This document shows, piece by piece, positions 1 to 64,000 of a stretch of 64,000 nt of DNA (within the stretch, counting starts at the first letter, position 1; each line of letters starts with the position of its first letter). The notes under the pieces are model-generated. The model was not told the origin of the DNA. It saw only the letters and a program-made list of their open reading frames with translations, and did no database searches. The position numbers were made by a program, and so were the translations under genes. This DNA comes from Candidatus Saccharimonadota bacterium. GTDB taxonomy: Bacteria; Patescibacteriota; Saccharimonadia; UBA4664. The stretch lies in the NCBI GenBank assembly GCA_019352195.1, contig JACAFG010000005.1, positions 92,287 through 156,286 of the forward strand, in the 5' to 3' direction.

Positions 1-1046
1 TGGCGAAGTGCCCGGCCCAAATTATTGGCGTAACGGGCACTAAAGGCAAAGGCACGACCACAATGCTGATTGCTAAAATGTGCGAGGCAGCCGGGCGTAA
101 CGTCTTTGTGGGGGGCAATATTGGCTTACCGCCACTAAGCTTTTTGGATGAGGTAACCGCCGATGATCTCGTAGTGCTCGAATTATCGAGTTTTCAGCTG
201 TTTGACGCGACCGTGTCTCCCCATATCGCCGTATGCCTGATGGTGGTTCCCGAACATCTCAATTGGCATCGGGATTTTGCCGAGTATGCGGCGGCCAAAG
301 GCAATATTTTTGCTCATCAAACTGCCGGCGATTTGGCCGTCTATTACCCGCGTAATGACACCTCAAGCCAGCTGGTGGCCCTGTCGCCCGGGCATCATGT
401 GCCATATCTTGAGGCGCCAGGGGCAATTATTGACGGTGATTATGTCAAAATAGACGATCAAACGATCTGTCGTACCGACGAAATTGGCTTACTGGGACCA
501 CATAATCAGCAAAATATTGCGGCGGCAATCACGGCGGTGTGGGAGCTGTTGGACCACAATACCCAGGCCATTGCTGGGGTCGTACGCGACTTCAAAGGTC
601 TCGAACATCGGCTTGAGCTAGCTGGCGTGTATCAAGGCGTGCGCTATTATGATGATTCGTTTGCCACGACGCCCGAAACGGCGATTGCCGCAATCCAGGC
701 CTTTGCGGGCGAAAAAGTCGTTATTTTGGGCGGTGCAGATAAAGGTGCGTCATATGACGAGCTGGCGGGGGTAGTAGAAGATACCAAAGTAATTCACGCC
801 CTGCTTATTGGCGAACAAGCGCCTCGACTCGCCACAGCCCTCGATAAAGCCGGTTTTTCGCATTACACCGTGGTGAAGTGGCAAGGAATGGACTCGCTCG
901 TTCAAACGGCTTCACATTTAGTAGAGCCCGGCGACGTGGTGCTCCTTAGTCCGGGCTGCGCCAGTTTTGGTTTGTTTACCAACTATAAAGATCGGGGTAA
1001 TCAGTTTATGGCGGCCGTCCACGCATTAATTTCGAAAGAGGTGTAG
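1..1046 (+). CDS. murD: UDP-N-acetylmuramoylalanine--D-glutamate ligase (5' partial; reading frame enters the window at nt 3)
   Basis: Mur-ligase P-loop GVTGTKGKGTTT at nt 30-65. Mur ligase central and C-terminal domain pattern follows. Stop at 1044-1046. Confidence 0.8.
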   Translation, partial: AKCPAQIIGVTGTKGKGTTTMLIAKMCEAAGRNVFVGGNIGLPPLSFLDEVTADDLVVLELSSFQLFDATVSPHIAVCLMVVPEHLNWHRDFAEYAAAKGNIFAHQTAGDLAVYYPRNDTSSQLVALSPGHHVPYLEAPGAIIDGDYVKIDDQTICRTDEIGLLGPHNQQNIAAAITAVWELLDHNTQAIAGVVRDFKGLEHRLELAGVYQGVRYYDDSFATTPETAIAAIQAFAGEKVVILGGADKGASYDELAGVVEDTKVIHALLIGEQAPRLATALDKAGFSHYTVVKWQGMDSLVQTASHLVEPGDVVLLSPGCASFGLFTNYKDRGNQFMAAVHALISKEV

Positions 1047-1047
1047 C

Positions 1048-2334
1048 TTGCAGCACGACATAAGCGAACAAACATTGCCGAGCGGAGCCAAGGGGCTGCT
1101 GGTGAATGTCCCGGGAGCACCGGTTTACAACATCGTGGTGCGGTTTAATTCTGGCTACCAATTTGGTAATTTTGAGCGTTTTGAGCTGCCGCATGTGTTG
1201 GAGCATATGATGGGCTGCGGCTCGGCCGCGTACCCGAAACCAAACGAGTTTAAGGTTGAAGTCACCAAAAACGGCGCCTACCGTAATGCTAATACTTCGT
1301 CGCGCGTAAATGGTTACGTGCTTGAATGCGCAGCCTTTGAGTTGCCTCGTATCTTGGATTTGCTCGAAGAATATCTAGCCCGACCTACTTTTCCAGCCGA
1401 AGCTCTGCCTACCGAACTGAGCAACGTGAGCGAAGAGCTCAGCCGAAATATCACTGACCACGACCGGGCGGTAGGGATTGCGTTGTTGGCAAAAAGCTTT
1501 CCGAAGGATTTTATGGCCTATGAGCCTCGTATTAAGCAGCTTTCACGCATCAGCCGAGACGACGTGACCGCATACTACGCGCAAACTCATACGGCTAAAA
1601 ATGCGCGATTTTATATTGCAGGCGACATCGATGAGGCGCGTCAGGCGAGCTTACTGGAGCGTTTGGAGCAGATATTTAGCCAGTTGCCAGAGGGTAAACG
1701 GTTAGTGTACCGCGATGATCCTGGTACTTCGAGCATAGAGACTATTGTGACACAGCGTAGTATTGAACCTTTGTACTATATCTGCGAAGTTTACGGTGGG
1801 GGAATGACCGATCAGGAGCGACGCGCGTTAAAACTGCTACGCGTCATGTTGTTCGGCGGTTTTGCCTCCCGAGTCTACGGTGAGGCGCGCCGGCGCGGTT
1901 TGGCCTATCACATTGGCGGCGGGGTAAACGCCTCGAGTGATTCGTCGGCATTGTCGTTTAGTGGTAACGTGTCGTGGCCCAACGCGGCCCCGTTGTTTGA
2001 ATTAGCGGTAACTGAGATTCTTAAGCTGCGCGACGAGGGCCCATCCGAGGCTGAAGTGCAAGCCGGAATTGATTTAATTATTGGATCCATGGATCGGTCG
2101 CTCCAAACAGCGGGGGACACGATGGGCTATTATTTGGGGCTCTATGATGCCGAAGAACGTATTGTGATGCTGGCCGAAGAGCAGGCGGCAATTCGGGCCT
2201 TAATGCCGAAGGATGTACAGCACGTGGCGCGCATCGCACGGACTGGGGCGGCTCACGGACTGAGTTTGTTGGGTGACCCTAAGCCCGAAGCCCAGTTGGA
2301 ACTAGAGACTATTGCCGCGCGTCTTTGGAGTTAA
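1048..2334 (+). CDS. M16 (pitrilysin/insulinase) family zinc peptidase
   Basis: Inverted zinc motif HVLEH (HxxEH) near the N-terminus. Length about 428 aa. TTG start directly after the murD stop, with an AAAGAGG RBS. Confidence 0.65.
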   Translation: MQHDISEQTLPSGAKGLLVNVPGAPVYNIVVRFNSGYQFGNFERFELPHVLEHMMGCGSAAYPKPNEFKVEVTKNGAYRNANTSSRVNGYVLECAAFELPRILDLLEEYLARPTFPAEALPTELSNVSEELSRNITDHDRAVGIALLAKSFPKDFMAYEPRIKQLSRISRDDVTAYYAQTHTAKNARFYIAGDIDEARQASLLERLEQIFSQLPEGKRLVYRDDPGTSSIETIVTQRSIEPLYYICEVYGGGMTDQERRALKLLRVMLFGGFASRVYGEARRRGLAYHIGGGVNASSDSSALSFSGNVSWPNAAPLFELAVTEILKLRDEGPSEAEVQAGIDLIIGSMDRSLQTAGDTMGYYLGLYDAEERIVMLAEEQAAIRALMPKDVQHVARIARTGAAHGLSLLGDPKPEAQLELETIAARLWS

Positions 2335-2381
2335 GCATAAGCAAAAAGCACAAAAACCGCTCAAAAGCTTGTAAAAATCAT

Positions 2382-2415
2382 TGACACATGCTCCAATTTA
2401 TGATACTTTGAACTA
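2382..2415 (+). promoter_or_regulatory. candidate sigma70-type promoter (TTGACA ... TATGAT/GATACT) in the intergenic region before the GC-rich island
   Basis: TTGACA at 2382-2387 with A/T-rich -10 candidates 15-18 nt downstream. Confidence 0.3.
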
Positions 2416-2602
2416 TCGCTCTGTTGGTGATTGGAAGATTTGTATAGCGAATACTCGCACTGGCAGCTGGACCTTGAAAAGTTGGACAGTCATGGGTCAT
2501 TAAATGAGGCCTGAATTTTAGGTCTTAAATACTGATCCGCGTTATACAAATCAACACACAATACCAACAGTCCATCCTTTCTACTCTCCCAAGGAGGCGG
2601 TC

Positions 2603-3175
2603 ATGACCGCAGATACAAGTTCCAGCGGTTCGACCGCAGGTTCATCTTCCCGCGAGCCGGAATACTTGCACCATGATGCAGTCGTCACCGTTGACGATTT
2701 CAACAATCTGGTGCGGACCTATCGCCGGCTCGGTGGTCTACTGAATCAACTTCAGGTCAAGGTCGATGGTCTTGCGCAGTCGGCTGCAACGCCTTCAGGC
2801 GAAACCGATGCGGACCGAATCGAGCGGAGTTTCGAAATCCTCAAAACGTCGCCCGAGTTTTTGGCGCGCGTTGGGGCTGCCGGAGACTATCTGGACGATT
2901 CCGCCTACTTCGATTCCGGAGTTTACATCACACGGAAGTTCTACTTGGCCGCGGACGCCTTGAAGGCGAACCCGCTTTTTGCGGGTATGTCGGCTCACGA
3001 GCGTGAAGAGATTGTGGCTGTTGCCCTGATCTCGAACGCCATCGAAGATGACACTGACAGGAACAAGAAGAAGCCCGCACGCTGTGAAGCGGTTGCGGCT
3101 GAAATCCTGGACACCATCGCTTTCAAGCTCCTTCCGGAGTACCTCAAAGCCGCCATCGCCCTCGGGCAAAAATAG
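2603..3175 (+). CDS. hypothetical protein (island-encoded, Ser/Thr-rich N-terminus)
   Basis: ORF with an AAGGAGG RBS 6 nt upstream. Lies in a GC-rich segment. No recognisable motif. Confidence 0.4.
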   Translation: MTADTSSSGSTAGSSSREPEYLHHDAVVTVDDFNNLVRTYRRLGGLLNQLQVKVDGLAQSAATPSGETDADRIERSFEILKTSPEFLARVGAAGDYLDDSAYFDSGVYITRKFYLAADALKANPLFAGMSAHEREEIVAVALISNAIEDDTDRNKKKPARCEAVAAEILDTIAFKLLPEYLKAAIALGQK

Positions 3176-3188
3176 ATAAGGAACGCTC

Positions 3189-4253
3189 ATGGCCCGCGCC
3201 TCTGCAGCCACGGTTGGCACAGTCGTGCCGATCGCCCCTCCCACTGGTACGCCGGCGGGAACGCCGACTGCCACCTACGAACTCCTACCGGTGAGCTTGC
3301 TCGCTGTGATGGCCGAAGAGGCCAACAAGCGTGAAGGTGATCTGGCAGGGCGTCCGGGTCGCGTCGAAACTGCCGTTCGCGGCAAGCGACGCAAGCCACG
3401 CCCGGTGAAAGACGCCCTTCCGGGCCAAATGACCGCGGCAGCTTGGTCTAGCGTCCTGTCGAGCGAGATCAGAAATCGCCGCGGGGACTACACGGTTTCC
3501 GACGCCGAGGCGCTCGAAATGGCCATGGTGGCCGCCCCGTCGATTCTCGGTGTGGCGGGGGACAGATCGGCGCTCGGCCCCACGGGGCCCAATGCGTCGG
3601 ACCGTAGCCCGCGCTTCAAGCAGGCGGTGGAACTCGGCATGGCCACACAGAAGCAACGTAAGAAGCTGCTGAATGGTCTGGAAGCCGACGATCATCCGCC
3701 GAAGTGGAAGTGGCTGTGGACACCGATCATGATGATCGTGTTCGCGGCTTTCCTCTACGCCTGCGCAGTTGCGGCAGGCGCGTCGGAGTTTTGGCGCGAT
3801 GTGATCGCGTTGCCCCTCATCGGAGCTATTGTCTGGTGGTTGGTCAACGTCTACAAGCGCCGCTCTGTCGTCACGCCGGCCGTGCTCTATGCGGCTGCCT
3901 GCGCGTTGGCGATCTTGGTGATCGTGCTGAATGCGATCTTGCATTCCGGGTCTCCAACCACCACCGGACCGTCCGCGCCGGCCGATACCGCCCCCATTTC
4001 GACGGGGGACTACAGCGGCGTCAACGCGGAAGACCTGAACTTGGTTCAGGGGATTCTCGTCCATCTGAGCCAGTGCACGGGGAAGTCCGTCAACCCCAGC
4101 TGCAAGATCTGGCTCCCGAGCGACTCCACGACCGGGGCGCTCGTACTCAAGCCGCTCAAGGGAAGCGATGTCGAAGCCTACTGCACGCGGGTGCAGTCGG
4201 CTAGCAGGTCTACCAACGGCGCGATCACGGTACCCGGTTTCTGCACTCCATAG
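3189..4253 (+). CDS. hypothetical membrane protein (3 predicted TM helices, Cys-containing C-terminal ectodomain)
   Basis: AAGGA RBS. Hydrophobic helices (WKWLWTPIMMIVFAAFLYACAVAAG ...). The antisense 730-aa ORF is a GC artefact. Confidence 0.4.
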   Translation: MARASAATVGTVVPIAPPTGTPAGTPTATYELLPVSLLAVMAEEANKREGDLAGRPGRVETAVRGKRRKPRPVKDALPGQMTAAAWSSVLSSEIRNRRGDYTVSDAEALEMAMVAAPSILGVAGDRSALGPTGPNASDRSPRFKQAVELGMATQKQRKKLLNGLEADDHPPKWKWLWTPIMMIVFAAFLYACAVAAGASEFWRDVIALPLIGAIVWWLVNVYKRRSVVTPAVLYAAACALAILVIVLNAILHSGSPTTTGPSAPADTAPISTGDYSGVNAEDLNLVQGILVHLSQCTGKSVNPSCKIWLPSDSTTGALVLKPLKGSDVEAYCTRVQSASRSTNGAITVPGFCTP

Positions 4254-4277
4254 AGCCCAAACTGTGGTGGGGCCCTC

Positions 4278-5369
4278 TTGCACAACGATGCAGTTTTGGC
4301 CGATCTGGAGAAGAGGCTCGCCGGCATGCCGTCGACGCTCGATTCCGGGACGTCTAAGAGCAAGCTCCCGACGTCCGTTCCGCCCACGCGGGCGAGCGCC
4401 GATAACTCCTTCGGGAAGTGGTTGGTGAGGTTGCTCCTGCTCATGGTCGTCGGCGGCATCGTCGCCCTCTTCATGGGCATGACGCCGCAGCCGCAGACCG
4501 CTGCTCCCACCGCCTCGGCCCCGAGGTCGACCGCCCCGGTCGCCGTCCACCACGGTTCGCTGTTGGCCCCGTTCGGCATCACGTCGGGCATCGTCAACGG
4601 CGTGACCGGGCTGACGCCCAAGGCCACGACCCCGGCGAAGCCGGCGGCCAAGCCGAGGGTGGTGACCAAGGCCAAGATCATCATCAAGCGCGCGGCCCCC
4701 AAGCCGATCGCCAAGGTGGTGATCAAGCCGGTGACCAAGCCCCAGGCGTTGGCACCCGCGGCCCGTCCGCAGAGCAACGCCAACACGGTGACCAGCACCG
4801 ACAACCAGACGGCCACCGGCAACTCGGTGGCGACGGTCGTCGCCCAGCCGGCCCCCAAGATGACGCCGGCCCCCGCGCCCGCGAACCAGATCGTCACGGT
4901 TCGCCAGCCGGACCCGTTCAACAAGGTGGTGACCATCGGTCAGCCGAGTCACAAGTCTGACCCGGCCCCCAAGGCCTCCGATCCGGCCCCCAAGGCGGAT
5001 CCCACCCCCAAGGCCGCTCCGGACCCGGTCGTCGTCGTCAAGATCCCGGCCCCCCAGCCGGCACCGGTCGCCAAGAACCCGGCCCCGCAGCCGGCACCGG
5101 GCCCCAAGCCGGCTCCGGTCGCCAAGAACCCGGCTCCGCAGCCGGCACCGGTCGCCCAGAACCCGGCCCCGCAGCCGGCACCGGCCCCCCAGCCGATCGC
5201 CAAGAACGGCAGCGGGGCGCAGACCAACACGCCGGCCGGCGTGACCGATCAGAACACCAAGAGCGCGGTCACTGGGCAGGCCGGCGTCGGCACCGTCGCC
5301 ACCAATTCCGGTGGTAAGGGCGTCACCGACCCGAACCCGACCAACCAGACCGTGACCTTCGGCGGATAG
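4278..5369 (+). CDS. membrane-anchored proline/alanine/lysine-rich repeat protein
   Basis: Single N-terminal TM helix. Then tandem PAPQPAPVAKNPAPQPAP repeats with an actinobacterial-style proline-rich composition. Confidence 0.4.
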   Translation: MHNDAVLADLEKRLAGMPSTLDSGTSKSKLPTSVPPTRASADNSFGKWLVRLLLLMVVGGIVALFMGMTPQPQTAAPTASAPRSTAPVAVHHGSLLAPFGITSGIVNGVTGLTPKATTPAKPAAKPRVVTKAKIIIKRAAPKPIAKVVIKPVTKPQALAPAARPQSNANTVTSTDNQTATGNSVATVVAQPAPKMTPAPAPANQIVTVRQPDPFNKVVTIGQPSHKSDPAPKASDPAPKADPTPKAAPDPVVVVKIPAPQPAPVAKNPAPQPAPGPKPAPVAKNPAPQPAPVAQNPAPQPAPAPQPIAKNGSGAQTNTPAGVTDQNTKSAVTGQAGVGTVATNSGGKGVTDPNPTNQTVTFGG

Positions 5370-5569
5370 TCGGGTCGATCTACTCAGAAAAACCAACTTC
5401 GGTTGGTGCAGTACCTTTTTGCAGTACGTAGTACCGCATTTCCCGCAGTAACCAGCAATACACGCGTGAACGTGCATTACCTTCTTGTTACTACGAGCGC
5501 ACCTCGATTTGTCGCCCCTTGCGATAAATCACCCCGTTATACCCAGAAGTAAACGGTCTGTTACATGAG

Positions 5570-5698
5570 ATCACGATACGGAGCCGCTTGGGCTAATCGT
5601 GATACGCAGCTTGTTGGATACGGAGCCATATGGGCTAATCTAACTAACTGCCACCCGCTAGGGGAGAGATAAGGAGCCGCAAGGGCTAATCTCTCCCC
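5570..5698 (+). repeat. array of three stem-loop units (5570-5603, 5613-5644, 5661-5698). Each has an 18-nt conserved loop A(C/A)GGAGCC-NNNN-GGGCTA and different but self-complementary flanking arms.
   Basis: Unit 1 arms ATCACGAT/ATCGTGAT. Unit 2 arms GTTGGAT/ATCTAAC (a G-U wobble on the + transcript). Unit 3 arms GGGGAGAGAT/ATCTCTCCCC. The cores are near-identical. Confidence 0.6.
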
Positions 5699-5867
5699 GG
5701 CGGAGGACCACTTTATTGGTAATGATCTATGACTGTCCGACTTTAAGAAGCCCACAGCGGTTCTTTTACAACTTGTGACATGGTTCGAATTTCTACATTT
5801 ACCAATGAAAACCAAGGCTTTTAGTCTGGTTTTAAAGCAAATAATAATCCTCACGAAGGAGGCTAAG

Positions 5868-7445
5868 ATGTCCATCAAGACATTTGCTCGTTCTCGTTGG
5901 GGTAAGGTTGCCGCGGCTCTCATCCTCATTGCCGGAATCACGATTCCAGTAACGCAGGTAATGGGCGCCACGGGCACCGATCCTAACTGTCCAAACGACG
6001 GCTACGGCCGTGACTGTAACGATAACTCGCTCATTTATGGTGGCGTTTACACCAAGACTGAGTTCCTTAACCAATTTGACGCTAACAAAGACCGCGTTGG
6101 CCACACTGACCTGCAAGCCATTTATGGCGCCCAGGGTGTGACGCACGCTAACTTTGCCTCGGCCGATACCGTCCCCGGTGTCGTTTACAAAAATGGTGAT
6201 GTTAAAGTTAACGGTGTTACCGTTGCTACCAACACCTGGTCGAGCGGCCGTCAGTACGAGGCTGGATCAATCGCCAAAGACGGCGTTTACTTCCGCCCCG
6301 AACAGGTTGCGTTTATTGCTGACAGCATTCCTGCTTGGATCAACATGAACGGCAAGACGTTTAACTACGCGGTTATCATGTCCTGTGGTAACACGGTTGT
6401 AAGTTCGGCGACGCCCTTTGGCCAGATCTACAAGCGCGTGACTGATGTTACGACAGACCCAACTCACAACTACGCAGCTGACACGAATGCCACTGCTATC
6501 ACCGTTAACCCGGGCGACACGGTTAAATACCAGGTTCGCATCGATAACAACGGTTACGGCGACATGACTAACACGGTTATGACTGACACGTTGCCAACCG
6601 GTGTCGCGCTCTCCAACGGCGGCGATGGCCACCTGGTTGCCAACTTTGGCACCGTTAAGGCCTCGAGCGCGGTTGAAGCCGACATTACCGTTAAGGTGAC
6701 AAAGACAACCGAAGGTTACATCGACAACGAAGCTTGCTTTACCGCCAGCAACGGCCAGTCGGGTTGTGACCACGCGGTTATCCACGTTGTCCCTAAAGCT
6801 ACGCCCACGCCGACTGCTACGCCTACGCCTAGCATGACGCCCACCCCAACACCAAAGCCCACAACGCCAACTCCGACGCCTACGGTCACTCCAACCCCAA
6901 CGCCAACTCCTGTAGAGGAGTTCAGCTGTGGTGGCTTGGCCATTACGCCTAAGAGCGTAGGTTCGCTCGAGTACACCTTTACGATCACTCCCGTCACGAA
7001 GAACGTTACCGTTACTGGTTACATCTACGTGGTAAAGAATGACAAAGGCGTCACGGTAGCTACGCTTACAAGCGGTGCCAATCACAATAGTGTTGGCTAC
7101 ACCTTCCCAAGCGCTGGTAATTACAGCGTAACGGGTCAGGTTGTAACGAACCGTGGTACCACGCCCGTAGTTGAGCTTTGCTCGGCTAATGTGACAGCTG
7201 GCCCAACGGTTACCCCAACTCCTACGCCCACCCCTGGTACACCTACGCCTACCCCAACCCCTTGTACTACGCCTGAAACCGGTACGACTGGTGAAGTTTG
7301 TGGAGCCTCAACTGGCCCTTCAACCTTGCCTGCAACCGGTGGTGCAGCCCTCGGTGGCATTGGCGGCATTGGTGCTATTGGGTACGCCACTCGTGCCTAC
7401 TTGCTCTCTAAGAAGTCACTTATTGACTCTCTGCGCAACAAGTAA
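5868..7445 (+). CDS. LPXTG-anchored cell-surface protein with a Pro/Thr-rich linker
   Basis: GAAGGAGG RBS. N-terminal signal peptide. PT repeats (PTPTATPTPSMTPTPTPKPTTPTPTPT). C-terminal LPATGG followed by a hydrophobic stretch and a KKS tail, the sortase sorting signal. Confidence 0.7.
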   Translation: MSIKTFARSRWGKVAAALILIAGITIPVTQVMGATGTDPNCPNDGYGRDCNDNSLIYGGVYTKTEFLNQFDANKDRVGHTDLQAIYGAQGVTHANFASADTVPGVVYKNGDVKVNGVTVATNTWSSGRQYEAGSIAKDGVYFRPEQVAFIADSIPAWINMNGKTFNYAVIMSCGNTVVSSATPFGQIYKRVTDVTTDPTHNYAADTNATAITVNPGDTVKYQVRIDNNGYGDMTNTVMTDTLPTGVALSNGGDGHLVANFGTVKASSAVEADITVKVTKTTEGYIDNEACFTASNGQSGCDHAVIHVVPKATPTPTATPTPSMTPTPTPKPTTPTPTPTVTPTPTPTPVEEFSCGGLAITPKSVGSLEYTFTITPVTKNVTVTGYIYVVKNDKGVTVATLTSGANHNSVGYTFPSAGNYSVTGQVVTNRGTTPVVELCSANVTAGPTVTPTPTPTPGTPTPTPTPCTTPETGTTGEVCGASTGPSTLPATGGAALGGIGGIGAIGYATRAYLLSKKSLIDSLRNK

Positions 7446-7665
7446 TTGCGGTTTACCAGCGGGGCCTTGGCCCCGTAACGGTAAATTGGCGCCCATCGCT
7501 TTTGGATCGTGATTTTCACGAACCATGTCACTCGTATCAAAGAGGCCCCTCGCGGGCCTCTTTGTCGTGGAATTATTATGGCTTTACAAAGCCACTTATG
7601 CTTGTATAACGAGGTAAAAAAGACTACAGTTATCCATTGATTTACTGAGTTCATAACGGAGAAGA

Positions 7666-8424
7666 ATGATGAAACAAATTTCACGTCTGGTAGCAGCTCT
7701 CGTCCTGGTGGCGCTGGTAAGCCCAGTAACGGCTTTGGCCTCCACGGGCGGACGCGACTGCGACGATAACGCCTTAGTATATTGTGGTGCCTATACCCAA
7801 AGTGAGCTCAACACAAAAATTGCTCAGGGTGATACCAAAAACTCGGCGGCCGATTTGCAGGCCATTTACTCAAGCCGCGGTATGACTACGGCGGCCATTA
7901 ACGCCACCGTTGATGGCACTGTGTCGCAAGATGGCCGCGTGTTTGTGAACGGACACGTGGTGGCGACCGACGCTAAGAGCGACGGGCGCCACAAGCAGCC
8001 AACCGGTTCAGTAGCGGACGGTTCGTTGTGGCTGACGCCGACGCAGGATTCGTTCCTGAGCACATCAATTCAGGCGTTCGTTTATATGAAGAGTGGCGTC
8101 TTTCAGTGGGCCATTCTTAAGTCTTGTGGTAACACGGTGGTAGCCACACCGCCAACGACTCCGACGCCCACCCCGACGGCGACACCAACACCCAAGCCGA
8201 CGCCCACGCTAACTCCCGCGACGACGGTAACGCCGACGCCTACCCCGGTAGCGCCAACTCCTACGCCAACCCCGACCCCAACGCCCACGCCGCTGCCATC
8301 AACTGGTCCCGAAGCGCCGATTGCCGGTGTTATGGGGCTCACGGGCATCGGTTACGCTGCGCGCAGCTACTACGCCAGTCGTAACAAGTTGCGCAACGCC
8401 CTGCGCAAGATTGTGGATAAATAG
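7666..8424 (+). CDS. LPXTG-anchored cell-surface protein, paralog of 5868..7445
   Basis: Shared N-terminal domain (DC(D/N)DN(A/S)L(V/I)Y ... DLQAIY ... SCGNTVV). PT linker. C-terminal LPSTG followed by a hydrophobic stretch and an RNK tail. Confidence 0.7.
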   Translation: MMKQISRLVAALVLVALVSPVTALASTGGRDCDDNALVYCGAYTQSELNTKIAQGDTKNSAADLQAIYSSRGMTTAAINATVDGTVSQDGRVFVNGHVVATDAKSDGRHKQPTGSVADGSLWLTPTQDSFLSTSIQAFVYMKSGVFQWAILKSCGNTVVATPPTTPTPTPTATPTPKPTPTLTPATTVTPTPTPVAPTPTPTPTPTPTPLPSTGPEAPIAGVMGLTGIGYAARSYYASRNKLRNALRKIVDK

Positions 8425-8471
8425 CCAAGATTGGCGTTCGTTTTTCGTTCGGTTTGATAAATAACATCAAA

Positions 8472-8500
8472 AAAAGGCTTAACTGAGCCTTTTTTTGATG
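8472..8500. terminator. bidirectional intrinsic terminator (AAAAAAAGGCT-TAACTG-AGCCTTTTTTT)
   Basis: GC stem flanked by A-run and T-run, downstream of the surface-protein gene. Confidence 0.6.
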
Positions 8501-8537
8501 AGCAGGGAATTTGAAAAGAAACGCTTGTGCTACTAGA

Positions 8538-8590
8538 CAGTGGGTAGGAGAGGGTACTATACTGGTTTCAGTGGGTTCCGGTGGGTGAGA
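8538..8590 (+). promoter_or_regulatory. Pmra promoter region with three direct GTGGGT (MraZ-box-like) repeats
   Basis: GTGGGT at 8540-8545, 8571-8576 and 8581-8586; the last two have 10-bp periodicity. TATACT -10 at 8559-8564, directly upstream of mraZ. Confidence 0.5.
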
Positions 8591-8611
8591 CCAAACCACA
8601 AAGAGGCGCAC

Positions 8612-8977
8612 ATGGATTACTTTCAACACAAACTTGATGACAAAAACCGACTCACGCTACCAGCGGAGCTTCACCAAGAGTTTGTAAGTGGTCTTGTACT
8701 CGCCCAAGGGTTTGACTCAACCATCTTTCTATACCCGCAGCACCTTTGGACAAATGCTGTCGAACGAGCTCTGGCTGGTGAGGTTATTGATGAAGAAAAT
8801 TTTCGTCGCAACCGCCAACTGCGGCGCGGTAAAGTAGCAAGCAAACTCGATGCCAAACAAGGCCGAGTCACGCTGCCACAGCATCTACTGGATTACGCCG
8901 GCATCACCAAAATGGTGAGTGCTACCCGAATTACGACGTCGGCAGGATCATATTGGGCCCTCGAAAGCCAACAGTAG
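8612..8977 (+). CDS. mraZ: transcriptional regulator MraZ
   Basis: MDYFQHKLDDKNRLTLPAEL ... RVTLPQHLLDYAGI duplicated SpoVT/AbrB-like halves. First gene of the dcw cluster. The annotated longer ORF starts at 8540. Confidence 0.7.
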   Translation: MDYFQHKLDDKNRLTLPAELHQEFVSGLVLAQGFDSTIFLYPQHLWTNAVERALAGEVIDEENFRRNRQLRRGKVASKLDAKQGRVTLPQHLLDYAGITKMVSATRITTSAGSYWALESQQ

Positions 8978-9132
8978 CCAAGAATCGTTATTATCCCTGC
9001 TCATTAAAATATCAAAACAAACATTTTAAAGTCAGCTACTCGGCAGTCAGCAGCGGTCCCTTGGGCCCCCGCAACAAATTGAGCCTAGTACCTGTATCGA
9101 AACCAAACTCCACCTCACAACACTCTCTTTTT

Positions 9133-9157
9133 AGGAATTATCACGTTGATAATTCCT
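9133..9157. promoter_or_regulatory. perfect 11-bp inverted repeat AGGAATTATCA-cgt-TGATAATTCCT (operator-like palindrome) between mraZ and rsmH
   Basis: Seen directly in the sequence. The stem is too AT-rich for a terminator. Confidence 0.35.
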
Positions 9158-9253
9158 TACCACCACTTCGTTCCTTAATTGGAACAAACTCCACTCCAAA
9201 AAACAAAAACTGTGCAGAAACAAAACGTTGACTGCCGAATAGGTGACCTTAAA

Positions 9254-10183
9254 ATGAACACCACCCCACACCAACCAGTTTTATTAGACCAAGTTGTACG
9301 GGTCCTCTCACCAAGGGCTCTTGAGTCGTATCTGGACGGGACAGCCGGGTATGGCGGGCACGCAGCCGCTATAATTGATGCGATCGGCCCGAATGGCCGC
9401 GTCATCCTGGTAGATCGTGACGCCAATGCTACGAGAGCATTAGCAACGCGTTGGGGCGACCAGGCAGAGATTATGAACGCGACCTACCTCGAAGCAGCCA
9501 CACGGCTCGCCGAGGACGGGCCGCTCGTTGATATGATTCTGCTTGATCTGGGGGTGTCGTCACCACAGCTTGATAATGCGGAGCGCGGATTTAGTTTTAA
9601 AGCCGATGCCCCGCTCGATATGCGCATGGACCAGTCGGACTCACGGACGGCGGCCGATATCATCAATAAATATGATGAACGTCGGCTTGCCAAAATCCTC
9701 CGAGACTACGGCGAAGAGCCCAAGGCTAATGCCGTGGCACGAGCCATTGTCGGCGCCCGTCCCCTGGCAACAACGTATGATCTGGCCAAAATCGCCAGAC
9801 GTTACGCGGCTCCCATGAAGGACGTGGATAATGCCACGAGGACGTTTCAGGCCGTGCGTATTGCCGTTAATGATGAGCTCGGTCAGCTCGAACAGGCGCT
9901 ACCTATTTTGGTACGACTGCTCGCTCCCGGCGGAAGGATCGCTGTCATCAGCTTCCATTCGCTCGAAGACCGAATCGTCAAACAGTTCTTTGAGACCGAG
10001 TCACGTGATTGTATCTGCCCGCCTAAGCAACCGATCTGTACCTGTGGTCATGTTGCAACGCTGCGGAAACTGACGTTTAAGCCAATCATCGGTGACTCAA
10101 CCGAAATTGCTATCAACCCGCGAGCCAGGAGTGCAAAGCTCCGCGCCGCCGAAAAACAAAACCAAAATAAAAGGAGCGACTAA
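9254..10183 (+). CDS. rsmH: 16S rRNA (cytosine1402-N4)-methyltransferase
   Basis: N-terminus MNTTPHQPVLLDQVV. SAM-MTase motifs (LDGTAGYGGH, DLGVSS). Position after mraZ. Confidence 0.85.
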   Translation: MNTTPHQPVLLDQVVRVLSPRALESYLDGTAGYGGHAAAIIDAIGPNGRVILVDRDANATRALATRWGDQAEIMNATYLEAATRLAEDGPLVDMILLDLGVSSPQLDNAERGFSFKADAPLDMRMDQSDSRTAADIINKYDERRLAKILRDYGEEPKANAVARAIVGARPLATTYDLAKIARRYAAPMKDVDNATRTFQAVRIAVNDELGQLEQALPILVRLLAPGGRIAVISFHSLEDRIVKQFFETESRDCICPPKQPICTCGHVATLRKLTFKPIIGDSTEIAINPRARSAKLRAAEKQNQNKRSD

Positions 10184-10464
10184 ATGTCGATCAAGATCAG
10201 CAACCTCAGTACCAAAGCAGTTTCTGTGAAGGTGAAAGTTCGCAAGAAATAACTTGCCAGCTAGTTTGCTGGGCGGTGTGGCCACAAATATTGGCGCACC
10301 GCCCGCCCGAAAGGGTAGTAGTGTCATTCCAATTCGGCTCAGCCGAAGCCTGTGAAGCTATTAAAAATTGAAACGAATCCTGAACCGAGTTTAGGATGAC
10401 ATTAGTGTCTAGAAAACGTCCGTTAAGAAAACCAAAATAAAACATCAAAAAGGAGGGCATCCTC

Positions 10465-10785
10465 ATGGCTACCGCAACCCTCGTAGCTCGCCGCAATCAA
10501 AACTTATATCGTCAGCCTACCAAGGTAGTAATGGGACCAACGTCGGCGACGTTTGTCGTTATTGCTCTGGTAGCGGTCCTAGCGCTGCTGTATTTAAACC
10601 AAATTACCAAAACCAGTGTGTTTGGTTATAAATCGGCCGCTTTGTCGGTTCAACTTGATCAAATTAAATCGGATGAGCGCGACATGAACGTCGAAGCGGC
10701 GCGACTCACATCAATTCAGGCAGTTCAGCAATCGGCTGCGGCCAAGGCAATGGTTCCGACTACTCAAATTACTTACGCCAAATAG
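10465..10785 (+). CDS. ftsL: cell division protein FtsL-like (septum formation initiator)
   Basis: About 106 aa. Single TM helix then a coiled-coil segment. Lies between rsmH and ftsI. Confidence 0.55.
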   Translation: MATATLVARRNQNLYRQPTKVVMGPTSATFVVIALVAVLALLYLNQITKTSVFGYKSAALSVQLDQIKSDERDMNVEAARLTSIQAVQQSAAAKAMVPTTQITYAK

Positions 10786-10828
10786 AGTAGCGCGAACGAG
10801 TTTTCAACAGATATGGTAAGGTAGGACT

Positions 10829-12601
10829 GTGGCAAGCGTAAGCGACACAATTCAGCAGAAAAGGCGACTCGACCTCATGCGGATGGGACTCGCCTTTTTT
10901 GCGTTGGTATTGCTGGGTAGATTGTTCTATTTGCAGGTTATCAAACATGCTAGCTACGCGCGGCAGGCGAGCAATGAGCATACCCGAAAAGACGCGCTTC
11001 CGGCGACGCGCGGGGAGTTGTTCGTGCACGATGGTTCGGGCGGCATATCGCCGATCGCGCTCAACCAAACGCTTAATGTGCTGTCAGCTGATCCGAGATT
11101 TGTGAAAGACCAACCGGCTACCGCGCAAAAATTGGCCGCTATTACGGGTGGCTCGGCCGCCGCGTACGAAAAAAGCATGGCGAGCGCGACTGAGTATGCC
11201 AAGCTGGCCGATAGGATTCCAAATGATCAGGCAGCGAAAATTAAGGCCTTAGGATTAACTGGAATTTGGCTGGTGGCTCAGGATTACCGGACGTATCCCG
11301 AGGGTTCGCTGGCGGCGCAAACCCTGGGATTTGTGAACGCGGACGGGACGGGGCAGTACGGAATTGAGCAATATCTAAATCCGGAGCTGACCGGAACTCC
11401 GGGGCAACTGTCGGGTAAAACCGATACGAATGGGGTGCCAATTTATACTTCGGGTAATATTGATAAGCAGCCGATTGATGGCAAAAGCTACGTTTTGACC
11501 ATCGATAGAAACGTCCAAGCCGAAGTTGAACAGGCCTTGGCCGATCGAGTCAAAGCCGTAAACGCCAAAAGTGGTAGCGCGGTGGTGCTTGACCCCAATA
11601 CCGGCGCCGTGATTGCTATGGCGACGTACCCAACTTTTGATCCTAACCATTACGCTAACGTCTCCAATTATGGTGTGTTCTTAAATCAGGTGGTTGACGG
11701 TCAGTTTGAGCCTGGTTCGGGTTTGAAAGTATTCACCATGGCAGCCGGGCTCGATCAAGGTAAAGTGACCCCGGACACCACTTATAACGACCCCCATTGT
11801 TACACCATTGACACGCGTCAAGTGTGTGACGCCGCCACCGACCTACCGGGACCCAACAGGAGCATGACGGTGGTACTACGTGACTCGCTTAACACCGGCG
11901 TGATGTTTGTGCTGCGTAGCCTCGGCGGGGACCCGAATAAGTTTACGCTGGCCGGCAAAAAGACGTTATACGATTACTTCACGAATCACTTCGGCTTTGG
12001 TACGAGTACGGGTATTGAGCAGGCCAATGAGGTTCCGGGCATAGTCAATTTGCCGAGCAACGCTGCCGGTAATGACGTCAATTATGCCAACATGAGTTTT
12101 GGCCAGGGAATTGACGTTACCATGATCCAGATGGTGGCAGCCATGGGCGCAATTGCTAACGGCGGTAAATTATGGCAACCGCATTTGGTTGACGCGGTCA
12201 TGAACGACGACGGCACGCAATCAAGGATTGCGCCAAAACTTGAAAAAGACCATGTAATTTCTGCCGCCGCCGATGCGCAACTTAACCAGATGCTGCAAGT
12301 GGTAGCTAAGCATGGCTCAGGTTATATTGCCGATGCCATGAACCCAAATTATTCCATTGCCGGTAAGACGGGTACGGCGCAAATTCCTAAATCTGATGGC
12401 ACGGGTTACATTGACGGGGCCAATATTGGTTCTTTTATTGGTTACGCGCCGGCTACCAATCCAAAATTTGTGTTGATGGTACGTATCAATGAGCCAGATG
12501 TTACCGGCTACGCTGAAACCACGACGGTGCCATTGTTTGGGCAAATTTGCACGTGGCTGTTTAACTACTACGGCATTGCGCCAACTGGGCAAATAAAGTG
12601 A
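10829..12601 (+). CDS. ftsI: penicillin-binding protein 2B / FtsI-type class B transpeptidase
   Basis: N-terminal TM helix. PBP dimerisation and transpeptidase pattern including IAGKTGTAQ (the KTG box). Position in the dcw cluster. Confidence 0.85.
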   Translation: MASVSDTIQQKRRLDLMRMGLAFFALVLLGRLFYLQVIKHASYARQASNEHTRKDALPATRGELFVHDGSGGISPIALNQTLNVLSADPRFVKDQPATAQKLAAITGGSAAAYEKSMASATEYAKLADRIPNDQAAKIKALGLTGIWLVAQDYRTYPEGSLAAQTLGFVNADGTGQYGIEQYLNPELTGTPGQLSGKTDTNGVPIYTSGNIDKQPIDGKSYVLTIDRNVQAEVEQALADRVKAVNAKSGSAVVLDPNTGAVIAMATYPTFDPNHYANVSNYGVFLNQVVDGQFEPGSGLKVFTMAAGLDQGKVTPDTTYNDPHCYTIDTRQVCDAATDLPGPNRSMTVVLRDSLNTGVMFVLRSLGGDPNKFTLAGKKTLYDYFTNHFGFGTSTGIEQANEVPGIVNLPSNAAGNDVNYANMSFGQGIDVTMIQMVAAMGAIANGGKLWQPHLVDAVMNDDGTQSRIAPKLEKDHVISAAADAQLNQMLQVVAKHGSGYIADAMNPNYSIAGKTGTAQIPKSDGTGYIDGANIGSFIGYAPATNPKFVLMVRINEPDVTGYAETTTVPLFGQICTWLFNYYGIAPTGQIK

Positions 12602-12666
12602 CTGGTTAATCGTCTTTTAACGCTTACGCTCTGAGCTCGAATTATGCTACACTAACAGATAAGATT

Positions 12667-13725
12667 ATGGCTTTAATACCAACAATCAATTTCGTCCACG
12701 CGAAAGAAATTACATCGCTGACCCGGATCGGGACGGTGGCAGTATTATCCTTTGGATTATCGATGCTGTTAACACCGGTTTATACCAAGCTGGCCTTCAA
12801 GTACAAGTGGTGGAAACAAGCGCGTACCAACTCGTCAACGAGCGGTGAAGCCACACCCATTGTGCACCAGCTCCAAGCGGCTAAGCATCAGCGACCGTTT
12901 CCAACGATGGCAGGCATTATTACGATCGTAACAGTACTCATTATTACGCTGCTGCTTAACCTCAGCCGCAGTCAAACCTGGCTCCCGTTGTTTGCCTTCA
13001 CCTGCGCTGGGTTAGTCGGCTTGCTCGACGACTATATTAATGTCCGGGGTTCTAACAATCTGGCCGGTGGGTTGCGCGCCAATATAAAGTTGTGGCTCAT
13101 ACTGGGCGTAGCAATGATCGGCGGATTTTATTTTTACTTTAAGCTCGGGTATCACCTTATTCACGTGCCGGCGGTGGGGGACTTTAGTATCGGTTGGCTC
13201 TACATTCCGTTGTTTGTCTTTGTAGTGGTGGCGACTGCTAACGCGGTTAATATCACCGACGGTTTGGACGGTTTAGCCGGCGGACTGCTCACGACTGCCT
13301 TCGGTGTTTACGCGGTTATTGCTTACTTCCAACAAAGCTACGGCCTGGCGGGTTTTTGTGCCACCATTGTGGGCGCTATGCTGACATACACGTGGTTTAA
13401 TATTTTCCCAGCTCGTTTTCTTATGGGGGACAGTGGGGCATTTGCTCTGGGTACGGCACTGGGTGTGGTAGCTATGCTTACCAACACGGTCTTTGTCTTG
13501 CCTATTATCGCCGGCGTATTTGTCATTGAAGCTGGTTCGAGTGTGCTCCAAATTGCCTCTAAGAAAATTCTCCACCGCAAAATCTTTTTGTCGGCCCCGC
13601 TGCATCATCACCTTGAGGCTATAGGTTGGCCGGAAACCAAGGTCACCATGCGGCTATGGGTGGTGGGGCAAGTATTTGGCGCCGTCGGCCTGATCCTGGC
13701 GCTCATCGGAAATAAAATGTTGTGA
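12667..13725 (+). CDS. mraY: phospho-N-acetylmuramoyl-pentapeptide transferase
   Basis: Polytopic membrane protein with the MraY pattern (NAVNITDGLDGLAGG). Follows ftsI directly; no murE or murF lies between them. Confidence 0.9.
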   Translation: MALIPTINFVHAKEITSLTRIGTVAVLSFGLSMLLTPVYTKLAFKYKWWKQARTNSSTSGEATPIVHQLQAAKHQRPFPTMAGIITIVTVLIITLLLNLSRSQTWLPLFAFTCAGLVGLLDDYINVRGSNNLAGGLRANIKLWLILGVAMIGGFYFYFKLGYHLIHVPAVGDFSIGWLYIPLFVFVVVATANAVNITDGLDGLAGGLLTTAFGVYAVIAYFQQSYGLAGFCATIVGAMLTYTWFNIFPARFLMGDSGAFALGTALGVVAMLTNTVFVLPIIAGVFVIEAGSSVLQIASKKILHRKIFLSAPLHHHLEAIGWPETKVTMRLWVVGQVFGAVGLILALIGNKML

Positions 13726-14942
13726 GCGTAGCCAAGACGCAGACCCTGCGAACCCACCATCCGGATTATGTCATTGCACTTATTATTACGATTTTGCTTG
13801 CCATAGGTCTAGTCATGCTTTATTCGGTAAGTCCTATTTTGAGCCAAAAGCTCACGGGTGTAACGGGCCGTAATTACTACTTTATTAATCAGCTGATGTA
13901 TGTCGGCATTGGGATTGTGGCGTGGATTGTGGCTACGGCCATTCCGTACCACGCTTGGCGTAAATACGCGGTATGGCTGCTTGGCGCGTCAATTTTAGCG
14001 ATGCTCGCCCTGGCCGTGCCCGGGCTTGGCCGGAGCGCTTTGGGTGCGACACGGTGGCTAAAAGTGGGCCCGTTTCAGGTGCAACCCGCCGAAATTCTCA
14101 AGCTGTCGCTCATATTGTACTTAGCCGCGTGGTTCGAACGTCGCTCGAGCGAGGTAAAATCGTTCGTTGATGGCGTTATTCCGTTTGTCATTATGGTGGG
14201 TTCGGCCTGCTTTGTGATCGCGGTGCTGCAACGAGATATGGGTACCATGATGGTGCTCGCTTTTGCGGCTATTGGCATGCTGTTTACTGCGGGAGTGAAG
14301 TGGACACACCTTGGTGTCGTACTCGGTACGAGTGCGATTGGGGCGGGATTACTCATTGCGGCTTTTCCGCACCGTTTGAGCCGTCTAGCAGTGTTTCTCA
14401 ATCCCACCGCGGACGCGATGGGCAGCGGCTACCACATCAATCAGGCGCTGATTGCCGTTGGATCTGGTGGGTTTTTTGGCCTGGGGCTCGGGCATAGTAT
14501 CCAGGTGTACGGTTATTTGCCGGAAGCTGCCAATGACTCGATTTTTGCCATTATCGCCGAGGAATTTGGTTTTATTGGATCCCTCGCGGTAATTGTATTA
14601 TTTGGCTTGCTTATTTATCGCGGCTTGCAGGTGGCGCGCTCTGCACCAGACATGTTTGGACGCTTGGTAGCTACCGGCATTACGCTGTGGCTGTTATTTC
14701 AGGCGGCTATTAATATTGGCGCCATGCTGTCACTATTGCCGCTCACTGGAATTCCGTTGCCGTTTATATCTTACGGCGGCACGAGTTTGGTGATTTCGTT
14801 GTTTGGGGCTGGTATTTTACTGAATATATCTAAGTACACCACGCGAGAGGAGGACTATGCGGATCGTAGTCAGCGGGGGCGGGTCGGCGGGGCATATAAC
14901 CCCAACGCTCGCCGTTTGCGAAAAACTCAAATCGCTCGATAG
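13722..14942 (+). CDS. ftsW: SEDS-family lipid II polymerase FtsW
   Basis: Ten-TM FtsW/RodA pattern (SGGFFGLGLGHS, PFISYGGTSL). 3' end overlaps murG. Confidence 0.85.
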   Translation: MSVAKTQTLRTHHPDYVIALIITILLAIGLVMLYSVSPILSQKLTGVTGRNYYFINQLMYVGIGIVAWIVATAIPYHAWRKYAVWLLGASILAMLALAVPGLGRSALGATRWLKVGPFQVQPAEILKLSLILYLAAWFERRSSEVKSFVDGVIPFVIMVGSACFVIAVLQRDMGTMMVLAFAAIGMLFTAGVKWTHLGVVLGTSAIGAGLLIAAFPHRLSRLAVFLNPTADAMGSGYHINQALIAVGSGGFFGLGLGHSIQVYGYLPEAANDSIFAIIAEEFGFIGSLAVIVLFGLLIYRGLQVARSAPDMFGRLVATGITLWLLFQAAINIGAMLSLLPLTGIPLPFISYGGTSLVISLFGAGILLNISKYTTREEDYADRSQRGRVGGAYNPNARRLRKTQIAR

Positions 14943-15984
14943 CAGCCTCGAGTTGCTGTACATCGGTCAGGCCTCGAGCATGGAAGCTCGCATTGTGGCT
15001 GCGGCTAAAATTCCGTTTGCCTCAATTCAAGCCGGTAAGCTGCGGCGGACGAAGAGTCTCCAGGCGGCCATGCTTAATGTCCGCGATATGGCATTGGCGG
15101 TGACTGGGGTAGCACAGGCGACGAAGGTGTTGCGCCAATTCAAACCCGACATTGTCTTTCTCAAAGGCGGCTATGTGTGTTTGCCCGTGGGCGTGGCGGC
15201 AAAATTGCTCAGAATTCCTTATGTTATTCATGAATCGGATATTCATGTCGGGCTTACCAATCGTATTTTGGCTCGTTGGGCAACGACGATTGCCGTCGGT
15301 TTTCCGGTGAAAAATTATCATGATTTTGATCCCGACAAACTGGTTTTTACCGGTAATCCCGTCCGTCATGGGCTGCTTCGGGCCCACCGGCTAGAGGGCT
15401 TGGCGGCGTTTAAGCTTGAAGGGGCGTTACCGGTAATTTTGGTGACGGGCGGGTCGCAGGGAGCGCGCCAGGTGAATGACGTTGTCTTGGATGCTTTGCC
15501 TGAGCTGCTCGAGCGCTATCAGGTAATTCATCAAACAGGCGACGGCGAAATTGGCCGGATTAAGTTTGAATTATCACGTCGAAAACTCAAATATATTAAA
15601 CGCTACCGCCCGGTGGCTTTCCTTATGGCCGAAATGCCGATGGCGCTCGCCGCTGCAGATTTGCTGATAGCGCGAGCGGGCGCGCAAACGATTGCCGAAG
15701 CGGCCGTGCTAGCTAAACCAACCGTACTAATACCGAACTACCAAGCGGCAGCACATCAGCAGGAAAACGCCAAAGTCCTCGCCCGCGCGGGCGCGGCGCG
15801 CGTCTTAAATGGCGCTACGGTGACGCCCGGACAGCTGGTAGGGGAGGTGAGACGCATTTTGGACAATCCGCACGAGCTGGAGCTATTGGGGCAGGGGATT
15901 AAGGCGTTTGGCCGCCCGCACGCCGCGGCAGATTTGGCGAAGCTCATCTTACGGGTGGCAGGGCAGGGGAGAACGCGTGGCTGA
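14857..15984 (+). CDS. murG: UDP-GlcNAc:undecaprenyl-PP-MurNAc-pentapeptide GlcNAc transferase
   Basis: MRIVVSGGGSAGHITP N-terminus (GT28 G-loop). GAGGAGG RBS. Confidence 0.85.
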   Translation: MRIVVSGGGSAGHITPTLAVCEKLKSLDSSLELLYIGQASSMEARIVAAAKIPFASIQAGKLRRTKSLQAAMLNVRDMALAVTGVAQATKVLRQFKPDIVFLKGGYVCLPVGVAAKLLRIPYVIHESDIHVGLTNRILARWATTIAVGFPVKNYHDFDPDKLVFTGNPVRHGLLRAHRLEGLAAFKLEGALPVILVTGGSQGARQVNDVVLDALPELLERYQVIHQTGDGEIGRIKFELSRRKLKYIKRYRPVAFLMAEMPMALAAADLLIARAGAQTIAEAAVLAKPTVLIPNYQAAAHQQENAKVLARAGAARVLNGATVTPGQLVGEVRRILDNPHELELLGQGIKAFGRPHAAADLAKLILRVAGQGRTRG

Positions 15985-16771
15985 TCGGCAAATACGCACA
16001 AATGGTCGGCCGAGCTATGGCCGGCCCGTGCCACCACGCCCGCGCGGCCGAACGCGGCCGTCGTTTAAGCTCGGGCTTATCCCGCGGCGCCTCCTATTGT
16101 TGGCAATTGCGCTGGTGGTCGTGATTTTGGGGCTCAGGCAAGTGTTTAGCATTCGGACTATTACGGTGGTGCCGGCTAACCCTACCACGGCTGCTGAAGC
16201 TAAGCAGATCTTGGGCGCCAGCTGGTCGCTAGGCAATGCGCTGACGTTTAATGGCTCGTCGTTTAGTTCTAAGCTGACGGCCATGGACGCAACGATTAAG
16301 AGTGTCTCCACGACAAGATTATTGCCGTCGGGTCTGCGCGTGGTTGTGACATTCAAGCAGCCCAGCCTGGGCTGGCTGAGTGGCAACGAGGGCCACTTAC
16401 TCGACGTTGATGGTACGGCTATTGGCGTGCTGCCAGCCGGTAATAAATTACCGGTAGTAACGGACGACTCCAACTTGCCGGTCACGGCTGGTCAGGCGGT
16501 GGTAGCGCCACGCTTCGTTAGCTTTGTCACTGGCGTATCCAAACAATTACCGAACACCGGCTTAACTGCGACGAAGTACGAAATTAAGGACACAACCTTT
16601 GATTTGTACGTTACAACCAATAAAGGCTATCAGCTTATTTTGGACACTAGCAGGCCAGTGGGGGATGAGATGGGGGATCTGACCGCTGTGCTTAACAACT
16701 TGAAGCAAACAGGTAAAACCCCAGCGCAATACATTGATCTACGCATTGCCGGACGCGCGTATTATAAGTAA
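15977..16771 (+). CDS. FtsQ/DivIB-like cell division protein (start uncertain; GTG at 15977 overlaps the murG stop)
   Basis: Arg-rich cytoplasmic tail and a single TM helix, then a periplasmic domain. Last gene of the cluster. The annotated longer ORF starts at 15908. Confidence 0.45.
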   Translation: MADRQIRTNGRPSYGRPVPPRPRGRTRPSFKLGLIPRRLLLLAIALVVVILGLRQVFSIRTITVVPANPTTAAEAKQILGASWSLGNALTFNGSSFSSKLTAMDATIKSVSTTRLLPSGLRVVVTFKQPSLGWLSGNEGHLLDVDGTAIGVLPAGNKLPVVTDDSNLPVTAGQAVVAPRFVSFVTGVSKQLPNTGLTATKYEIKDTTFDLYVTTNKGYQLILDTSRPVGDEMGDLTAVLNNLKQTGKTPAQYIDLRIAGRAYYK

Positions 16772-17136
16772 GGCTCAAGCTGAAATTGGAGCTCCGACTT
16801 CCCTGTTTCTAGTTCGGTTTTTGTCTGGCCCATATCCGAACAAAATTATAGAGTGCACCACGGGGAAAATTCCCCGAGTAAATAAGAGCTAGTAGGGGGC
16901 AAAAGTGCGAAAAATGAGAAAATTCAAATTCAGCTTAAAAACCGGCTAGAACGGGCTTTTAGCTCATATGTGGCTTTGGCGTCGCAAAATATACATTGTG
17001 CGACATTGAGTCTATTGATGAGAAGATGACTACTACTACCCCTTTCGTATTCCATAATATCCTTATGCCAAGCCAATAAGCGCATTCTGAGTTATTTTGT
17101 GCAGTGATCTTGCTTCTCGTCGGTCTGTCTTTTGTC

Positions 17137-17189
17137 TTAATAGCCTAAGTCCCCCGCTCTAAATTAGAGCGGGGGACTTAGGCTATTAA
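17137..17189. terminator. perfect ~26-bp-arm palindrome (CTTAATAGCCTAAGTCCCCCGCTCTAA-a-TTAGAGCGGGGGACTTAGGCTATTAAG) between convergent operons
   Basis: Seen directly in the sequence. No flanking T-runs, so it could also be a protein-binding site. Confidence 0.5.
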
Positions 17190-17301
17190 GTTGGCGTGGT
17201 TTGGGGCGAGAGTACTCGGTAACTATGGGACGCGCTTCTACGCGAGCTGGGCGGGCGGTATAAGCCCAAAGTGTAAGACAGGGTTACACGGGGCGCTGGG
17301 G

Positions 17302-20205
17302 TTAGTTCTTCTGGTCAGAGGTAGGGGACTCGGCTGAAGGAGCAGCAACGCTAGCTGCTACCGGCTGCTGTTCCCCACTCTTTTGTTGCATGGCGGCCGC
17401 GATGGCTTCGCGGATGGCGTTGTCGTTCACACGAGGCGCAGGTGGTGCAATTACCCGCTGACTCCCCTGCCCTGCTGGCATGGCGGCAGGTGGGTTCACT
17501 GCTGGCGGTCGATACGCGTAACGCTTTGGTGCTGGCTCCTGGTGGCTGGTGGCGCGCTCCCGGCTGTCCGGTCGGCGCTGCTCCCCTGCTGTCTCGTTGG
17601 TTGGAGCAGGCGGCAAATTGGGGTTTTTGAGCGCAGCCAAGAATTCGCTCTTGGGTGTGTTCGGTGTTTGATCGGCAGAGGTCATATTCGAGGTAATTGG
17701 GTTGGTAGATACGACGTTGTCGACGGCGCGATCGCCCACGGAAGGGCCATCCTCGGTGCGGCTACGGATATCGGCTTCGACGCTAGCACGGTCGGAGGCA
17801 TAAACTGAGCGTGAATTAAGAACGATTTTCTCAAACAAATCGTTCTCGGGGTCGGGACGTCGTAAGGTTGTTGCCGAAAATGGAATAGTTTTCTCGCCGT
17901 TTACGATCATGGAGATGAAAATATTTTGGTTATTGAGGCGGGTAATATCGGTGGCTTCAAAGGTTGGCTCAAAATATTTACCCAAGATAACAGAGTCGCC
18001 TGGGCCAACGCGGAAGCTCACGATGGTACCAACGTTACCAAACACGGCGTCACGCACGGTTTCGGGCATTTGGGCGACGTATTGGTTAGCGACAGTGAGG
18101 TTCAGGCCGTACTTACGAGCTTCGGACAAGATTACAGCAAAACTATCGGTAGCAAAGTTTTGGAATTCGTCGACGTAGAGATAAAAGGGACGGCGATCCT
18201 CGAGGGCCATATCGGCTCGTCCCATGGCCGCAAGTTGGATCTTCGTAACCATAAGCGCGCCTAAAATGGCGGCGTTGTCTTCACCGACCTGACCGCGTGA
18301 GAGGTTAACGATGAGGATCTTGCCTTCATCCATAATTTTACGAAGGTTAAACGCTGACTTCTTTTGGCCGACGATATTACGGATGAGTGGGTTGGCCACA
18401 AAGGCACCCACCTTGTTGAGCACCGGAGCGATGGCTTCGGAGGCAAACTTCTCGTTCCAACTGGCAAATTCTGTTACCCAGAAGTTGCGCACGACCGGAT
18501 CGTCAATTTCTTTGATGACGCGTTTGCGGAAGTCTTTTTCGGTTAGCATGCGCGTGATGTCGAGCATGGTAGCGTCCGGATAGTCCAGCAGGGCTAAAAT
18601 TGTGTAGCGCAAAATGTACTCCAGGCGCGGACCCCAGGAGTTCTCAAACATGCGCTTAAGCACGCCGACGAGCTCGGAACTAATGTGGTTTTTGAGGTTG
18701 ATATCAATTACTTCCATCGGGTTGAAGGCCATTGGATTATCACGGTCGGTGGCGTCAAAATATACCACGTCTTTAATGCGGTCTTCGGGAATATACTTCA
18801 TGACGTCGGTAGCGTAATCACCGTGGGGGTCAATGATAGCAAAGCCTTGGTTTTGATATATGTCCGACAAAGTGAGCAGCTGCAGGAGCATACTCTTACC
18901 GGCGCCGGTTTGGCCAATGATGTACATGTGGCGGCCGCGGTCGCGGCGCTTGATCCCAAACTTGAGCTGGCGACCGCGGAAGTTGGTAAGACCAAACAAG
19001 CTCATGTCGCCCGGTTCGGTAATACCCTCAACCGGCAAACTGGCCGGGGGCTCGGAGGTCTTAGAGGTTGTCCATACCATTGATGGTGTTTCGACTGACT
19101 TGTGAGGCAAATGGTAGAGCGAGGCGAGCTCTTCAATATTGAGGACCTGGCCAGACTCGAGGAATAACCGAGAACGGTACTCGTCGATAAACTCAATTGA
19201 ATTATAGGTTTTACCCTGTCCAAAACCGTTCAAGTTGGTGGTGTTGAATTGCTTAAAGCCGCCAATAAGGGCCTGGAGACGCGACTTAGCCATGGTTTCG
19301 CTGGGACCAAGGTAGGCAATGCGAATTTTCACTTCATAACCGAGTTTGGTAATTTTTTCTTCGACAGCTTTGATCATGGTCTGATCGCCGGTGGAAACTT
19401 CGACTTTTTTGACCTCACCCGGTTTAGCAGTTGCATTTGGCGGCGTTGAGAGGGCCTTCGCGAAGTTGGAGACAATATAAATTGGCAGGCCGAGCAGTAG
19501 TTCCCGGAGTTCCCCCGCTAAACCGCGATCGCTTTTGCCTGCCTTGATGTTATCGATAAATTTCTTACCGCGGTCTTGCCAACTATCGTCAACGGGACGA
19601 GCCAAAATTTGGATCCAGGCTTCCTCGCCTACTCCTTCAAGCTTAGCGAGTACGCCCGTGATGCCGGCCAGCGGGTCGACTTCGAATGAGGCGAAAGTTT
19701 TTACTGGCAGTACGTCGGGCTTGGTGAGTACGAGCTCGGTACCATAAATAGCCCGCCCGCCGGGATCGGTTTTAGTGTAATCTTCGGGATTTTCGGCAAT
19801 CTGGACCGTAGGATACTGCGCGTAAACTTGGCTTTCAACAAAGTCTTTGAGGTGTTTGGGGCACCAAATATAAAACTGGATTGAGTTCTCGCGAGCAACA
19901 ATCTCAAATGAGATGTGCTCTTGGAGTGAGCCTTCACGCAGCAATTCATCTTTGCCGCGCAAAATGCCGTGCAGGGAGGCAAACATTTGTTCGGCCGAGA
20001 GCTCTTTTTTCTCGTTATCTTTGGGCACGTCGATACGCAGCAAAATCGTTTCAATTTCGTTGACCCATTTGATGCGGCGGCGGTTTTGATACGTAAGGTA
20101 CGCGATGACCGCAACCACTACGATCCAAAGTTGGAATTTAAATAGGAGCAGGCCAATAATATCTAAAATGGCAAATAGAGGCGATAAGACACTACCAAAT
20201 GGCAA
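17302..20205 (-). CDS. VirD4/TraG/FtsK-HerA-superfamily P-loop ATPase (type IV secretion coupling-protein-like) with an N-terminal membrane anchor and a Pro/Ala-rich C-terminal tail
   Basis: N-terminal TM helices. Walker A GQTGAGKS. Walker-B-like YLYVDEFQNF. Low-complexity C-terminus. Confidence 0.55.
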   Translation of the reverse strand: MPFGSVLSPLFAILDIIGLLLFKFQLWIVVVAVIAYLTYQNRRRIKWVNEIETILLRIDVPKDNEKKELSAEQMFASLHGILRGKDELLREGSLQEHISFEIVARENSIQFYIWCPKHLKDFVESQVYAQYPTVQIAENPEDYTKTDPGGRAIYGTELVLTKPDVLPVKTFASFEVDPLAGITGVLAKLEGVGEEAWIQILARPVDDSWQDRGKKFIDNIKAGKSDRGLAGELRELLLGLPIYIVSNFAKALSTPPNATAKPGEVKKVEVSTGDQTMIKAVEEKITKLGYEVKIRIAYLGPSETMAKSRLQALIGGFKQFNTTNLNGFGQGKTYNSIEFIDEYRSRLFLESGQVLNIEELASLYHLPHKSVETPSMVWTTSKTSEPPASLPVEGITEPGDMSLFGLTNFRGRQLKFGIKRRDRGRHMYIIGQTGAGKSMLLQLLTLSDIYQNQGFAIIDPHGDYATDVMKYIPEDRIKDVVYFDATDRDNPMAFNPMEVIDINLKNHISSELVGVLKRMFENSWGPRLEYILRYTILALLDYPDATMLDITRMLTEKDFRKRVIKEIDDPVVRNFWVTEFASWNEKFASEAIAPVLNKVGAFVANPLIRNIVGQKKSAFNLRKIMDEGKILIVNLSRGQVGEDNAAILGALMVTKIQLAAMGRADMALEDRRPFYLYVDEFQNFATDSFAVILSEARKYGLNLTVANQYVAQMPETVRDAVFGNVGTIVSFRVGPGDSVILGKYFEPTFEATDITRLNNQNIFISMIVNGEKTIPFSATTLRRPDPENDLFEKIVLNSRSVYASDRASVEADIRSRTEDGPSVGDRAVDNVVSTNPITSNMTSADQTPNTPKSEFLAALKNPNLPPAPTNETAGEQRRPDSRERATSHQEPAPKRYAYRPPAVNPPAAMPAGQGSQRVIAPPAPRVNDNAIREAIAAAMQQKSGEQQPVAASVAAPSAESPTSDQKN

Positions 20206-20208
20206 TTA

Positions 20209-21249
20209 CTATTTCTCCTTAAGGTCGTAGGTAGCTTTCGCAGTCCGGACGAATTGATCTTTTTCCTGAAGATTAAGAATAATGGTGGTGGTTTTGACTT
20301 GGCGCTTCATAAGGACACGGCGGACAATTTCATCCTTGTGCAAGGGCGCAGATTCTTCGCGTAAAACTGAGGCAATAATCTCGGCAACCGTACCAGGCGT
20401 GTAGCCCCACTCGCTGAGCGCGTAAATACCGCGGCCAATAAGAATGAAGCGGCCGTCTTTGATGAGTTCATTGTGAACTGCTTGCACGGTAACGTTACGC
20501 TTGTTGGTACCCAGGCCACGAACGTGGTGGGCGATGTCCGAGAAGTGCAGCGGGCGGCCATGGCGAGCAAGGACGAGATAGGTTTTGTCGCGAATGCTTT
20601 TCGGGTTAACCTCGGGCCAAGCAACCAGTCCCCACTTGCCGTCAAAATAAGCGAGTTGCTTTGATACGCGCATGAGCTGCTCGAGGGTTTCGGGTTCAAG
20701 CTCGGAAGCTAGCTTGGAGCGCAGCTTTACGAGCGTGGTGGGCTTGCCGTAGGCGGTGACCGCGGCTACTACTTCTTCGATGAGCTGGACAATTTGGGAG
20801 CGACCAAAGATTGGGAGCAATCCAACTGCCGCACGAAGGTGATCGTCGTCGTCGATAAGGTCGACACCATGGGACAGTAAGCTCAGGAAGATAATGTAGG
20901 GGGCGTCGGTTTCGGGCGCAGCGAGTATGGCAGTAATATCGCTAATTAGAGCGACGCCACCAAAGTCGCGTACGACGGTGGTAATAACTTCATTGGCTCG
21001 TGATAGCTCGGCAAAGTCAAGGCTGCGGAGTTTGGTTACTGCCGCCTTCTCGATTTGGCGAACGCGTTCACGGGTAATGTTAAAATCGTTGCCGATTTTC
21101 TCGAGAGTTTGGCGTTTGGCCATACCAAAGCCAAACCGGCCAGCAATTATCTGGCGGTCGCGTTCACGGCGAAGCTGCCCCAAGATAGTTTTGGTGGCGT
21201 CGCGGTAGTCGTACTTGGTGCTCGTTGCGGTCGCAGTTTGGTTTGTCAT
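20209..21249 (-). CDS. DNA-binding protein with an N-terminal sigma-70 region 4 HTH and a C-terminal HARE-HTH-like domain
   Basis: IAGRFGFGMAKRQTLEKIGNDFNITRERVRQIEKAAVTKLR is a sigma region 4 signature. HFSDIAHHVRGLG ... DGRFILIGRGIYALSEWGY resembles the HARE-HTH of the RNAP delta subunit. Lies 4 bp upstream of the ATPase gene. Confidence 0.5.
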   Translation of the reverse strand: MTNQTATATSTKYDYRDATKTILGQLRRERDRQIIAGRFGFGMAKRQTLEKIGNDFNITRERVRQIEKAAVTKLRSLDFAELSRANEVITTVVRDFGGVALISDITAILAAPETDAPYIIFLSLLSHGVDLIDDDDHLRAAVGLLPIFGRSQIVQLIEEVVAAVTAYGKPTTLVKLRSKLASELEPETLEQLMRVSKQLAYFDGKWGLVAWPEVNPKSIRDKTYLVLARHGRPLHFSDIAHHVRGLGTNKRNVTVQAVHNELIKDGRFILIGRGIYALSEWGYTPGTVAEIIASVLREESAPLHKDEIVRRVLMKRQVKTTTIILNLQEKDQFVRTAKATYDLKEK

Positions 21250-21256
21250 TGCTTCA

Positions 21257-21285
21257 ATTATAAAATATCGCTAAATTTGTGTCAA
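21257..21285 (-). promoter_or_regulatory. consensus sigma70 promoter on the minus strand (TTGACA-17 nt-TATAAT) whose -10 ends 7 nt before the ATG at 21249 (leaderless transcript predicted)
   Basis: The reverse complement of 21257-21285 reads TTGACACAAATTTAGCGATATTTTATAAT. Confidence 0.55.
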
Positions 21286-21394
21286 CAATCGAGGCAAAGC
21301 GAAGTTATTAGCGCTCGATCTCATACGTAAAGATAATTTTATAACATGTTTACGCATTATGCAATAGCTTTTATATCGGGTATTAGAAAATGGG

Positions 21395-22807
21395 CTAGAA
21401 CCCGGCTAATTGCTTGGTAATGGTGGCATCTAAGTCCGAAATTTTGACGCGAGTTTGCTCCATCGTGTCGCGGTGACGAATGGTAACTTCGTGGTTGTCG
21501 AGCGAATCAAAGTCGATGACCACGCACAACGGCGTGCCAATTTCGTCTTGGCGGCGGTAACGCTTACCAATGTTGCCGTTGTCGTCGTACGCAACACCGT
21601 TAAATGTCGTTTTGAGCTGTCGATACACTTTGGTCGCAAGTTCAACGAGCTCTGGTTTGTTACGAAGTAAAGGCGAGACGGCAATTTTTATTGGTGACAG
21701 CTCCGGCTTGAGTTTGAGTACAACACGAGTATCGTCGCCCGAGGTAGTCTCAACGTGGTAAGCGTCGCTTAGGAAAGCCAAAAACATACGTCCCATTCCA
21801 ACTGAAGTTTCCAAAATCCACGGAATGTACTTTTCGCCAGTCGTCGGTTCGGTATACGACAGATCAACCCCCGAAAACTTAGTGTGTTGTGATAGGTCAT
21901 AATCGGTGCGGTCATGGATACCTTCGAGCTCATCGAAGCCATAGGACGGGAAATTGTATTCGATATCCCAGGCATCGGAGGCATAAAAAACCAGATTTTC
22001 ATGCTGCTTAAAGTTGAGGTTTTCTGGCTTAATACCCATTTTGATATACCAATCAAAGCGCGCCTGCTTAATGCGATCGTAGGCAGCTTTGTTCTCGTGC
22101 GGCTTCACAAAGTATTGAGTATCGGCTTGTTCCATTTCCCGGGTTCGAAAGAGGAAATTGCGCGGGCTAATTTCATTGCGGAAGGCTTTTCCAATCTGGG
22201 CAATGCCGAACGGAATTCGCGCTGGCGTTGTATCAACCACGTTTTTGAAATTGAGGTAAATCCCCTGGCAAGCTTCGCCGGGTAGGTATACGGGGTGGTC
22301 AAAACCGTCGCCGGTAAAGTCGCCCATATTGGTTTTGACTAATAAGTTAAACGCGCGCACTGGGCTAAAGTCCTTTGCGCCACATTTGGGACATTTGAGT
22401 TTGTCCTTGTTTTCGTCAAAGAGTCGCTGCAAATCGGTTTCAGACATTTTTTCGTCAGCCGTAACGCCGATTCTCTCAAGTTCTTTATCGACTCGAATGC
22501 GCGTATTGCAAACTTTGCACTCGGCCAGAGGATCAGAAAATCCGGTGGTGTGACCTGAGGCATCCCAGACCCGAGGCTCTTTAAAAATGGCTGAATCGAG
22601 GCCATAAAAGTCGTCTCGATCGTAAATGTGCTCTTTCCACCAAGCCTTCTTAAGATTATTGAGAAGCTCGACGCCGTAAGGACCAAAATCGTACATTCCT
22701 GCCATACCGCCATAAATCTCGCTACCTTGGTACACAAAACCACGTCGTTTTGCTAGTGCGACAATGTCTTCCATATTAACTTTTGGCTGTTCGTTAGATT
22801 TCGGCAT
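21395..22807 (-). CDS. glyQS: glycine--tRNA ligase, alpha2 homodimeric type
   Basis: About 470 aa. Class II aaRS motifs and the anticodon-binding domain pattern of single-chain GlyRS. Confidence 0.88.
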   Translation of the reverse strand: MPKSNEQPKVNMEDIVALAKRRGFVYQGSEIYGGMAGMYDFGPYGVELLNNLKKAWWKEHIYDRDDFYGLDSAIFKEPRVWDASGHTTGFSDPLAECKVCNTRIRVDKELERIGVTADEKMSETDLQRLFDENKDKLKCPKCGAKDFSPVRAFNLLVKTNMGDFTGDGFDHPVYLPGEACQGIYLNFKNVVDTTPARIPFGIAQIGKAFRNEISPRNFLFRTREMEQADTQYFVKPHENKAAYDRIKQARFDWYIKMGIKPENLNFKQHENLVFYASDAWDIEYNFPSYGFDELEGIHDRTDYDLSQHTKFSGVDLSYTEPTTGEKYIPWILETSVGMGRMFLAFLSDAYHVETTSGDDTRVVLKLKPELSPIKIAVSPLLRNKPELVELATKVYRQLKTTFNGVAYDDNGNIGKRYRRQDEIGTPLCVVIDFDSLDNHEVTIRHRDTMEQTRVKISDLDATITKQLAGF

Positions 22808-23108
22808 GAAATTGAAGATTATCCGGATGTGTTAGCTCATTATAGTCGTCGTCGCTGATTTGGCCAACTGAAGCCAAATACGCCAGATCGGCCACGAAGA
22901 TAGCGCGAATGTCATCATAACGGGGTGATTTCTTGTCCGCCAAAATACGCAAAGTTGCAGTTGAGTCCTTAATAAACTCTTCGAGCTCGTCCTCGTTCAT
23001 CATTTCCCCTTCGGTTTTGTCGGGGTTACTGACGCATCGCGCCGGCGGGTCGACATCGGCGGCCCGATAATCTTCGAGATGCCACGCAAGTTCTGATAAT
23101 GGATTCAT
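22794..23108 (-). CDS. hypothetical acidic protein
   Basis: ORF only; its end overlaps the glyQS start by 14 nt. Confidence 0.3.
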   Translation of the reverse strand: MNPLSELAWHLEDYRAADVDPPARCVSNPDKTEGEMMNEDELEEFIKDSTATLRILADKKSPRYDDIRAIFVADLAYLASVGQISDDDYNELTHPDNLQFHAEI

Positions 23109-23842
23109 AAAGTTGCTCCTAGGGTGCCCGAACGGACGCTGTGGCCGCCGTGGGCGTCATAAAAATCATCGCAGTCGGCCAAACTGCTGGCAGCCATTTC
23201 AGATGCCCCGCCGATACGGGCGATCGTAGCGTATGGATAGTTAAACAGCAAGCGCCACAGTTTTATGGCGGGTTGTGACATCGGTGAAGCGACGGCGCCG
23301 CGGTCATCATCGCAGGTGAGGCCGCCCCGCTCGGCCTCAAACCAGTAACGCGAGTCAGCGTCCGACCGGCCACAGACGAGGCATTGGTCGAGTGACGGCT
23401 GCAGACCCGAAATGGCGAGGAGGCGGAGTTTAAACCATAGCTCGACCAGTGGACCTGACTCCCCTGCTTCGACCGCCCCCAAGGCCATGCGCGTGTGCGC
23501 GTACAGCTCGGGCTGGGGCTCACCAGGCTGGGCAAAGCGGTCCACGAGCGAGGCGATGATAAACGCCAGTCCTAGGCGCTCGTAGTTGGCCGTAAGCTCA
23601 TGCGGATACCACACGAGCCGGGCGGATGTAACTACGTCGAGGTTACGGCCGGTCGCAAGCATCAGCGCTACTTCGCCAAATGGCTCCAGATGACCACCCG
23701 ATTTGCTTTTAACGCGGCGAATACCTTTGGCAACGGCGCTAATCTTGCCATGTTCGGGCGTAATAAAGCGAATAATACGGTCGGCTTCGCCAAAATTGGT
23801 GCGGCTTAGCACGATGCCGGTAGTTTGGTATGTAGCGCCCAC
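23105..23842 (-). CDS. recO: DNA repair protein RecO
   Basis: N-terminal OB fold (GIVLSRTNFGEADRIIRFIT ... GKISAVAKGIRR) and a C-terminal Cys-containing region. GTG start with a TAGGAGGG RBS. Confidence 0.8.
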   Translation of the reverse strand: MGATYQTTGIVLSRTNFGEADRIIRFITPEHGKISAVAKGIRRVKSKSGGHLEPFGEVALMLATGRNLDVVTSARLVWYPHELTANYERLGLAFIIASLVDRFAQPGEPQPELYAHTRMALGAVEAGESGPLVELWFKLRLLAISGLQPSLDQCLVCGRSDADSRYWFEAERGGLTCDDDRGAVASPMSQPAIKLWRLLFNYPYATIARIGGASEMAASSLADCDDFYDAHGGHSVRSGTLGATL

Positions 23843-23896
23843 GCACCCTCCTATCTCAACTTATTATAGCGAGCGGGCGTATAAACGCGAAGCGAC

Positions 23897-23924
23897 CCCG
23901 GTTTCTTGCAAGAAACCGGGGTCG
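23897..23924. terminator. perfect 28-bp palindrome ACCCCGGTTTCTTGCAAGAAACCGGGGT at the boundary between GC-rich island 2 and recO
   Basis: Seen directly. A minus-strand TATAAT -10 for recO lies immediately downstream. Confidence 0.5.
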
Positions 23925-23939
23925 ATCGGACGATGTGGA

Positions 23940-24368
23940 TCAGGCGGAGACGAGCTCCGGAGATGTGACGGGCTCGGTCGTGGCGGTGGTCGGGTCGATC
24001 AGCTGTGGGAAAGCGTTGTCGTCGAACCGAGTGATATAGCGCTTGATGCGCCACGTGGTGGCGACGCCGGGGCGCTCCTCGGTGAAGTCGGTGCCGCCCT
24101 CTTTGAGGGGCAAGACCGTGGTGCCCCAGGCGGCCGCGACGATGGCGGCGAACTCCTTGTCGACGATGATGTAACCGGGGTAGACGGTGTAGTCCCCGAG
24201 GCCGAGGTCGCGCAGGGCCCGGTGACCGGTGCAATCCTGCGGCTGGCATGGGGTGGCCACCGGCAGGCTGGTGAGCTCCGGCTGGCCGAAGGCGGTGCGC
24301 AGCGCGTTGAGGTCGCGGCGCATGCCACGAATGGCGAGAGATGCGGCGGATCTGGTCATGGACAACAT
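23940..24368 (-). CDS. hypothetical protein (GC-rich island 2)
   Basis: ORF in a high-GC segment. The plus-strand RG-rich 282-aa ORF is judged an artefact. No motif recognised. Confidence 0.3.
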   Translation of the reverse strand: MLSMTRSAASLAIRGMRRDLNALRTAFGQPELTSLPVATPCQPQDCTGHRALRDLGLGDYTVYPGYIIVDKEFAAIVAAAWGTTVLPLKEGGTDFTEERPGVATTWRIKRYITRFDDNAFPQLIDPTTATTEPVTSPELVSA

Positions 24369-24456
24369 CCTTCCAACTCGGGGTGGAAATGCGGGCTCGC
24401 AAGTATGAGCTTATGGTTGTTATACGACACTGGTGTCGAAATAACAACCATAACGG

Positions 24457-24882
24457 CTAGGCGGCAGAGGGCGCTCGGTTTTCGTCGAAACCGGGCAGCA
24501 GTCCGTCGTCGAAGTTTTCAACGAACAGACTCACGTCTCGGGGCAGCTTGAAGTGAACTTTGCGGCACTGGGGGCCGTCGGCGCACTTCAACTGCTTGCT
24601 GCCCCAGCTTCGTCGTACCGCGGCAGCGTTACTGGGGTCAAGCGCGATGTCGCTCCGGGTGATGTAGAACTCACCCAAGCCGTCACAGCGCAACGTGCGG
24701 TGCACGGGGCAAATGTCGGCGCCGCGGATCGCGCCTTTGGACATGGTGCGGCGGGGCTTGGCCCCGAGAGCGGCGCGCAGCAGATTGATCTGGGTGAGCG
24801 CTGCGCGGGCGACCGCGGCTTGGTTGATCTGGATCACGCTGGTAACGGGAAGATTGACGTCAGAGGAAGATTTCATCAGCAT
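24457..24882 (-). CDS. hypothetical protein (GC-rich island 2)
   Basis: ORF with an AAAGGG RBS. Several Cys residues. No motif recognised. Confidence 0.3.
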   Translation of the reverse strand: MLMKSSSDVNLPVTSVIQINQAAVARAALTQINLLRAALGAKPRRTMSKGAIRGADICPVHRTLRCDGLGEFYITRSDIALDPSNAAAVRRSWGSKQLKCADGPQCRKVHFKLPRDVSLFVENFDDGLLPGFDENRAPSAA

Positions 24883-25393
24883 GAGCTGACCCTTTCGAGA
24901 TCTGGTCGGGGGAATTCGAACTTGGATTGTTGATACCTGGGTTGCCCTGTTTGGTAAGCCAGGTTTCAGCGCGCACTGAGTTCGGCAAAGGGACTGGCAA
25001 CCAGTTCCGGAATGCCGTCCGCGCTGTCGAAGCGCTTGATGAAACGAATGACGGCAGGCGGGTTGCGGAGCTTGACGCGTAAGCCATGCGACGTCTCGAA
25101 GAACTTCGGCACACGCTTAATCCTGGGAGGACATCAACGAGCGTGTTGTGTACCGCGCAAATGTTTTAGCGCGCAGGAATGCCTGGTCGGGGGGTCTTCA
25201 GTGGACTACCTCCCAGCGCCTGACGCAGGCGGTTGCATGCTTCGAGCATGCCGGCGGTGAGTTCGGCATTAGTACGAGATTTGAACATGACGGGCCCCAA
25301 TTGTGTCGATGTACTGGTTTGGTGGAAAAACAAAACCTGAACTAGTTATACGGTATGTGGGCTAATGAGGCAAGATTTTCTAGTGGCTATGTC

Positions 25394-25801
25394 TTAGGCT
25401 TCGTCTTGAGAAGCTTTGTGGCCGGACGCTTTCAACACTTTCACCGCTTTGGTGACAACTTCGTCGGGAGTATGGTGACTCTTAATGAGATAATCATTGA
25501 CCCCTAAAGCTTTAGCCAGCTCTTGGTTCATATCGACTTCGGCTTGGCCAAGGTTAGTGAGTAAAATAACAGGGATTTGACGCAGTTCTGGCTGCTTCTT
25601 AATTTCCTTAAGCACATGAAAGCCATTGAGTTTTGGCATGAGGATATCGAGGAGAATTAGTTCGGGTTCGAATGTTTCTAAGGCCTTAAGGCAGTCTTCG
25701 CCGTTAGTGGCAATGTGGACTTCGTGACCTTCCAACTCAAATTTTGCCTGATACATTTCTACTAAGATGGCGTCATCTTCGACGAGCAAAATTTTTGCCA
25801 T
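25394..25801 (-). CDS. single-domain response regulator (CheY-like receiver only)
   Basis: MAKILLVEDD ... LLDILMP ... LTN receiver signature with phospho-Asp. No output domain. Confidence 0.8.
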   Translation of the reverse strand: MAKILLVEDDAILVEMYQAKFELEGHEVHIATNGEDCLKALETFEPELILLDILMPKLNGFHVLKEIKKQPELRQIPVILLTNLGQAEVDMNQELAKALGVNDYLIKSHHTPDEVVTKAVKVLKASGHKASQDEA

Positions 25802-25860
25802 GTGTGTGCTCCTTTCCCGTGGGCTGTAATTAGTTTATCAGATAGCGTTGACCCAGTCGC

Positions 25861-28800
25861 CTATTTTAATAGCGGTAATTGTTTAGCAATAGGCAGGGCG
25901 AACTTAAATTTACTGCCTTTCCCCTCTTGGCTGGTTACCCAAATGCGGCCACCGTGATTTTCGACGAGGTTTTTAACGATATATAAGCCGAGTCCGGTAC
26001 CCCCTGCCTGCACGCTCATGGGGTTATATATCCGGCCAAATTTGGTGAATAGACGGTCGAGTTGATTTTTAGTGATACCGACACCGTGGTCGGCTACGGT
26101 CGTTACTAATTCGTCCCCTACTACTTGACAGTCAATTTCTACCTGGGTGCCGGGGGTCGAGTATTTAATGGCGTTATCAACCAAGTTGAGAAGGATTTGG
26201 TGGAGACGAGTTTCGTCGGCCAGGACCAGCGGTAAGCGTTGTCGGCGCTTCAGTTTGATCATGATTTGGCTAGCGGCGCCCTTCGCCCCCAGTTCGGCCA
26301 CGACTTCGCTAATAATGGCTTCAATCGCCACCGGGTTGATGGTGAGCGAAATTTTGCCACTTTCGATGTAGCTGACATCGAGCAAATCTTCGACGAGGTC
26401 GATCATGCGCTGATTGCTTTGGTAAACGCGGCTGAGATAGTGAAATTGCTTGTCGGTAAGCTCGCCAAAGTCGTGTTTTAAGACCATCGACAGGAAGCCT
26501 TTGATGGCGGTTAGGGGCGTCCGCAGTTCGTGCGACACAATCGAGATGAAGTCGCTTTTGATGGCTTCGACTTCGCGGTCTCGTTGAACGTTACGGATGA
26601 GGGCGATGCCTGAGGTAATTTGGCCGGCGTCATCAAAAATTGGTGAATAGCTGATCTCGGTCCATATACGGGTCCCCATGCGAGTTTCAAGCATCTGCTC
26701 GGTTTTAGCGATGGTGTGACCGTCCGTGAGGACCCGTACCAACGGTGATGGCCCCAAAGTGCGGCCTTCGCTGACCACGGCTTTGACGACGCGTTCAAAC
26801 GGCCTGGTAATGGCGTCGGTGATTTCGTGGCCGGTAATTTCGGCAGCCGCTGGGTTGAAACCAACCACCGCGCCGCGTCGGTCGAAAATAACAATCCCTT
26901 CGTCGGTGAAGCGGAAGACGGCTTCCCAGCGTTCGCGGCGAGCGTTGACGTCGTGGTAGAGGGTGGCATTTTCGACGAGAACAGCCAAACGCGTTGCAAC
27001 CAGGCGTAGTAGTTTCGCGTCGTGGTCGCTGTAAGGTTGGCTAGCACGTTCGACAAGGAGGACGCCGAGAGTCTTCGAGTGGTGCACGACGGGCATCGCC
27101 AGGTGGAACAAATTGGATTCGTCGGGCTCGTCGCTGGCAAAACCGCGTCGGCTCACAAAGGCGTGCGCTACCGCGTTCGTCGAATCAAGGCCGAGTGAGT
27201 CTGGTTTTTCGTCGCGGGTGCTTTCTTCACAGACGAGCTGCTGTAAGTTGGGGTCATACAGAAAAATATTCACTTCGTCGGAACGCGTCAGAATAGAAAT
27301 TTTTGACAGATACTTGCGGTAAATGTTTTGGACATTAAAGCCCACAATGCTTGAGAGTTCAGCGAGTCCCGATAGTTCACGTAAGTGGCGCTGAGCTTTA
27401 GCGGCCATCTCGTTGGCTTCGACGGTTTTTTCAACGAGCGGCGTAATGTCTCGTGCGGTGGCGATGGCGCCAGTCGCTCGACCGCCGGTAAATATGGGTC
27501 CAACTGACAGCTGTATATGCTGGCCTGTCGCGGTGTGGGCGTAGGTGGTGTGCCGCTTGCCGCCAAAGACGCTCTCAATGAGTTCGGTGGGATCGCGGTC
27601 GAAGGTGAGGTCGGGGCGCAGGGCTAGTTCGCTAAAAAAACGGTGACCGTGGACTTCACCCTTGAGACTAAACAGGCGCAGCCACTCTTCGTTGCAGTCT
27701 TCGATGAAGCCGTTTTCGTCGAGTATCATGAGGCCATCGAGAATATTGGATTGAATGGCGGCAAGCTTCTCTTTTTCCAGATACATAGGCGTGATGTCGC
27801 GGATACTGACCATGAGGCCATGCGCGCCTGGTATGTCGGTGGCGTAGTCGGTGAAAAGCGCTTCGTAGTAACGGTGATCTTCACCAGCGCGTTCAATGGT
27901 GATACGTCCGGTCTGACCGGCGCGGGCAAGTGCGACAATCGCGCGGGCTTTTTCGATGTTCACCGTAATGCCGCCCGATTCGGCCAGCGTCGTTACTCGC
28001 ATAATTCTACCGACATCTTTTGAAGTCAGGTTGAAGAGTTTGTCGGCTGGTTTATTGCTGTAAGTTAGGCGGTCTTCGTGGTCGAAAATGAGCAGGCCGT
28101 CTTCCATGTGATTGCGCGTTTGTTCGACATCGCGAGCGGCGCTCACGAGACTCGTATGGAGGCGCGCATTGGTGATCGCGGTGGCGGCTTGAGAAGCGAG
28201 GCTACCGCTGAAATGTTCTTCAGCTGGCGTAAACTGGCGTGTGATTTTGCTACACATCGTGAGAGCGGCAATGAGTTCTCCGTCAATCTCTACCGGTGCT
28301 ACAAGCATGCTTCGAATACCTTCGTCGGCAATAATTTTGGACTGATTGAGGAAGTTGCCGTGGCTCGCATCCGTAATACTGACTGGCTTGTGCTCGGCCG
28401 CGAGCTTACTCGTTGTCGGCGAAGTGAGATCAATGGTTACGGCTTTAACATACTCTTTTGATAACCCGAGCGAGTGGTAGATTGTCATGGTATCAGTGCC
28501 ATCGGGACGCATCAGCAGCGAGACGGCGTCGACGTGAAAAAACTTCTTGGCCTGGGCGATGAGCGTGTCGACGATATCATCGAAATTGAGTGAACCGGAA
28601 ATCGCTTGGGTGGTGGTTTGGAGCAGCAACGTTTGGGCAATGCTCGAAGCCACACTCATCTCAAGCGAGAAGCGACCTAGACGCTCTGAGGCGGTATTGA
28701 CGATGGCGGCAATAACGGCGCTGAGTTCCCGGCTTGGTTTGCTGGCACTCCACAAAATAATGGCGCCGCGTATTTCGGGCCGGCCCTTTAATGGAAAGGC

Positions 28801-29121
28801 GGTTACGATTGGAGCGCCGAGTTGGGCGGCAAGGCCGGTTACTTCGGGCAGCTTGCACCAAGCGGCAATGGTGAGCTTACGATCCGGGTACGTAAGCCGG
28901 CCGCGACGGGCCAGCGAGATGGTGTGCTCGTCAGTGACGTCGACGTGACTGCCGGTATAGGTAAATGCGCTTGCAAAGCAGTCCGGTGCAAGTTTAGCGA
29001 TGGCAGTGGTGGTGACATCAAGGACTGTTGTTGGAGAATCGGTCTTACTGAGCTCAAGCAGCGCGTCGGTTACAGCGGCGAGCATATCTGACTGATTCGT
29101 TGCAGGTTCGCTTAAGCTCAT
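25861..29121 (-). CDS. cytoplasmic multi-sensor histidine kinase (GAF, multiple PAS, HisKA, HATPase_c), 1086 aa
   Basis: H-box ISIVSHELRTPLTAIKGF. N-box LHQILLNLVDNAIKYS. G2 GTGLGLYIVKNL. No N-terminal TM helix. PAS-like repeats throughout. Confidence 0.85.
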   Translation of the reverse strand: MSLSEPATNQSDMLAAVTDALLELSKTDSPTTVLDVTTTAIAKLAPDCFASAFTYTGSHVDVTDEHTISLARRGRLTYPDRKLTIAAWCKLPEVTGLAAQLGAPIVTAFPLKGRPEIRGAIILWSASKPSRELSAVIAAIVNTASERLGRFSLEMSVASSIAQTLLLQTTTQAISGSLNFDDIVDTLIAQAKKFFHVDAVSLLMRPDGTDTMTIYHSLGLSKEYVKAVTIDLTSPTTSKLAAEHKPVSITDASHGNFLNQSKIIADEGIRSMLVAPVEIDGELIAALTMCSKITRQFTPAEEHFSGSLASQAATAITNARLHTSLVSAARDVEQTRNHMEDGLLIFDHEDRLTYSNKPADKLFNLTSKDVGRIMRVTTLAESGGITVNIEKARAIVALARAGQTGRITIERAGEDHRYYEALFTDYATDIPGAHGLMVSIRDITPMYLEKEKLAAIQSNILDGLMILDENGFIEDCNEEWLRLFSLKGEVHGHRFFSELALRPDLTFDRDPTELIESVFGGKRHTTYAHTATGQHIQLSVGPIFTGGRATGAIATARDITPLVEKTVEANEMAAKAQRHLRELSGLAELSSIVGFNVQNIYRKYLSKISILTRSDEVNIFLYDPNLQQLVCEESTRDEKPDSLGLDSTNAVAHAFVSRRGFASDEPDESNLFHLAMPVVHHSKTLGVLLVERASQPYSDHDAKLLRLVATRLAVLVENATLYHDVNARRERWEAVFRFTDEGIVIFDRRGAVVGFNPAAAEITGHEITDAITRPFERVVKAVVSEGRTLGPSPLVRVLTDGHTIAKTEQMLETRMGTRIWTEISYSPIFDDAGQITSGIALIRNVQRDREVEAIKSDFISIVSHELRTPLTAIKGFLSMVLKHDFGELTDKQFHYLSRVYQSNQRMIDLVEDLLDVSYIESGKISLTINPVAIEAIISEVVAELGAKGAASQIMIKLKRRQRLPLVLADETRLHQILLNLVDNAIKYSTPGTQVEIDCQVVGDELVTTVADHGVGITKNQLDRLFTKFGRIYNPMSVQAGGTGLGLYIVKNLVENHGGRIWVTSQEGKGSKFKFALPIAKQLPLLK

Positions 29122-29186
29122 CGTTCCACCTTATGAATGTTAGATTAGCACTCGTCGACGTCCGCGCTCAAGCGTAAGAGGGACTG

Positions 29187-29867
29187 TTATGGATTAATCT
29201 TGGCCTGGGCTAAAATAGCTTGATATTCCGTAGCGTAGGCTGGATCTTCATTCACGAAGACCATCGTTTTGTCACGAACTGGGACAGCGATAAGCGTCTT
29301 CGTACGGGGGTCGTTAAAGGTACCAGTAAATTGCATCGCGCTAATACCGGCCACGGTGACGTCTTTTTCAGTCAGCATTTTGCTGGCTAGCAATTTTGTG
29401 GTGTAGTCTGCAGTTTGCTGACGGATCAGCAGTATCTCGGTGGCATACAAGTCGTCAACTCCGTTGGAGGTTCGCAAAATGTCGGGCTGAAGAACCAGGG
29501 TAACCTGGGTAGTGGAGTTGTCTTCGAGGTCGGCGCTAATCATCCAGTTTTTAGGGAAGCTGATGGCAAAGGAGCCAAACGCGGCAGGCGCCGTGTACGT
29601 ACGAAACGGTGATTCATTAGCTAAAATGGCGGCTTTGTCATCGGCTTCTTTTTGGGTGTTGGCGGCGCTTTCGGCGGCGGCTTGTTTGGCTGATGCCAAT
29701 GAAGCCGTAGCGGAGTGGGCTTTACCGACAGCAACCACGCTGGCTAGCCCAAAGCCGAGGGTGCCAATGCCCAGAACAATAATGAGAATAAGACTCAGGT
29801 GCGAGCTGCGCTGTGGTGCGGCCGGCGGGACGCCTGACGAGATAATGATAGGTGGTTCGGTATTCAT
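29187..29867 (-). CDS. membrane-anchored extracytoplasmic hypothetical protein
   Basis: N-terminal TM helix then a soluble domain. Immediately upstream of the kinase on the same strand. Confidence 0.4.
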   Translation of the reverse strand: MNTEPPIIISSGVPPAAPQRSSHLSLILIIVLGIGTLGFGLASVVAVGKAHSATASLASAKQAAAESAANTQKEADDKAAILANESPFRTYTAPAAFGSFAISFPKNWMISADLEDNSTTQVTLVLQPDILRTSNGVDDLYATEILLIRQQTADYTTKLLASKMLTEKDVTVAGISAMQFTGTFNDPRTKTLIAVPVRDKTMVFVNEDPAYATEYQAILAQAKINP

Positions 29868-29903
29868 ACTTAGTGCTTATGCTAACGCTTTGGGGCAAAC
29901 AGT

Positions 29904-30389
29904 TCAAGCGCCGTAGCGGTAACGGAAGGCGTTGCGGGTGGTAATTTCGGCTTGGCGACCGGGAATAGCGAAAATGTAGCTAATCACCGGGGTAGATTGC
30001 TGGATCTCTTGGGCGAGCTTGGCATCAAGTTTGGGCATCAGGCGGTCGATCAGAAAAACGTATATAACCGCAGCTGGCGGCAGCGTAATGCCCCAAAAAT
30101 CGGCCAGATGAATCGTCACCAGCTTACGGTAACGCCACGTAACAATTTTTGAGATCACCACTAACACGGGATTTATTTCGTAGCCAATGCCACGGTAGCC
30201 AGCTTTGGCGGCCGCCCGTAAAAACCGCCCATCCCCAGAGCCTAAATCAACAATGGTCTGTCCGGACGTGAGCTCGGCTAGTTTAAGCAAAGCGGCACTA
30301 TCACGCCGTAAAATAGGAACATACGGCGCGCCGACGAGGGCGCCAATACCAAATGGCAGCAGAATCACCAAGATGATTAGGACGGTCAT
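29904..30389 (-). CDS. small class I SAM-dependent methyltransferase
   Basis: Motif I VDLGSGDGRF and motif II GYEINPVL. Confidence 0.5.
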   Translation of the reverse strand: MTVLIILVILLPFGIGALVGAPYVPILRRDSAALLKLAELTSGQTIVDLGSGDGRFLRAAAKAGYRGIGYEINPVLVVISKIVTWRYRKLVTIHLADFWGITLPPAAVIYVFLIDRLMPKLDAKLAQEIQQSTPVISYIFAIPGRQAEITTRNAFRYRYGA

Positions 30390-30649
30390 GCGAACAAGTT
30401 AGCAGCATCCAGACCATCATCTGGCAGCGTTAAAGCGGCAGGCTTGGCCGGGGCAGAGAATTTTACTTTAATTTTTTCGACCCGGTTTTCAACGCTCGTT
30501 AGGTGTTCCTTGAGTGCTGCGGCTAGTTCCATTCCCCGTTCAAATTTGACGAGGCCTTGATCGAGGTCGACGTCGGTAGATTCAAACCAGCCAGTAATGG
30601 CCTCAAGCTCGGTCATCGCCTCGTCAAATTGAAATTTCTTGTCAGTCAT
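30386..30649 (-). CDS. xseB: exodeoxyribonuclease VII small subunit
   Basis: About 87 aa helical protein. Overlaps the start of the MTase and the end of xseA (operon). Confidence 0.7.
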   Translation of the reverse strand: MTDKKFQFDEAMTELEAITGWFESTDVDLDQGLVKFERGMELAAALKEHLTSVENRVEKIKVKFSAPAKPAALTLPDDGLDAANLFA

Positions 30650-31884
30650 GGCTTGCTAATTACCTCCGTATCGGTGCTGCCTTTGGCCAATTGTACCACG
30701 AGCCGGTCGCCGTTTTTGAGCGTAGCGGCGTCGCGTACGATCGTACTATCGTGACGTACGATCGCGTAGCCACGCTGCAGGGTAGCTTCCGGATTGAAGC
30801 CTTGCAATACGCGCCGTAGGCTCGTGAGCTGCGCTTGTTTTTGCGGCAGTAACTGACGCTCGAAGGTGCTAAGTTTGTACTCCATAGCTTCGGTGCGGGC
30901 ACGAAACTGTTTGGGTTGAGCACTTAGGCGATCAAGCGCGCGCCACAAACTGGTGACCTTGGCATCAAGCTGCTGACGTGGGTAGCGCAGATAGGCCTCA
31001 AGCCGGGTTACGGCGCGGTCAATGCCTAGTTTATGGCGGTCGAGGGCGGCGTCAAGGGCGCTGGATGTACGTCGACTAAGCTCATGAACGCGCGCGGTTA
31101 GCTCGACCCGGTCCGGGACCACCAGGCGCGCGGCGTCGGTTGGGGTCGCGGCGCGTACATCAGCCGCGTAATCGGATAAACTGAAATCGATTTCGTGTCC
31201 GACGCCCACAATAATGGGGGCGCGGCTGGCAGCAACCGCACGCGCTACGGGTTCGGTCGAAAAGGCGGCCAAATCTTCAAGCGAGCCGCCGCCACGAATA
31301 AGGACGACGACGTCGACTGGAGTGCTTGAATTAAAGTATTCAAGCGCTGCTACCACCTGATCGGGCGCGCTCGGTCCTTGCACGGTGACGTCGGCAACGC
31401 GAACATCGAGACCACCCCAGCGGGCGCCTAAAATTTTGATGAAGTCCGCATAGGCGGCACTAGTGGCGGAGGTAATAAGGCCGATGGTTCGTGGATACAT
31501 CGGCAGGGGGCGTTTGCGCGCCGGGTCAAACAGCCCTTCAGCTTCGAGTTTAGCACGCAGCAGCTCCATGGCGCGACGCAACGCGCCCTCCCCTGCTATT
31601 TCGACGGCACGGACAGTGAACGAAAACTTGGAATATTTGGTGATTTTCGGTGAGCCGGTCACCCGCACTTTCATACCGTCTTCGAGCGGCAGTTTGAGCT
31701 GGTGGACTGTCATAAAACAGTTGATAACGTTGGCATCGTCTTTGAGATCAAAAAAGACCCACTTGCCCTGATTGATTTTAAAACTCGAAACTTCGCCCTC
31801 GATGATCACTTGCGGGTAGGCAAAGCTAAGCGTCTCATTGATGATGCCGACAAAGTCGGTAACTGAAATTACTTGAGGCTGCAT
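30646..31884 (-). CDS. xseA: exodeoxyribonuclease VII large subunit
   Basis: N-terminal OB fold then the catalytic core pattern (GVGHEIDFSLSDYAADVRAATPTDAA). Confidence 0.85.
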   Translation of the reverse strand: MQPQVISVTDFVGIINETLSFAYPQVIIEGEVSSFKINQGKWVFFDLKDDANVINCFMTVHQLKLPLEDGMKVRVTGSPKITKYSKFSFTVRAVEIAGEGALRRAMELLRAKLEAEGLFDPARKRPLPMYPRTIGLITSATSAAYADFIKILGARWGGLDVRVADVTVQGPSAPDQVVAALEYFNSSTPVDVVVLIRGGGSLEDLAAFSTEPVARAVAASRAPIIVGVGHEIDFSLSDYAADVRAATPTDAARLVVPDRVELTARVHELSRRTSSALDAALDRHKLGIDRAVTRLEAYLRYPRQQLDAKVTSLWRALDRLSAQPKQFRARTEAMEYKLSTFERQLLPQKQAQLTSLRRVLQGFNPEATLQRGYAIVRHDSTIVRDAATLKNGDRLVVQLAKGSTDTEVISKP

Positions 31885-31916
31885 GGTTGTAGTATAGCGG
31901 ATCGGAGGCAGCTGAT

Positions 31917-32936
31917 TTAGTCGGTTACTGGCAGCAGCGGCGTGAGATATTTTCGGTAATAGATAAAGCCCGGAGGTAGGAAGAGGGCGAGGTTAAGCGC
32001 GCGGTAGCTGAGAGCTGCGCTAAAGGCGAGGCTAAACGGCTCACCAAGCGCGGTGAGAGTACCGACCATGCCCGCCTCATAGACGCCAATACCATTGGTT
32101 ACAAAACTGGCCAGGCTCGCAAGATTGGCAAAGGTGTAGGCGGCAATAATTACGCCGAGGTTTATCCAGTGTCCAAAGCCAATAAAGACGGCTGATACGC
32201 TTAAGACTTCGAAGATATTACCGGCGAGCGCCCACCATAGCAGCCGGGCTTGGTGTCCGTACTGGCTCGTAACTTCGTGGAACGTATTGTAAAACTCATC
32301 AAAAAAGCTACTCACCGTCTGGTGAGTCAGTAAGACGCGTTTTTGACGCAACAGATGGTGCCAAAGCCAATTCGTGAAGTTGACGAACGGCTTCGTGACG
32401 GCTTGCAGGCGCTTTCGATCGGTGCAGATAAATAACACAATGAGCGAAATGGTTAAAATCAGCAGAATGCTGATACTGGTAAACCGGACCGACAAACGGC
32501 TAATATCGCCGTCAAAATAAAGCAGAAGAAAGCCAACCGCCAGAATGGGAATGTAAGATAAGATGGTAAAAATGTAGCGTCCCAGCTGAGACAATGTGGC
32601 TTGGCCGGCTGGGACGTCGTCATGAACGGCGGCTACCAAGAAGGCGGTGCCGGCCACACCGCCTCCCGGCAACGCGGTATTGGCAAAGTTTACCGCTAAG
32701 GAAATTTCAAACAGCTTGCGAAAATTTACCTTTTGACCGCTCATCTGGTAAAACGTTTGGTAAAAGCCGGCGTTGGCCCAGTACGATAATAATTGCGTCA
32801 GGACGAGCAGCGGAATAACGTACCAATGAGCCTGGGTTAGGGCTGTCACGACTTTGCCCAGCTGACCAAAATTGGAGACTGCGATGACGGTGAGCCCAAT
32901 GAGGCCGAGCAAAATAAAGCCGCGTCGCATATTCAT
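31917..32936 (-). CDS. UPF0104/YbhN-type (lysyl-PG-synthase TM-region-like) integral membrane protein
   Basis: Polytopic membrane protein. Start taken at MNMRRGFILLG (32936); the longer annotated ORF (to 33047) runs into a GC-rich hairpin. Confidence 0.5.
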   Translation of the reverse strand: MNMRRGFILLGLIGLTVIAVSNFGQLGKVVTALTQAHWYVIPLLVLTQLLSYWANAGFYQTFYQMSGQKVNFRKLFEISLAVNFANTALPGGGVAGTAFLVAAVHDDVPAGQATLSQLGRYIFTILSYIPILAVGFLLLYFDGDISRLSVRFTSISILLILTISLIVLFICTDRKRLQAVTKPFVNFTNWLWHHLLRQKRVLLTHQTVSSFFDEFYNTFHEVTSQYGHQARLLWWALAGNIFEVLSVSAVFIGFGHWINLGVIIAAYTFANLASLASFVTNGIGVYEAGMVGTLTALGEPFSLAFSAALSYRALNLALFLPPGFIYYRKYLTPLLPVTD

Positions 32937-33165
32937 TGCTGTATTATAGCGCTTAACGTAATACGGGCCACCCGCGCAAGATCTGCGTGGGTGGCCCGGT
33001 GGTCGTAAAACGAGCTGCGGTTCGGTCCTAGCCGAGGTGCAGTGCATCGTTTCGTCCCGTATTTCAGGGAGCGCTGCGAGTGACGAGCTCGCGCACTAGA
33101 TATGGATCATCTCCTTGGTTGTCTTTGACGCAAAATGGATCGGGCGACTTGGTGATTGAGATGGT

Positions 33166-33630
33166 TCAGGCGGCGGTGCTGGCCGCGAATCGGCCGTGGA
33201 AAGTGAGGTAGCGGTTTTGGACGGCCGCGTCGATGTAATCCTGGAGTCGGCCTGGATCCTGCCGGAGTTCCCTGAGTTGGGCGGAACCGATCAGGATGAT
33301 CGGCCACTTGGGCATGGTTTCCGCAATCCGGCCAATCTTGGCTTGCTTGAGACCCTCGCGGCGGACTTCCGTGACTTCGATGTAGAGCTTGAGCCCCGGT
33401 AGGTAGAAATCGGGCGCCATGCAAGTGATCCGCCCACTGGCCAGTCGAATGAAGAACCGGTGTGGCTCGCCTTCGTGCAGATGGCCAAGATCGTCCAGCC
33501 ATTCGGAGACCTCGATTTCTGCTCCTTGGAGCGGGCTTCTGGGGATCCGATTGGGCTCGCGGTGAGGCACGAAGTGCTCGAATGCCTTGGGAGAGCGGTA
33601 CGACTTGATTCGATTACGCTTGCTCATCAC
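33166..33630 (-). CDS. hypothetical protein, possibly PD-(D/E)XK (DUF559-like) nuclease fold (GC-rich island 3)
   Basis: PDFYLPGLKLYIEVTE ... K arrangement resembles a PD ... (D/E)xK. Weak call. Confidence 0.25.
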   Translation of the reverse strand: MMSKRNRIKSYRSPKAFEHFVPHREPNRIPRSPLQGAEIEVSEWLDDLGHLHEGEPHRFFIRLASGRITCMAPDFYLPGLKLYIEVTEVRREGLKQAKIGRIAETMPKWPIILIGSAQLRELRQDPGRLQDYIDAAVQNRYLTFHGRFAASTAA

Positions 33631-33945
33631 ACTGCTACTTTCGGGGACGAGTGGTCCAGGCGGCTTGCTCGGCGACCGGGCGGGGCGCCAGGTGCGACGG
33701 CGTGCCTGTGGGTCGGTGCAGCTTGCGGCCGCGTCGTTGCGGCAGCTGGGTCGGCTTGCGAGACGACCTGCGTGAGACAGGGTTGAACATTTTGATGCCC
33801 CTCCGTCTTTGGGTTATCAAAAAACCGCCTGGTCGGGATGACTAGGCGGTGGTGCGAGCAGGCAGCTTCACATCGATCGGTCGGAAGACGTCACGGCTGG
33901 TGGCTGCATACCTCATAGTCATAACTATAGAAAAATGATAGGACT

Positions 33946-35124
33946 ATGTCAATGAGCTTTGGCAGTTTTGTCATGTACAATGACGATATGACTGCTACGA
34001 CTCACCTCGCAATTCTTGGTCGCCAGCCCGAACTGGGGCTACTCGAACTCGAAAGTTTGCTTGGTGCAGATAATATAACACTTTTTGGTAAAAAAGCAAG
34101 TCTTTTTAGTGGTGACGTGTCCATTAACCGCTTAGGCGGTGTCATCAAAATCGGCGATGTGCTGTATTCTGGGCCGACCATTGATGTGCTTGAAGCGCCC
34201 ATTGATTGGCTAGGGCTGGGCCGCGGAGAACGTAAAACTACGTTTGGCTTAAGTTTTTATGGACCAAGCGTCAATCCGCGCTTAGTTTTGGCCACGGGTC
34301 TTGAACTCAAAAAACGATTACGTCAGGCCGGTCCAGTACGACTGGTCTCGCCTACAACGGGGACGGATCTGACCGCGGCTCAGTTGCATCATAATAATGT
34401 GCTCGGAGAAGGTTTCGAGCTCATGGTGATGGTGAGCGGTAGCCAGATGGTGGTGGCTCGGACGACGGCCGTCCAGGACATTGACGCCTATGCCGCGCGC
34501 GATCACGCCCGTCCGGCCCGCAGCGCGAAAGTTGGCATGTTGCCACCAAAACTAGCCCAAGTATTGCTTAACACAACGTCTGCCCCCGTCATCATTGATC
34601 CGTTTTGCGGTACGGGCGTCGTGTTACAAGAAGCCTTGCTGACGGATCGGAGCGCCTATGGTTCTGATTTAGCGCCCGAAATGGAGGCAGCGACCCGGAC
34701 AAATCTGGAGTGGCTAGCCACCCAAACGTCCACTCCCCTCCCCGCTTGGCAAGTAAATACGGCTGATGCGCGAAAGGCAACCTTACCGACCAGTGAAGCC
34801 GCCGTTGTGAGTGAAGGTTATTTGGGCACCAATCTAACGGCCATGCCTGGCTCAACGCAGCTGGCGGAGCTAGAGGCTGAGATAACCGCTCTCTACCGTG
34901 CCAGCCTACTCAATTGGGCCCGTCAATTGCCGTCGGGAGCCGAGATTGCTTTGTGTCTGCCGAACTGGCGAGTCCAAGGGGGCTGGAAGACTCCAAGTGT
35001 GGTTGACGATCTGTACAAAATCGGATACACTACTAAGGTTTTTAAGCACGTCCCGGGACCCGTGCGTTACGCTCGACCCGATCAAATTGTTGGACGGCAG
35101 TTTTTATTGTTAACGAGGCTCTAA
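33946..35124 (+). CDS. putative SAM-dependent RNA (guanine-N2-type) methyltransferase
   Basis: DPFCGTGVVLQEA motif I typical of RlmL/RsmC/Trm11-type MTases. The start may be at 33988 instead. Confidence 0.5.
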   Translation: MSMSFGSFVMYNDDMTATTHLAILGRQPELGLLELESLLGADNITLFGKKASLFSGDVSINRLGGVIKIGDVLYSGPTIDVLEAPIDWLGLGRGERKTTFGLSFYGPSVNPRLVLATGLELKKRLRQAGPVRLVSPTTGTDLTAAQLHHNNVLGEGFELMVMVSGSQMVVARTTAVQDIDAYAARDHARPARSAKVGMLPPKLAQVLLNTTSAPVIIDPFCGTGVVLQEALLTDRSAYGSDLAPEMEAATRTNLEWLATQTSTPLPAWQVNTADARKATLPTSEAAVVSEGYLGTNLTAMPGSTQLAELEAEITALYRASLLNWARQLPSGAEIALCLPNWRVQGGWKTPSVVDDLYKIGYTTKVFKHVPGPVRYARPDQIVGRQFLLLTRL

Positions 35125-35127
35125 AGC

Positions 35128-35409
35128 ATGTCACATACAAAAGCTGGTGGTTCCACTCGGAACGGCCGCGACTCAGCTGGTAAGCGCTTAGGCGTTAAGA
35201 GCTACGGCGGCGAAGTTATTCGTACGGGCGGCATTATTGTCCGTCAGCGCGGTAGTCGGATTGAAGCTGGCGAAGGCGTTGCTATGGGCGTTGATCAGAC
35301 GCTCTACGCCATGCGCGACGGCGTGGTCGCCTTTACTACGCGTCAAGTTCAGAAGTTTACCGGTACCAAGGTCCGTCGCACTTTTGCGATGGTAGTTGAT
35401 CCTAAGTAG
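35128..35409 (+). CDS. rpmA: 50S ribosomal protein L27
   Basis: [24 protein letters not shown] ... L27 signature. Confidence 0.9.
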
Positions 35410-35428
35410 TTGTAACTTCTTAGTGCAA

Positions 35429-35460
35429 AAACGGGCAGTTGCAAGACTGCCCGTTTTTGT
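35429..35460. terminator. intrinsic terminator AAAAACGGGCAG-TTGCAAGA-CTGCCCGTTTTTG
   Basis: GC stem plus T-run after rpmA. Confidence 0.65.
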
Positions 35461-35472
35461 TATGCTTGGATA

Positions 35473-36045
35473 ATGAACAAAAGCCGAACAATAATTCGAC
35501 GCGTAGTAGCGGAGATTGCCCCTTTTGATGAGCTTGAGCGTCAGCAGATCGCGTCTACCGAGGCCTGGATCGACAGTGTCGAACCGATTTATCGCCACTC
35601 TAATCCAGCTCGGCACTTGGTGAGCTATGTTGTGCCATTTGATCTTACGACTCGATCGGTTTTGTTGTTTTATCATCGTAAATCTGGATTATTACTACCG
35701 CCAGGAGGCCACCTCGAAGACAATGAAACGCCCCTCCAAGCTACCAAGCGCGAAATGGCAGAAGAACTTCATCAAGTGGCCTCGTTTTACGCGTGGGTTG
35801 GCGCGGCGCCGTTATTTTTGACCGCGACGGATACCGTGGGGAGTGCGCCGCATACCGACATTAGTTTGTGGTTTACGGTTTGTCAGACACCCAGTGACGA
35901 TCCGTGGTACGACAAGCGCGAATTTAGCGGTTACCGCTGGGTCCCGCTCAAAAGTCTGATGGCACCTGGTGATAAACTCGACCCCCAGATGCATCGGTTT
36001 GCGCGCAAGCTAAATTCAATTTTGGAACTAGTTGACCCAAAGTAG
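35473..36045 (+). CDS. NUDIX hydrolase
   Basis: Nudix box GGHLEDNETPLQATKREMAEELH. Confidence 0.75.
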   Translation: MNKSRTIIRRVVAEIAPFDELERQQIASTEAWIDSVEPIYRHSNPARHLVSYVVPFDLTTRSVLLFYHRKSGLLLPPGGHLEDNETPLQATKREMAEELHQVASFYAWVGAAPLFLTATDTVGSAPHTDISLWFTVCQTPSDDPWYDKREFSGYRWVPLKSLMAPGDKLDPQMHRFARKLNSILELVDPK

Positions 36046-36052
36046 GTAGGAG

Positions 36053-36448
36053 TTAGTTGGCTTTAGTTGAGACTTGCGGCTTGAGGTGGCGGTGAACATG
36101 GGTAAGGACCTCGGGAATAACCCCGGGCGAGTTGATAAACACATCGGTTAGGCCGAGTTGTTTACTACGGGTGCGAAGGTCGGCAGTTATGAGTGGAGTC
36201 AGCAGAATTATTTTGGAGTGAGCGGTCTCAGGGGTGAGTTGGATAATCTCAATGAGATCATGACCGGGCGTTGGTAAATCGGCGTCCATAATAATGAGTT
36301 CAGGCTGGTGATTGAGACTATGTTGCAGCAGGTCTTGGCCGTCACGGCACAAAATAACCTGGTACGGGTACTCGCTGAGCCGGTTCGAGTAGGCGGCCGC
36401 AAGGCGCGTGTTGGCCATCGCAATAATGACGCGGGGAGATTGTCTCAT
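36053..36448 (-). CDS. receiver-like (pseudo-receiver?) domain protein translationally coupled to pyrG
   Basis: Rossmann-like receiver topology with IIMDADLP retained. The N-terminal acidic pair is replaced by AMAN. Overlaps the pyrG stop by 4 nt. Confidence 0.45.
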   Translation of the reverse strand: MRQSPRVIIAMANTRLAAAYSNRLSEYPYQVILCRDGQDLLQHSLNHQPELIIMDADLPTPGHDLIEIIQLTPETAHSKIILLTPLITADLRTRSKQLGLTDVFINSPGVIPEVLTHVHRHLKPQVSTKAN

Positions 36449-38085
36449 GCTCGTACCTGTGCGGCCGCTTGTTTGAGACTGGCCTGCATAAAACCATTAA
36501 ACAGCGGATGCGCGCGATACGGGCGGCTTTTAAATTCAGGATGGAACTGGCTGGCGACAAAATAGGGATGATCACGTAGCTCAACGACTTCAACGAGCTT
36601 TCCGTCCGGCGACAGGCCAACCAAATTAAGCCCGGCGGCAGTTAGCTGATCGCGGTAGTCATTATTTACTTCCCAACGGTGCCGGTGCCGCTCGGTAATT
36701 TTGGTATTACCGTAGAGCATGGCCGACTTTGAACGTCGCTCGAGGACACAGGGATAATCGCCCAGACGCATGGTGCCACCTTTGGTCTCGACGCCACGCT
36801 GATCGGCCATAAGGTCGATAACCGGGTATGGCGTGTTGGGGTCTACCTCGGTGGTATGGGCACCCGTCAGGCCGCTATTGCGAGCCACTGCAATAACGGC
36901 TGTCTGGAGACCCAAACACAGCCCGAGGTACGGAATACCGTGCTTGATGGCGTATTGGCCCGCAATAATCTTGCCTTCGACGCCGCGGCTGCCAAATCCG
37001 CCGGGCACTACCAAACCGTCGTAACCTGCTAGTAAGTCGGCCGGTTCGGCGCTTTCCAAAGCTTCGGCGTCAATCCAGCTAATCTGCGGCTGGATCGAAT
37101 TGGCCCAGCCGGCGGCTTTGATGGCCTCAAAGACGCTCATATAGGTATCTTCGTTGTCCATATACTTGGCTACTACACCAATGCGCAGAACGCGGTGGTC
37201 GGGATGTTTAATGAGCGATACCAATTTTTCCCAGGCGTCTAGTTTTGCTTTGCGGTCTTTGACACCGAGGTGGCGACAAATATAGTTGGGGATGCCCGAT
37301 TGCTCAAGCAGAAGCGGCACTTCATAAACCGTTTTGGCCGTTGGCATAGGAATAATTGCGTCTTCATCAACGTCACCAAATAAGGCAATTTTGGTTAATA
37401 CGCCTTTGGTGAGCGGCTTTTCGGCGCGCGCCACAACCACGTCGGCTTGAATACCGGCTTCACGTAAATCCCGAATGGCGTTTTGCGCTGGCTTGGTTTT
37501 AAGTTCGTGGGACGCTTCTAGGTACGGGACATACACCAGATGCATTGATAGCGTACTGGCGTGGCCGACGCGGCGGCGAAACTGGCGGATGGCTTCTAAC
37601 GTGGCTTGGGACTCGTAGTCCCCCACTGTGCCGCCAACCTCAACGATGTGAAAATCAAAGCCACGGCCAGCGGTAAGGATTTGATCCTGAATTTCGTTGG
37701 TCACATGGGGAATAATTTGTACGGTTTTACCTAAATATTTGCCGGCGCGCTCATCGGCAATAATTTTAGCGTAAATCCGGCCGTTCATGACGGAGCTGCT
37801 TTGGGTGAGCTCATCATCGAGGAACCGCTCGTAGTGGCCAAGATCCAAATCGGTCTCGGCGCCGTCTTTGGTTACAAAGCATTCACCGTGCTCGGCTGGG
37901 TTGAGCGTACCGGCGTCGGTATTAAAGTAGGGATCGAGTTTTTGGAGGTTAACTTTGAATCCGCGAGCTTTGAGGGTGGTTCCGAGCGAAGCGGCGGTGA
38001 TGCCTTTACCGAGTCCCGAAAGCACTCCGCCGGTCACAAAGATGTACTTCGTGGTAACTTCCGCCACGCGTTCCCCTCTCAACAA
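36445..38085 (-). CDS. pyrG: CTP synthase
   Basis: MTTKYIFVTGGVLSGLGKGITAASLG N-terminus. Glutamine amidotransferase C-terminal domain. Confidence 0.92.
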   Translation of the reverse strand: MLRGERVAEVTTKYIFVTGGVLSGLGKGITAASLGTTLKARGFKVNLQKLDPYFNTDAGTLNPAEHGECFVTKDGAETDLDLGHYERFLDDELTQSSSVMNGRIYAKIIADERAGKYLGKTVQIIPHVTNEIQDQILTAGRGFDFHIVEVGGTVGDYESQATLEAIRQFRRRVGHASTLSMHLVYVPYLEASHELKTKPAQNAIRDLREAGIQADVVVARAEKPLTKGVLTKIALFGDVDEDAIIPMPTAKTVYEVPLLLEQSGIPNYICRHLGVKDRKAKLDAWEKLVSLIKHPDHRVLRIGVVAKYMDNEDTYMSVFEAIKAAGWANSIQPQISWIDAEALESAEPADLLAGYDGLVVPGGFGSRGVEGKIIAGQYAIKHGIPYLGLCLGLQTAVIAVARNSGLTGAHTTEVDPNTPYPVIDLMADQRGVETKGGTMRLGDYPCVLERRSKSAMLYGNTKITERHRHRWEVNNDYRDQLTAAGLNLVGLSPDGKLVEVVELRDHPYFVASQFHPEFKSRPYRAHPLFNGFMQASLKQAAAQVRA

Positions 38086-38225
38086 TTGTATTCAGTATAC
38101 GTGGTTAAGCTTGTGACCCGCAAGCTAAACTGTTGAGGAGCCCCGCCGAAATTATTTGGCGGGGCTCCTGAGTCGGCGTTAGGGGCCGACGAGTTGGGGC
38201 CTGGGCGGACATTGTGACTAAACAG

Positions 38226-38414
38226 TCAGGGGTGCTGATCAACCCGATCTATCCAAGCAAGTCCAGATGGGTCGGTTTCGAGATGACAAGTCGGACAACG
38301 AAACCACACGGGAGCTCGATGCAGGTGTGACGTAAACTGTTCAAGTTGGATCATGCAACGTGGACAAGACCGGGCGGTTTGGGTAGCTGGCAGGTTGAGG
38401 GTTGCGTTGATCAT
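38226..38414 (-). CDS. small zinc-ribbon protein (two CxxC pairs), in a short GC-rich segment
   Basis: CPRC ... CPTC spacing. A perfect hairpin terminator lies at 38131-38162 downstream. Confidence 0.3.
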   Translation of the reverse strand: MINATLNLPATQTARSCPRCMIQLEQFTSHLHRAPVWFRCPTCHLETDPSGLAWIDRVDQHP

Positions 38415-38506
38415 TGGGACCCTTCGGCTCGAGCATTGGGTGGGCTACGATGCATGCTGTTCGAGTGCGGCGGATGAACGACCCCGCAGCTCGTTTTGAT
38501 CTTGAT

Positions 38507-39482
38507 CTATTTTAGCTGGTTGAGGGCGGCGTCGAGCTGCGGATCGCGGTTATTGTTGTAATCATCGGGCGTGAGCTGCACGACGACGTCAGGCGTGATC
38601 CCCTTTTGACCAATGTTGATGCCATTGGGGGTGAACCAGTGAGCTACGGTGACTTTGAGTTCACCACCGCCGGACAGATTCTTGATCTCCTGGGCCCTCG
38701 GGCAGGAATTCGCTGGCAACCGTAACACCGGCGTCGAGGAAGCCGCCCGGATTGTCACGCAGATCCAAAATGATCTTGCTGGCGCCCTGCTGCTTGAGTG
38801 ACGTCGCAGCTTTATCGATGAGCTCTGACGTATCGGAACCGAAGGTGCGAATTTGGATGTAGCCAATCGTACTGGTTTTCATACTCGAGGTGACGCTGGG
38901 CACCGTAATGTTGGCGCGGGTAATTTTGACGTCGAAGGCGGGGGCATTGCCTCGTACAATCGTCAGCGTAACTACTGTACCGGCTGTCCCACGGATCTTG
39001 GTGACGGCGGCATCGACCGTCAGTCCGCTCGTTGAGGTACCGTCGATTTTGGCAATAATATCGCTCGAACGAAGTCCTGCCGCGGCGGCTGGCGTGTCTG
39101 GGACCGGTGAAACGACGGTTAGATAGTTATTTTTGAGCCCAACTTCGGCGCCAATGCCCGATAATTGTCCATTGAGCTGATCGTTGAGGGCTTTGGCATC
39201 GGTGGGGCTCAAATAGACAGTGTACGGATCGCCGGCGGACGACACGAGACCGGCCTTGGCACCTTCAAGGGCTTTCTCGGGGTCAACGTTACCGTCGAAA
39301 TTGCTCCTCAGCATACTGTAAATTTCATTGAGGCTTGAGAAGTCGAGCTTGCTCTGATGTAGCCCCGGCAACGTAATATAATCGCGGGCAATATCACCGG
39401 CGTAGAATGAGGCCACCATAAGTACGAGTACGATGAGGCCGCCGCTTAGTTTGCGAAGGACATCGGGTTTGAGGGTTTTCAT
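38507..39482 (-). pseudogene. ctpA: S41 C-terminal processing peptidase (Ctp) remnant. It has an N-terminal signal/TM and PDZ domain (39482-38661) and a C-terminal tail (38866-38507) in different frames, with the catalytic Ser/Lys segment apparently deleted.
   Basis: Frame A ends ... ILDLRDNPGGFLDAGVTVASEFLPEG at about 38690. Frame B resumes ... LSGGGELKVTVAHWFTPNGINIGQKGITPD. The expected VVLVNxGSASASE ... FGKG block is absent in all frames. Confidence 0.55.
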
Positions 39483-39553
39483 AGGTGGGCCTTTCGGATT
39501 ACCGCCTGTTAAAGCGGCTCAGGGGGAGCCGCTTTAAGGTCGCATATGTAATT

Positions 39554-40630
39554 TTAGTGAATGTAGTTGAAATAGCTCTTGGAATAGGTACCGTAGCGGA
39601 AGTGACCGTAACCGTCATAGTTCATTTCACTCACAATGACGTTGTCGCCTTGAATGGCCTCTACCACCGCAACGTGTCCGTAGGCTCCGGCACTGGTTTG
39701 GGCAATAGCCCCTACCTCTGGCGTACTGTCGACTCGGAAACCGTCGGCGCGGGCATATCCGGCCCAAGTGTTGGCATTGCCCCACCCGGTAGGAACGGCG
39801 CGACCCATGGAGGCACGACGCCATCCGGCCCAGGAGACACACTCGCGGTTGAGGCCCCAAGCCCCACCATAGCCGTAGGCATCTTGCGGAGCACTACACC
39901 AGGCGCTTGGATAGCCGCCATTGCCGTGGCCGTTGTCGCAGGCACCGCCCGACCCGCTCGAGGCACCGGGGATGGAGCCGCCGAAGCTGCGTGAGTTGGC
40001 GGCTAGGATGGCAGCCTGCTGCGCTTTGAGCGAAGCAATTTGCGAGTTGCTCTGCTTTACTTGCGCATTAGCGGCGTTAACGTTTTGCGCAGCGGTGGCC
40101 AGGAGCTGGTTGGCCTCAGCTTGGTTTGCGGCTAGTTGTTGGTTTTGGGTGTTTTCGTTGTCCAAAATAGCCGTAACTTGAGTTTTTTGGTCGGCCAGCT
40201 TAGCTTGAGTCGCCAATATGTCGGCCATGGCTGACTGAATTTTATTCTTAATGCTGTCCTGATACTGCTGTTGGTTGAAGTAGTCGCTTAAATTATTGCT
40301 GGAAGCAATCATTTCGATAGGTGTAATCGATGAATCAAGATACATGCTCTTGAGGTTATCGCCCAACGCGACTTTTTCGCTACTCAGTTTGGCCTCGTTA
40401 GAAGCAATATTTGCGGTCACCTGATTATACTGGGCTTGATTGAGGTTGATCTGAGCCTGCAGTGCGTTCATTTGGGCTTGCAGCTGCTGCACGCGAGCCT
40501 GGTAATCGTTGGCCTGCGCCGAGTACTGGTTGGCGGTGGCCTGTTGTTGACTGGCCTGAACTTTGAGCGCGGCGATTTGCTGGTCGAACTGATCAGCTAA
40601 GGCTGCACTCGAAAACAAAGAACAGACCAC
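39554..40630 (-). CDS. coiled-coil + CHAP-domain peptidoglycan hydrolase (PcsB/CwlO-like). The N-terminus is unresolved: the signal peptide extends upstream of the first canonical start.
   Basis: About 200 aa Q/A-rich coiled coil. C-terminal CHAP domain (CVSWAGWRR ... GHVAVVE ... MNYDGYGHFRY). The in-frame upstream sequence KFTNLSQTVIRAIAAVVVCSLFSSAALA looks like the signal peptide but contains no ATG/GTG/TTG before the TAG. Confidence 0.7.
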   Translation of the reverse strand: MVCSLFSSAALADQFDQQIAALKVQASQQQATANQYSAQANDYQARVQQLQAQMNALQAQINLNQAQYNQVTANIASNEAKLSSEKVALGDNLKSMYLDSSITPIEMIASSNNLSDYFNQQQYQDSIKNKIQSAMADILATQAKLADQKTQVTAILDNENTQNQQLAANQAEANQLLATAAQNVNAANAQVKQSNSQIASLKAQQAAILAANSRSFGGSIPGASSGSGGACDNGHGNGGYPSAWCSAPQDAYGYGGAWGLNRECVSWAGWRRASMGRAVPTGWGNANTWAGYARADGFRVDSTPEVGAIAQTSAGAYGHVAVVEAIQGDNVIVSEMNYDGYGHFRYGTYSKSYFNYIH

Positions 40631-40893
40631 AACCGCAGCAATGGCGCGGATGACGGTCTGTGATAGATTGGTGAACTTAGTACGGATAGTCTTGCCCCTC
40701 CAAGCACTTTCAATGATATAGCATATGTTCTATCTGTCAAACTGGTTGTGCTATTGACCTTATTCACAAGAAATGGGCCTATTTAATAGCTGAGTTTTAG
40801 ATGAATACATTACGAGAGGTTTTATCTGGTGGCAACTCCGAACACTGTATTTTGGCATGGAATGAGCTGAGGATGTTCGTTTGTTCGGCTGGA

Positions 40894-41808
40894 CTAGAGT
40901 TTGAGATATCGGCTCATAGCTAAAATTGATGAGACGGCGCCAATAATAATTCCGAGCAGCAGTTCACCGCCTAAGATCACAAACGGATAGGATTGGAAGA
41001 AGCTGATGGTAGAACCAAAGTCGATATAACTAGCCACCTTGGGCGCACTACTCAAGAGAACTAGATACGAGAAGGTTACGGCAACGATGGCCGCGATAAT
41101 TCCGTAAAGGGCCGCCTCAAAAATAAACGGTCCGCGAATAAACCATTTGGTGGCACCGACAAGCTTCATGATTTCGATTTCATCGCGCCGGGTAAAAATG
41201 GCCATTCTGATGGTGTTGAAAATGATCAGTGTCGAAATGACGACAAAGACAATACTGGCTGCTAAGCCCGCAGTTTTGAAGAAGTTAGCAAAGTGAACAA
41301 TACGGTCGATGGTTTCTTTGCGGCCGCCCGTGTAGCTTGGTGGGGCGGTGGGATCGAGCAGACTTTGGTTGGCCTGCTGACTCACGACTGCTTCGATAGC
41401 GTCGAGATGTTTGGGATCGATGGCTTTTACCTCAATTGAAGACGGCAAAACATTGCCAGCTGTATCGAGCGCCTGGATGAGCGATGGCTTATCTTTGTTT
41501 TGGTTCTTATAGTTAGCAACTGCCTGATCAGGGCTGACATACATGAGGCTCGCGACGTTACCGCTGCTTTTGAGGGCGGCTTCGAAAGCAGCCACCTGAT
41601 CGGGCGTCGTGTTATTGTTGAGGAAAATCGAGACGTCAATTTTATCGGTCACCCCTTTGATGGTAGCGGTAAGGGCGAGGCTTGAGATAAACGACACAAT
41701 GACGATGATAAGGGTCACCGTCATAACGGCGGTAGCAGCAGTTGAGAGCCAGGCGTTACGCAGAAAGTTGCGGATGCCGCCGTGAAGTATTCGCCAAAAT
41801 TGCAGCAT
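40894..41808 (-). CDS. ftsX: cell division ABC transporter permease FtsX
   Basis: Four-TM FtsX topology with a large extracytoplasmic loop. Overlaps the ftsE stop. Confidence 0.85.
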   Translation of the reverse strand: MLQFWRILHGGIRNFLRNAWLSTAATAVMTVTLIIVIVSFISSLALTATIKGVTDKIDVSIFLNNNTTPDQVAAFEAALKSSGNVASLMYVSPDQAVANYKNQNKDKPSLIQALDTAGNVLPSSIEVKAIDPKHLDAIEAVVSQQANQSLLDPTAPPSYTGGRKETIDRIVHFANFFKTAGLAASIVFVVISTLIIFNTIRMAIFTRRDEIEIMKLVGATKWFIRGPFIFEAALYGIIAAIVAVTFSYLVLLSSAPKVASYIDFGSTISFFQSYPFVILGGELLLGIIIGAVSSILAMSRYLKL

Positions 41809-42551
41809 TAGTTTTGTGCCTCAACCCCAGTGGCAATGCCCTTGGTAGCGCCCTTGAGGGTCGTTGGGTTTTCTAAGGTGTAGCGTCCCTGTTCATCATC
41901 GCGGATGATGCGGCCGCGGTTGATCGTGATAACACGTCGTTTGAGGGCGTTTACAATTTCTTTGTTGTGCGTAGTGAGCAGCACGGTGGTACCAAAACGG
42001 TTAATTTTGAGCAAAAGCTCGATAATTTGCCAGGCATTGCCGGGGTCGAGGTTACCGGTTGGTTCGTCGGCGATAAGAATTTTGGGCTGGCGAATGAGCG
42101 CCCGGGCAATGGCGACACGCTGACGCTCACCACCTGACAGTTCGTGCGGGTACATGTTTTGCTTGGCCGATAGGCCAACGAGGGTGAGCATCTTGGGTAC
42201 AGCGCGCTTAATTTCGCGCTGGCGGGCCCCCGAAACTTCGAGCGCAAAGGCGACATTTTCACCTACGCGGCGGTTGGGTAGGAGTTTAAAATCTTGAAAC
42301 ACCACCCCAATGCGACGGCGCACGAGCGGCACGTCTTTCGCGGTAATCGTGTCGTAATCAAGTCCACCGACAATGATTTTGCCTGAACTATGCGTTTCTT
42401 CGCGCGTCAGAAGCTTGATGAGCGTACTCTTGCCGGCGCCACTGGAACCCACAATAGTCACAAATTCTTTAGGCTCAATATGAAGATTGAGACCCGATAA
42501 CGCCGTTTGGCCGTTCGGATATACTTTGGTAACTCGATCGAATAGAATCAT
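41808..42551 (-). CDS. ftsE: cell division ABC transporter ATP-binding protein FtsE
   Basis: Walker A GSSGAGKST. ABC signature LSGGERQRVAIARAL. Walker B ILIADEPT. About 247 aa. Confidence 0.9.
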   Translation of the reverse strand: MILFDRVTKVYPNGQTALSGLNLHIEPKEFVTIVGSSGAGKSTLIKLLTREETHSSGKIIVGGLDYDTITAKDVPLVRRRIGVVFQDFKLLPNRRVGENVAFALEVSGARQREIKRAVPKMLTLVGLSAKQNMYPHELSGGERQRVAIARALIRQPKILIADEPTGNLDPGNAWQIIELLLKINRFGTTVLLTTHNKEIVNALKRRVITINRGRIIRDDEQGRYTLENPTTLKGATKGIATGVEAQN

Positions 42552-42606
42552 TACCGTCTCATCTTATCATAGAGTGAACTTGGTTGTGGTTAGGATAGGC
42601 GGTACA

Positions 42607-42645
42607 TGATTGAGGACGATCCTGGTGACAAGATCGTCCTCAATT
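42607..42645. promoter_or_regulatory. perfect 13-bp inverted repeat ATTGAGGACGATC-(10 nt)-GATCGTCCTCAAT at the junction between the ftsE upstream region and GC-rich island 5
   Basis: Seen directly. Lies about 60 bp upstream of the ftsE start codon. Confidence 0.4.
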
Positions 42646-43040
42646 GTCGTGAGAGACGGGCGATGATTTTGCGGCTTATTTCATTAGCCGCGGGGTGGCC
42701 TCAACTGGCTGGGACGGGCCCGGTTGGGCGGCGGACCGATGCTGGCCATGGCTTCGAGGGCACGGTTACCTCGATGGTTGCGTTGGGCGCCGGTGTGTCG
42801 AGTAATCGATTTCCGGCCGGCTCGGCCAAATAAGGTAGGCCGTCGGAGTTCTGGCCGGCGATGCCGGCGAAGGTCAGATGACGCAAGAAGCTGCCGACTT
42901 CGACGGCGAACTGGCTGGCGGTCGTGTCAGTCCCCTCGTCCCCAATTGCTACCAGAAACTTCGTCCGGCATTTGCGGCAGCGCCGATCGACTGATGGCAC
43001 ACGTATGCCGCACGCCCCACACGTGTAGGGACCGCCAACA

Positions 43041-43156
43041 CGAAATTAAGCGCGCTGTGCCCAAGATGCTCACCCTCGTTGGCCTATCGGCCAAGCAAAA
43101 CATGTACCCGCACGAACTGTCAGGTGGTGAGCGTCAGCGTGTCGCCATTGCCCGGG
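43041..43156 (+). repeat. 116-bp inverted duplicate (115/116 identical) of an internal ftsE segment (42101-42216, encoding EIKRAVPKMLTLVGLSAKQNMYPHELSGGERQRVAIAR)
   Basis: Direct sequence comparison. The single difference is a synonymous T/C (GTA vs GTG, Val). Confidence 0.85.
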
Positions 43157-43200
43157 GCAATTATTATCCCAAACATGTCATACTAGTTAAAGGTAGCCCA

Positions 43201-43569
43201 ATGAGCGAATACCCAAACCATATACGAGCGCAGTTTGATGAGGCGGTAACGTCGAGTCCCGACGCGCTGCTGTGTATTCTCAACCCGGCGGGCCAGCTGC
43301 TCGCGGTCTCGCCTTCAGTCGAGCCGATTCATGGCTATCTCCCGTCTGAAGTGGTTGGGACTAACTTTTCCATCTACTTTGATGCCGATGACGTAAATCA
43401 TCTAAGGTTAGTTATCCAAGATTGTATTCTAACCGGGCAATCCATCGAAGCAAGCCGCCGCGTTAAGCACAAAACTGGCGCCTACCGGCGAATGCGTGGG
43501 GCTGCCACCAAACTTGAGGATGATGCTACAGGTGATGCCTATATTCTCTCAATTGCTCGGCCGGTTTAG
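43201..43569 (+). CDS. small stand-alone PAS-domain protein
   Basis: About 122 aa. A PAS-like fold is inferred from ... LCILNPAGQLLAVSPSVEPIHGYLPSEVVGTNFSIYFDADD ... The ORF track fuses it to upstream junk (42724..). Confidence 0.45.
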   Translation: MSEYPNHIRAQFDEAVTSSPDALLCILNPAGQLLAVSPSVEPIHGYLPSEVVGTNFSIYFDADDVNHLRLVIQDCILTGQSIEASRRVKHKTGAYRRMRGAATKLEDDATGDAYILSIARPV

Positions 43570-43682
43570 CTGGCGTTCGCAGCAAAAAACTACGCGAACT
43601 ACCCGGCCAAGTGGTACAAATAAGCATAATTGTCAGCAAAAAGTAACATTATTAGCCATATTGCAGTTATCAGGTACAAATT

Positions 43683-43713
43683 CATTGACACAAATGTCAA
43701 TGTGTCCTAACAT
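43683..43713 (+). promoter_or_regulatory. promoter with a palindromic operator: CATTGACA-caaa-TGTCAATG overlapping a TTGACA -35; TAACAT -10 lies 17 nt downstream
   Basis: Lies in a locally AT-rich spacer inside the GC-rich island, 75 nt upstream of the TasA-like gene. Confidence 0.45.
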
Positions 43714-43787
43714 ATCTTGGTGTCGTCTATCCAGGCGATCGTTCCACCACGTGTTCGAGGAATCGAGCACGCGACAAAAGGAGTCCC

Positions 43788-44462
43788 ATGTCCAGTTCCA
43801 AGCCCAGCGTGAACCCCGATGCCAAGCCCAAGCGGAAGCGTCGCGGTCTCGTAGCCCTCTTCTGTTCCGTCTTGCTCTGCGGCGGCCTCTTCGTGTTCCT
43901 CGGTTAGGCCAGCACCGGTGCCTACTTCAGCGACACCAAGGCCGGCACCGTCTCCGGTACCGTCGGATCCATCAAGATCACGGGTACCGGCGGCTCGGGC
44001 GCCGACAATCTCTCGGTCAGCTTCGATCGGCTGCTGCCGGGTGAGAACCAGTCGGTGACGACGTCATGGACGAACACCGGCCTCAACAAAGAAGACGTCT
44101 TCGTGGTGTTCTCGAACCCTGACGCGCTGCACGCGCTGAACAACCTCGGGACCTACGGTGAGGTCCACATCGTGGGCAACAACGGACCGGTCTTCGACAG
44201 CGCCAACCTCAACGACAATTCGGCGTCATGTGTCACGTTCTCGCCGTCGGGATGTTGGCCGGTCGCCAAGAGCTACAAGATCGGCACCAACATCACCCCC
44301 GGAGGCACCGGATCCTGGACGTTCACCTTCGGGTACGCCTCCAAGCTGTCGACTCAGTCCGCCGCCGGCGGTGGCGATTGGAACTCCTACCCCTTGGGTG
44401 GGCCGACCAACTCCGGTCTTCCGTACCAGCTGGTCGCGGTCCAGCCGGGCCAGACCCCGTAG
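43788..44462 (+). pseudogene. TasA/camelysin-family secreted protein with a SipW-cognate-class signal peptide, interrupted by a single in-frame TAG at 43905-43907
   Basis: AAAGGAG RBS. MSSSKPSVNPDAKPKRKRRGLVALFCSVLLCGGLFVFLG-TAG-ASTGAYFSDTKAGTVSG ... (the AxFSD(T)E motif). Same frame throughout. Confidence 0.6.
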
Positions 44463-44520
44463 TACCACTTAGGTGGCGCGGGCAACGTCTGTCCGCGCCA
44501 CCTAGGTCCTACCACAAGGA

Positions 44521-45042
44521 GTGGACATAGTGCCAAAATGGCTCAGTATCACCGTCAGTGCCCTCGTCTTTGCTGCCATGGTGGTAGTAAGCCTGTCGCT
44601 TCTGATGTCACACCACCTCTATGTGGTGCGCACGGGCTCAATGGGAAACACCTACCCGCCCAAGACGCTCGTCGTCGTCAAGGTTGGTGAGTACCATGTG
44701 GGACAAGTTATCTCGTTCCGCGAGCATGGCGATATCACCACCCACCGCCTCCTCGGCTTCAACGCCGACGGTACGCTCATCACCAAAGGCGACGCCAACG
44801 ACACTCCCGATCCCTGGACTCTCCACCGCTCCGACATTATCGGTGGCGTCACTGGCTCGGTTCGCGGCCTCGGCTACTGGTTCATCTATGCGAAGAACCC
44901 CTACGGCCTCGGCTCCATGGTTTGCTTAGTCCTCGCGATCTGGCTGTCCATCAAACTTTACCGCGAGATGACTCCTGAGACCGACGCAGAGTCCGACCCG
45001 CCCGACAATTCGCTCGAGGATCTCATCCTGAGCTCCTCCTGA
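44521..45042 (+). CDS. sipW: SipW-type (archaeal/ER-type, S26B) signal peptidase I
   Basis: N-terminal TM helix. VVRTGSMGNTYPPKTLVVV, then VGQVISFREHGDITTHRL and ITKGDANDTPDPW, compared from memory with B. subtilis SipW (SGSSMEP ... VTHRVIEV ... ITKGDNN ... D.W). C-terminal TM helix. GTG start with an AAGGAG RBS. Confidence 0.75.
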   Translation: MDIVPKWLSITVSALVFAAMVVVSLSLLMSHHLYVVRTGSMGNTYPPKTLVVVKVGEYHVGQVISFREHGDITTHRLLGFNADGTLITKGDANDTPDPWTLHRSDIIGGVTGSVRGLGYWFIYAKNPYGLGSMVCLVLAIWLSIKLYREMTPETDAESDPPDNSLEDLILSSS

Positions 45043-45105
45043 CCACCAGCCCTCGTCCGCAACTAGTTTTGCGCGGACGGGGGCTTCGTCTATTTTGCAG
45101 TTAGG

Positions 45106-45795
45106 CTACCACAACCAAAGTAAAATGTCTGCACCCCCAGAAGGAGTGCAGGCATTTGATTTTCGGACCTGACAAGACCAGTCGGTCATGCAGATATGCG
45201 GCACGCCAGCGATAATCGCACGCTTGGGGTTACCAGCCGCCGTCCACTCGTCGTGGGTGATGAGGATGGAAACGCTGCCCGCCTGGGCATTACAATCTGG
45301 AACTTCCCAGACGGGGGCGCTTACCTTGGCAATGACAAACCCATCGAGAAAGCGTCGCACCGGCGCGTAGCCGGAAGCGGCCCAGTCAACTCGTTGGATG
45401 TAGTGGTACTGATCGACGCCCGGCGAGCTGAAGAACACCTCGGCCGTCGATGTCATGTACCGCAGCACGTCGCTGTCGGGAATCCATCTCACTGTGTGAA
45501 TCGTCGGGTTACCCCAAGCCACCCGTTGGGCGTGGGACATATATGTCGCATGGCCACCGACCACCCGGTAGGCCCGTGCGTTCCACGAGTAGCGGACGTA
45601 GGATCCGGACGGCGTTGCAGCTTTGACAGTCTGAGCAAAGACAACTGACACAGTGGCAGGGCTGGCAGCCACGGGTGTGGCCGCCGAAGCCGTGCCAACC
45701 GTAGCAAAAACCACGATGCCCAGTGCGAGGATGAGACTGCTCGCCAACGTGACGAGGCGGTTCCTCCAGGGTATGGGAGTACGAACAGAAGACAT
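45106..45795 (-). CDS. secreted hypothetical protein (signal peptide; Cys/Trp-rich)
   Basis: N-terminal signal peptide MSSVRTPIPWRNRLVTLASSLILALGIVVFATVGTASA. No motif recognised. Confidence 0.4.
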   Translation of the reverse strand: MSSVRTPIPWRNRLVTLASSLILALGIVVFATVGTASAATPVAASPATVSVVFAQTVKAATPSGSYVRYSWNARAYRVVGGHATYMSHAQRVAWGNPTIHTVRWIPDSDVLRYMTSTAEVFFSSPGVDQYHYIQRVDWAASGYAPVRRFLDGFVIAKVSAPVWEVPDCNAQAGSVSILITHDEWTAAGNPKRAIIAGVPHICMTDWSCQVRKSNACTPSGGADILLWLW

Positions 45796-45834
45796 GATTG
45801 CCTTTCTTGAGGCAGTCGGGAACCTCCATTCCGT

Positions 45835-46840
45835 TTTGAATCAGGACACTCTCCCGCAAACTGACACCATGAAGAAAGCACCCAAACTGTCGGATGCGGA
45901 GCGGTCAGAAATTGGCACACTTTTAAGTAAAAAAGTATTTACTTCGGGACATTGCCCGGGTATTGGGGCGCAGCCCCAATACCGTGTCCGACGAGATTAA
46001 GCGCAATAGTGTGTGGGATCGGTATGAGGTCGAGTCGGCGAAACGCAAAAGCTACTATGTGCGTAAATATGCCAAGTATCAGGGCAAGAAGATTCAGGAA
46101 AATATGGATCTGCGGTGGTACATCATCGTGCGGCTTCAGGCGCATTGGAACCCAGATGAAATTGCTGGAGCCATAAGCAGCTGTTTTACGCCTCCAAAAC
46201 TGCCATTTACGACTGGCTACGTTCCGAATGGGGCCAGCGTTACTGCCAGTTTCTGGACTCACAGCGACATCGCCCGCGCAAGCGCCAGAAGAAGGCGGTT
46301 CGTCCCATGATTACAGATAGGGTGAGCATTGTAGAACGGCCTTTGGGCGCCACAAATCGCACCCGGTATGGCCACTGGGAGGGTGACACGGTTGTGTCCG
46401 GAAAACGCACCGGTAGCACGGCGGCGTTGGTGGTGACCGTGGAGCGCAAAACACGGCTCGTGGCCGCGAGAACAATACCCGACTTGAGGCCGGCGAGCTT
46501 TAATAGCGCCATCCAGGACGTCCAGACTGGCGTAACAAAGATGCGCAGTCTGAGTTTAGACAACGGCATTGAGAACCGTTGGCACGGCCAGCTGAGCGTC
46601 CCAGCTTACTTGTGTGCTCCGTACTCCAGTTGGCAAAAAGGCAGTGTAGAAAATGCTAACAAAATGATACGGCGGTACCTGCCCAAGGGCCTGGATCTAG
46701 TCACCGTGACACCGACTCGCTTACAAGATATTATTTAGATAATTAGCAACAAACCCAGGAGGATCCTGGGGTATAAATCGGCCACACAAGTGGCCACAGA
46801 GAAAGGAATATTACGAGAGCAAGTGTCCTGATTGGGGGCT
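45835..46840 (+). mobile_element. IS30-family insertion sequence remnant (~1.0 kb) with imperfect terminal inverted repeats sharing AATCAGGACACT
   Basis: IR core at 45839-45850 and its reverse complement at 46822-46833. A transposase ORF lies between them. Confidence 0.65.
45869..46738 (+). pseudogene. IS30-family DDE transposase, split across three frames
   Basis: HTH segment LGRSPNTVSDEIKRN. WNPDEIAG. TAIYDWL ... HWEGDTV ... ERKTR ... DNGIEN ... SWQKGSVENANKMIRRYLPKG. Frame change at the A6 run near 45925-45935 and a second change near 46165-46175. Confidence 0.7.
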
Positions 46841-47174
46841 GAATGCAGCTTTTTTCGGGTGATATTGCAGCAACTACGTCGGCGTAGTCACTACGACTTA
46901 CAACCATGTCTTCTCCTCGGGCTAGGGACGGATTTGACGACACTTTGTCGTCAATGGGAACTGGGACGAGCGGGACTCTGTCTGGTGTCGGGGCACGTTG
47001 GGTGGACCCATTCTGCCGGGATGATGGGCGGCAGGCCGAGCACGTCGCGCAGGGGGCGGTCGATTCCTGTCCAGTCGGACAGTTTGGGACGGGACATGAA
47101 GACTCCAAGAGGTCGAAGGACGGCGATCAACGTGGAACTAGCGATATTATGAAATAACATATTAATAATTACAA

Positions 47175-48272
47175 CTAATCGTCGCTACCGGAGCCTATTT
47201 GGCCGTTGAGATAAGCTTCAATAAACAAATCGAGATTGCCGTCTAAGACGCCGGCGGCATCATTCGTTTCGGCCCCGGTGCGGACATCTTTGACCTTAGT
47301 GTAGGGATGGAGCACATAATTGCGGATTTGTTGGCCCCACTCGGCGGCTTTATCGGCACCGCGCAATTGGCCAAGTTCGGCGGCCTGTTCCGCTTCGAGG
47401 CGCGCCGCTAAACGGGCTTTCAGCACGGCCATGGCTTTGTCTTTGTTTTGTAGCTGTGAGCGCTCGTTTTGAATCGCCACCACCGTATTGGTCGGTATGT
47501 GGGTGATGCGGACAGCTGAATCAGTCGTGTTAACGCTTTGGCCGCCTTTGCCGCTCGAGCGATACACATCGATCCGCAAGTCTTTGGGGTCGAGTTCGAT
47601 ATCGGCGGTGCTGCGGTCGAGTTGAGGTAGTACCTCAACCAGCGCAAATGAAGTTTGGCGTAAATCGGCCGAATTAAATGGGCTTTGGCGAACTAGACGA
47701 TGAACGCCGGCTTCGCCTTTGAGTTTGCCAAAGGCAAACGGCCCGGAGATTTCAATAGTGGCGCTCTTAATTCCCGCTTCCTCACCAGGCGAGGTTGATA
47801 GAATTTCGGCGCTAAAATTCTGCGAGGTCGCCCATCGCACGTACATGCGTTGGAGCATTTCGGTCCAGTCTTGCGCGTCGGTACCGCCGGTACCGGCATG
47901 GAGCTCGATAATGGCGCCGGTCCGATCATGCGGGCCTGATAGCTTGAGCTCAAATTCGCGTGCTTCATAGTCGGTTTTGAGGCGCGAGTAGGTAGCTTCG
48001 GCGGTTTCGGCGTAGCCCGGGATATCGGTGACGCCAAATAATTCATCACTGACTTGGCTTTCGAGCGAGCGCCAACTTTCGACATGTTTCGTGAGTTCGG
48101 CGAGGCGCTGCGAAGTTTTAGCCGCGGCTTGAGGATCATTCCAAAAATCGGGCGCTTGGGTGGCCGCGCTGAGCTTGGCGATCTCGGTAGCGTCGGCAGG
48201 TATACCAAGTTTAGCGATGGCGGATTGAATTCGCTCCAACAGATCAGTGTAGCGGTGAATAAGGTCTTGCAT
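47175..48272 (-). CDS. prfB: peptide chain release factor 2 (uninterrupted ORF; no programmed +1 frameshift site)
   Basis: SPF tripeptide motif and GGQ (SSGKGGQSVNTTDSAVRITH). 365 aa in one frame. Confidence 0.88.
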   Translation of the reverse strand: MQDLIHRYTDLLERIQSAIAKLGIPADATEIAKLSAATQAPDFWNDPQAAAKTSQRLAELTKHVESWRSLESQVSDELFGVTDIPGYAETAEATYSRLKTDYEAREFELKLSGPHDRTGAIIELHAGTGGTDAQDWTEMLQRMYVRWATSQNFSAEILSTSPGEEAGIKSATIEISGPFAFGKLKGEAGVHRLVRQSPFNSADLRQTSFALVEVLPQLDRSTADIELDPKDLRIDVYRSSGKGGQSVNTTDSAVRITHIPTNTVVAIQNERSQLQNKDKAMAVLKARLAARLEAEQAAELGQLRGADKAAEWGQQIRNYVLHPYTKVKDVRTGAETNDAAGVLDGNLDLFIEAYLNGQIGSGSDD

Positions 48273-48289
48273 ACCTCTATTATACGGCT

Positions 48290-50620
48290 TTAGTTGCCAG
48301 GTGGGGTATTGCGACCGCTGGGGTTGGGCGTTGATGACGGGCTAGCCGCGTTAGCCGCGTCTTTGAGCAGTTGCTTAATACTATTGCCGAGGCTTGTCGC
48401 GGGCGACGGGGACGGAGACGGCGACGGGCTGGCCGTGGGAGCGGATGAGTTGCAGTGGTTGGTAGGTACTTTGTCCGTCGGGAAGACTTCGGCCGTGACT
48501 GCGGTGTCCCATGGATTGGCGAGTCCCCCACCGCTCGTGCAAACATTCGCTACGGTTACGCCAGCTGGGACGCTAAAAGTTTGGGGCGCGCCCGAACCAA
48601 CCACGGATTCCATGTAGTCGTGCCAAATGGGGGCGGCACCGGTGATACCGTCGACGTTTTGCATCGGAGTGTTATTGCTATTGCCGGCCCAAACGGCTGT
48701 GACAATGCCGGGTGTATAGCCAACGGTCCAGTTGTCGCGGAAGTCATTGGTAGTTCCGGTTTTGGCCGCCGCCGGAATTTCCACGCCGGTCGTTACATTG
48801 GTTAGGCGCAGTGGTGAGTTAAAGGGAAACTCTGGCTGGCGCGCGTGATTATCGCTCAAAATGTTCGTCATCATATAGGCATAGCGGGCATCAATGGCGT
48901 TGGGCGTGGCAGCAACCGCAGGTTTGGTTATGTTATTGCCGTAACGGTCGGCCACTTTCAGGGCGTAACGAGACGGGACTTTGGTCCCCCCGTTCGCAAT
49001 CGTGCCGTAAGCGGTAGCCATGTCGAGCGGTGTGACCTCACCTGCTCCAAGTACCAGGCTTAAACCATACTGGTTGGGACTCCCCAGGGTGGTAATGCCC
49101 ATCGCGGAGGCGGTTTTGAGGGTGCCAGGAATGCCGGCAAACTGCAGGGTTTTGACAGCCGGAATATTGAGCGAGTTATCCAACGCGGTTCGAACCGTAA
49201 CGGTGCCGTGGAAGCGCAAATCGTAGTTTTCGGGAATGTAGGTAGTGCCATCACCATTAGGCAGCACCATCGGCGCATCTAAAATAGTGGTGGCGCCGTT
49301 CCAGCCTTTGGCAAAGGCGGTGAGATAGGCAAAGGGTTTGAAACTAGAGCCTGGCTGTCGTAGTCCGTAGGCGGCAACGTTATATGCGCCCCAGCCAGGT
49401 GCGTTGTAATTGGCGCTGCCGACCATGGCCAAAATATCGCCGCTACCCGGCTCCATTGAAACTAAAGCGCCGTTGGTCAGATTGTGGGAGCCGAGTTTGC
49501 TGATCTGGGCGCTCACAATGCCTTCGGCTGTTTGCTCGTCTTTGAGGTCTAAGGTAGTGGTGACGGTGAGTCCGCCTTGTTTGACGGCTGTGTCACCGTA
49601 TTGTTTGGTGAGTTGATCAAGAACGTAAAATACAAACCAAGGCGCTTTGATGTCGTAGTTTTGGGCGTAAAACACAATTGGCTCTGCCTTGGCGGAAGCG
49701 GCCTGCTCGCGGGTAATTTGGCCGAGCGTCAGCATGCGGTCCAAAACAAAGTCGCGGCGTTGGGTGGCGGCGGTAAGGTCGACATTGGGATCGAGGCGGC
49801 TCGGCCCCAGTGGCAAGCCGGCTAGAAGCGCACTTTGTGACAAGCTCAGTTTGCTGGCGGGAGTATGAAAATAGGTTTGGGCAGCGGCTTCAATACCGTT
49901 GGCACCTTCGCCGTAGTAGGTTTCGTTAAGATACATCTCGAGGATTTGGTTTTTGCTATATCGCTGCTCTAGATTGGTCGCTAAAACGATTTCTTTAAAT
50001 TTGCGCGTAAACGATTTGTCACTTGATAGCAACGAGTTTTTGATGAGCTGCTGCGTGAGCGTTGAGCCGCCCTGAACTTCGCCGTGCTGGGTAACGTCAA
50101 CGAGGGCAGCGCGCGCCATACCGCGCCACGAGAAACCTGGCTCGCTGTAAAAATTGGGATCTTCGGCCGCTAGCGTGGCATTACGTAAGTTCATTGGTAG
50201 TGTACCCAGCGGATCAATGATAATGTGCTGTGCGCCGTAAGCCTCGTACAACACCTGTCCGTTGCGATCCAAAATGGTCGTACCAACCTGTTTTTTGGCC
50301 ATGAGCGCAGCCGGGCTCGACAGGTCGGTGGCGTAGAAGGCGTAGGTTGAGGCGGCGACGGTGAGACCGGCAATGGTGGCAGTAAGAATACCGGCCGCAA
50401 TAATTGCTAGATAAATCGCTCGGGCACGGTGATTCCAAAAGAAACGGTACAGACGACGCAGGAAGCGCTGCAAATCGGCTCCGGCCGCCGCCCCAAAGTC
50501 GCTGGCGGCTTTCCAGTCGTAGGCGGAGTCAATGCGTGGGGTCGGCAAACCAAGCGACAGCGTTTCGTAGAACGGCTGCTGCTGACGTTTTCGTAGTTTT
50601 TGTCGCTTGGATTTGGCCAT
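48290..50620 (-). CDS. class A penicillin-binding protein (glycosyltransferase GT51 + transpeptidase)
   Basis: N-terminal TM helix. GT51 motifs (AAEDPNFYSEPGFSW, GGSTLTQQL). Transpeptidase domain. Ser/Pro-rich C-terminal tail. Confidence 0.85.
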   Translation of the reverse strand: MAKSKRQKLRKRQQQPFYETLSLGLPTPRIDSAYDWKAASDFGAAAGADLQRFLRRLYRFFWNHRARAIYLAIIAAGILTATIAGLTVAASTYAFYATDLSSPAALMAKKQVGTTILDRNGQVLYEAYGAQHIIIDPLGTLPMNLRNATLAAEDPNFYSEPGFSWRGMARAALVDVTQHGEVQGGSTLTQQLIKNSLLSSDKSFTRKFKEIVLATNLEQRYSKNQILEMYLNETYYGEGANGIEAAAQTYFHTPASKLSLSQSALLAGLPLGPSRLDPNVDLTAATQRRDFVLDRMLTLGQITREQAASAKAEPIVFYAQNYDIKAPWFVFYVLDQLTKQYGDTAVKQGGLTVTTTLDLKDEQTAEGIVSAQISKLGSHNLTNGALVSMEPGSGDILAMVGSANYNAPGWGAYNVAAYGLRQPGSSFKPFAYLTAFAKGWNGATTILDAPMVLPNGDGTTYIPENYDLRFHGTVTVRTALDNSLNIPAVKTLQFAGIPGTLKTASAMGITTLGSPNQYGLSLVLGAGEVTPLDMATAYGTIANGGTKVPSRYALKVADRYGNNITKPAVAATPNAIDARYAYMMTNILSDNHARQPEFPFNSPLRLTNVTTGVEIPAAAKTGTTNDFRDNWTVGYTPGIVTAVWAGNSNNTPMQNVDGITGAAPIWHDYMESVVGSGAPQTFSVPAGVTVANVCTSGGGLANPWDTAVTAEVFPTDKVPTNHCNSSAPTASPSPSPSPSPATSLGNSIKQLLKDAANAASPSSTPNPSGRNTPPGN

Positions 50621-50736
50621 GAGGTATCCACGCTATGCCAGTGGCAAAGCACATTATCTGATAATTGTCACAATAGACAACCATTGTAGCTGGTGACTGG
50701 ACGATCTTACAAGAGCTGATGTCATAACTGAGAAAT

Positions 50737-53049
50737 TTATGAAGCGCGTGGTTTGGTAATCCGTTTACGCTTGGATCGTGCTGGTGCGGCGGTGAGCATG
50801 TCTTTGGCGACGGCCGCGGTGATGCTGGTGGGATCGGTGCCTTTGGGGATTTTGGCATTTTTGGTGCCATCAGTAATGTAGGGACCAAATCGGCCATTAA
50901 GCACTTGGATGCCGCCGTCAAAGGTGGCAATGTGCTTTTCGGCGTCGGCCTGTTTTTTGGTAGCAATCAGCTCTAGGGCTCGCTCCAGGGTGATAGTAAA
51001 GGGATCGTCAGGCTTAATTGAGACGTACGTCTTGCCAAACTGAACGTAGGGACCAAAGCGTCCGAGGTTGGCTTTAATGTCTTCACCATCAGGAGTTTGT
51101 CCCAGTGTGCGCGGCAGTTTGAACATTTCCAGCGCCTCGTCGAGGGTAACCTGGTCGATCTTCTTCCCGTTGGGCATGGGTGCAAACTTGGGCTTTTCGT
51201 CGTCTTCGGCGAGACCAATTTGGAGCATGGGGCCGAACCGACCCATGCGGGCGATGACGGGTTTACCGCTTTTGGGATCGGTGCCAATTTCGCGTGCGCC
51301 CGAAGCCGCCATGCGGTCAACGTCAGCGGCAGCCAAGACCGTCTCGTGAAATGGGCCGTAAAACTCGGCGATCATTTTGTTCCACGGCTGATGACCATCA
51401 GCAATTTCGTCGAACTCTTCTTCGACTTTTTTGGTGAATCCTGGGTCGACGACACCGCTAAAGTGAGCGACTAAAAAGTCATTTACGAGCATGCCGATGG
51501 CCGTTGGGAAAAGTTTGCCCTTATCGGCGCCATAATTTTCAGTGGTATCGATTTCCTTAACCGTGCCTTGTTCGAGGACAAATTGCTTAACGGGCCGCTG
51601 AGCGCCTTCGAGGTCGCCTTTTTCGATGTACTCGCGGTCTTGGATGGTAGAAATGGTCGGTGCGTAGGTCGATGGGCGACCAATGCCCATTTCTTCCAGC
51701 GCTTTGACGAGGCTGGCTTCGGTGTAGCGTGGCTTAGGACGAGTGTAGGTTTGCACGGCACGCATAATTTCAAGATCAAGGACGTCGCCTTTGGCAAGCG
51801 GCGGTAAAATCCCCTCTTCCTCGGTTTCTTCGTCGCTTTCTTGGGCCAAATAGAGTTTAAGGAAGCCGTCAAACTTAATCTGCTCGCCTTTGGCGATCAA
51901 CAGCTCAGAGCGTGTCGAAATGGCTATTTCGCCGGTGGTACGCTCAAGCTGGGCGTCGGCCATTTGAGACGCCACGGTACGTTTCCAAATGAGCTCATAT
52001 AAACGCTGCTCATTGCGCTCGCCACTAATGGTTGAGCGGGCAAATTGAGTCGGTCGAATGGCTTCGTGGGCCTCTTGGGCGCCGGCTGATTTGGTCGTAA
52101 ATTGGCGAAGCTGGTGGTAGCGGGCCCCAAATTCTTTGGTTATTTCGGCTTTGGAGGCTTCTATCGCTAGATCACTCAAGTGCACTGAGTCGGTACGCAT
52201 GTAGGTAATATGACCCTGCTCGTAGAGCCGTTGAGCCCCGCTCATGGTTTGGCGAACGCTAAAACTGAGTTTACGCGCCGCTTCTTGCTGCAACGTTGAA
52301 GTGGTAAACGGCGCGGCTGGTTTACGTGACGCGGGCTTGGTTTCGAGGCTTGAAACGCTAAATTTGGCACCGATGCAGTCGGTAACAAACTTGTGGGCAT
52401 CGTCGCTTTGGGCGAACTTCTGCGGCAGTTCTGCTTTAACCTTGCCGTCGCTGGCGCTAAATTCGGCGGAGATTTTGTAGCTGGCGCTGCCGGCAAAGTT
52501 TTCAATTTCGCGCTCGCGCTCAACAATAATTCGCACCGCGACACTTTGGACGCGGCCAGCGCTGAGGCCGGTTTGGATTTTGCGCCACAAAACTGGCGAA
52601 ATTTCGTAGCCAACGAGGCGATCGAGTACCCGCCTGGCTTGTTGGGCATCAACTAGATTTTGATCGACAAAGCGCGGGTTGGCGATGGCTTTTTTGATGG
52701 CAGTTTCGGTAATTTCGTGAAAGACAATGCGCTTGGTGGTTTTGGGATCGAGGCCGAGCGCTTGGCACAAATGCCAGCTAATAGCCTCCCCTTCGCGGTC
52801 TTCATCGGATGCTAGATAAACTTGGTCGGTGGCTTTGACGAGTTTCTTTAGTTCAGCAATGCGCTTCTTCTTGTCAGGGCTGACCTCGTAATCGGGCTCA
52901 AATTTGTGCTCAATATCAATGCCCATGCCGCTTTTGGGCAAGTCACGGACATGACCAAAGGAGGCCTCGACGATATAATCGGCGCCTAAAAATTTGCTGA
53001 TGGTTTTGCCCTTGGCCGGGCTCTCGACAATAACTAAAGATTTGCTCAT
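50737..53049 (-). CDS. topA: DNA topoisomerase I
   Basis: TOPRIM N-terminus MSKSLVIVESPAKGKTISKFLG. Type IA core. C-terminal zinc-ribbon-like and basic tail. Confidence 0.92.
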   Translation of the reverse strand: MSKSLVIVESPAKGKTISKFLGADYIVEASFGHVRDLPKSGMGIDIEHKFEPDYEVSPDKKKRIAELKKLVKATDQVYLASDEDREGEAISWHLCQALGLDPKTTKRIVFHEITETAIKKAIANPRFVDQNLVDAQQARRVLDRLVGYEISPVLWRKIQTGLSAGRVQSVAVRIIVEREREIENFAGSASYKISAEFSASDGKVKAELPQKFAQSDDAHKFVTDCIGAKFSVSSLETKPASRKPAAPFTTSTLQQEAARKLSFSVRQTMSGAQRLYEQGHITYMRTDSVHLSDLAIEASKAEITKEFGARYHQLRQFTTKSAGAQEAHEAIRPTQFARSTISGERNEQRLYELIWKRTVASQMADAQLERTTGEIAISTRSELLIAKGEQIKFDGFLKLYLAQESDEETEEEGILPPLAKGDVLDLEIMRAVQTYTRPKPRYTEASLVKALEEMGIGRPSTYAPTISTIQDREYIEKGDLEGAQRPVKQFVLEQGTVKEIDTTENYGADKGKLFPTAIGMLVNDFLVAHFSGVVDPGFTKKVEEEFDEIADGHQPWNKMIAEFYGPFHETVLAAADVDRMAASGAREIGTDPKSGKPVIARMGRFGPMLQIGLAEDDEKPKFAPMPNGKKIDQVTLDEALEMFKLPRTLGQTPDGEDIKANLGRFGPYVQFGKTYVSIKPDDPFTITLERALELIATKKQADAEKHIATFDGGIQVLNGRFGPYITDGTKNAKIPKGTDPTSITAAVAKDMLTAAPARSKRKRITKPRAS

Positions 53050-53204
53050 ATGGATGCAACCATAACAGCTCAGTCAAGTTTTAGGCTAGTCCTATGCATG
53101 TGGACAACTAGATTTGGGGAAGCAAAATGCTCCCGTGTCTTCTATATATGACAATGGCCCGCTCGATCCCGGTTAGGATCGAGCGGGCCACGGCGAACAG
53201 GTGG

Positions 53205-53477
53205 TCAGAACTGGGCCGGGGGCTCGGAAGTTTTGACTTTGAGGGCGTCGAGCTTCCGGGAGATTTCTTGCTGTTGGAGGTACAGGAGCTTGTTTTGCTC
53301 CGAGAGGCACCACAAGATGGTTCCTCCGATGGCGATGATAATGCCGCCAAGCATGGTAAATTGCGCGGTCAAGCCGGCACCACTCGTCGAGTCCACTAGG
53401 CCCAGGACAAAGATGCCGACGCCCAGTAGCGCGAAGAGGTTACCCATCCTTTTGATTCGGTCGAGATGATCAGTCAT
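53205..53477 (-). CDS. small two-TM membrane protein (GC-rich island 6)
   Basis: ORF with two hydrophobic helices and a C-terminal coiled segment. A perfect hairpin (53155-53195) lies downstream. Confidence 0.3.
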   Translation of the reverse strand: MTDHLDRIKRMGNLFALLGVGIFVLGLVDSTSGAGLTAQFTMLGGIIIAIGGTILWCLSEQNKLLYLQQQEISRKLDALKVKTSEPPAQF

Positions 53478-53499
53478 GGCAATGCTCCTGTCGGTGGCT

Positions 53500-54207
53500 T
53501 CAGCCCACGTTGGAATGATCGTCGATGAAGTTCGCCGACGCGGCTTTGCGCTGGGCGGTCACTATGGGCGTGAGCGTGCCAACCAAAAACGAGACGGTGG
53601 TGGCCGTGGGCAACTCGACACCCAGTTGGCGCGCGTAGTTGGCCGGGTTACTTCCGAGTATGATGCGCGCGCCGGACTGGCGGATGGTTTCGAGCAGCGC
53701 ATCGAGCGTTGAGCGCTCTAAGACGTTGGTGACAACATCGAAGGTAGCCGCGCTGACATCGTCGCCACGGTAGCCGACTGCGATGGGTCCGCTGTGGCGG
53801 TCGAGCGCCTCATGGACGAGCTTTATGACATGGTCGACGACGCTCTTTTTGAACTGGTGGATGATTCTCGGTCGGCTGGCAAACAAGTAGTTTTCCAGAC
53901 TGGCGCAGAGGTGGGCCAACTGGATGCGCTCGTACGCCGATTTGGCCGGATCGATCTGAAACGGCGCTTGGTCGTAACGCCGCAACTGGAGTAACCCGTG
54001 CGAGTTGAGATCTGCGTGGTCGTCGCTGGTTTCGATCTCCCAGCAGACGGTTTGAACCATGAGAGGTCTGCGGAGAGACCGCGGCACTTGATAGGCCAAG
54101 GCGGACCGGAGGTTGAACAATCCGGCGGCAAGGGCCTCACCGGAGGTGAGGCACTGCTCGACTTCGGTGATAAGCCGCGTGAGGATGGGAGCGTTCACTA
54201 AGGTCAT
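53500..54207 (-). CDS. hypothetical protein (GC-rich island 6)
   Basis: 235-aa ORF with no recognisable motif. Co-directional with the small membrane protein, 23 bp apart. Confidence 0.3.
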   Translation of the reverse strand: MTLVNAPILTRLITEVEQCLTSGEALAAGLFNLRSALAYQVPRSLRRPLMVQTVCWEIETSDDHADLNSHGLLQLRRYDQAPFQIDPAKSAYERIQLAHLCASLENYLFASRPRIIHQFKKSVVDHVIKLVHEALDRHSGPIAVGYRGDDVSAATFDVVTNVLERSTLDALLETIRQSGARIILGSNPANYARQLGVELPTATTVSFLVGTLTPIVTAQRKAASANFIDDHSNVG

Positions 54208-54519
54208 TTCAAATTTCTTTCGCTCGGGTACTCAGATGAGCACGGGTCGGGTAAAGTATTTATACCATCGGAGCCTACAACAAGCAATAGACAGACTCGT
54301 TTAAACATGCTACAATAGTTTCAATTGTTGATCGTGAACCGCTTTGATCCGCTGAAAGTGAATCGTTCATGACGGCGATTCATAACACGATCCGTTGCCT
54401 GGCGCGCCAAGCGTCAGCAGACATCATTCCACCAGCGAGCCGTAACTGGCTTGCCCGAGGCAGAAAATCCTTAGTGGACTGTATCCAGGTGACAGGTTCT
54501 AACAACTTAAGGAGTCCCT

Positions 54520-55740
54520 TTGTACGGAAACCAATCTAACGGCGGCCGCAGTGGCGGTAATCGTGTCTATTCTTCACGAAATCACCGTCAGCCCCAAGTA
54601 AAATCAATCGACCCCGCGCGCTTTATTAAAGCCGCTACGGCCATCAAAGAAGTCGAAGTTTACGACTCTAAAAATACCTTTGCCGACTTTGGCTTTTCGC
54701 CTCGTTTGGCGCAAAACATCATTTCGCAAGGCTACGTTACGCCAACCCCGATTCAAGATGGTGGTATCCCGGTCGTTATGTCGGGTCGCGACCTCATCGG
54801 ACTTGCCAACACCGGAACCGGTAAAACGGCGGCTTTCTTGCTGCCAATCATGCACCGCATGCTTAACGGTGAGGCTACTCGCACGCTCATCATGGTGCCT
54901 ACCCGCGAACTCGCGGTTCAAATTGAGGAAGAATTCCGCAAATTTGGCGCCGGTTTACCGTTGCGCTCAGCACTCGTTGTTGGTGGCGCGTCAATTGGTA
55001 AGCAGCTGGCGCAAATTGGTCGTCAGCCCCAGTTTATTATTGGTACCCCGGGACGACTAAAAGACTTGATCGAAAACTACGGTCTGAAGTTTGACGGTTT
55101 TAGCACGCTTGTGCTCGACGAAGCCGACCGCATGCTCGACATGGGCTTCATCCGCGACATTCGTTCGATTCTCGATCACTTCCCGCCCAATCGCCACACT
55201 TTGTTCTTGTCGGCTACCATCACGCCGGAAATCCAAGGTCTAACCTCAACCATCCTCAACAACCCTGAAACGATCAGTGTGCGTAAGGGTGAGACGAGCG
55301 ATCACGTGAACCAAGACGTTATTTACGTGGACGGCAAAGAAGCCAAGGAAGATAAATTGGCAGAACTGCTCAAAGACCCCGCTTTTACGAAAGTCTTGGT
55401 CTTTGGAGATACTAAGTGGGGCGTCCAGAAGCTGGCTGACCGTTTGGAGCAGCGCGGCTTTAAGGTTGCCGCAATCCACGGTAACAAGAGCCAACCACAG
55501 CGCCAGCGCGCACTCAACGACTTTAAGGCTGATCGCGTCCAAGCGCTGATTGCTACTGACGTGGCGGCTCGTGGTTTGGACATCCCGCAGGTTTCGCACG
55601 TGATCAACTTTGATCCGCCGAAGATCTACGAAGACTACGTTCACCGCATCGGCCGTACCGGCCGTGCCGGTCACCATGGTCACGCGCTCACGTTTGTGCC
55701 AACCCAGCGCAACGCGAGCCCAGTTCCCTACCGCCGTTAG
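54520..55740 (+). CDS. DEAD-box ATP-dependent RNA helicase
   Basis: Q-motif and motif I ANTGTGKTAAF. DEAD (VLDEADRMLDMGF). SAT. Motif VI HRIGRTGRAG. TG-extended TACAAT promoter and a long structured 5' UTR (54330-54519). Confidence 0.88.
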   Translation: MYGNQSNGGRSGGNRVYSSRNHRQPQVKSIDPARFIKAATAIKEVEVYDSKNTFADFGFSPRLAQNIISQGYVTPTPIQDGGIPVVMSGRDLIGLANTGTGKTAAFLLPIMHRMLNGEATRTLIMVPTRELAVQIEEEFRKFGAGLPLRSALVVGGASIGKQLAQIGRQPQFIIGTPGRLKDLIENYGLKFDGFSTLVLDEADRMLDMGFIRDIRSILDHFPPNRHTLFLSATITPEIQGLTSTILNNPETISVRKGETSDHVNQDVIYVDGKEAKEDKLAELLKDPAFTKVLVFGDTKWGVQKLADRLEQRGFKVAAIHGNKSQPQRQRALNDFKADRVQALIATDVAARGLDIPQVSHVINFDPPKIYEDYVHRIGRTGRAGHHGHALTFVPTQRNASPVPYRR

Positions 55741-55796
55741 TTCGTTGCGGTAACAAAAAAGAACCCCTTAGGGGGTTCTTTTTTGGTTGGCATGAG

Positions 55797-56195
55797 TTAT
55801 GATCGGCGACTCGAGCGTAAAATGCCGACGAGCAAGGCACTAATTACGGCTACCGTGATGATGGCGGCTACGGCCGGTAAATCAAAGTAGTTGGTGCCAA
55901 TCGGCTGGGCATAGTTAAACAGAGAAGCAAATGGCCTCGTAAAACCGTTGGTGGTGCTGTAAATGAAGTTTGTCAGCGCAGTGGAGTCGGAAACCCCGAG
56001 CAAGGCCATGACAAACCGGATAGCCAGCAGGGCTACGACTAAGGTGGCGATCCAACCAATGATGAGCTCTAGAGCTCCTAGGGGTCGGTCGCGCTCATCG
56101 GTTGCGACTTCCCGGTATGAAGCGGTAGGGGTTAACGTTTCGTGAAAGTTAGTTTTGCGTTCGTCGTCAGGGACGACATAAGTTCGGCGTGCCAT
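55797..56195 (-). CDS. small integral membrane protein (two TM helices)
   Basis: ORF with hydrophobic helices and an N-terminal charged region. Confidence 0.3.
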   Translation of the reverse strand: MARRTYVVPDDERKTNFHETLTPTASYREVATDERDRPLGALELIIGWIATLVVALLAIRFVMALLGVSDSTALTNFIYSTTNGFTRPFASLFNYAQPIGTNYFDLPAVAAIITVAVISALLVGILRSSRRS

Positions 56196-56294
56196 AAGTC
56201 TCTCCTCTTATGTTTTGCATCATGAACTTTGAGCACAGGTGATGCATTGGTCAAAATGACGATAAACTAAATTTGAACTGGAGTTGCCTAGTTA

Positions 56295-56335
56295 AAAAGG
56301 CGAAACGCCTCCGGACAGTTCGTCCGGAGGCGTTT
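56295..56335. terminator. strong hairpin AAACGCCTCCGGAC-agtt-CGTCCGGAGGCGTTT followed (minus strand) by a T-run
   Basis: 15-bp perfect stem, downstream of the minus-strand gene 56380..56856. Confidence 0.6.
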
Positions 56336-56379
56336 GTGGCAGGTCGCCAAAGACATCCCTTACGCTCGGGGCGCAGGGA

Positions 56380-56856
56380 TTAGTGGGCTGTGGACGTGGC
56401 GCCGATAACGAAGCGGTTGGCGCCTTCGAGCTTGATCTTGTGCCGGCGGCAGAAGGCCAAAACGTCGCGCCGCATGACGGCGTAGACTCGTTCGAAAACA
56501 TCCTCGTCGATGGGGACCGCACTTCCCAGATATTCGCAAGATGCTTGGCGACCATTGATCGTCCAGCTGCACCATTTGGAAAAGTCAGTGCTCCACTCGA
56601 TCGAGGAGAGCTTTGGGTCGCGGAACTTGATGCGCCAGTTCACCTGGCTAGGACTGTAGAAGTTTTCCAGTGACACATTGACCGTGATGCTCGAGCGCCG
56701 ACCATTATCAGTCAGCGTTGAGCTTCGATACTCTCGCGTCCCTGCTTGTTCGAACAGGTCAGTCAGAAACTGGCTTTCGTGGGTAGCGCTGTCGAGGTAA
56801 TACAAAACACCGACGATGGCGGCGCGCTGCATTTGGGCGAGCAGTGAGGCTTCCAT
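56380..56856 (-). CDS. hypothetical protein (moderately GC-rich, island-like)
   Basis: 158-aa ORF ending at a strong terminator. No motif recognised. Confidence 0.3.
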   Translation of the reverse strand: MEASLLAQMQRAAIVGVLYYLDSATHESQFLTDLFEQAGTREYRSSTLTDNGRRSSITVNVSLENFYSPSQVNWRIKFRDPKLSSIEWSTDFSKWCSWTINGRQASCEYLGSAVPIDEDVFERVYAVMRRDVLAFCRRHKIKLEGANRFVIGATSTAH

Positions 56857-56935
56857 GGTTTGAACTCATTTCTATGTCGAAAAGCAATTTGGGCAATATG
56901 AGCGGTATTATATCATTAAATGGCTAAATTAGCAA

Positions 56936-59380
56936 CTAATTGGGTGTGGGTGTCTGAGGTAGGTTGAGCTGGGCGACGTCGAGCTTGATGGCAGTGCCTG
57001 GGCCCGCTTCCCCGCGCAGAATTTGGCTAGCCACGGCGTCTTCAACCGTGCGTTGAACCATCCGACGCATGGGGCGCGCACCGAGGCGGGGGTCGTAACC
57101 GGCGTGCACCAAGGCGGTCACGGCCGCGTCGGTGAGCTCTACCGTCACTTTTTGCGGGGCGAGGGTCTTATTAACTTCCGTAATGAGGATGGCCACGACT
57201 TGGCCAAGTTCGGGCTCGTTGAGGGGGCGGAACAGGACGATCTCATCAAAGCGGTTCAGGAGCTCGGGCTTGAAACTACCGCCCGAAATGAGCTGCTCGA
57301 CAAATTGCTTCTCGAAGGTTTCCAGCGCCTCCCCGGCTTCAATATGAGATCTAATTTCGTCGGCACCGGCATTGGAGGTGGCAATGATGATGGCGTCTTT
57401 AAATGAGGCCGATTTGTTTTGACTGTCGGTGAGGTTGCCCTCATCAAGCAGCTGCAGCAATAAGTTCAGAATAGCCGGATTGGCTTTTTCGATTTCATCA
57501 AATAGCACCACACTAAAAGGTTGCTGCTTGATCCGGGGTAAGAGCCCGCTGGGGTTTTCGCTGGGTCCGGCCAGTAAACGGGCAATGTCAGACGGCTGCT
57601 GATATTCACTCATATCCAGTCGAATCATATGGTCTTCGGCGCCAAAGTACAGCGCGGCGAGACTTTTGGCGAGCTCGGTTTTACCAACACCCGTTGGTCC
57701 TAGGAACAAAAACGAACCAATGGGCCGTTTGGGGTTAGCCACGCCCGCCCGGGCACGGCGCAGGGCCGCCGCGACGACACTGACCGCGCGCGTTTGGTTG
57801 ATCATGCGTTCGTGGATGTGATCTTCTAAATGCAGTAATACATCAGCTTCAGCGGCATCGGCCGCTTGGACTTTGACGCCGTATTGGCTCTCAATGGCAC
57901 GGTCGATGCTACCGGCGGTAATGAACTGACCGTCGGCAAAGTTAAAACTACTCTCAAGGAGTTTGAGGCTGCGCCCGGGATTGGCTTCATCGGTATTGTA
58001 GCGTCCGCTCATAATGTAGGCTTGGCGCAGTGCCTGCCAGGTGGTAAACGAACGTCCGCCCTCCAAATTGAGCGCGCGGTCGGCGAGCAAGCGCATCACG
58101 TCAGTTTGGCTAGGTTCTGTCAGCACGATGGGCGTTAACATGCCAGCCAGCGCTACGTTAGTGCTGCGCAGACGTTGCCAGTCGCCGGGTGACAGGGTGA
58201 GCACCAGTTTGAAGCGGCGTGACTGCACAATCGGTAGTAACAGCTGACTTAGATTTACGGCGCCGCTGCCCTGGCCAAAGAAGAGCTGGGCTTCATCTAA
58301 CGCTACAACGATGTTACCGGCGCCGATGGCTTCGCTGAAACAGCCGAGGACGATGCGCTCGATGTCGCCGGCGCCTTCGACGCGCGATAAAATACTGGCT
58401 GCGCTGAGGCTCACCACCTGGTGGTGACGCAGGCTGCCGCTGGCTTCGCCGCGGAGGAGTCGGTCGGCTAAACCAAACAGTAAGGCGGTTTTGCCGATGC
58501 CCGTCTCCCCGACGAGTACGACGCTGGAGGTGCCGCTGTCGAGGCTGGCAATAAGGGCGTCGAGTTGGGCGGTGCGTTCTTGCTGGACAAAATTACCACC
58601 AGCAGCTTCAATTTGCTTACTCATATTGTCGGCAAAACCGTTCAGGATCGGCGTGTAGCCGGAGGCCCAATCACGCGCGATGCCCCCATAAATTGGCTTA
58701 TGCGAAGCCAAATATTTTTCTAGGCGCGCCAGCCAGCCGACGCCCTCAACGAGTTCTGAGGTGTCGATTTTAGTGGCGGTGAGCAGGCTGGTAACGGCCG
58801 GATTGAGATTGATAAGGGCGACGACGATGGCTCCCACGCTCAAATACGGGTCTTCGGCACTGCTAGCGATCGCAGCAGCTTGGTTCATGAGGTCATTTTC
58901 GGTCGGTTTGAGGCCGACGAGGGCGCCGGCAATGAGCTCACTCGGCAGGCCAAAGCGTGAGGTGAGAAAGCGGGCTTGCCAGCTAGGAGCCACCAGGGCC
59001 CATAAACCGGCAGCATCAAGGTTTGACTGGTAGCCGGCCAATAGTTCGGACGGGAGCAGGCGCTCGAGGGCGGTAGTGGTACCTAGCGTCGCCGGTGTGG
59101 CCTGCAGAACGGCTTTGGTGAGCCAGGTAGCTAAGCTGATAAGTACCAACCCCACGCCTAAACTGACGCTGGCGTGAGGGAGCTTAACGACCATAGCGGC
59201 TACGCCGCCGATAATCAGGAGCCAGCTCAAGAGCGTTAGTGCCAGGACGAGGGGCTTCGGAAGACGTCGGCCGAGACGAGCGGAGGCAATTAGGGGCGAA
59301 CGGGAGTTGAAGCGGTAATTATTCATTTGCTGATCCCCACGAAAATGAGGATGACTCCGGCGACGGGTACGAACGGCCAA
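56936..59380 (-). CDS. ClpA/ClpB-family double AAA+ ATPase with an N-terminal membrane anchor
   Basis: N-terminal TM helix. AAA-1 Walker A VLVGETGIGKTAL. AAA-2 FLGPTGVGKTELAKSLA with a sensor/arginine-finger region. No obvious middle coiled-coil domain. Confidence 0.7.
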   Translation of the reverse strand: MAVRTRRRSHPHFRGDQQMNNYRFNSRSPLIASARLGRRLPKPLVLALTLLSWLLIIGGVAAMVVKLPHASVSLGVGLVLISLATWLTKAVLQATPATLGTTTALERLLPSELLAGYQSNLDAAGLWALVAPSWQARFLTSRFGLPSELIAGALVGLKPTENDLMNQAAAIASSAEDPYLSVGAIVVALINLNPAVTSLLTATKIDTSELVEGVGWLARLEKYLASHKPIYGGIARDWASGYTPILNGFADNMSKQIEAAGGNFVQQERTAQLDALIASLDSGTSSVVLVGETGIGKTALLFGLADRLLRGEASGSLRHHQVVSLSAASILSRVEGAGDIERIVLGCFSEAIGAGNIVVALDEAQLFFGQGSGAVNLSQLLLPIVQSRRFKLVLTLSPGDWQRLRSTNVALAGMLTPIVLTEPSQTDVMRLLADRALNLEGGRSFTTWQALRQAYIMSGRYNTDEANPGRSLKLLESSFNFADGQFITAGSIDRAIESQYGVKVQAADAAEADVLLHLEDHIHERMINQTRAVSVVAAALRRARAGVANPKRPIGSFLFLGPTGVGKTELAKSLAALYFGAEDHMIRLDMSEYQQPSDIARLLAGPSENPSGLLPRIKQQPFSVVLFDEIEKANPAILNLLLQLLDEGNLTDSQNKSASFKDAIIIATSNAGADEIRSHIEAGEALETFEKQFVEQLISGGSFKPELLNRFDEIVLFRPLNEPELGQVVAILITEVNKTLAPQKVTVELTDAAVTALVHAGYDPRLGARPMRRMVQRTVEDAVASQILRGEAGPGTAIKLDVAQLNLPQTPTPN

Positions 59381-59691
59381 GCAAGTATGAGGATTCCTCC
59401 CCCAAGGCCAATTCCGAGCATGGCAACGAAGGCTGCGAGCAAGGCCAGGAGCCGTACGGCGAGGCCGACAAAGCGCGACACGGTATTATCGACACTGGCT
59501 CGCAGGCGTTGGCTCATCGAACCGGAGCTACTCGTAACAATGCGCCGCCACGGCGCGAACAAGGTTTGCAACAAGAGCCCAACCGAGAAGTTTTGTGACA
59601 ACCGCACGAGGCGTGCACGGATACCGGTGGCCACACTAGACCACCCGCGGGTATACCACCAGCTGAGCCAACTCACAAAAAGCATAAGCAA
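59323..59691 (-). CDS. small polytopic membrane protein overlapping the start of the Clp-like gene
   Basis: ORF with 3 hydrophobic helices. Ends 58 nt inside the downstream gene (possible translational coupling). Confidence 0.3.
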   Translation of the reverse strand: MLMLFVSWLSWWYTRGWSSVATGIRARLVRLSQNFSVGLLLQTLFAPWRRIVTSSSGSMSQRLRASVDNTVSRFVGLAVRLLALLAAFVAMLGIGLGGGILILAWPFVPVAGVILIFVGISK

Positions 59692-59748
59692 ATTGTACCA
59701 CTCTTAAGGGCGTGATGCCGTACTCAAACCGCTCGGCTTGACGTGAGA

Positions 59749-59777
59749 GTATTGACATATATGTAATTATAGGTTAT
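59749..59777 (+). promoter_or_regulatory. sigma70 promoter TTGACA-17 nt-TATACT
   Basis: Seen in the sequence upstream of the Apf-like gene. Confidence 0.5.
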
Positions 59778-59820
59778 ACTGTTTCGCGTCCTTGAAAAAC
59801 GGCCTGTTACAGGGTCTTTT

Positions 59821-60498
59821 TTGATGGACGTGCAGGTAAACAAAGGTATATGTGCCACACCCTCCGTGGCCATCATGCGTAACATCTCGACGCTAGCAGC
59901 CGCTCTTGTGCTGTTAGCCACCCAGGTTAACGTTCCGTTTCGTACGAACGTTGCCGACGCAGCTTCGGCTCCGGCCACCGCTACGACAGTTTACGAGGTG
60001 AGCTTACAAACCAACACGCCCGACGCGGTTGTTGTGTCTGGTCCTAAAATGCCCGATTACAACACCGAGGTCCTTGTGCCGTTGCATGCTGCTCAGGCTC
60101 AGGAGGTCGCTGCCGCTCAGGCTGCTGCCGCCGCTGCTCAAGCTGCCAAAGCTCGTGCCAAGGCCCAATCGGTCACAAAGATCGCTGTTGCAGCTCCGTT
60201 TGTAACAGGTTCACACACCGATTGGATGGCCGCCGCCGGTATCGCTCCGAGCGATTACGCTTATGTCGATTATATCGTTGACCACGAAAGTGGTTGGGGT
60301 ACGACTAAAGCTAACTATTCCGGTTCTGGCGCCTATGGTTTAGGTCAGGCCCTGCCCGCCAGTAAAATGGCGACGTATGGTTCCGACTATTTGACCAACC
60401 CGGTTACTCAGTTGAAGTGGGCCAATGTCTACGCCGTGGGCCATTATGGTTCATGGGCCAACGCATACGCTCACTGGTTGAACCGCCATAGCTGGTAA
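59821..60498 (+). CDS. secreted protein with an Apf/YocH-type C-terminal lysozyme-like domain (aggregation-promoting-factor-like)
   Basis: Signal peptide (MRNISTLAAALVLLATQ; the real start may be 59875). Ala-rich linker. C-terminal DHESGWGTTKANYSGSGAYGLGQ ... GHYGSWANAYAHWLNRHSW, which resembles Lactobacillus Apf. Confidence 0.55.
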   Translation: MMDVQVNKGICATPSVAIMRNISTLAAALVLLATQVNVPFRTNVADAASAPATATTVYEVSLQTNTPDAVVVSGPKMPDYNTEVLVPLHAAQAQEVAAAQAAAAAAQAAKARAKAQSVTKIAVAAPFVTGSHTDWMAAAGIAPSDYAYVDYIVDHESGWGTTKANYSGSGAYGLGQALPASKMATYGSDYLTNPVTQLKWANVYAVGHYGSWANAYAHWLNRHSW

Positions 60499-60510
60499 AA
60501 CAGCGAATCA

Positions 60511-60537
60511 AAAAACCGCCTTCGGGCGGTTTTTTGG
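60511..60537. terminator. bidirectional intrinsic terminator AAAAAACCGCC-TTCG-GGCGGTTTTTT
   Basis: Perfect stem with a TTCG tetraloop. Lies between convergent genes. Confidence 0.7.
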
Positions 60538-60540
60538 AGT

Positions 60541-61188
60541 CTAGGGGCGGTCGATGAGCTTTATGCCAGCCTCGGCCGCCAGCAGTGGTGCAAGCTGGAT
60601 GAGCTGGTTATCAGTCACGCTGACGCCGCGCAGGCCGTCGAGACCCCGGATAGTGCTAAGGTTGCAACTATTGAAGCTAGTTTTATAGAGGTGAGCGCGA
60701 TCTAAAGCAGTGCGGTCGAGCAGACAGTCTTCAAAGCGGACATCGTTTAAATTCGCGCCCTGAAAGCTCGCTTCTGATAAATCGCAGTTGGTAAAACTCA
60801 CGCGCGACAAACTGGCGGCGCTAAAGTTGGCCATATTGAGTTTAAGGTCGGTAAAACTAGTGTCCTTGATGGTACTGCTCGACATAATGACGGCCGAAGC
60901 GAGGCCGCCAGCAAAGCTGACTCTGATAAAGGATGAGCTATCAAAACTGGTGCCAAATAGATGACAACGCGTAAACTGCGTGTCCGAGATATCAGCCGAT
61001 TTGATGACGCAGGCAGTTAATTCGCATTCAATGATGCGGCTCAGGGCAATACTAGCTCGCTCAAGTGAGAGGTTGGCGAGGGTCCCCGTTTGGATAGACG
61101 CTCCCTCCACTGGCTGATGGAGCTGGTTTAGTGGCGTCGGTTCAAGCTGGGTGGGCAGTTTCGGGGCCTGAACGATTGCATGCATCAT
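60541..61188 (-). CDS. pentapeptide-repeat protein (Qnr/MfpA-like)
   Basis: Continuous A(D/N)LXX pentapeptide repeats over about 180 aa (for example ANLSLERASIALSRIIECELTACVIKSADISDTQFTRCHLFGTSFDSSSF ...). Length about 215 aa, typical of DNA-mimic PRPs. Confidence 0.65.
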   Translation of the reverse strand: MMHAIVQAPKLPTQLEPTPLNQLHQPVEGASIQTGTLANLSLERASIALSRIIECELTACVIKSADISDTQFTRCHLFGTSFDSSSFIRVSFAGGLASAVIMSSSTIKDTSFTDLKLNMANFSAASLSRVSFTNCDLSEASFQGANLNDVRFEDCLLDRTALDRAHLYKTSFNSCNLSTIRGLDGLRGVSVTDNQLIQLAPLLAAEAGIKLIDRP

Positions 61189-61521
61189 ACATGAGAGTAT
61201 ATATCAGCGGACACTTTGAGGATCCGAGATTATAGCACAAGTGCAATAAATATACGTTGCGTCATTTAACCAAAGACATTAATTTTTACAGATGTTACTT
61301 GGAGGCGGCTGAGAGCAGGGTATCTGGGTTGCCCGTAGCTGTGTAAAACTGTGATAGCTGCTGGATTTGGGTTTGGGCACGGTCATTGAACGCGTTCAGT
61401 CCATAGAAGTACGCGCACATGAGCGTGAGAATGATAACTATTTTTGCCATTGGCCCTAAGTGATATCAATAAGCAGACGGTTATGCAAGCTTAAAAGGCT
61501 TCATAGAGGGCTAAGTTGAAA

Positions 61522-62484
61522 CTAAACGGCGGCTGGAAGCTGGGCCTGGGCGAGAATCGTGCGAACTTCGGCAGGCGTTGTTGCGTCCATGAGTTGGGCG
61601 CGGAGCTCGGCTGCGTTGGGCCAACCAGCAACGTAGATTTTGAAGAACTTTTTTAACACCTGAAAGTGCTTCGTACTACCCCATTGTTCGTAAAGCTCAA
61701 CATGCCGCAGTAACACGGCAATCCGCTCTTCGGGCGTACGCTCGATGTGTTCGCTCGAAAAAACGTCGATGTCATGAAAAATGCCGCGCCCAATCATGAC
61801 GGCGTCGACGCCGGTTTGAGTAGCTAATTGTTCACCCTGGGCGCGGCTTAAGACATCACCGTTGCCAATAATGACGGTATGCGGCGCGAGCTGATCGCGC
61901 AATTTGACGACTTTAGAGATTTCGTCCCAATGGGCTGGTACTTTGCTCATTTCGCGCACGGTCCGGCCGTGGATGGTCAGAGCCGCCAGATTTTGTTGCA
62001 GGAGCCAGCCGGTCCATTCCTCGGTGATAATAGCGTTTAAGCCGACGCGGGTTTTGACGCTGACCGGTAAACCGGGCGCGCCGCGTTTAACGGCGGCGAT
62101 AATTTCGCCGGCTAGCTCGTAGTTGCCAATAAGGCCGCCGCAGCAGCCTCTGGCCACAATCCCCCGTTCAGGACAACCCATATTGATATCGATGCCGGCA
62201 AAGTTACCCGAGGCGGCAATTTCGCGCGCGGTGAGCTCGTACTTTTCGGGATCATTGCCCCAAATTTGGGCAATGAGGTTAGCTGACTCGCCCGGAAACA
62301 CACGCAAACGTTCTAACGTGCGTTCACGCCCCGCCGACTGAAGGCCGTCAATACTTACAAATTCGGTCATGAATACGTCGGGCGGCGCGACTTCTGCGAC
62401 TAACTGACGAAAGACCACGTCAGTAACGTCGTCCATGGGAGCCAAGACAAAAAAAGGCCGCTTAAGCTGTTGCCAAAAGTTCAT
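61522..62484 (-). CDS. dusB: tRNA-dihydrouridine synthase
   Basis: TIM-barrel Dus motifs (LAPMDDVTD, GIDINMGCP, catalytic Cys in RGCCGG). Confidence 0.85.
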   Translation of the reverse strand: MNFWQQLKRPFFVLAPMDDVTDVVFRQLVAEVAPPDVFMTEFVSIDGLQSAGRERTLERLRVFPGESANLIAQIWGNDPEKYELTAREIAASGNFAGIDINMGCPERGIVARGCCGGLIGNYELAGEIIAAVKRGAPGLPVSVKTRVGLNAIITEEWTGWLLQQNLAALTIHGRTVREMSKVPAHWDEISKVVKLRDQLAPHTVIIGNGDVLSRAQGEQLATQTGVDAVMIGRGIFHDIDVFSSEHIERTPEERIAVLLRHVELYEQWGSTKHFQVLKKFFKIYVAGWPNAAELRAQLMDATTPAEVRTILAQAQLPAAV

Positions 62485-62643
62485 TTTAGTATTGTAACAT
62501 CTATTTAGCTATTTGGGCACGGTCGGCTTGTTGGCGCCTAGCGGTTGATCCTTGAGGCCAAATAAATGGGGCTGGTAAAGCTAGGTAATATTCCAGGAGA
62601 GTTAGGTGTTTGGAAGGTTAGTTGATTAATTTGCATAAAGTGT

Positions 62644-62672
62644 GTTGACATTATTAACAATATGTGCTAGTA
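62644..62672 (+). promoter_or_regulatory. near-consensus sigma70 promoter TTGACA-17 nt-(TGc)TAGTAT
   Basis: TTGACA at 62644-62649. TAGTAT at 62667-62672 with an upstream TG. Confidence 0.55.
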
Positions 62673-62679
62673 TTTAGGG

Positions 62680-62907
62680 CGTGTTCCGCTTAAAGCGGGA
62701 TCGAACCAAACAAATATACCACTCATCTGCCTACAATAAGTAATGGAATGCACCCTCCTTTCGTTACTTGTAGGCGGATTAGTCCCTTCAAACCCGTTGT
62801 TCTTCACTGTAACATCGCACAAAACAGCTTCGCGCTGCGGTTGAAGGGTGTAACAAAATCCCCACCGGTTGTAACCACCTACAACTGTCGTGGGGATTTT
62901 GTTTTGG
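62680..62907 (+). ncRNA. candidate orphan structured small RNA (~230 nt) bounded by the promoter above and an intrinsic terminator (stem AAAATCCCCA/TGGGGATTTT at 62855-62900, then GTTTTGG)
   Basis: No plausible ORF or RBS. Internal long-range complementarity (CCTACAATAAGTAA/TTACTTGTAGG; GTCCCTTCAAAC/GTTGAAGGG). A nested GTTGTA/TACAAC hairpin sits inside the terminator loop. The next gene is on the opposite strand. Confidence 0.3.
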
Positions 62908-63225
62908 TAACTCCACTGTCAATACACTGGCAAAATTCCGATATAACCACATAATTCTGCGCCGGAATACTCTGGGTAGCCCCGGTATCGCCCTACCGTC
63001 GTCTAACCCGCTAAAGTCAAGACCGCGTTGTCGCGGCGCAATCACCGGAGTGAGGCGGATGAGGCCTCGGAACGTGTCGATGTAGTCGTAGCCGGGGGCG
63101 GACCTGAATTCAAAGATACCAACAGGATTGAACATTTCGCCGTTGTCGCGCAATTTACGTCGTTTGGCGGCACGCCTTATTTCGGATTCCGACGAGACCA
63201 GGTGGTATACTTCGTGGCTGTTCAT
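62788..63225 (-). CDS. hypothetical protein; its 3' third overlaps the structured region and may be a spurious extension
   Basis: ORF downstream of pth on the same strand. Weak RBS. No motif. Confidence 0.2.
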   Translation of the reverse strand: MNSHEVYHLVSSESEIRRAAKRRKLRDNGEMFNPVGIFEFRSAPGYDYIDTFRGLIRLTPVIAPRQRGLDFSGLDDGRAIPGLPRVFRRRIMWLYRNFASVLTVELPKQNPHDSCRWLQPVGILLHPSTAARSCFVRCYSEEQRV

Positions 63226-63319
63226 GGCAGACTCGATTCTTCTGCGCGAGGAGGCTCATCGAGCTCTTTGGGCCTCGCATAGACAAAAATACTATACACT
63301 CTAGTAGATGTTAAGTTAA

Positions 63320-63931
63320 CTAAAGCAGCAAGGTGGTGTCTTCTATGAGCTCGATTTCGCGGAGTTTGGCGACAAGGACGTCGGCAGCGCGTCGGATAAC
63401 CGTGGGCAGCGCGGCTTGTTCGTCGGTGCTAAATGGTTTGAGAACATACACTTCGCTGGGTTCGACCGCGCGGTCGTTAAGGCTAATACCCATACGTACG
63501 TGGACAAATTGATTACCGATAGCGGCCGTGATGGAGCGAATCCCCTGCTGACCAGAAGTGGCGCCGTGTCTGATACGGAGTTTGCCAAAATCGACGTCGA
63601 CATCATCATAAATTACCCAAACGTCGTCTAATTTGACGCGGTACTTTTGCATCAGTCGCTGCACGGCGTCCCCGCTGAGATTCATCATAGTTTGAGGTTT
63701 AGCCAAAATAAGTTCAACTTCAGCTAGCTCGGCCTTAATGATTTCGGCCTTAGATTTGTCGTCGGAGGTCCACTTGGAGATTTTTAAGCCTTGATTTGAA
63801 TAGGCTTCGGCGGCCGCAATGGAGGTTCGCAGCTGCTCGGCGAGCTCGTCGATGACCATAAAACCTATGTTATGGCGCGTATTGGCGTAGCGTTTGCCAA
63901 CATTACCGAGACCAACGATTAGTTTGGTCAC
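63320..63931 (-). CDS. pth: peptidyl-tRNA hydrolase
   Basis: MTKLIVGLGNVGKRYANTRHNIGFMVID N-terminal Pth signature. Confidence 0.9.
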   Translation of the reverse strand: MTKLIVGLGNVGKRYANTRHNIGFMVIDELAEQLRTSIAAAEAYSNQGLKISKWTSDDKSKAEIIKAELAEVELILAKPQTMMNLSGDAVQRLMQKYRVKLDDVWVIYDDVDVDFGKLRIRHGATSGQQGIRSITAAIGNQFVHVRMGISLNDRAVEPSEVYVLKPFSTDEQAALPTVIRRAADVLVAKLREIELIEDTTLLL

Positions 63932-64000
63932 CGGCCCGTCCCCTTGCCGCCGGGACGCGGTCCGGTGGATTTAGAACGGAAGTTAAGGCTAATCGGCGTA

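What the first reader, a model, noticed from the sequence alone, without database searches (positions are those of the whole stretch)
5570..5698. Three tandem stem-loops with a conserved GGA-containing loop and covarying stems upstream of the LPXTG surface-protein genes
Each unit presents the same 18-nt core A(C/A)GGAGCC-N4-GGGCUA between arms that are perfectly self-complementary within a unit but unrelated between units. Unit 2 closes with a G-U pair only if transcribed from the + strand. Compensatory variation with a conserved loop is the signature of a selected RNA (or cruciform) structure, not of a mobile repeat. The loops expose AUACGGAG/AUAAGGAG, which resembles the CsrA/RsmA GGA-in-loop binding consensus (RUACARGGAUGU) and also a Shine-Dalgarno sequence. 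The units could be a protein-titrating or translational-control element for the downstream surface-protein gene (start 5868), or the 3' end of the island transcript.
Basis: seen in the sequence. Interest (0 to 1): 0.7.

Follow-up and report, generated by a model that had tools for sequence, protein, structure and literature searches.

The report
Hairpin array inside an mRNA-bracketing helix
The three hairpins are real and are almost certainly RNA, but they are a local, lineage-specific array sitting just inside a conserved 25-base-pair helix that ties the two ends of an operon transcript together in Saccharibacteria, and they are not a conserved CsrA-type regulatory motif.

Summary
Three adjacent hairpins (5570-5603, 5606-5651, 5655-5703) share a 24-nt module, GATAMGGAGCC-N4-GGGCTAATC, on unrelated self-complementary arms. 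The GGA is not in an apical loop. It lies in an asymmetric internal loop and an inner 4-bp stem, and the true loops vary.

The module is not in Rfam. It has no further copy in the 64 kb and no real match in the viral, genome or metagenome scans. It is also not conserved: the orthologue of unit 3 in relative L022 keeps identical arms but has a different top without GGA, and two other L022 hairpins share a different 18-nt core. Other relatives have one to five unrelated hairpins at this position.

The conserved feature is the context. A ~25-bp helix pairs the operon's 5' UTR (2478-2502) with 5720-5744, 16 nt after unit 3. It is present in six Saccharibacteria lineages, with nine pairs changed on both sides, 16 G-U cells and no A-C cells, so it is + strand RNA.

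Best reading: a locally amplified 3'-UTR/intercistronic hairpin array that protects or insulates a transcript whose ends are paired, in the manner of hbs, icaR or RNase III processing stems. The function is inferred, not shown. The CsrA reading is not supported.

The parts
5570..5603 (+). Hairpin unit 1. Outer stem 5570-5577/5596-5603, internal loop ACGG 5578-5581 opposite A5595, inner stem AGCC 5582-5585/GGCU 5591-5594, loop GCUUG 5586-5590.
5606..5651 (+). Hairpin unit 2. Basal stem GCAG 5606-5609/CUGC 5648-5651, a 3x3 internal loop, outer stem 5613-5619/5638-5644 with the G5616-U5641 wobble, the same apical module, loop AUAUG.
5655..5703 (+). Hairpin unit 3, the 'proximal hairpin'. Basal stem CCGCU 5655-5659/GGCGG 5699-5703, bulged A5660, outer stem 5661-5670/5689-5698, apical module with AAGG, loop GCAAG. 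Its arms are identical in L022 14591-14627 but the apical module differs.
2478..2502 (+). 5' arm of long-range helix A, in the 5' UTR of the operon.
   Evidence: (I1)
5720..5744 (+). 3' arm of long-range helix A. It starts 16 nt after unit 3.
   Evidence: (I1)
2381..2409 (+). Promoter-like element conserved in six lineages: TTGACA 2381-2386, a 17-nt spacer ending in TGA, then TACTTT 2404-2409 (an extended -10 of the TGnTAnnnT type). This is inferred. The consensus scanner did not call it.
2603..5369 (+). Three fast-evolving ORFs enclosed by helix A: 2603-3175; 3189-4253, a membrane protein; and 4278-5369, a Pro-rich membrane protein whose start is uncertain. None has a Pfam family.
5775..5787 (+). 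5' arm of helix B candidate, GTGACATGGTTCG. It is invariant in the window, L012 and L022.
7519..7531 (+). 3' arm of helix B candidate, CGAACCATGTCAC. It lies just upstream of the terminator-like hairpin at 7538-7564.
5868..7445 (+). DUF11 surface-protein gene with an LPATG sorting signal. Its Shine-Dalgarno AAGGAGG is at 5856-5862.

Best explanation
The three units are RNA hairpins in the untranslated stretch between the last ORF of a three-gene operon and the first LPXTG surface-protein gene of a Candidatus Saccharibacteria genome.

They are transcribed on the + strand within a long transcript that starts at a conserved promoter-like site near 2381-2409. In that RNA the 5' UTR (2478-2502) pairs with 5720-5744 to give a ~25-bp helix that brackets the whole operon. 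Every related lineage carries at least one strong hairpin immediately 5' of the 3' arm. The window carries a locally amplified array of three. Their tops have been made alike by local duplication or gene conversion, not by long-term selection on that sequence.

The most likely role is structural:
- The hairpins form stable secondary structure that shields the 3' side of the operon RNA from 3'-to-5' exonucleases.
- They insulate the 3' arm so that the long-range helix can form.
- The helix itself either protects both RNA ends or is a double-strand-specific nuclease site (RNase III type) that separates the operon RNA from the downstream surface-protein mRNA.

Shown: the structures, the strand, the helix and its covariation, and the lack of conservation of the module. 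Inferred: the promoter, co-transcription with the DUF11 gene, nuclease processing and the stabilising role.
For: **The hairpins**
- They are real and far better than chance.

**Helix A**
- It is present in six lineages: the window, L012, L022, L024, L023 and L025.
- The neighbouring M16 peptidase is only 46-64% identical to the window's in the four lineages where this was measured (L022, L024, L023, L025).
- 94.9% of cells are paired, and nine pairs change on both sides.
- No shuffle out of 500 reaches the observed percentage paired or covariation score. One shuffle reaches the count of pairs changed on both sides.
- Slid controls give 23-42% paired.
- One G-U pair is invariant in all six.
- In five of these lineages (L025 had not yet been fetched), helix columns 2-24 hold 16 G-U cells and no A-C cells, so the helix is RNA on the + strand.
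- The helix brackets one, two or three ORFs, depending on the lineage.

**The position is conserved, not the sequence**
- A strong hairpin or hairpins always precede the 3' arm: one in L023, one long one in L024 and in L025, about five in L012, and four in L022.
- Fold z-scores are -5.6 to -6.9.

**The module is not conserved**
- The unit 3 orthologue has identical arms and a changed top.
- L022 hairpins H1 and H2 share a different 18-nt core, which occurs only at that locus.

**Transcript context**
- No hairpin has a U-tract, whereas the genome does use canonical U-tract terminators. Read-through is therefore expected.
- No sigma-70-like promoter is found between 5300 and 5950.

**Precedents for 5'/3'-UTR pairing that controls RNase access**
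- hbs, 14 bp (PMC5737220).
- icaR with RNase III (PMC3868564).
Against: - There are no transcript data, so the promoter, the read-through and any cleavage are all inferred.
- The three modules are 88-100% identical over 24 nt while their arms are unrelated. That could equally reflect a sequence-specific partner in this lineage.
- In L022 the hairpin region folds better on the - strand (-86.0 against -76.1 kcal/mol), so the strand argument for the hairpins themselves rests mainly on helix A.
- No RNase III gene was seen in the sequence held.
- A generic stabiliser role is hard to falsify from sequence alone.
Confidence: 0.45

Rival explanations
1. The shared apical module is a sequence-specific binding site for a protein of this lineage, and three sites form a platform. 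The candidate partners are an L7Ae/YlxQ-type k-turn binder, CsrA, or a product of the fast-evolving operon itself. The module would then control processing, stability or translation of the flanking genes. It reads as a 3-nt bulge (ACG or AAG), then a possible G-A pair (G5581 with A5595), then A-U. That resembles the rare Kt-23 type of kink turn.
For: - The 24 nt are kept at 88-100% identity in three units whose arms are unrelated.
- The asymmetric 4+1 internal loop is invariant except for one C/A change.
- The pattern matches 'three-nucleotide bulge, then G-A, then A-U', as described for Kt-23 (PMC2790904).
- In L022 two hairpins likewise share a private core. This would fit a partner that co-evolves within each lineage.
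- csrA is reported as expressed in some ultra-small groundwater prokaryotes (PMC9938205).
Against: - The module is absent from all relatives. The orthologous hairpin has lost the GGA and the 3-nt bulge geometry while keeping its arms.
- The canonical k-turn A-G pair at the second position is missing.
- The GGA is half-paired, not in a loop.
- There is no Rfam match.
- No CsrA, L7Ae, YlxQ or YbxF homologue is seen in the window, although this is a weak test.
- There are no further sites in the 64 kb.
Confidence: 0.2
2. The units are DNA-level quasi-palindromes with no sequence-specific RNA role. A small self-complementary core was duplicated locally. The arms were then made complementary by fold-back or template-switch replication errors (quasi-palindrome correction), so the 'covariation' is mutational and not selected.
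For: - The arms of units 1 and 3 are perfect (8/8 and 10/10), and the whole unit is one long imperfect palindrome.
- Both the window and L022 show private cores on unrelated arms at this locus only. This looks like local mutational turnover.
- The hairpin number varies from one to five between lineages.
- The L022 hairpins fold better on the - strand.
Against: - Unit 2 and the base of unit 3 carry G-U pairs, which are mismatches in DNA.
- A hairpin is kept at this exact position, next to the 3' arm, in six lineages in spite of complete sequence turnover. That argues for selection on structure.
- The arms of unit 3 are 100% conserved between the window and L022 while the neighbouring spacer diverges.
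Confidence: 0.15
3. The hairpins are part of the leader of the downstream DUF11 LPXTG gene and control its translation or transcription. Possible modes are Shine-Dalgarno-like decoys (AAGGAG or ACGGAG), start-Gly-stop mini-ORFs, or an attenuator or antiterminator.
For: - Each module contains GGAG. In units 1 and 2 this is followed, 4 nt later, by UUG-GGC-UAA or AUG-GGC-UAA.
- No promoter is detected between the hairpins and the gene, so the hairpins probably lie on the same primary transcript as the DUF11 gene.
Against: - Unit 3 has AAG in place of a start codon.
- The GGAG is partly paired.
- The true Shine-Dalgarno is 150 nt downstream of unit 3, beyond two conserved blocks.
- In L023, L024 and L025 a TATGAT or TACGAT -10-like element lies after the 3' arm. 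This suggests that the surface gene is a separate unit downstream of the helix.
- There are no U-tracts of the kind needed for attenuation.
Confidence: 0.1

Closest known systems
5'/3'-UTR base pairing within one bacterial mRNA: B. subtilis hbs (14 bp, modulates RNase Y access; PMC5737220) and S. aureus icaR (3' UTR pairs with the SD region and creates an RNase III substrate; PMC3868564)
   Same: Complementary segments in the 5' and 3' untranslated regions of the same transcript. Helix B here (13 bp, next to the terminator) is very similar in size and placement to the hbs pairing. Helix A is long enough (about 25 bp) to be a double-strand nuclease substrate, as in icaR.
   Different: - Helix A spans 1-3 kb and one to three ORFs.
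- It does not cover the Shine-Dalgarno.
- It is conserved with covariation across a clade of candidate-phyla-radiation (CPR) bacteria.
- It comes with an array of hairpins just inside the 3' arm.
- No nuclease or expression data exist for it.
RNase III processing stems that bracket rRNAs in rRNA operons and the early mRNAs of phage T7 (established knowledge)
   Same: A long helix formed by sequences that flank a functional RNA segment. Two such bracketed segments lie in tandem on one putative precursor.
   Different: The bracketed RNA is a protein-coding operon. Cleavage has not been shown. No rnc gene was identified in the sequence available.
REP/BIME-type intercistronic hairpins that stabilise upstream mRNA against 3' exonucleases, such as E. 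coli malE-malF, and the Rhodobacter puf intercistronic hairpins (established knowledge)
   Same: Tandem imperfect palindromes without U-tracts, lying in a transcribed intercistronic or 3' region, with a presumed role as exonuclease barriers.
   Different: This is not a dispersed family. There are three copies at one locus and none elsewhere in 64 kb or in the public collections scanned. There is no GTAG head and no evidence of a RAYT transposase.
CsrB/RsmZ-type CsrA-titrating RNAs and CsrA-bound leaders
   Same: Several GGA-containing hairpins lie in tandem, with spacings (42 and 51 nt) that a CsrA dimer could bridge.
   Different: The GGA lies in an internal loop and inner stem, not in an apical loop. 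It does not overlap the Shine-Dalgarno. The orthologue has lost the GGA. No csrA gene was seen.
Kink turn of the Kt-23 type (3-nt bulge, G-A, then A-U; PMC2790904)
   Same: The sequence pattern of the internal loop is: outer stem, ACG or AAG, then G opposite A, then A-U.
   Different: Kt-23 has non-Watson-Crick pairs at the next two positions, whereas here they are G-C and C-G. The geometry has not been tested. The pattern is not kept in the L022 orthologue.

Membership tests
CsrA/RsmA-binding RNA | GGA presented in the apical loop of short hairpins or in single-stranded RNA (consensus A(N)GGA; SELEX RUACARGGAUGU) | tested here: not met
   The predicted fold puts the two G's in a 4-nt internal loop and the A in an inner 4-bp stem. 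The apical loops are GCUUG, AUAUG and GCAAG.
CsrA/RsmA-binding RNA | Binding motif conserved in orthologous RNAs | tested here: not met
   The L022 orthologue of unit 3 reads AAGCCUGCAAGGGCCGA, with no GGA. There is no motif in L012, L023, L024 or L025.
CsrA/RsmA-binding RNA | A csrA gene in the genome | tested here: inconclusive
The rest of the genome was not available.
CsrA/RsmA-binding RNA | For leaders: one site overlaps the Shine-Dalgarno of the regulated gene | tested here: not met
   The Shine-Dalgarno is at 5856-5862, which is 150 nt after unit 3.
Any Rfam family | A covariance-model match | tested here: not met
   No match with E up to 10 in 4500-7000, and no match at gathering score in the whole window.
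Intrinsic terminator | A G+C-rich hairpin followed directly by a U-tract | tested here: not met
   No terminator was called on the + strand in 5300-5950. Canonical U-tract terminators do exist elsewhere, for example at 8465-8500.
REP/BIME dispersed palindromes | Many copies dispersed in intergenic regions of the genome | tested here: not met
   The covariance model finds only the three units in 64 kb. The exact-pattern scans of the genome, metagenome and viral collections return only chance hits without complementary flanks.
REP/BIME dispersed palindromes | Transcribed imperfect palindromes in intercistronic or 3' regions | tested here: met
   The units lie between ORF3 (stop at 5369) and the DUF11 gene (start at 5868), inside a transcript implied by helix A.
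Kink turn | A 3-nt bulge followed by tandem G-A and A-G pairs (PMC2790904, PMC5061560) | tested here: not met
   The bulge ACG or AAG and a possible G-A pair are present, but the second pair is A-U in all three units. This matches only the rare Kt-23 exception. The geometry cannot be tested here.
5'/3'-UTR long-range pairing (hbs/icaR type); applies to the context (helix A), not to the hairpins | Complementarity between the 5' and 3' untranslated regions of one transcript, supported by compensatory change | tested here: met
   Six lineages, 94.9% paired, nine pairs changed on both sides, 16 G-U cells and no A-C cells in the five lineages counted.
5'/3'-UTR long-range pairing (hbs/icaR type) | The pairing alters RNase cleavage or translation | not testable with these tools
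   This needs RNA end-mapping or in vitro cleavage.
CRISPR array | Identical repeats of 23-50 nt separated by unrelated spacers of similar length, usually with cas genes | tested here: not met
   The 'spacers' are 18 and 27 nt and are self-complementary across each repeat. No cas genes flank the array.
Type III toxin-antitoxin antitoxin repeats (ToxI-like) | Near-identical tandem repeats directly upstream of an endoribonuclease toxin gene | tested here: not met
   The units differ completely in their arms. The downstream gene is a DUF11 LPXTG surface protein.
Mobile element with terminal inverted repeats, or invertible DNA segment (alternative reading of helix A) | DNA-level inverted repeats with a transposase or recombinase; variable location or orientation | tested here: not met
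   The flanks (M16 peptidase ... mraZ) and the orientation are the same in six lineages. The enclosed ORFs have no Pfam family. All mismatches are G-U on the + strand.

The most novel reading that the evidence does not exclude
The apical module is a functional recognition element private to this lineage, and it is actively copied between unrelated stems. The evidence is that the window has one module on three different stems, while L022 has another module on two different stems at the same locus. Under this reading the array is a three-site platform for a co-evolving protein or RNA partner. That partner might be encoded by the fast-evolving operon that helix A brackets. It would set the processing or stability of the operon RNA and so the output of the LPXTG surface-protein genes of an episymbiotic CPR bacterium.
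Probability: 0.12. Interest if true: 0.7.

Novelty: new variant of a known kind. Interest (0 to 1): 0.45.

Why it matters
On their own the hairpins are a minor, strain-level curiosity. Following them uncovered a well-supported RNA structure in Saccharibacteria, a group with almost no experimental RNA biology. It is a ~25-bp helix that joins the two ends of a 1-3 kb envelope or surface-protein operon transcript. It is conserved while the enclosed genes turn over, and it always has a hairpin cap just inside its 3' arm.

If the helix is a processing or protection device, it would be a clean natural case of end-to-end pairing governing a whole bacterial operon. Known examples (hbs, icaR) involve single short mRNAs.

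The case also carries a caution. Covarying stems around a shared core within one genome can arise from local copying, and they do not by themselves show a conserved motif.

Tried and rejected
- **Rfam.** No family matched.
- **Dispersed repeat or mobile element.** The exact core pattern was scanned in viral contigs (0 hits), genome contigs (6 hits) and metagenome contigs (4 hits). Every hit is a single copy in an unrelated organism without complementary flanks, so these are chance matches. The window's own genome is apparently not in those collections.
- **Covariance model R1.** It was built from the three units. It finds no further copy in the window or in any related locus. The only exception is a weak 20-bit hit to the unit 3 orthologue, driven by the arms.
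- **CsrA, L7Ae, YlxQ, YbxF and RNase III genes.** None was found in the sequence held.
- **A minus-strand gene.** The 730-aa ORF at 3285-5477 (-) is an Arg/Gly-rich antisense artefact and is not open in L012.
- **A third bracketing helix around mraZ** (8493-8508/8994-9009, 15 of 16 complementary). It is not conserved in L012, L022 or L023, so it is a chance match.
- **Intrinsic terminators, a CRISPR-like array, ToxI-like repeats and tandem riboswitches.** All were rejected on anatomy (see the membership table).
- **Mini-ORFs** (UUG or AUG, then GGC, then UAA). Unit 3 has AAG, and the L022 orthologue lacks the frame.
- **Similarity of the module to the DUF11 ribosome-binding site** (AAGGAG...GCUAA). 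It is not kept in L022, so it is treated as coincidence.
- **Homologues of ORF1.** The search returned only the protein itself.
- **The contig of the 53%-identical surface-protein homologue (P0003).** No DNA could be fetched for it.

Full report
**Source and setting**

The window comes from a Candidatus Saccharibacteria (TM7, candidate phyla radiation) genome. Its DUF11 protein and PBP2 cluster with NCBI proteins of that name. Contig JABBYD010000014.1 of GCA_017884045.1 (locus L011) is identical across the region of interest.

The finding lies in a 498-nt non-coding stretch, 5370-5867.
- Upstream are three fast-evolving ORFs with no Pfam family: 2603-3175, 3189-4253 and 4278-5369.
- Downstream are a DUF11 protein ending in LPATG (5868-7445) and a paralogue ending in LPSTG (7666-8424).
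- The whole block sits between an M16 peptidase gene and mraZ-rsmH-ftsI-mraY.
- The long minus-strand ORF 3285-5477 is an Arg/Gly-rich antisense artefact and is not open in a relative.

**Check of the observation**

The three units exist as described.
- The shared block is 24 nt, GAT-A(C/A)GGAGCC-N4-GGGCTA-ATC, at 5575-5598, 5617-5640 and 5668-5691.
- The arms are 8, 7 and 10 bp and unrelated between units.
- Five of the eight aligned outer pairs differ on both sides, and 97% of cells pair. With slid partners only 31-50% pair.
- The + strand RNA folds at -69.9 kcal/mol (z = -6.0). The - strand gives z = -4.35.
- G5616-U5641 in unit 2 and U5659-G5699 at the base of unit 3 are pairs only on the + strand.

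One correction is needed. The conserved part is not an exposed loop. It folds as a 4-nt/1-nt asymmetric internal loop, an invariant inner stem AGCC/GGCU, and a variable pentaloop. Only the two G's of GGA are unpaired.

**Does the motif recur?**

It does not.
- Rfam gives nothing, even at E up to 10.
- The pattern ATAMGGAGCCNNNNGGGCTAAT has 0 hits in viral contigs, 6 in genome contigs and 4 in metagenome contigs. All are single copies in unrelated organisms and lack complementary flanks.
- A covariance model of the three units finds nothing else in the 64 kb or in any locus of related Saccharibacteria.
- The only exception is a 20-bit hit in L022, against 48-51 bits for the units themselves.

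**Relatives**

Syntenic loci were reached through the DUF11 protein and the M16 peptidase.
- **L022.** The hairpin next to the conserved downstream block is the orthologue of unit 3. Its basal and outer arms are identical to the window's (CCGC...GGGGAGAGAT / ATCTCTCCCC...GGCGG). Its top reads AAGCCTGCAAGGGCCGA instead of AAGGAGCCGCAAGGGCTA. It has no GGA and a 2x3 loop instead of the 4x1 loop.
- **L022, further hairpins.** Two more hairpins (H1, H2) have unrelated arms and share a different 18-nt core, GCTCTGAACTCAACCGAC. That core occurs only there.
- **L012.** It has about five small hairpins and no shared core.
- **L023, L024 and L025.** Each has one strong hairpin.

The position and the presence of stable hairpins are therefore conserved, with fold z-scores of -5.6 to -6.9. 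The module is not conserved. Between species the arms of unit 3 are more conserved than its core.

**The conserved context**

A repeat search across the island found a 25-nt inverted pair, 2478-2502 and 5720-5744. The second arm starts 16 nt after unit 3, and the first arm lies in the 5' UTR of the operon. The pair is present in six lineages.

Evidence that the helix is real (alignment A6):
- 94.9% of cells pair, and nine pairs change on both sides.
- No shuffle out of 500 reaches the observed percentage paired or covariation score, and one reaches the count of pairs changed on both sides.
- Slid controls give 23-42% paired.
- One G-U pair is invariant in all six.

Evidence that it is + strand RNA:
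- In five of the lineages, counted before L025 was fetched, helix columns 2-24 hold 16 G-U cells in nine columns and no A-C cell.
- This rules out a purely DNA-level inverted repeat such as transposon ends or an invertible segment.
- The constant flanks and orientation, and the absence of any transposase or recombinase family, agree.

Further points:
- The helix brackets one ORF (L025), two (L023, L024) or three (window, L012, L022).
- Upstream of the 5' arm all six lineages keep TTGAC(A)-N14-TGA-TAnnnT, which reads as an extended -10 promoter (inferred, not called by the simple scanner).
- No promoter-like site and no U-tract terminator lie between the ORF3 stop and the DUF11 start, although the genome uses canonical U-tract terminators elsewhere.
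- The hairpins are therefore very probably transcribed on the + strand within an RNA that runs from about 2415 to at least 5744.

**A second bracket**

GTGACATGGTTCG (5775-5787) and its exact complement (7519-7531) flank the DUF11 gene. The downstream arm sits just before a terminator-like hairpin at 7538-7564, which shows compensatory changes in L012. Both arms are invariant in the window, L012 and L022 and absent in L023, L024 and L025. There is no covariation, so RNA pairing here is plausible but not shown. In size and placement it resembles the 14-bp 5'/3'-UTR pairing of B. subtilis hbs (PMC5737220).

**Mechanism**

The best-supported reading is that the three units are a locally amplified version of the hairpin cap that every lineage keeps just inside the 3' arm of helix A. 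By analogy, the hairpins most likely block 3' exonucleases and keep the 3' arm free for the long-range pairing. The analogues are REP-type and puf-type intercistronic hairpins, rRNA processing stems (established knowledge) and icaR (PMC3868564). The 25-bp helix would protect both ends or be cut by an RNase III-type enzyme, releasing the downstream surface-protein mRNA. Only the structures, the strand and the covariation are shown. The nuclease steps are inferred. I put this at 0.45.

**Rivals**

- A lineage-specific protein-binding module (0.2). The internal loop reads as a 3-nt bulge, then G-A, then A-U, like the exceptional Kt-23 kink turn (PMC2790904), but the pattern is not kept in the orthologue. 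CsrA fits poorly.
- DNA-level quasi-palindromes produced by fold-back errors (0.15). The G-U pairs and the positional conservation argue against this.
- A leader element of the DUF11 gene (0.1). The GGAG, and the UUG or AUG then GGC then UAA frames in units 1 and 2, are suggestive. Unit 3 and the orthologue do not fit.

**What remains unexplained**

It is not clear why one module sits on three unrelated stems here while another sits on two unrelated stems in L022. It is also not clear why the L022 hairpins fold better on the minus strand.

**Verdict**

The hairpins are of modest interest. The bracketing helix they led to is the more notable feature. It is a new variant of known 5'/3'-end pairing, found in an under-studied phylum.

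Noticed in passing
window 5775-5787 and 7519-7531 (also L012 5914-5926/7520-7532, and the equivalent sites in L022): A perfect 13-nt inverted pair, GTGACATGGTTCG/CGAACCATGTCAC, flanks the DUF11 LPXTG gene. It is invariant in three lineages while the flanks diverge, and the 3' copy sits just before a terminator-like hairpin (7538-7564). It may be a second 5'/3'-UTR helix or a protein site. There is no covariation to decide between these.
   Followed up: partly
window 7452-7492; L012 7455-7490; L022 16240-16280; L023 13722-13760; L025 11258-11295; L024 7605-7637: A conserved 3'-UTR element lies right after the surface-protein ORFs in all lineages. It consists of the hairpin CGGGGCC-UYG-GCCCCG followed by (A/G)ACG(U)GUAAAUUGG(C/U)(G/A)C. 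It has no Rfam match.
   Followed up: no
L022 14455-14492 and 14506-14550: Two hairpins with unrelated arms share an 18-nt core, GCTCTGAACTCAACCGAC, which is found nowhere else in the sequence held. This is the same 'private core on different stems' pattern as in the window but with a different core, and it folds better on the minus strand.
   Followed up: partly
window 17136-17190: A 55-nt perfect palindrome (27-nt arms, 1 nt between them) lies in a 530-nt gene-free stretch between convergent genes (16771 and 17302). It has no U-tracts.
   Followed up: no
window 4253-5570 compared with L011 4278-5703; DUF11 gene: The near-identical assembly GCA_017884045.1 carries 108 extra nt within the Pro-rich ORF3 region, and its DUF11 protein is 522 aa instead of 525 aa. 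This is strain-level repeat-number variation in the low-complexity linkers, while the hairpin region is identical.
   Followed up: partly
window 5410-5450; 44459-44466; 47627-47634; L023 11450-11458 and 11490-11498: Short GUACC-containing motifs recur. GCAGTAC/GTAGTACC occurs three times just after the ORF3 stop, and GGTAGGTACCTG occurs twice in the L023 5' UTR. GTAGTACC occurs four times in the window against 0.9 expected. One copy lies beside a long hairpin (about 44468-44510) upstream of the gene that starts at 44521.
   Followed up: no
window 42609-42644: A near-perfect 16-nt inverted repeat (ATTGAGGACGATCCTG/CAAGATCGTCCTCAAT) lies between divergent genes (41808-42551 on the minus strand and 42724-43569 on the plus strand). 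It looks like an operator.
   Followed up: no
window 2503-2530 and the equivalent positions in L020, L022 and L024: A small hairpin also follows the 5' arm of helix A directly in several lineages, for example AGGCCU-GAAUUUU-AGGUCU in the window. The helix would then sit at the base of a junction with a hairpin on each side.
   Followed up: no

Follow-up and report, generated by a model that had tools for sequence, protein, structure and literature searches.

A sigma region 4/HARE-HTH gene linked to a DUF8128-containing, coupling-protein-type ATPase in Saccharibacteria and distant relatives

Results

Organization of the locus

The window analyzed here is a 64-kb stretch of DNA from the MAG of an uncultivated Saccharibacterium. 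It contains a two-gene operon on the minus strand, in which a gene encoding a DNA-binding HTH protein (gene 1) is followed by one encoding a membrane-anchored ATPase (gene 2). The features of the locus are as follows.

21335-21364, minus: putative promoter P2, a second conserved intergenic element (invariance across four loci)
21257-21285, minus: promoter P1, TTGACA (21285-21280), 17-nt spacer, TATAAT (21262-21257)
20209-21249, minus: gene 1, 346 aa, sigma-70 region 4 and tandem winged-helix domains including a HARE-HTH; orthologue of SEML1_0294
20995-21222, minus: sigma region 4 (aa 10-85), from alignments to RpoD region 4 and Foldseek
20407-20592, minus: HARE-HTH winged helix (aa 220-281), 42.2 bits against a cut-off of 25.9
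20215-20220, minus: Shine-Dalgarno sequence AAGGAG of gene 2, within the 3' end of gene 1, 9 nt before the TTG
17302-20205, minus: gene 2, 967 aa, membrane-anchored DUF8128 and coupling-protein-type ATPase; orthologue of SEML1_0293
20056-20205, minus: hydrophobic helical hairpin, predicted membrane anchor (aa 1-50), from Kyte-Doolittle and the structure model
19006-20052, minus: DUF8128 (PF26449), alpha/beta, aa ~52-400, from the precomputed PF26449 assignment; many invariant residues
17761-19005, minus: P-loop motor with all-alpha insertion, aa ~401-815, from profile matches and the model
17305-17760, minus: predicted disordered Ala/Pro-rich tail (aa 816-967), pLDDT below 50
17136-17190, no strand: perfect palindrome, 27-nt arms and 1-nt center, between convergent gene 2 and an ftsQ-like gene

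The TTG start of gene 2 lies 3 nt past the gene 1 stop and its Shine-Dalgarno sequence sits inside gene 1, an arrangement that indicates translational coupling. The pair and ftsQ, at the end of the dcw cluster, are transcribed toward each other in the window and at loci L002, L090, L091 and L092; Mur genes lie no more than a few kb away at L085 and L086, and no dcw proximity was found at L087-L089. No paralogue of either gene was found in the window. A scan of its ten large ORFs revealed no T4SS domain, in agreement with the preliminary description, which had noted no other T4SS components there.

That description had also ended the operon at a 26-bp palindrome (17137-17189). The palindrome is real and slightly longer, with arms at 17136-17162 and 17164-17190, and lies 112 nt after the gene 2 stop, but it was not found in 75 relatives, the two closest included. 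By this comparison it is specific to the window's genome and falls outside the conserved module. As RNA it gives a 26-bp stem (z = -8.9) and may serve as a hairpin terminator or stabilizer; there is no U-tract on the operon strand, and Rfam returned only spurious sub-threshold matches.

Gene 1 combines sigma region 4 with winged-helix domains

HMM searches, suggested earlier as a check on the domain calls, placed Sigma70_r4, HARE-HTH, DUF87 and TrwB_AAD_bind all above their Pfam cut-offs. The first two bear out the description of gene 1 as a sigma-70 region-4 HTH joined to a HARE-HTH: the Sigma70_r4 match spans aa 29-75 (E = 1.7e-12), that to HARE-HTH aa 220-281 (E = 1.1e-10). When aligned with region 4 of RpoD, gene 1 gave E-values of about 1e-9 to 1e-12, and Foldseek matches of the predicted region 4 showed an rmsd of 1-2 A at 35-44% identity. 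The 4.2 recognition helix, ITRERVRQIEKAA, matches TRERIRQIEAKA of E. coli sigma70, and residues T59-K68 are invariant across 41 homologues.

The best structural matches of the confidently modeled part (pLDDT ~90) are region 4/beta-flap-tip chimeras, aligned over 111 columns. They give a weak hint that helix 80-95 occupies the groove otherwise available to the polymerase flap. The C-terminal 150 aa, which include the HARE-HTH, are almost without variation, and weak similarity to the N-domain of RNAP delta was also detected (TIGR04567, 30.1 against a cut-off of 42). Overall, gene 1 is ~70% identical across Saccharibacteria, with long invariant stretches.

Gene 2 joins DUF8128 to a coupling-protein-type motor

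Gene 2 had been described as a membrane-anchored ATPase of the coupling-protein/FtsK-HerA kind with a Pro/Ala-rich tail, and this is upheld by matches of its motor to TrwB_AAD_bind (29.8 against a cut-off of 20.5) and DUF87 (38.6 against 23.2). The N-terminus is hydrophobic at aa 1-40 (windows that start within aa 1-21 have Kyte-Doolittle values above 1.6), and helices are modeled at 4-22 and 26-50. The motor carries a Walker A motif, GQTGAGKS, at aa 431 (18892-18915), a Walker B motif, FYLYVDE, at 18166-18186, and a helical insert at aa 508-609. The best curated-family match is VirD4-like CD1115 (E = 4e-13, below its cut-off), and gene 2 scores far below the curated NCBIfam TraD/VirD4 cut-offs (48.9 against 250). 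With TM-scores of 0.2-0.5 and a mean pLDDT of 64, the structure search cannot separate TrwB, VirB4 and HerA. The tail is hypervariable outside two conserved short motifs, namely PNTPKSEFLAALKNP at aa 848-862 (17620-17664), in which L856, L859, N861 and P862 are invariant, and the near-C-terminal helix NDNAIREAIAAAM, for which a helix is modeled at 928-940.

A family-wide promoter with a clade-specific leaderless layout

The TTGACA-17-TATAAT promoter reported 7 nt before the ATG at 21249 was recovered as P1, a 12/12 match and the only one on either strand of the 64-kb window, against an estimated chance expectation of ~0.004 at 54% GC. The 7-nt gap between the -10 hexamer and the ATG reads TGAAGCA, and the predicted leader is 0-1 nt. 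As no alternative in-frame start precedes the conserved Y13 and no SD was found for gene 1, ATG 21249 is its only plausible start. Of 67 related loci, 59 have a match of at least 10/12 ahead of gene 1, and the spacer is nearly always 17 nt. Four clade members share invariant hexamers and the leaderless geometry, and the 7-8 nt before the start vary. For the window that geometry stands, but as a clade-specific trait: in most relatives 45-65 nt separate the -10 hexamer from the start, and an SD-like motif is often present. Sequence comparison points to a leaderless layout confined to the window's clade and to a consensus promoter conserved family-wide. A leaderless layout also looks common among other genes of the window.

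Transcription from P1 in this clade would begin at the ATG or 1 nt before it, the leader having presumably been lost; gene 1 would be translated from a leaderless mRNA, and gene 2 then via coupling. Further upstream, putative P2 comprises TTGCAT (21364-21359), 15 nt and an extended -10-like TGT-TATAAA (21346-21338), and its TGTTATAnnATT is invariant in the window, L090, L091 and L003. If active, P2 could give a leader of ~80 nt without an SD; a leadered transcript is then conceivable, which counts against the leaderless reading.

The gene pair is retained across deep lineages

Inspection of relatives' neighborhoods, likewise suggested earlier, showed that the adjacency recurs. Of 77 informative Saccharibacteria loci, 64 have gene 1 upstream of the ATPase and in the same orientation, with 12-130 nt usually separating the two genes; most of the 13 informative ATPase loci without gene 1 belong to a subfamily lacking the TM anchor. 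Beyond Saccharibacteria, we considered the contexts of seven gene 1 homologues at 34-35% identity. In six of these (L085, from Moraniibacteriota, and L086, L087, L088, L089 and L092) DUF8128 and the ATPase lie immediately downstream of the gene 1 homologue, amid unrelated flanking genes. Four of the six encode DUF8128 and the ATPase separately; there the DUF8128 protein is membrane-anchored, and the break maps to aa ~395-400 of the window's gene 2. The linkage is hence kept across deep lineages with changing flanks, and DUF8128 and the ATPase undergo fission and fusion.

Discussion

Our findings define a module of three parts, a sigma4/HARE protein, an anchor-bearing DUF8128 and a TrwB/VirD4-type ATPase, the latter two being fused in the window. 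The window pair represents its Saccharibacterial copy; distant relatives, of which one or more belong to another Patescibacteria (CPR) lineage, keep the genes linked as well.

Published data on the orthologues bear directly on its role. In Southlakia epibionticum, Tn-seq of growth on the host in co-culture found SEML1_0294, the HTH protein, to be essential and SEML1_0293, the ATPase, to be non-essential; both are flagged as core, Patescibacteria-enriched families, and the main text names neither locus tag (Wang et al. 2023, PMC10633639). That organism has one full sigma factor, RpoD, a genuine and essential FtsK, and a second, essential T4CP-like protein, SEML1_0142. In its annotation table HARE occurs only in the row of SEML1_0294, making this apparently its sole HARE protein. 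A Patescibacterial genome has about two VirD4-like genes, most of them remote from virB4, as are 5,565 of the 5,713 homologues reported (Quinonero-Coronel et al. 2025, PMC12102498). Such orphans are therefore already documented, and gene 2 is one of them. The Patescibacterial T4SS is essential for epibiotic growth, and most of its clusters have no relaxase according to published analyses. Our literature search found no paper describing the linkage of a sigma4/HARE gene to the ATPase: PMC12102498 contains no occurrence of "sigma" or "HTH", and DUF8128, its fission and fusion, and the linked gene are mentioned neither there nor in PMC10633639.

We tentatively read the pair as a membrane translocase of the coupling-protein type whose partner, the sigma4/HARE protein, recognizes DNA, at a confidence somewhat short of even. 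The ATPase would be a membrane-bound ring translocase acting on DNA or nucleoprotein, and the sigma4/HARE protein its recognition and loading partner, by analogy with TraM/TrwA for TraD/TrwB. Gene 1 protein probably reads -35-like TTGACA DNA through its unchanged 4.2 recognition helix and may dock on the conserved tail motifs or on DUF8128; a T4SS encoded elsewhere in Patescibacterial genomes is a candidate channel. Arguing for the translocase-partner reading are the domain architecture, the identity of the 4.2 helix with the -35-reading helix of RpoD and its invariance in the family, together with the linkage, the contexts in phages G and SPO1, the tail motifs, the conserved promoter, the core, Patescibacteria-enriched status of both orthologue families and the VirD4-like genes that Patescibacteria carry mostly away from virB4. 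Against it stand the absence of a T4SS gene near the pair and of a relaxase from most Patescibacterial T4SS clusters, the low TraD/VirD4 scores, the unspecific structure search and the 13 ATPase loci without gene 1. Moreover, a pure adaptor-motor pair does not predict an essential gene 1 beside a dispensable gene 2. Given that difference, gene 1 must have a further essential role, which could be to serve SEML1_0142 or to act in transcription. The preliminary suggestion of a DNA-handling module with a DNA-binding partner of its own gains support from the conservation of the pair amid differing flanks, but gene 1 cannot be only a dedicated regulator or recruiter.

It is conceivable, if on balance unlikely, that gene 1 serves chiefly as a general, essential factor of transcription or the nucleoid, binding RNA polymerase or -35-like DNA and sharing just a strong promoter with an ATPase with which it does not cooperate. 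Its two modules, sigma region 4 and a delta-like HARE-HTH, are both known to bind RNA polymerase, so that a role in transcription fits equally well. The contrasting essentiality of the orthologues, the primary-sigma-like region 4 with its intact recognition helix, the weak delta match and the apparently sole HARE protein beside a single full sigma factor all favor such a role, as do terminal domains as conserved as those of housekeeping proteins and a promoter that suggests high expression. Promoter sharing, however, does not lead one to expect an adjacency that outlasts wholly different flanks and DUF8128/ATPase fission; gene 1 also lacks sigma region 2 and the acidic delta tail, and the modeled helix in the flap groove is a weak hint in the same direction. 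An improbable third reading takes the module to act at the envelope without the T4SS, on incoming DNA or on DNA of the cell itself, as a transformation uptake motor or a dcw-linked division-site pump. The proximity to ftsQ and Mur genes would suit it, and the named com components (ComEC, DprA and ComFC) include no ComFA-type motor and are encoded by genes as dispensable as SEML1_0293. Yet S. epibionticum already has its FtsK, dcw proximity is missing at L087-L089 and the essentiality of gene 1 is left unexplained.

We attach still less probability to the ATPase being a protein-substrate coupling protein of the essential T4SS that delivers the sigma4/HARE protein as cargo into the host bacterium, where it would bind host promoters or RNA polymerase. 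A relaxase-free T4SS needed for epibiotic growth, an essentiality of gene 1 defined only by growth on the host, docking-type motifs in the ATPase tail and a region 4 that could plausibly act on another bacterium's transcription machinery are in keeping with this. Effectors usually evolve fast, unlike gene 1 with its ~70% identity; the adjoining ATPase is dispensable, neither a secretion signal nor a variable, host-specific region could be identified, and the same architecture occurs in lineages with probably quite different hosts. HARE-HTH domains often occur in the context of restriction and modification, and PADLOC matched gene 2 to mad8 (E = 1e-16), HerA models and DndH, and gene 1 to the region 4 part of the MzaA defense sigma factor, as if a HerA/Dnd-like ATPase were paired with a sensor of modified or foreign DNA. 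These matches extend no further than the generic P-loop or region 4 parts, none of the loci examined has a nuclease or methylase partner, and the pair is an essential-gene-bearing, vertically inherited core family in a fixed position rather than a patchy island gene, which makes an anti-phage or DNA-surveillance system already unlikely and leaves it a very slim chance.

Comparison with known systems

Residues 10-85 of gene 1 align to regions 4.1-4.2 in primary sigma factors (RpoD/SigA) and keep an intact -35 recognition helix, and the predicted structure superposes at 1-2 A. Regions 1.2, 2 and 3, without which gene 1 cannot be a sigma factor, are missing, and three winged-helix domains come after region 4; a separate complete RpoD is present in the cultivated relative's genome. 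With the Firmicutes RNAP delta subunit (RpoE) the HARE-HTH shares the GR-x-[FIL]...G-x-[YW]-x-L-x-x-W hairpin, but it is internal rather than N-terminal, and the acidic disordered tail is replaced by a basic C-terminal third (K+R 23, D+E 14).

Gene 2 resembles type IV coupling proteins (TrwB of R388, VirD4, TraD and the Gram-positive VirD4-like CD1115 family) in its N-terminal anchor, its RecA-like P-loop with Walker A and B motifs, and the all-alpha insertion between them that is recognized by TrwB_AAD_bind. TrwB is among its best sequence and structure matches, and a long C-terminal tail with short conserved motifs is shared with TraD. Canonical VirD4/TraG proteins, however, lack the ~350 aa of DUF8128 found between anchor and motor. 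Gene 2 further differs in having no T4SS or relaxase neighbor, in having a sigma4/HARE protein rather than a ribbon-helix-helix accessory protein as its partner, and in the dispensability of its orthologue despite an essential T4SS. Like most of the Patescibacterial VirD4-like T4CP homologues reported, gene 2, the orthologue of SEML1_0293, lies far from virB4.

Homology over the full length of DUF8128 and motor extends to Bacillus phage G gp156 and SPO1 gp27.4 of PHROG 5156 (phrog_5156, E = 1e-85; tblastn, E = 3e-48 and 1e-18; Foldseek, E = 3e-36). These proteins are 22-24% identical to gene 2 and have no adjoining sigma4/HARE gene, and SPO1 gp27.4 lacks the N-terminal TM anchor. The gene for gp156 adjoins TrbL/VirB6-like and TraG/VirB4-like genes, and that for gp27.4 lies directly upstream of a Replic_Relax protein gene. 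Judged by these neighbors, the phage homologues of gene 2 appear to reside in conjugation-like, DNA-transfer-like modules.

Conservation of the gene pair

The two genes follow one another closely on the minus strand, the first encoding a protein with a sigma-70 region 4 and a HARE-HTH domain, and the second a P-loop ATPase.

Genes of the pair and the tail of gene 2
20209-21249, minus strand: gene 1, 346 aa, tightly packed with gene 2
17302-20205, minus strand: gene 2, 967 aa, TTG start 3 nt past the gene 1 stop
17305-17760, minus strand: tail of gene 2, about 150 aa, disordered and Ala/Pro-rich

The TTG start of gene 2 is preceded at 9 nt by AAGGAG, which lies within the 3' end of gene 1. All that sequence alone can show of the preliminary description was confirmed, including the membrane anchor, P-loop and Pro/Ala-rich tail of the 967-aa downstream protein. 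Each family has more than 6,500 homologues, with identities of 60-88% in the best 120 of these. A scan of one genome per species gave 80 Saccharibacterial loci with the ATPase, 77 of them with enough upstream sequence to be informative. In 64 of the 77, gene 1 precedes the ATPase in the same orientation, usually with 12-130 nt between the two. The loci without an upstream gene 1 mostly belong to an anchor-less ATPase subfamily found between ftsH and a murJ-like gene.

The anchor-less ATPase subfamily
Loci L072-L074 and L077-L081, ORF start at about 5950 (4606 in L074, 2678 in L081): ATPase without N-terminal anchor

Where examined, members of this subfamily often follow tilS and ftsH and precede the murJ-like gene, with no sigma4/HARE gene. 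In a separate distant locus (L089), the sigma4/HARE gene is flanked by two ATPase paralogues.

An exhaustive search with gene 1 returned 563 full-length cluster representatives at E <= 1e-30, and the contexts of seven distant representatives, at 34-35% identity, were examined. In six of the seven, one of them in a Moraniibacteriota genome, DUF8128 and a TrwB-type ATPase are encoded directly downstream of the gene 1 homologue amid entirely different flanking genes; the seventh context is ambiguous. Furthermore, DUF8128 and the ATPase are separate genes in four of these six, the hydrophobic N-terminus staying with DUF8128 and the break falling at residue 395-400 of the window protein. This deep adjacency among changing neighbours, in both fused and split forms, is the strongest evidence that gene 1, DUF8128 and the ATPase probably act jointly.

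In the window (16771-17302) the module and ftsQ converge where the dcw (mraZ...murG-ftsQ) cluster has its 3' end, an arrangement seen also in loci L002, L090, L091 and L092; in L085 and L086 the distance to murG, murC or murB is a few kb. There may thus be a recurrent loose tie to cell-wall and division genes, or merely residual synteny. Neither gene has a paralogue within the 64-kb window. The preliminary description had noted no other T4SS components there, and indeed no T4SS domain was found among the ten large window ORFs scanned. The VirB4/VirB6-like partners that it had raised for the neighbourhoods of relatives did not appear, there being no T4SS channel or relaxase gene within 10 kb on either side. 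Elsewhere in the window, a 730-aa ORF (3285-5477, minus strand) has no Pfam match and overlaps long plus-strand ORFs at 3189-4253 and 4278-5369.

Gene 1 retains a promoter-reading helix without being a sigma factor

The domain content proposed for gene 1 held in Pfam, where Sigma70_r4 (residues 29-75, E 1.7e-12) and HARE-HTH (residues 220-281, E 1.1e-10) both exceed their curated cut-offs. Regions 4.1-4.2 of primary sigma factors align with residues 10-85, and the recognition helix ITRERVRQIE, invariant across the family, corresponds to TRERIRQIE in sigma-70 of E. coli. Over residues 11-210 the structure prediction is confident, and the model superposes on region 4 at 1-2 A; its top structural matches are region 4/beta-flap-tip chimeras, over 111 columns. 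There is a weak hint in the model that the flap-binding groove of region 4 may be filled by the next helix. Beyond region 4 the protein consists of winged helices in series, and its last 150 residues, HARE-HTH included, are nearly invariant.

Region 4 is the only sigma region to match; no match to region 2 was found in gene 1, and all NCBIfam sigma models score far under their cut-offs. The absence of region 2 rules the protein out as a sigma factor. Nor could it supply region 4 to an RpoD lacking it: such a split sigma was ruled out, since RpoD of Southlakia epibionticum, a cultivated relative, has regions 1.2, 2, 3 and 4. In the RNA polymerase delta subunit, HARE-HTH is N-terminal and followed by an acidic C-terminal tail, whereas gene 1 has the domain in its interior and ends in a basic C-terminal region. 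These differences, together with a score of 30.1 bits against the delta model TIGR04567 (cut-off 42), exclude gene 1 as a delta subunit.

Gene 2 combines DUF8128 with a coupling-type motor

Gene 2 begins with a hydrophobic stretch (residues 1-40) whose predicted helices, 4-22 and 26-50, form a helical hairpin. Between this anchor and the motor, about 350 residues are assigned to DUF8128 (PF26449) by precomputed annotation, which covers this exact protein and all of the best 120 of its more than 6,500 homologues; a PDB sequence search with the DUF8128 part gave no match, only the P-loop being matched. The motor has Walker A GQTGAGKS at 431 and Walker B FYLYVDE at 674, with a helical insertion (508-609) between them.

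The preliminary description had proposed an ATPase of the coupling-protein/FtsK-HerA kind. Two Pfam models exceed their cut-offs on the motor, TrwB_AAD_bind (29.8 bits, cut-off 20.5) and DUF87 (38.6, cut-off 23.2), and TrwB in the PDB matches it by sequence (E 2e-6). The best NCBIfam match is the VirD4-like conju_CD1115 (E 4e-13; 48.9 bits, cut-off 250), and the TraD models reach 28-39 against 366-648. The motor is therefore nearest to coupling proteins, yet scores far under the curated family thresholds. The FtsK domains (PF01580, PF17854 and gamma) have no Pfam match in gene 2, and helicase_HerA scores 16 bits against 970; no NurA or other nuclease neighbour was seen in relatives' or distant loci. 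A role as FtsK replacement beside the dcw cluster was ruled out by the complete, essential FtsK of S. epibionticum. In structure space, VirB4 and HerA score much like coupling proteins. Foldseek comparison of the predicted model with TrwB gave TMt 0.44-0.48; the lowest E-values went to TrwK/VirB4 over 800-940 columns, with TM-scores of only 0.2-0.27. NCBIfam VirB4/TrbE matches are at E 4e-5 or weaker and cover the P-loop alone.

Across the family the tail is hypervariable and of low complexity, yet alignment reveals short conserved motifs. One is PN-x-EFL-x-ALKNP; the other, at the end of the tail, takes one of two forms, an amphipathic helix (ND-x-A[IV]R-x-AI) or EPGQ-x-[IV]S[LF]R at the very terminus. 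By analogy with TraD, these motifs suggest partner docking by the tail. Homologues in the distant loci carry similar motifs.

Large lytic Bacillus phages also carry full-length homologues of the DUF8128-ATPase, within conjugation-like gene sets.

Phage loci with a DUF8128-ATPase homologue
Phage G (L084), 1905-7469: TrbL/VirB6-like gp153, TraG/VirB4-like gp155, then the homologue gp156
SPO1 (L083), 4776-8313: Alp7A-like actin, the homologue gp27.4, then directly Replic_Relax gp27.3

These gene contexts favour a coupling-type role in DNA handling for gene 2.

A conserved promoter with a clade-specific, putatively leaderless layout

Gene 1 had been described as following a consensus promoter with no Shine-Dalgarno (SD) sequence. 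Searched on both strands, the 64-kb window indeed has a single 12/12 match, TTGACA-17-TATAAT (21285-21257, minus strand); we estimate a chance expectation of about 0.004 at 54% GC. Its -10 hexamer ends 7 nt before the ATG at 21249, and no SD or other in-frame start was found ahead of the conserved N-terminal residues. Of 67 loci, 59 have a promoter match of 10/12 or better in the 130 nt ahead of gene 1; its spacer is nearly always 17 nt, and some two dozen of these promoters are perfect. A near-consensus promoter is part of the conserved gene unit.

The putatively leaderless layout has a different distribution. Across loci the -10 hexamer usually lies 45-65 nt from the gene 1 start, often with an SD-like GAGGCAGAGAGGA before the ATG. 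A gap of 7-8 nt is restricted to four genomes, that of the window and the three most closely related to it (71-88% protein identity). The layout is thus derived in this clade, and a leaderless start as a feature of the gene 1 family was ruled out. Within the clade the promoter hexamers are invariant and the few bases before the start variable; that the geometry is kept in all four genomes supports the layout being real.

It is also hardly peculiar to gene 1, as about six of 43 window genes are similarly laid out, lacking an SD and carrying a good -10 hexamer that ends 6-8 nt ahead of the start codon. Indeed, TAnnnT positions ahead of the 43 window ORFs peak at 6 nt.

Other window genes of leaderless-like layout (-10 TATACT, TATAAT or TACAAT, no SD)
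30646-31884, minus strand
36445-38085, minus strand
47175-48272, minus strand
60541-61188, minus strand
61522-62484, minus strand

Leaderless mRNAs may, on this sequence pattern, be common in this Saccharibacterium; a literature search gave no account of such mRNAs for CPR.

Two further elements flank the unit.

Elements flanking the gene pair
21335-21364, minus strand: intergenic element TGTTATAnnATT, conserved in all four genomes of the clade, 75 nt ahead of the promoter
17136-17190, no strand assigned: palindrome with 27-nt perfect arms, 112 nt past the gene 2 stop

With its poor -35, TGTTATAnnATT resembles a promoter of the extended -10 type and could be a second promoter. The palindrome, first described as closing the operon, is real. 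It is absent from 75 relatives, the two closest among them, and lies outside the conserved module. A function as conserved operon terminator was ruled out, the palindrome being unique to this genome and without a U-tract on the operon strand. Searches for known RNA families in the leader and terminator regions gave only sub-threshold miRNA hairpin artefacts. Immediately ahead of the recO start, at 23893-23924, is a second perfect palindrome, whose 16-nt arms (CGACCCCGGTTTCTTG/CAAGAAACCGGGGTCG) adjoin without a spacer.

Published data and interpretation

Patescibacteria account for a large part of the diversity of bacteria and are dependent on host cells. No relaxase or coupling protein has been recognised for their T4SS, which is essential. 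The locus offers a concrete candidate: a coupling-type motor of the orphan kind whose anchor domain is unusual, kept beside an essential DNA-binding protein in which the helix that reads promoters in the housekeeping sigma factor is intact.

A survey of 2,918 Patescibacterial genomes counted 5,713 VirD4-like homologues, 148 of them near virB4, and its authors raised exaptation to other functions as a possibility for such genes (Quinonero-Coronel et al., PMC12102498). In Tn-seq of S. epibionticum, the gene 1 orthologue SEML1_0294, annotated RpoS, was essential at every time point; the gene 2 orthologue SEML1_0293 was called non-essential, and its normalised reads went from 5,817 to 1,372 in two passages, a drop of about four-fold that was not seen in the flat counts of its neighbours (Wang et al., PMC10633639). 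Both are flagged there as core, Patescibacteria-enriched families; RpoD and FtsK are encoded complete and separately from them; and a second T4CP-like protein, SEML1_0142, is essential, its P-loop domain likewise starting near residue 380 in the published parse (PMC10633639). Bearing only indirectly on a need for gene 2 in substrate transfer through a T4SS, the T4SS cluster is essential in the published data while SEML1_0293 is non-essential.

The window locus is thus an ordinary orthologue of widespread, already catalogued CPR genes. Its conserved three-part organization appears to be undescribed so far: linkage with the sigma4/HARE gene and DUF8128 are both absent from PMC12102498 and PMC10633639, and literature searches on DUF8128, on DUF87 with Patescibacteria and on leaderless with CPR gave no description of the pair, nor did one on HARE-HTH with sigma give any account of it.

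We consider it quite possible, if somewhat short of an even chance, that the module is a membrane-anchored translocase of coupling-protein type with a DNA-recognition partner, by analogy with TraM/TrwA and TraD/TrwB. The sigma4/HARE partner would read -35-like DNA, and gene 1 would have a further essential role, either via the second T4CP-like protein or in transcription. In the main rival reading, gene 1 would be chiefly an RNA-polymerase or nucleoid factor that shares only an operon with the ATPase. The region 4 helix and the essentiality of SEML1_0294 sit easily with such a factor, the adjacency kept through changing neighbours far less so, and we think this rather unlikely; were it true, gene 1 would be a lineage-specific factor of RNA polymerase or the nucleoid, and an essential one, in organisms with a single sigma factor. 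Less likely again are an effector paired with its coupling protein, T4SS-independent DNA uptake or a division function, and a defence system.

Returning to a translocase with its DNA-recognition partner, a bolder and, in our judgement, improbable extension is a relaxase-independent DNA pathway of the CPR. Here the essential sigma-region-4/HARE-HTH protein would pick DNA by -35 TTGACA-like motifs and load DUF8128-anchored coupling motors, two paralogous ones per genome, which would feed the essential relaxase-less T4SS or move DNA, by export or import, alone. Two such motors, if so, would explain an essential adaptor alongside one dispensable motor. Gene 1 and gene 2 belong to poorly annotated, CPR-enriched core families, and because both have Tn-seq phenotypes in the genetically tractable S. 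epibionticum, their proposed partnership, the DNA target and the reason for the essentiality are directly testable.

Comparison with known coupling proteins

The genes of VirD4, TrwB and TraD are accompanied by those of a relaxase and/or a T4SS channel (VirB4, VirB6); no such gene was found for gene 2 among the ten large window ORFs scanned or within 10 kb on either side in relatives. Those proteins have an N-terminal transmembrane anchor followed by a cytoplasmic motor, an order kept in gene 2 except that DUF8128 is inserted before the motor, and their P-loop nucleotide-binding domain carries an all-alpha domain between Walker A and B, as does that of gene 2.

What the first reader, a model, noticed from the sequence alone, without database searches (positions are those of the whole stretch)
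38507..42551. FtsE-FtsX-PcsB-like (coiled-coil CHAP hydrolase) module followed by a decayed Ctp protease
The gene order ftsE-ftsX-[coiled-coil + CHAP hydrolase]-ctp reproduces the streptococcal FtsEX-PcsB and B. subtilis FtsEX-CwlO logic, in which an ABC-transporter-like complex mechanically activates a coiled-coil peptidoglycan hydrolase. Two anomalies stand out. First, the hydrolase ORF has its signal-peptide-like sequence upstream of any canonical start codon. Second, the adjacent S41 Ctp gene has lost the segment that should hold the catalytic Ser/Lys dyad, and the remainder sits in two frames. Together with the island and the ftsE repeat next door, this locus has clearly been reshaped recently.
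Basis: partly seen in the sequence, partly recalled or inferred. Interest (0 to 1): 0.6.

Follow-up and report, generated by a model that had tools for sequence, protein, structure and literature searches.

The report
Saccharibacterial FtsEX cell-wall hydrolase gene cluster
This is the ordinary, widely conserved cell-division cluster ftsE-ftsX-(coiled-coil CHAP wall hydrolase)-ctp of a Saccharibacteria genome; its hydrolase probably starts at a rare AUC codon, and the "decayed" protease is one 200-base deletion seen only in this assembly, while an intact copy exists in the same population.

Summary
The window comes from a Candidatus Saccharibacteria MAG. On the minus strand lie ftsE, ftsX, a secreted coiled-coil + CHAP hydrolase and an S41 Ctp protease. 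About 17 Saccharimonadia relatives keep this order (prfB-ftsE-ftsX-CHAP-ctp-pyrG). The hydrolase has PcsB-like architecture (best fold match PcsB 4CGK; also RipC and EnvC) but scores far below the PcsB equivalog cut-off.

Anomaly 1 is real. No ATG/GTG/TTG precedes the signal peptide. A conserved promoter and GGAGGGG site sit 9 nt before an in-frame ATC. Twelve of 16 distinct lineages have ATT/ATC at that position, and the frame upstream of it is not conserved. An AUC/AUU start codon is the best reading, and the public annotation (GTG, 358 aa) is truncated.

Anomaly 2 is not gene decay. The ctp lesion is one clean 200-nt deletion that removes the catalytic Ser and Lys. It is private to this assembly (truncated product MBW4061894.1). 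A second deposited assembly and an independent assembly of run SRR11551193, both otherwise almost identical to the window, carry the missing bases and an intact 391-aa Ctp. The deletion's right edge coincides with a scaffold gap in the second assembly. So it is either a segregating deletion allele or an assembly error. Interest is low to moderate.

The parts
41808..42551 (-). ftsE, the ABC-type ATPase of the FtsEX complex (247 aa)
   Evidence: Pfam ABC_tran E 1.5e-35. NCBIfam TIGR02673 FtsE equivalog 268.7 bits, above the 264.85 cut-off. 81-92% identical to relatives.
40894..41808 (-). ftsX, the permease-like membrane partner with an extracellular domain (304 aa). Its ATG overlaps the ftsE stop codon by 1 nt.
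   Evidence: Pfam FtsX E 2.4e-17 and FtsX_ECD E 5.4e-17, both above cut-off. Best NCBIfam model is FtsX_Gpos at 201 bits, below its 225 cut-off.
40713..40740 (-). Sigma-70-type promoter of the hydrolase gene: TTGACA, 16 nt, TATCAT
   Evidence: It matches 11 of 12 consensus positions, the best site in 38300-42800. The -35 TTGAC bases and the -10 TA...T bases are invariant at fixed spacing in 16 aligned relatives.
40695..40701 (-). Shine-Dalgarno sequence GGAGGGG of the hydrolase
   Evidence: Conserved as nucleotides in relatives, although it falls in different reading frames in different lineages.
40685..40687 (-). Proposed non-canonical AUC initiation codon of the hydrolase, 9 nt after GGAGG
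   Evidence: ATT or ATC sits at this aligned position, 7-10 nt after the SD, in 12 of 16 distinct lineages. TTG takes that place in the other four. There is no canonical start between the upstream stop and 40630. The start region is less folded than shuffled sequences, z +1.65.
39554..40687 (-). Secreted coiled-coil + CHAP peptidoglycan hydrolase, 377 codons from the AUC. The public annotation starts at GTG 40630 (358 aa, MBW4061895.1).
   Evidence: Pfam CHAP E 3.5e-16. The AlphaFold model has two long helices, a disordered linker and a C-terminal alpha/beta domain. Best Foldseek match is PcsB 4CGK at E 4e-11, with RipC 8IDC_E and EnvC 8TZL_E/6TPI_A also matched. The catalytic Cys and His positions are invariant across 24 aligned homologues.
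40595..40687 (-). Signal peptide: (M)RTKFTNLSQTVIRAIAAVVVCSLFSSAALA, cleaved before DQ
   Evidence: Read directly from the translation. Every relative keeps a basic N-region, a hydrophobic core and an A-x-A site.
39995..40594 (-). Coiled-coil (helical hairpin) region, the presumed FtsX-binding part
   Evidence: DSSP helices at 2-118 and 134-232 of the 378-residue query. Colinear phmmer match to PcsB 4CGK, residues 29-360 against 33-366, E 1.2e-6.
39557..39862 (-). CHAP catalytic domain, with Cys in RECVSWAG, His in YGHVAVVE, and the VSEMNYD motif
   Evidence: Pfam CHAP covers residues 257-337 of the 358-aa form. It aligns with the PcsB and staphylococcal CHAP structures 9R6W, 2LRJ and 2K3A.
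38661..39482 (-). ctp 5' piece: membrane anchor, CtpB_N-like region, PDZ, and the first 61 positions of the S41 domain. It then runs out of frame to a stop. Annotated as MBW4061894.1.
   Evidence: Pfam matches. The exact 273-aa product is in NCBI from the 226,252-nt contig.
38507..38692 (-). ctp 3' piece in another frame: S41 profile positions 128-165 plus the C-terminus
   Evidence: Pfam Peptidase_S41 E 2.9e-6 over residues 59-96 of ORF 38866-38507.
38693..38694 (-). Deletion junction, GAGGGC|CCAGGAG. 200 nt of the intact allele are missing here (203 positions in the JABBYD01 scaffold, which counts its 10 N).
   Evidence: blastn of L001 and L002 against the window. The sequences themselves are shown.
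43028..43156 (+). Inverted 129-nt copy of an internal ftsE segment (source 42101-42229), at the ftsE-proximal end of a genome-specific insertion spanning 42552-47174
   Evidence: Inverted repeat, 97% complementary. Relatives have prfB directly upstream of ftsE.

Best explanation
The region is the standard division-site wall-cleavage cluster of a Candidatus Saccharibacteria genome.

How it most likely works (inferred by analogy with FtsEX-PcsB, FtsEX-RipC and FtsEX-EnvC):
- FtsE, a cytoplasmic ATPase, and FtsX, a membrane protein with an extracellular domain, form an ABC-transporter-like complex.
- The extracellular domain holds the long helical hairpin of a secreted CHAP peptidoglycan hydrolase.
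- ATP-driven movement switches the hydrolase on at the septum.

The hydrolase gene:
- It has its own conserved promoter and a GGAGGGG ribosome-binding site.
- It most likely initiates at AUC 40687, not at the annotated GTG 40630. That start gives it a full Sec signal peptide.
- A near-cognate start would keep translation of a potentially lytic enzyme low (inferred).

The downstream membrane-anchored S41/PDZ protease Ctp is conserved in this position. It plausibly trims or degrades the hydrolase, as CtpA and Prc do with wall hydrolases (inferred).

The ctp lesion:
- In this assembly ctp carries one 200-nt frameshifting deletion that removes the catalytic Ser and Lys.
- The intact allele exists in the same, virtually identical population.
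- So the lesion is either a very recent deletion allele still segregating in the population, which I favour slightly, or an assembly error. It is not progressive gene decay.
For: Gene identities.

Synteny: prfB-ftsE-ftsX-CHAP-ctp(-pyrG) holds in every relative with enough flanking sequence (L003, L004, L008, L013, L014, L017, L021, L023, L053). The shorter loci are consistent with it.

Hydrolase architecture:
- AF2 helices 2-118 and 134-232, plus a CHAP domain.
- Foldseek top hit PcsB 4CGK, E 4e-11. RipC in the FtsEX complex 8IDC_E and EnvC 8TZL_E/6TPI_A are also matched.
- Catalytic Cys and His positions invariant in 24 homologues.

Start codon:
- No canonical start lies upstream of the signal peptide.
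- ATT or ATC lies 7-10 nt after the SD in the window, L052, L003, L004, L013, L014, L054, L005, L018, L053, L019 and L020.
- A 1-nt indel between the SD and the ATT in L003 changes the frame upstream of that codon but not downstream.
- The gene callers disagree: they give truncated N-termini for P0001, P0002, P0003, P0006 and P0015, and starts upstream of the SD for P0009 and P0012.
- The start region is unstructured.
- Two assemblies agree 100% across this stretch.
- Precedent: AUU, AUC and AUA initiate at 1-2% of AUG in E. coli (10.1101/063800). Conserved AUU/AUA starts in S. aureus give about 10% of AUG expression (10.1101/2025.06.19.660503).

ctp:
- The window equals JABBYD010000014.1 (L001) and Logan contig L002 at 100%, apart from the missing 203 and 200 nt.
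- L002 encodes a 391-aa Ctp. It aligns over residues 51-368 with P. aeruginosa CtpA 7RPQ at E 1e-67, including GGSASASE and FGKGSVQ. It scores 324.8 bits on TIGR00225, against a cut-off of 218.6.
- The truncated product occurs only in the NCBI assembly with the 226,252-nt contig. The intact product occurs only in Logan.
- The first base after the N10 gap in L001 is exactly the first base after the deletion.
- The window also has a private SNP at 15972.
- CtpA degrades cell-wall hydrolases (PMC8764530).
Against: - No interaction, activity or expression data exist for this organism, so the FtsEX-hydrolase coupling is by analogy only.
- The hydrolase scores 66 bits against the 450-bit cut-off of the PcsB equivalog model. 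Whole-model TM-scores to PcsB are low at 0.26, and the model has mean pLDDT 70 and pTM 0.38.
- AUC initiation is inferred from conservation, not measured.
- L014-L016 carry an ATG 3 nt after the SD that could be their start.
- L005 and L018 have an in-frame ATG just upstream of the SD that could belong to a very short-leader mRNA.
- I could not inspect reads, so I cannot tell a real deletion allele from an assembly error.
- The deletion is exactly 200 nt with no microhomology at the junction, which is unusual for either origin.
Confidence: 0.7

Rival explanations
1. The ctp deletion is purely an assembly error in the 226,252-nt contig. The organism has only the intact ctp.
For: Two other assemblies of the same population carry the 200 nt. 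No Logan contig yields the truncated 273-aa product. The site is a known trouble spot, because the JABBYD01 scaffold has an N10 gap there. The length is a round 200 nt with no microhomology at the junction.
Against: De Bruijn-graph assemblers do not normally create junctions that are absent from the reads. A contig that starts exactly at the first base shared by both alleles is what a real two-allele branch point would produce. The same assembly also carries a private SNP at 15972, so it may follow a distinct haplotype.
Confidence: 0.4
2. One reading: ctp is a decaying pseudogene fixed in this lineage, as part of a recent remodelling of the whole locus.
For: In the window the catalytic Ser and Lys are missing and the remainder lies in two frames. 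An island and an inverted ftsE fragment lie just upstream.
Against: Both flanks of the deletion are 100% identical to the intact allele, with no further lesions. The intact allele is present in the same population. ctp is full length in all 11 relatives that reach it.
Confidence: 0.08
3. The hydrolase starts at the annotated GTG 40630. The upstream open frame is then untranslated or a relic.
For: GTG is the first canonical start codon, and NCBI annotates it that way (MBW4061895.1).
Against: No SD precedes that GTG. The product would begin MVCSLFSSAALA, with no charged N-region. The upstream frame stays open and keeps signal-peptide character in all relatives despite low sequence identity. A promoter, SD and ATY codon are conserved 57 nt upstream.
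Confidence: 0.1
4. The hydrolase gene has lost its start codon (ATG to AAG at 40693-40691, compare L014) and is itself an untranslated pseudogene.
For: L014-L016 read GGC ATG ACC ATT where the window reads GGC AAG ACT ATC.
Against: At least 11 lineages lack that ATG, yet they keep an intact ORF of about 377 codons, 65% mean column identity and invariant catalytic residues. An ATG only 3 nt after GGAGG is badly spaced.
Confidence: 0.05

Closest known systems
Streptococcus pneumoniae FtsEX-PcsB (PDB 4CGK; PMC5061712, bioRxiv 10.1101/2025.05.23.655736)
   Same: A secreted protein with a signal peptide, a long coiled-coil domain, a linker and a C-terminal CHAP domain. It is the best full-length fold match and the sequence match is colinear. 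The Cys and His positions are conserved. FtsE and FtsX are present.
   Different: Only 23-26% identity. It scores 66 bits against the 450-bit cut-off of the PcsB equivalog model, so it is not an ortholog by that test. Here the hydrolase is encoded directly downstream of ftsX, followed by ctp. It probably starts at AUC.
Mycobacterium tuberculosis FtsEX-RipC (PDB 8IDC/8JIA; PMC10694151) and Bacillus subtilis FtsEX-CwlO (PMC6705773)
   Same: FtsEX directly controls a hydrolase built from a coiled coil and a cysteine-peptidase domain. RipC in the complex is a Foldseek hit at E 2.6e-4. JGI names several homologues 'CwlO-like'.
   Different: RipC and CwlO carry NlpC/P60 domains, not CHAP. CwlO needs the SweC and SweD cofactors, and I did not look for these here.
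Gram-negative FtsEX-EnvC-amidase system (PDB 6TPI, 8TZL; PMC10214136)
   Same: A helical hairpin that docks on the FtsX extracellular domain. EnvC chains are fold hits.
   Different: EnvC is a catalytically inactive LytM-type activator of separate amidases. Here the coiled-coil protein carries its own catalytic domain.
Carboxyl-terminal processing proteases CtpA (P. aeruginosa, 7RPQ) and CtpB (B. subtilis, 4C2C)
   Same: The intact allele aligns end to end (E 1e-67 and 1e-57) with the PDZ domain, the Ser and Lys of the GGSASASE and FGKGSVQ motifs, and the Gln. The catalytic triads Ser302-Lys327-Gln331 and Ser309-Lys334-Gln338 are given in PMC8764530. CtpA degrades wall hydrolases. From my own knowledge, ctpB lies just downstream of ftsX in B. 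subtilis.
   Different: The window copy lacks the Ser and Lys because of the 200-nt deletion. No LbcA-like partner was looked for. The substrate here is unknown.
Genes with conserved near-cognate start codons (E. coli infC and pcnB with AUU; S. aureus infC, cvfC1 and ccpN with AUA or AUU)
   Same: An AUY codon at proper spacing behind a strong SD, conserved across species, where gene callers fail.
   Different: The gene class differs, being a secreted autolysin. Initiation is not shown experimentally. The SD here is a strong core (GGAGGGG) and is not clearly an extended SD.

Membership tests
FtsEX-controlled coiled-coil peptidoglycan hydrolase module | FtsE: an ABC ATPase of the FtsE equivalog family | tested here: met
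   TIGR02673 scores 268.7 bits, above the 264.85 cut-off.
FtsEX-controlled coiled-coil peptidoglycan hydrolase module | FtsX: a permease-like membrane domain plus an extracellular (ECD) domain | tested here: met
   Pfam FtsX 63.5 bits and FtsX_ECD 62.6 bits, both above cut-off. The NCBIfam FtsX models fall below their cut-offs (201 against 225).
FtsEX-controlled coiled-coil peptidoglycan hydrolase module | Partner protein with a signal peptide, a long coiled coil and a C-terminal catalytic or activator domain | tested here: met
   plus Pfam CHAP.
FtsEX-controlled coiled-coil peptidoglycan hydrolase module | Physical binding of the coiled coil to the FtsX ECD, and ATP-dependent activation | not testable with these tools
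   No tool for predicting complexes and no experiment. Inferred from gene adjacency conserved in about 17 loci.
PcsB (NCBIfam NF046104 equivalog) | Score at or above the curated equivalog cut-off | tested here: not met
   66.3 bits against a 450 cut-off. Only residues 148-360 match.
CHAP domain (PF05257) cysteine peptidase/amidase | Domain match above cut-off, with the catalytic Cys and His conserved | tested here: met
   59.9 bits against a 26 cut-off. C284 and H339 are invariant in 24 sequences. They align with the PcsB motifs ECT...GHVAVV.
S41 C-terminal processing peptidase (TIGR00225 / PF03572) | A contiguous S41 domain with the catalytic Ser and Lys | tested here: not met
   Window copy: profile positions 63-127 are missing and the frame is shifted. 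The intact allele in L002 meets the feature, at 324.8 bits against a 218.6 cut-off, with both motifs present.
Genes initiated at near-cognate AUU/AUC codons | An AUY codon 5-10 nt behind an SD, no canonical start available, and conservation in relatives | tested here: met
Genes initiated at near-cognate AUU/AUC codons | Demonstrated initiation (an N-terminal fMet peptide, a toeprint or a ribosome-profiling peak) | not testable with these tools
   Needs an experiment in a cultured Saccharibacterium or a heterologous reporter.

The most novel reading that the evidence does not exclude
Across a large clade of Saccharimonadia, the FtsEX-coupled autolysin is translated from a conserved AUU/AUC start codon. 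This would act as a built-in throttle, sensitive to initiation factor IF3, on a potentially lethal enzyme in bacteria with very small genomes. In this population a natural null allele of the adjacent Ctp protease would also be segregating, which would give a natural test of whether Ctp controls that autolysin.
Probability: 0.35. Interest if true: 0.45.

Novelty: new member of a known kind. Interest (0 to 1): 0.3.

Why it matters
FtsEX-hydrolase modules are well understood in model bacteria but have not been described in the literature for Saccharibacteria. My full-text searches found no paper that links Saccharibacteria with PcsB, and none that discusses FtsEX hydrolases in them.

Three practical points follow:
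- The hydrolase is systematically mis-annotated in public databases. It is either truncated so that it lacks its signal peptide, or extended upstream of the ribosome-binding site. The cause is that its start codon is probably AUU/AUC.
- A conserved near-cognate start on an autolysin would be a simple case of control at translation initiation that can be tested.
- The apparent ctp pseudogene is a warning about MAGs. One assembly's lesion is contradicted by two other assemblies of the same population, so no claim of gene loss should rest on it.

Tried and rejected
- I first took the window for GCA_017884045.1 and read the missing 203 nt as an artefact of window preparation around the N10 gap. 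I dropped this when exact-sequence look-ups showed that the truncated 273-aa product is itself a deposited NCBI protein (MBW4061894.1) from a different, 226,252-nt contig.
- The scan of genome contigs did not return the source genome and gave only 6 useful relatives. The metagenome scan added 11.
- Exact look-ups of the truncated Ctp and of the window's murG in the assembly index found nothing. The look-up of window 7666-8424 also failed.
- Rfam found no RNA family in 38000-43600, so a known riboswitch or leader does not explain the upstream region.
- Literature searches for the run and assembly accessions found nothing.
- I considered a frameshift or sequencing error at the hydrolase start. 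I rejected it because two assemblies agree there and relatives share the same arrangement.
- I considered the upstream ATGs in some homologues as the true starts. I rejected this because they sit at different, non-homologous positions: before the SD, inside the -10 box, or 3 nt after the SD.
- The extended-SD idea was not supported for the window. GGAGGGGCAAG departs from the ideal GGAGGUGAUC after the core.

Full report
**Source of the window**

Exact-sequence look-ups and blastn place the window in a Candidatus Saccharibacteria MAG. Three assemblies of what is essentially one population are public:
- The assembly that the window comes from. Its contig is 226,252 nt, with PGAP proteins MBW4061869 (MurG), MBW4061894, MBW4061895, MBW4061896 and MBW4061899.
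- GCA_017884045.1, scaffold JABBYD010000014.1, 220,798 nt (L001 and L049).
- The Logan assembly of run SRR11551193 (L002, L050, L051 and L055).

Over about 41 kb the window differs from JABBYD01 by one SNP (window 15972) and one indel. Over about 42 kb it differs from the Logan contigs by that indel only.

**The genes**

On the minus strand lie:
- ftsE, 42551-41808. It passes the FtsE equivalog cut-off.
- ftsX, 41808-40894. It has the Pfam FtsX and FtsX_ECD domains, and its ATG overlaps the ftsE stop codon by 1 nt.
- A hydrolase ORF with a CHAP domain, 40630-39554 as listed.
- Two pieces of an S41/PDZ protease, 39482-38661 and 38866-38507.

tblastn of these proteins against 17 related loci from genomes and metagenomes gives the order prfB-ftsE-ftsX-CHAP-ctp(-pyrG) wherever the contig is long enough. 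The cluster is therefore an old, conserved feature of Saccharimonadia and is not peculiar to this genome.

The hydrolase family is large. A homology search gave 497 hits with E <= 1e-3 among the 8000 candidates scored. The best 120 all carry CHAP, and most are 350-400 aa long. JGI already names several of them 'CwlO-like' or 'surface antigen'.

**The hydrolase**

An AlphaFold2 model built from 24 homologues has mean pLDDT 70 and pTM 0.38. Numbering follows the 378-residue query, which carried one extra N-terminal Met. The model shows:
- one helix over residues 2-118, which includes the signal peptide;
- a short turn region;
- a second helix over 134-232;
- a disordered Gly/Ser linker;
- an alpha/beta domain over 261-378.

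Foldseek against the PDB gives PcsB (4CGK) as the best match, full length, E 4e-11. CHAP domains follow. RipC inside the M. tuberculosis FtsEX complex (8IDC_E) and EnvC (8TZL_E, 6TPI_A) are also matched. TM-scores are low (0.26-0.38), as expected when long helices are placed differently.

By sequence, PcsB 4CGK matches colinearly over residues 29-360 (E 1.2e-6). The CHAP motifs align: ECV here against ECT in PcsB, GHVAVV in both, and SEMNY against SESNY. The Cys and His are invariant in the family alignment.

The protein fails the curated PcsB equivalog model by a wide margin, 66 bits against 450. So it works like PcsB, RipC or CwlO in architecture and context, but it is not an ortholog of PcsB.

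**Anomaly 1: the start codon**

The frame is open from the TAG at 40732-40730, and it contains no ATG, GTG or TTG before 40630. The annotated GTG start has no ribosome-binding site. It would leave a 12-residue, uncharged stub of a signal peptide.

Upstream there is a near-consensus promoter, TTGACA-16-TATCAT at 40740-40713. Then comes GGAGGGG at 40701-40695. Nine nucleotides later comes an in-frame ATC at 40687. From that codon the product reads (M)RTKFTNLSQTVIRAIAAVVVCSLFSSAALA|DQ, a textbook Sec signal peptide.

The same layout is conserved at fixed spacing in 16 aligned lineages. The codon 7-10 nt behind the SD is:
- ATT or ATC in 12 lineages: the window, L052, L003, L004, L013, L014, L054, L005, L018, L053, L019 and L020;
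- TTG in four: L007, L008, L017 and L021. In L008 and L017 the TTG directly precedes an ATC or ATT codon.

Three further observations argue that translation begins at this codon:
- The GGAGGGG element is read in different frames in different lineages. In L003, a 1-nt indel between it and the ATT shifts the upstream frame but not the downstream one.
- The ATGs that some gene callers used lie at non-homologous places: before the SD, inside the -10 box, or 3 nt after the SD.
- The start region folds less well than 194 of 200 shuffled sequences.

In the window this is the only place where GGAGG plus an ATY codon precedes the first canonical start of a long ORF. The sequence is identical in two assemblies.

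There is precedent. AUA, AUC and AUU initiate at 1-2% of AUG in E. coli, where only infC and pcnB are confirmed cases (10.1101/063800). Conserved AUU and AUA starts behind strong SDs in S. aureus give about 10% of AUG expression (10.1101/2025.06.19.660503). That such a start lowers expression of an autolysin here is my inference.

**Anomaly 2: ctp**

In the window, S41 profile positions 63-127 are missing, and the two remaining matches abut at about 38690 in different frames.

Alignment with L001 and L002 shows a single event. The window lacks L002 3438-3637, which is 200 nt. The junction reads GAGGGC|CCAGGAG at 38694|38693 and has no microhomology. Everything on either side is 100% identical.

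The Logan allele encodes a 391-aa Ctp:
- It passes TIGR00225, 324.8 bits against a cut-off of 218.6.
- It aligns over residues 51-368 with P. aeruginosa CtpA (7RPQ, E 1e-67), including GGSASASE and FGKGSVQ.
- These motifs hold the Ser-Lys(-Gln) catalytic residues: Ser302/Lys327/Gln331 in CtpA and Ser309/Lys334/Gln338 in CtpB (PMC8764530).

The deletion removes the Ser and the Lys and leaves the Gln.

JABBYD01 carries 193 of the 200 nt, followed by an N10 scaffold gap. The first base after that gap is exactly the first base after the deletion in the window.

The truncated 273-aa product occurs only in the window's assembly. The intact product occurs only in Logan. All 11 relatives that reach ctp have it full length.

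There are two readings, and I cannot separate them without reads:
- **A real deletion allele that coexists with the intact allele.** Three points favour it. The JABBYD01 contig starts exactly at the first base shared by both alleles, which is where a two-allele graph would break. The window's assembly has a private SNP, which suggests it follows a second haplotype. Graph assemblers do not invent junctions.
- **An assembly error at a difficult spot.** Two points favour it. No Logan contig shows the truncated allele. The length is a round 200 nt with no microhomology.

Either way this is not progressive decay.

**Context**

In this genome about 4.6 kb (42552-47174) separates prfB from ftsE, while relatives have the two genes adjacent. 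The island holds small ORFs with almost no family matches. It ends near ftsE with an inverted, 97%-identical 129-nt copy of an internal ftsE segment. The upstream side of the cluster has therefore been rearranged, but the ftsE-ftsX-hydrolase-ctp unit itself is conserved.

**Likely mechanism**

Shown here:
- the domain content, the synteny, the promoter-SD-AUY layout and the catalytic residues;
- the single deletion in ctp, and the existence of an intact allele.

Inferred by analogy (PMC5061712, PMC10694151, PMC10214136, PMC6705773):
- FtsEX holds the helical hairpin of the hydrolase through the FtsX extracellular domain.
- It uses ATP hydrolysis to release the CHAP domain for septal wall cleavage.

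Inferred from CtpA (PMC8764530, PMC11021448): the co-located Ctp limits the hydrolase by C-terminal proteolysis.

**Verdict**

This is a well-conserved, already annotated kind of module in a phylum where it has not been discussed. The one modestly interesting feature is the probable conserved AUU/AUC start. One of the two apparent anomalies belongs to a single assembly. Novelty: new member of a known kind. Interest: 0.3.

Noticed in passing
window 42552-47174: A 4.6-kb insertion between prfB and ftsE that is absent from all relatives. GC rises to 0.61 at 44-45 kb. It holds eight small ORFs. The only family signals are a weak S26 signal-peptidase match (44530-45042, E 7.5e-4) and a PAS protein (43066-43569). 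Logan contig L051 independently joins prfB to the left part of the island.
   Followed up: partly
window 43028-43156 and 42101-42229: An inverted 129-nt copy (97%, 4 mismatches) of ftsE codons ~108-150, which cover the region around the LSGGERQRVAIAR signature motif. It lies at the ftsE-proximal end of the island. Annotators have fused it in frame to the N-terminus of the PAS protein (MBW4061899.1, 191 aa). The Logan contig L002 breaks inside the repeat, at 42130.
   Followed up: partly
window ~42609-42642: A perfect 12-nt inverted repeat, TTGAGGACGATC-N10-GATCGTCCTCAA, about 60 nt upstream of the ftsE start. It could be a terminator, an operator or an insertion-boundary element.
   Followed up: no
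window 40736-40758 (minus strand); also L004, L005, L013, L018, L052, L053: A GTCAA-N13-TTGAC palindrome whose right arm is the -35 box of the hydrolase promoter. It is conserved in several relatives although the inner bases do not pair, so it may be a regulator binding site.
   Followed up: no
window 15972: A single-base difference from JABBYD010000014.1. It changes Ser to Arg four residues before the MurG C-terminus. The other allele is shared by JABBYD01 and Logan, so this assembly follows a slightly different consensus or haplotype.
   Followed up: partly
L005 1922-2028, L018 545-651: In these relatives an in-frame ATG lies 4 nt after the -10 box (its A is the fifth base downstream) and upstream of the SD. 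It could mark a leaderless or very short-leader transcript. Gene callers use it as the start (MSLGGDHIIR...).
   Followed up: no
window 40760-40893: The spacer between ftsX and the hydrolase promoter is about 150 nt longer here than in several relatives, where the ftsX stop codon lies 3 nt from the extended -35 box (L008, L014, L017, L054). No Rfam family matches it.
   Followed up: partly
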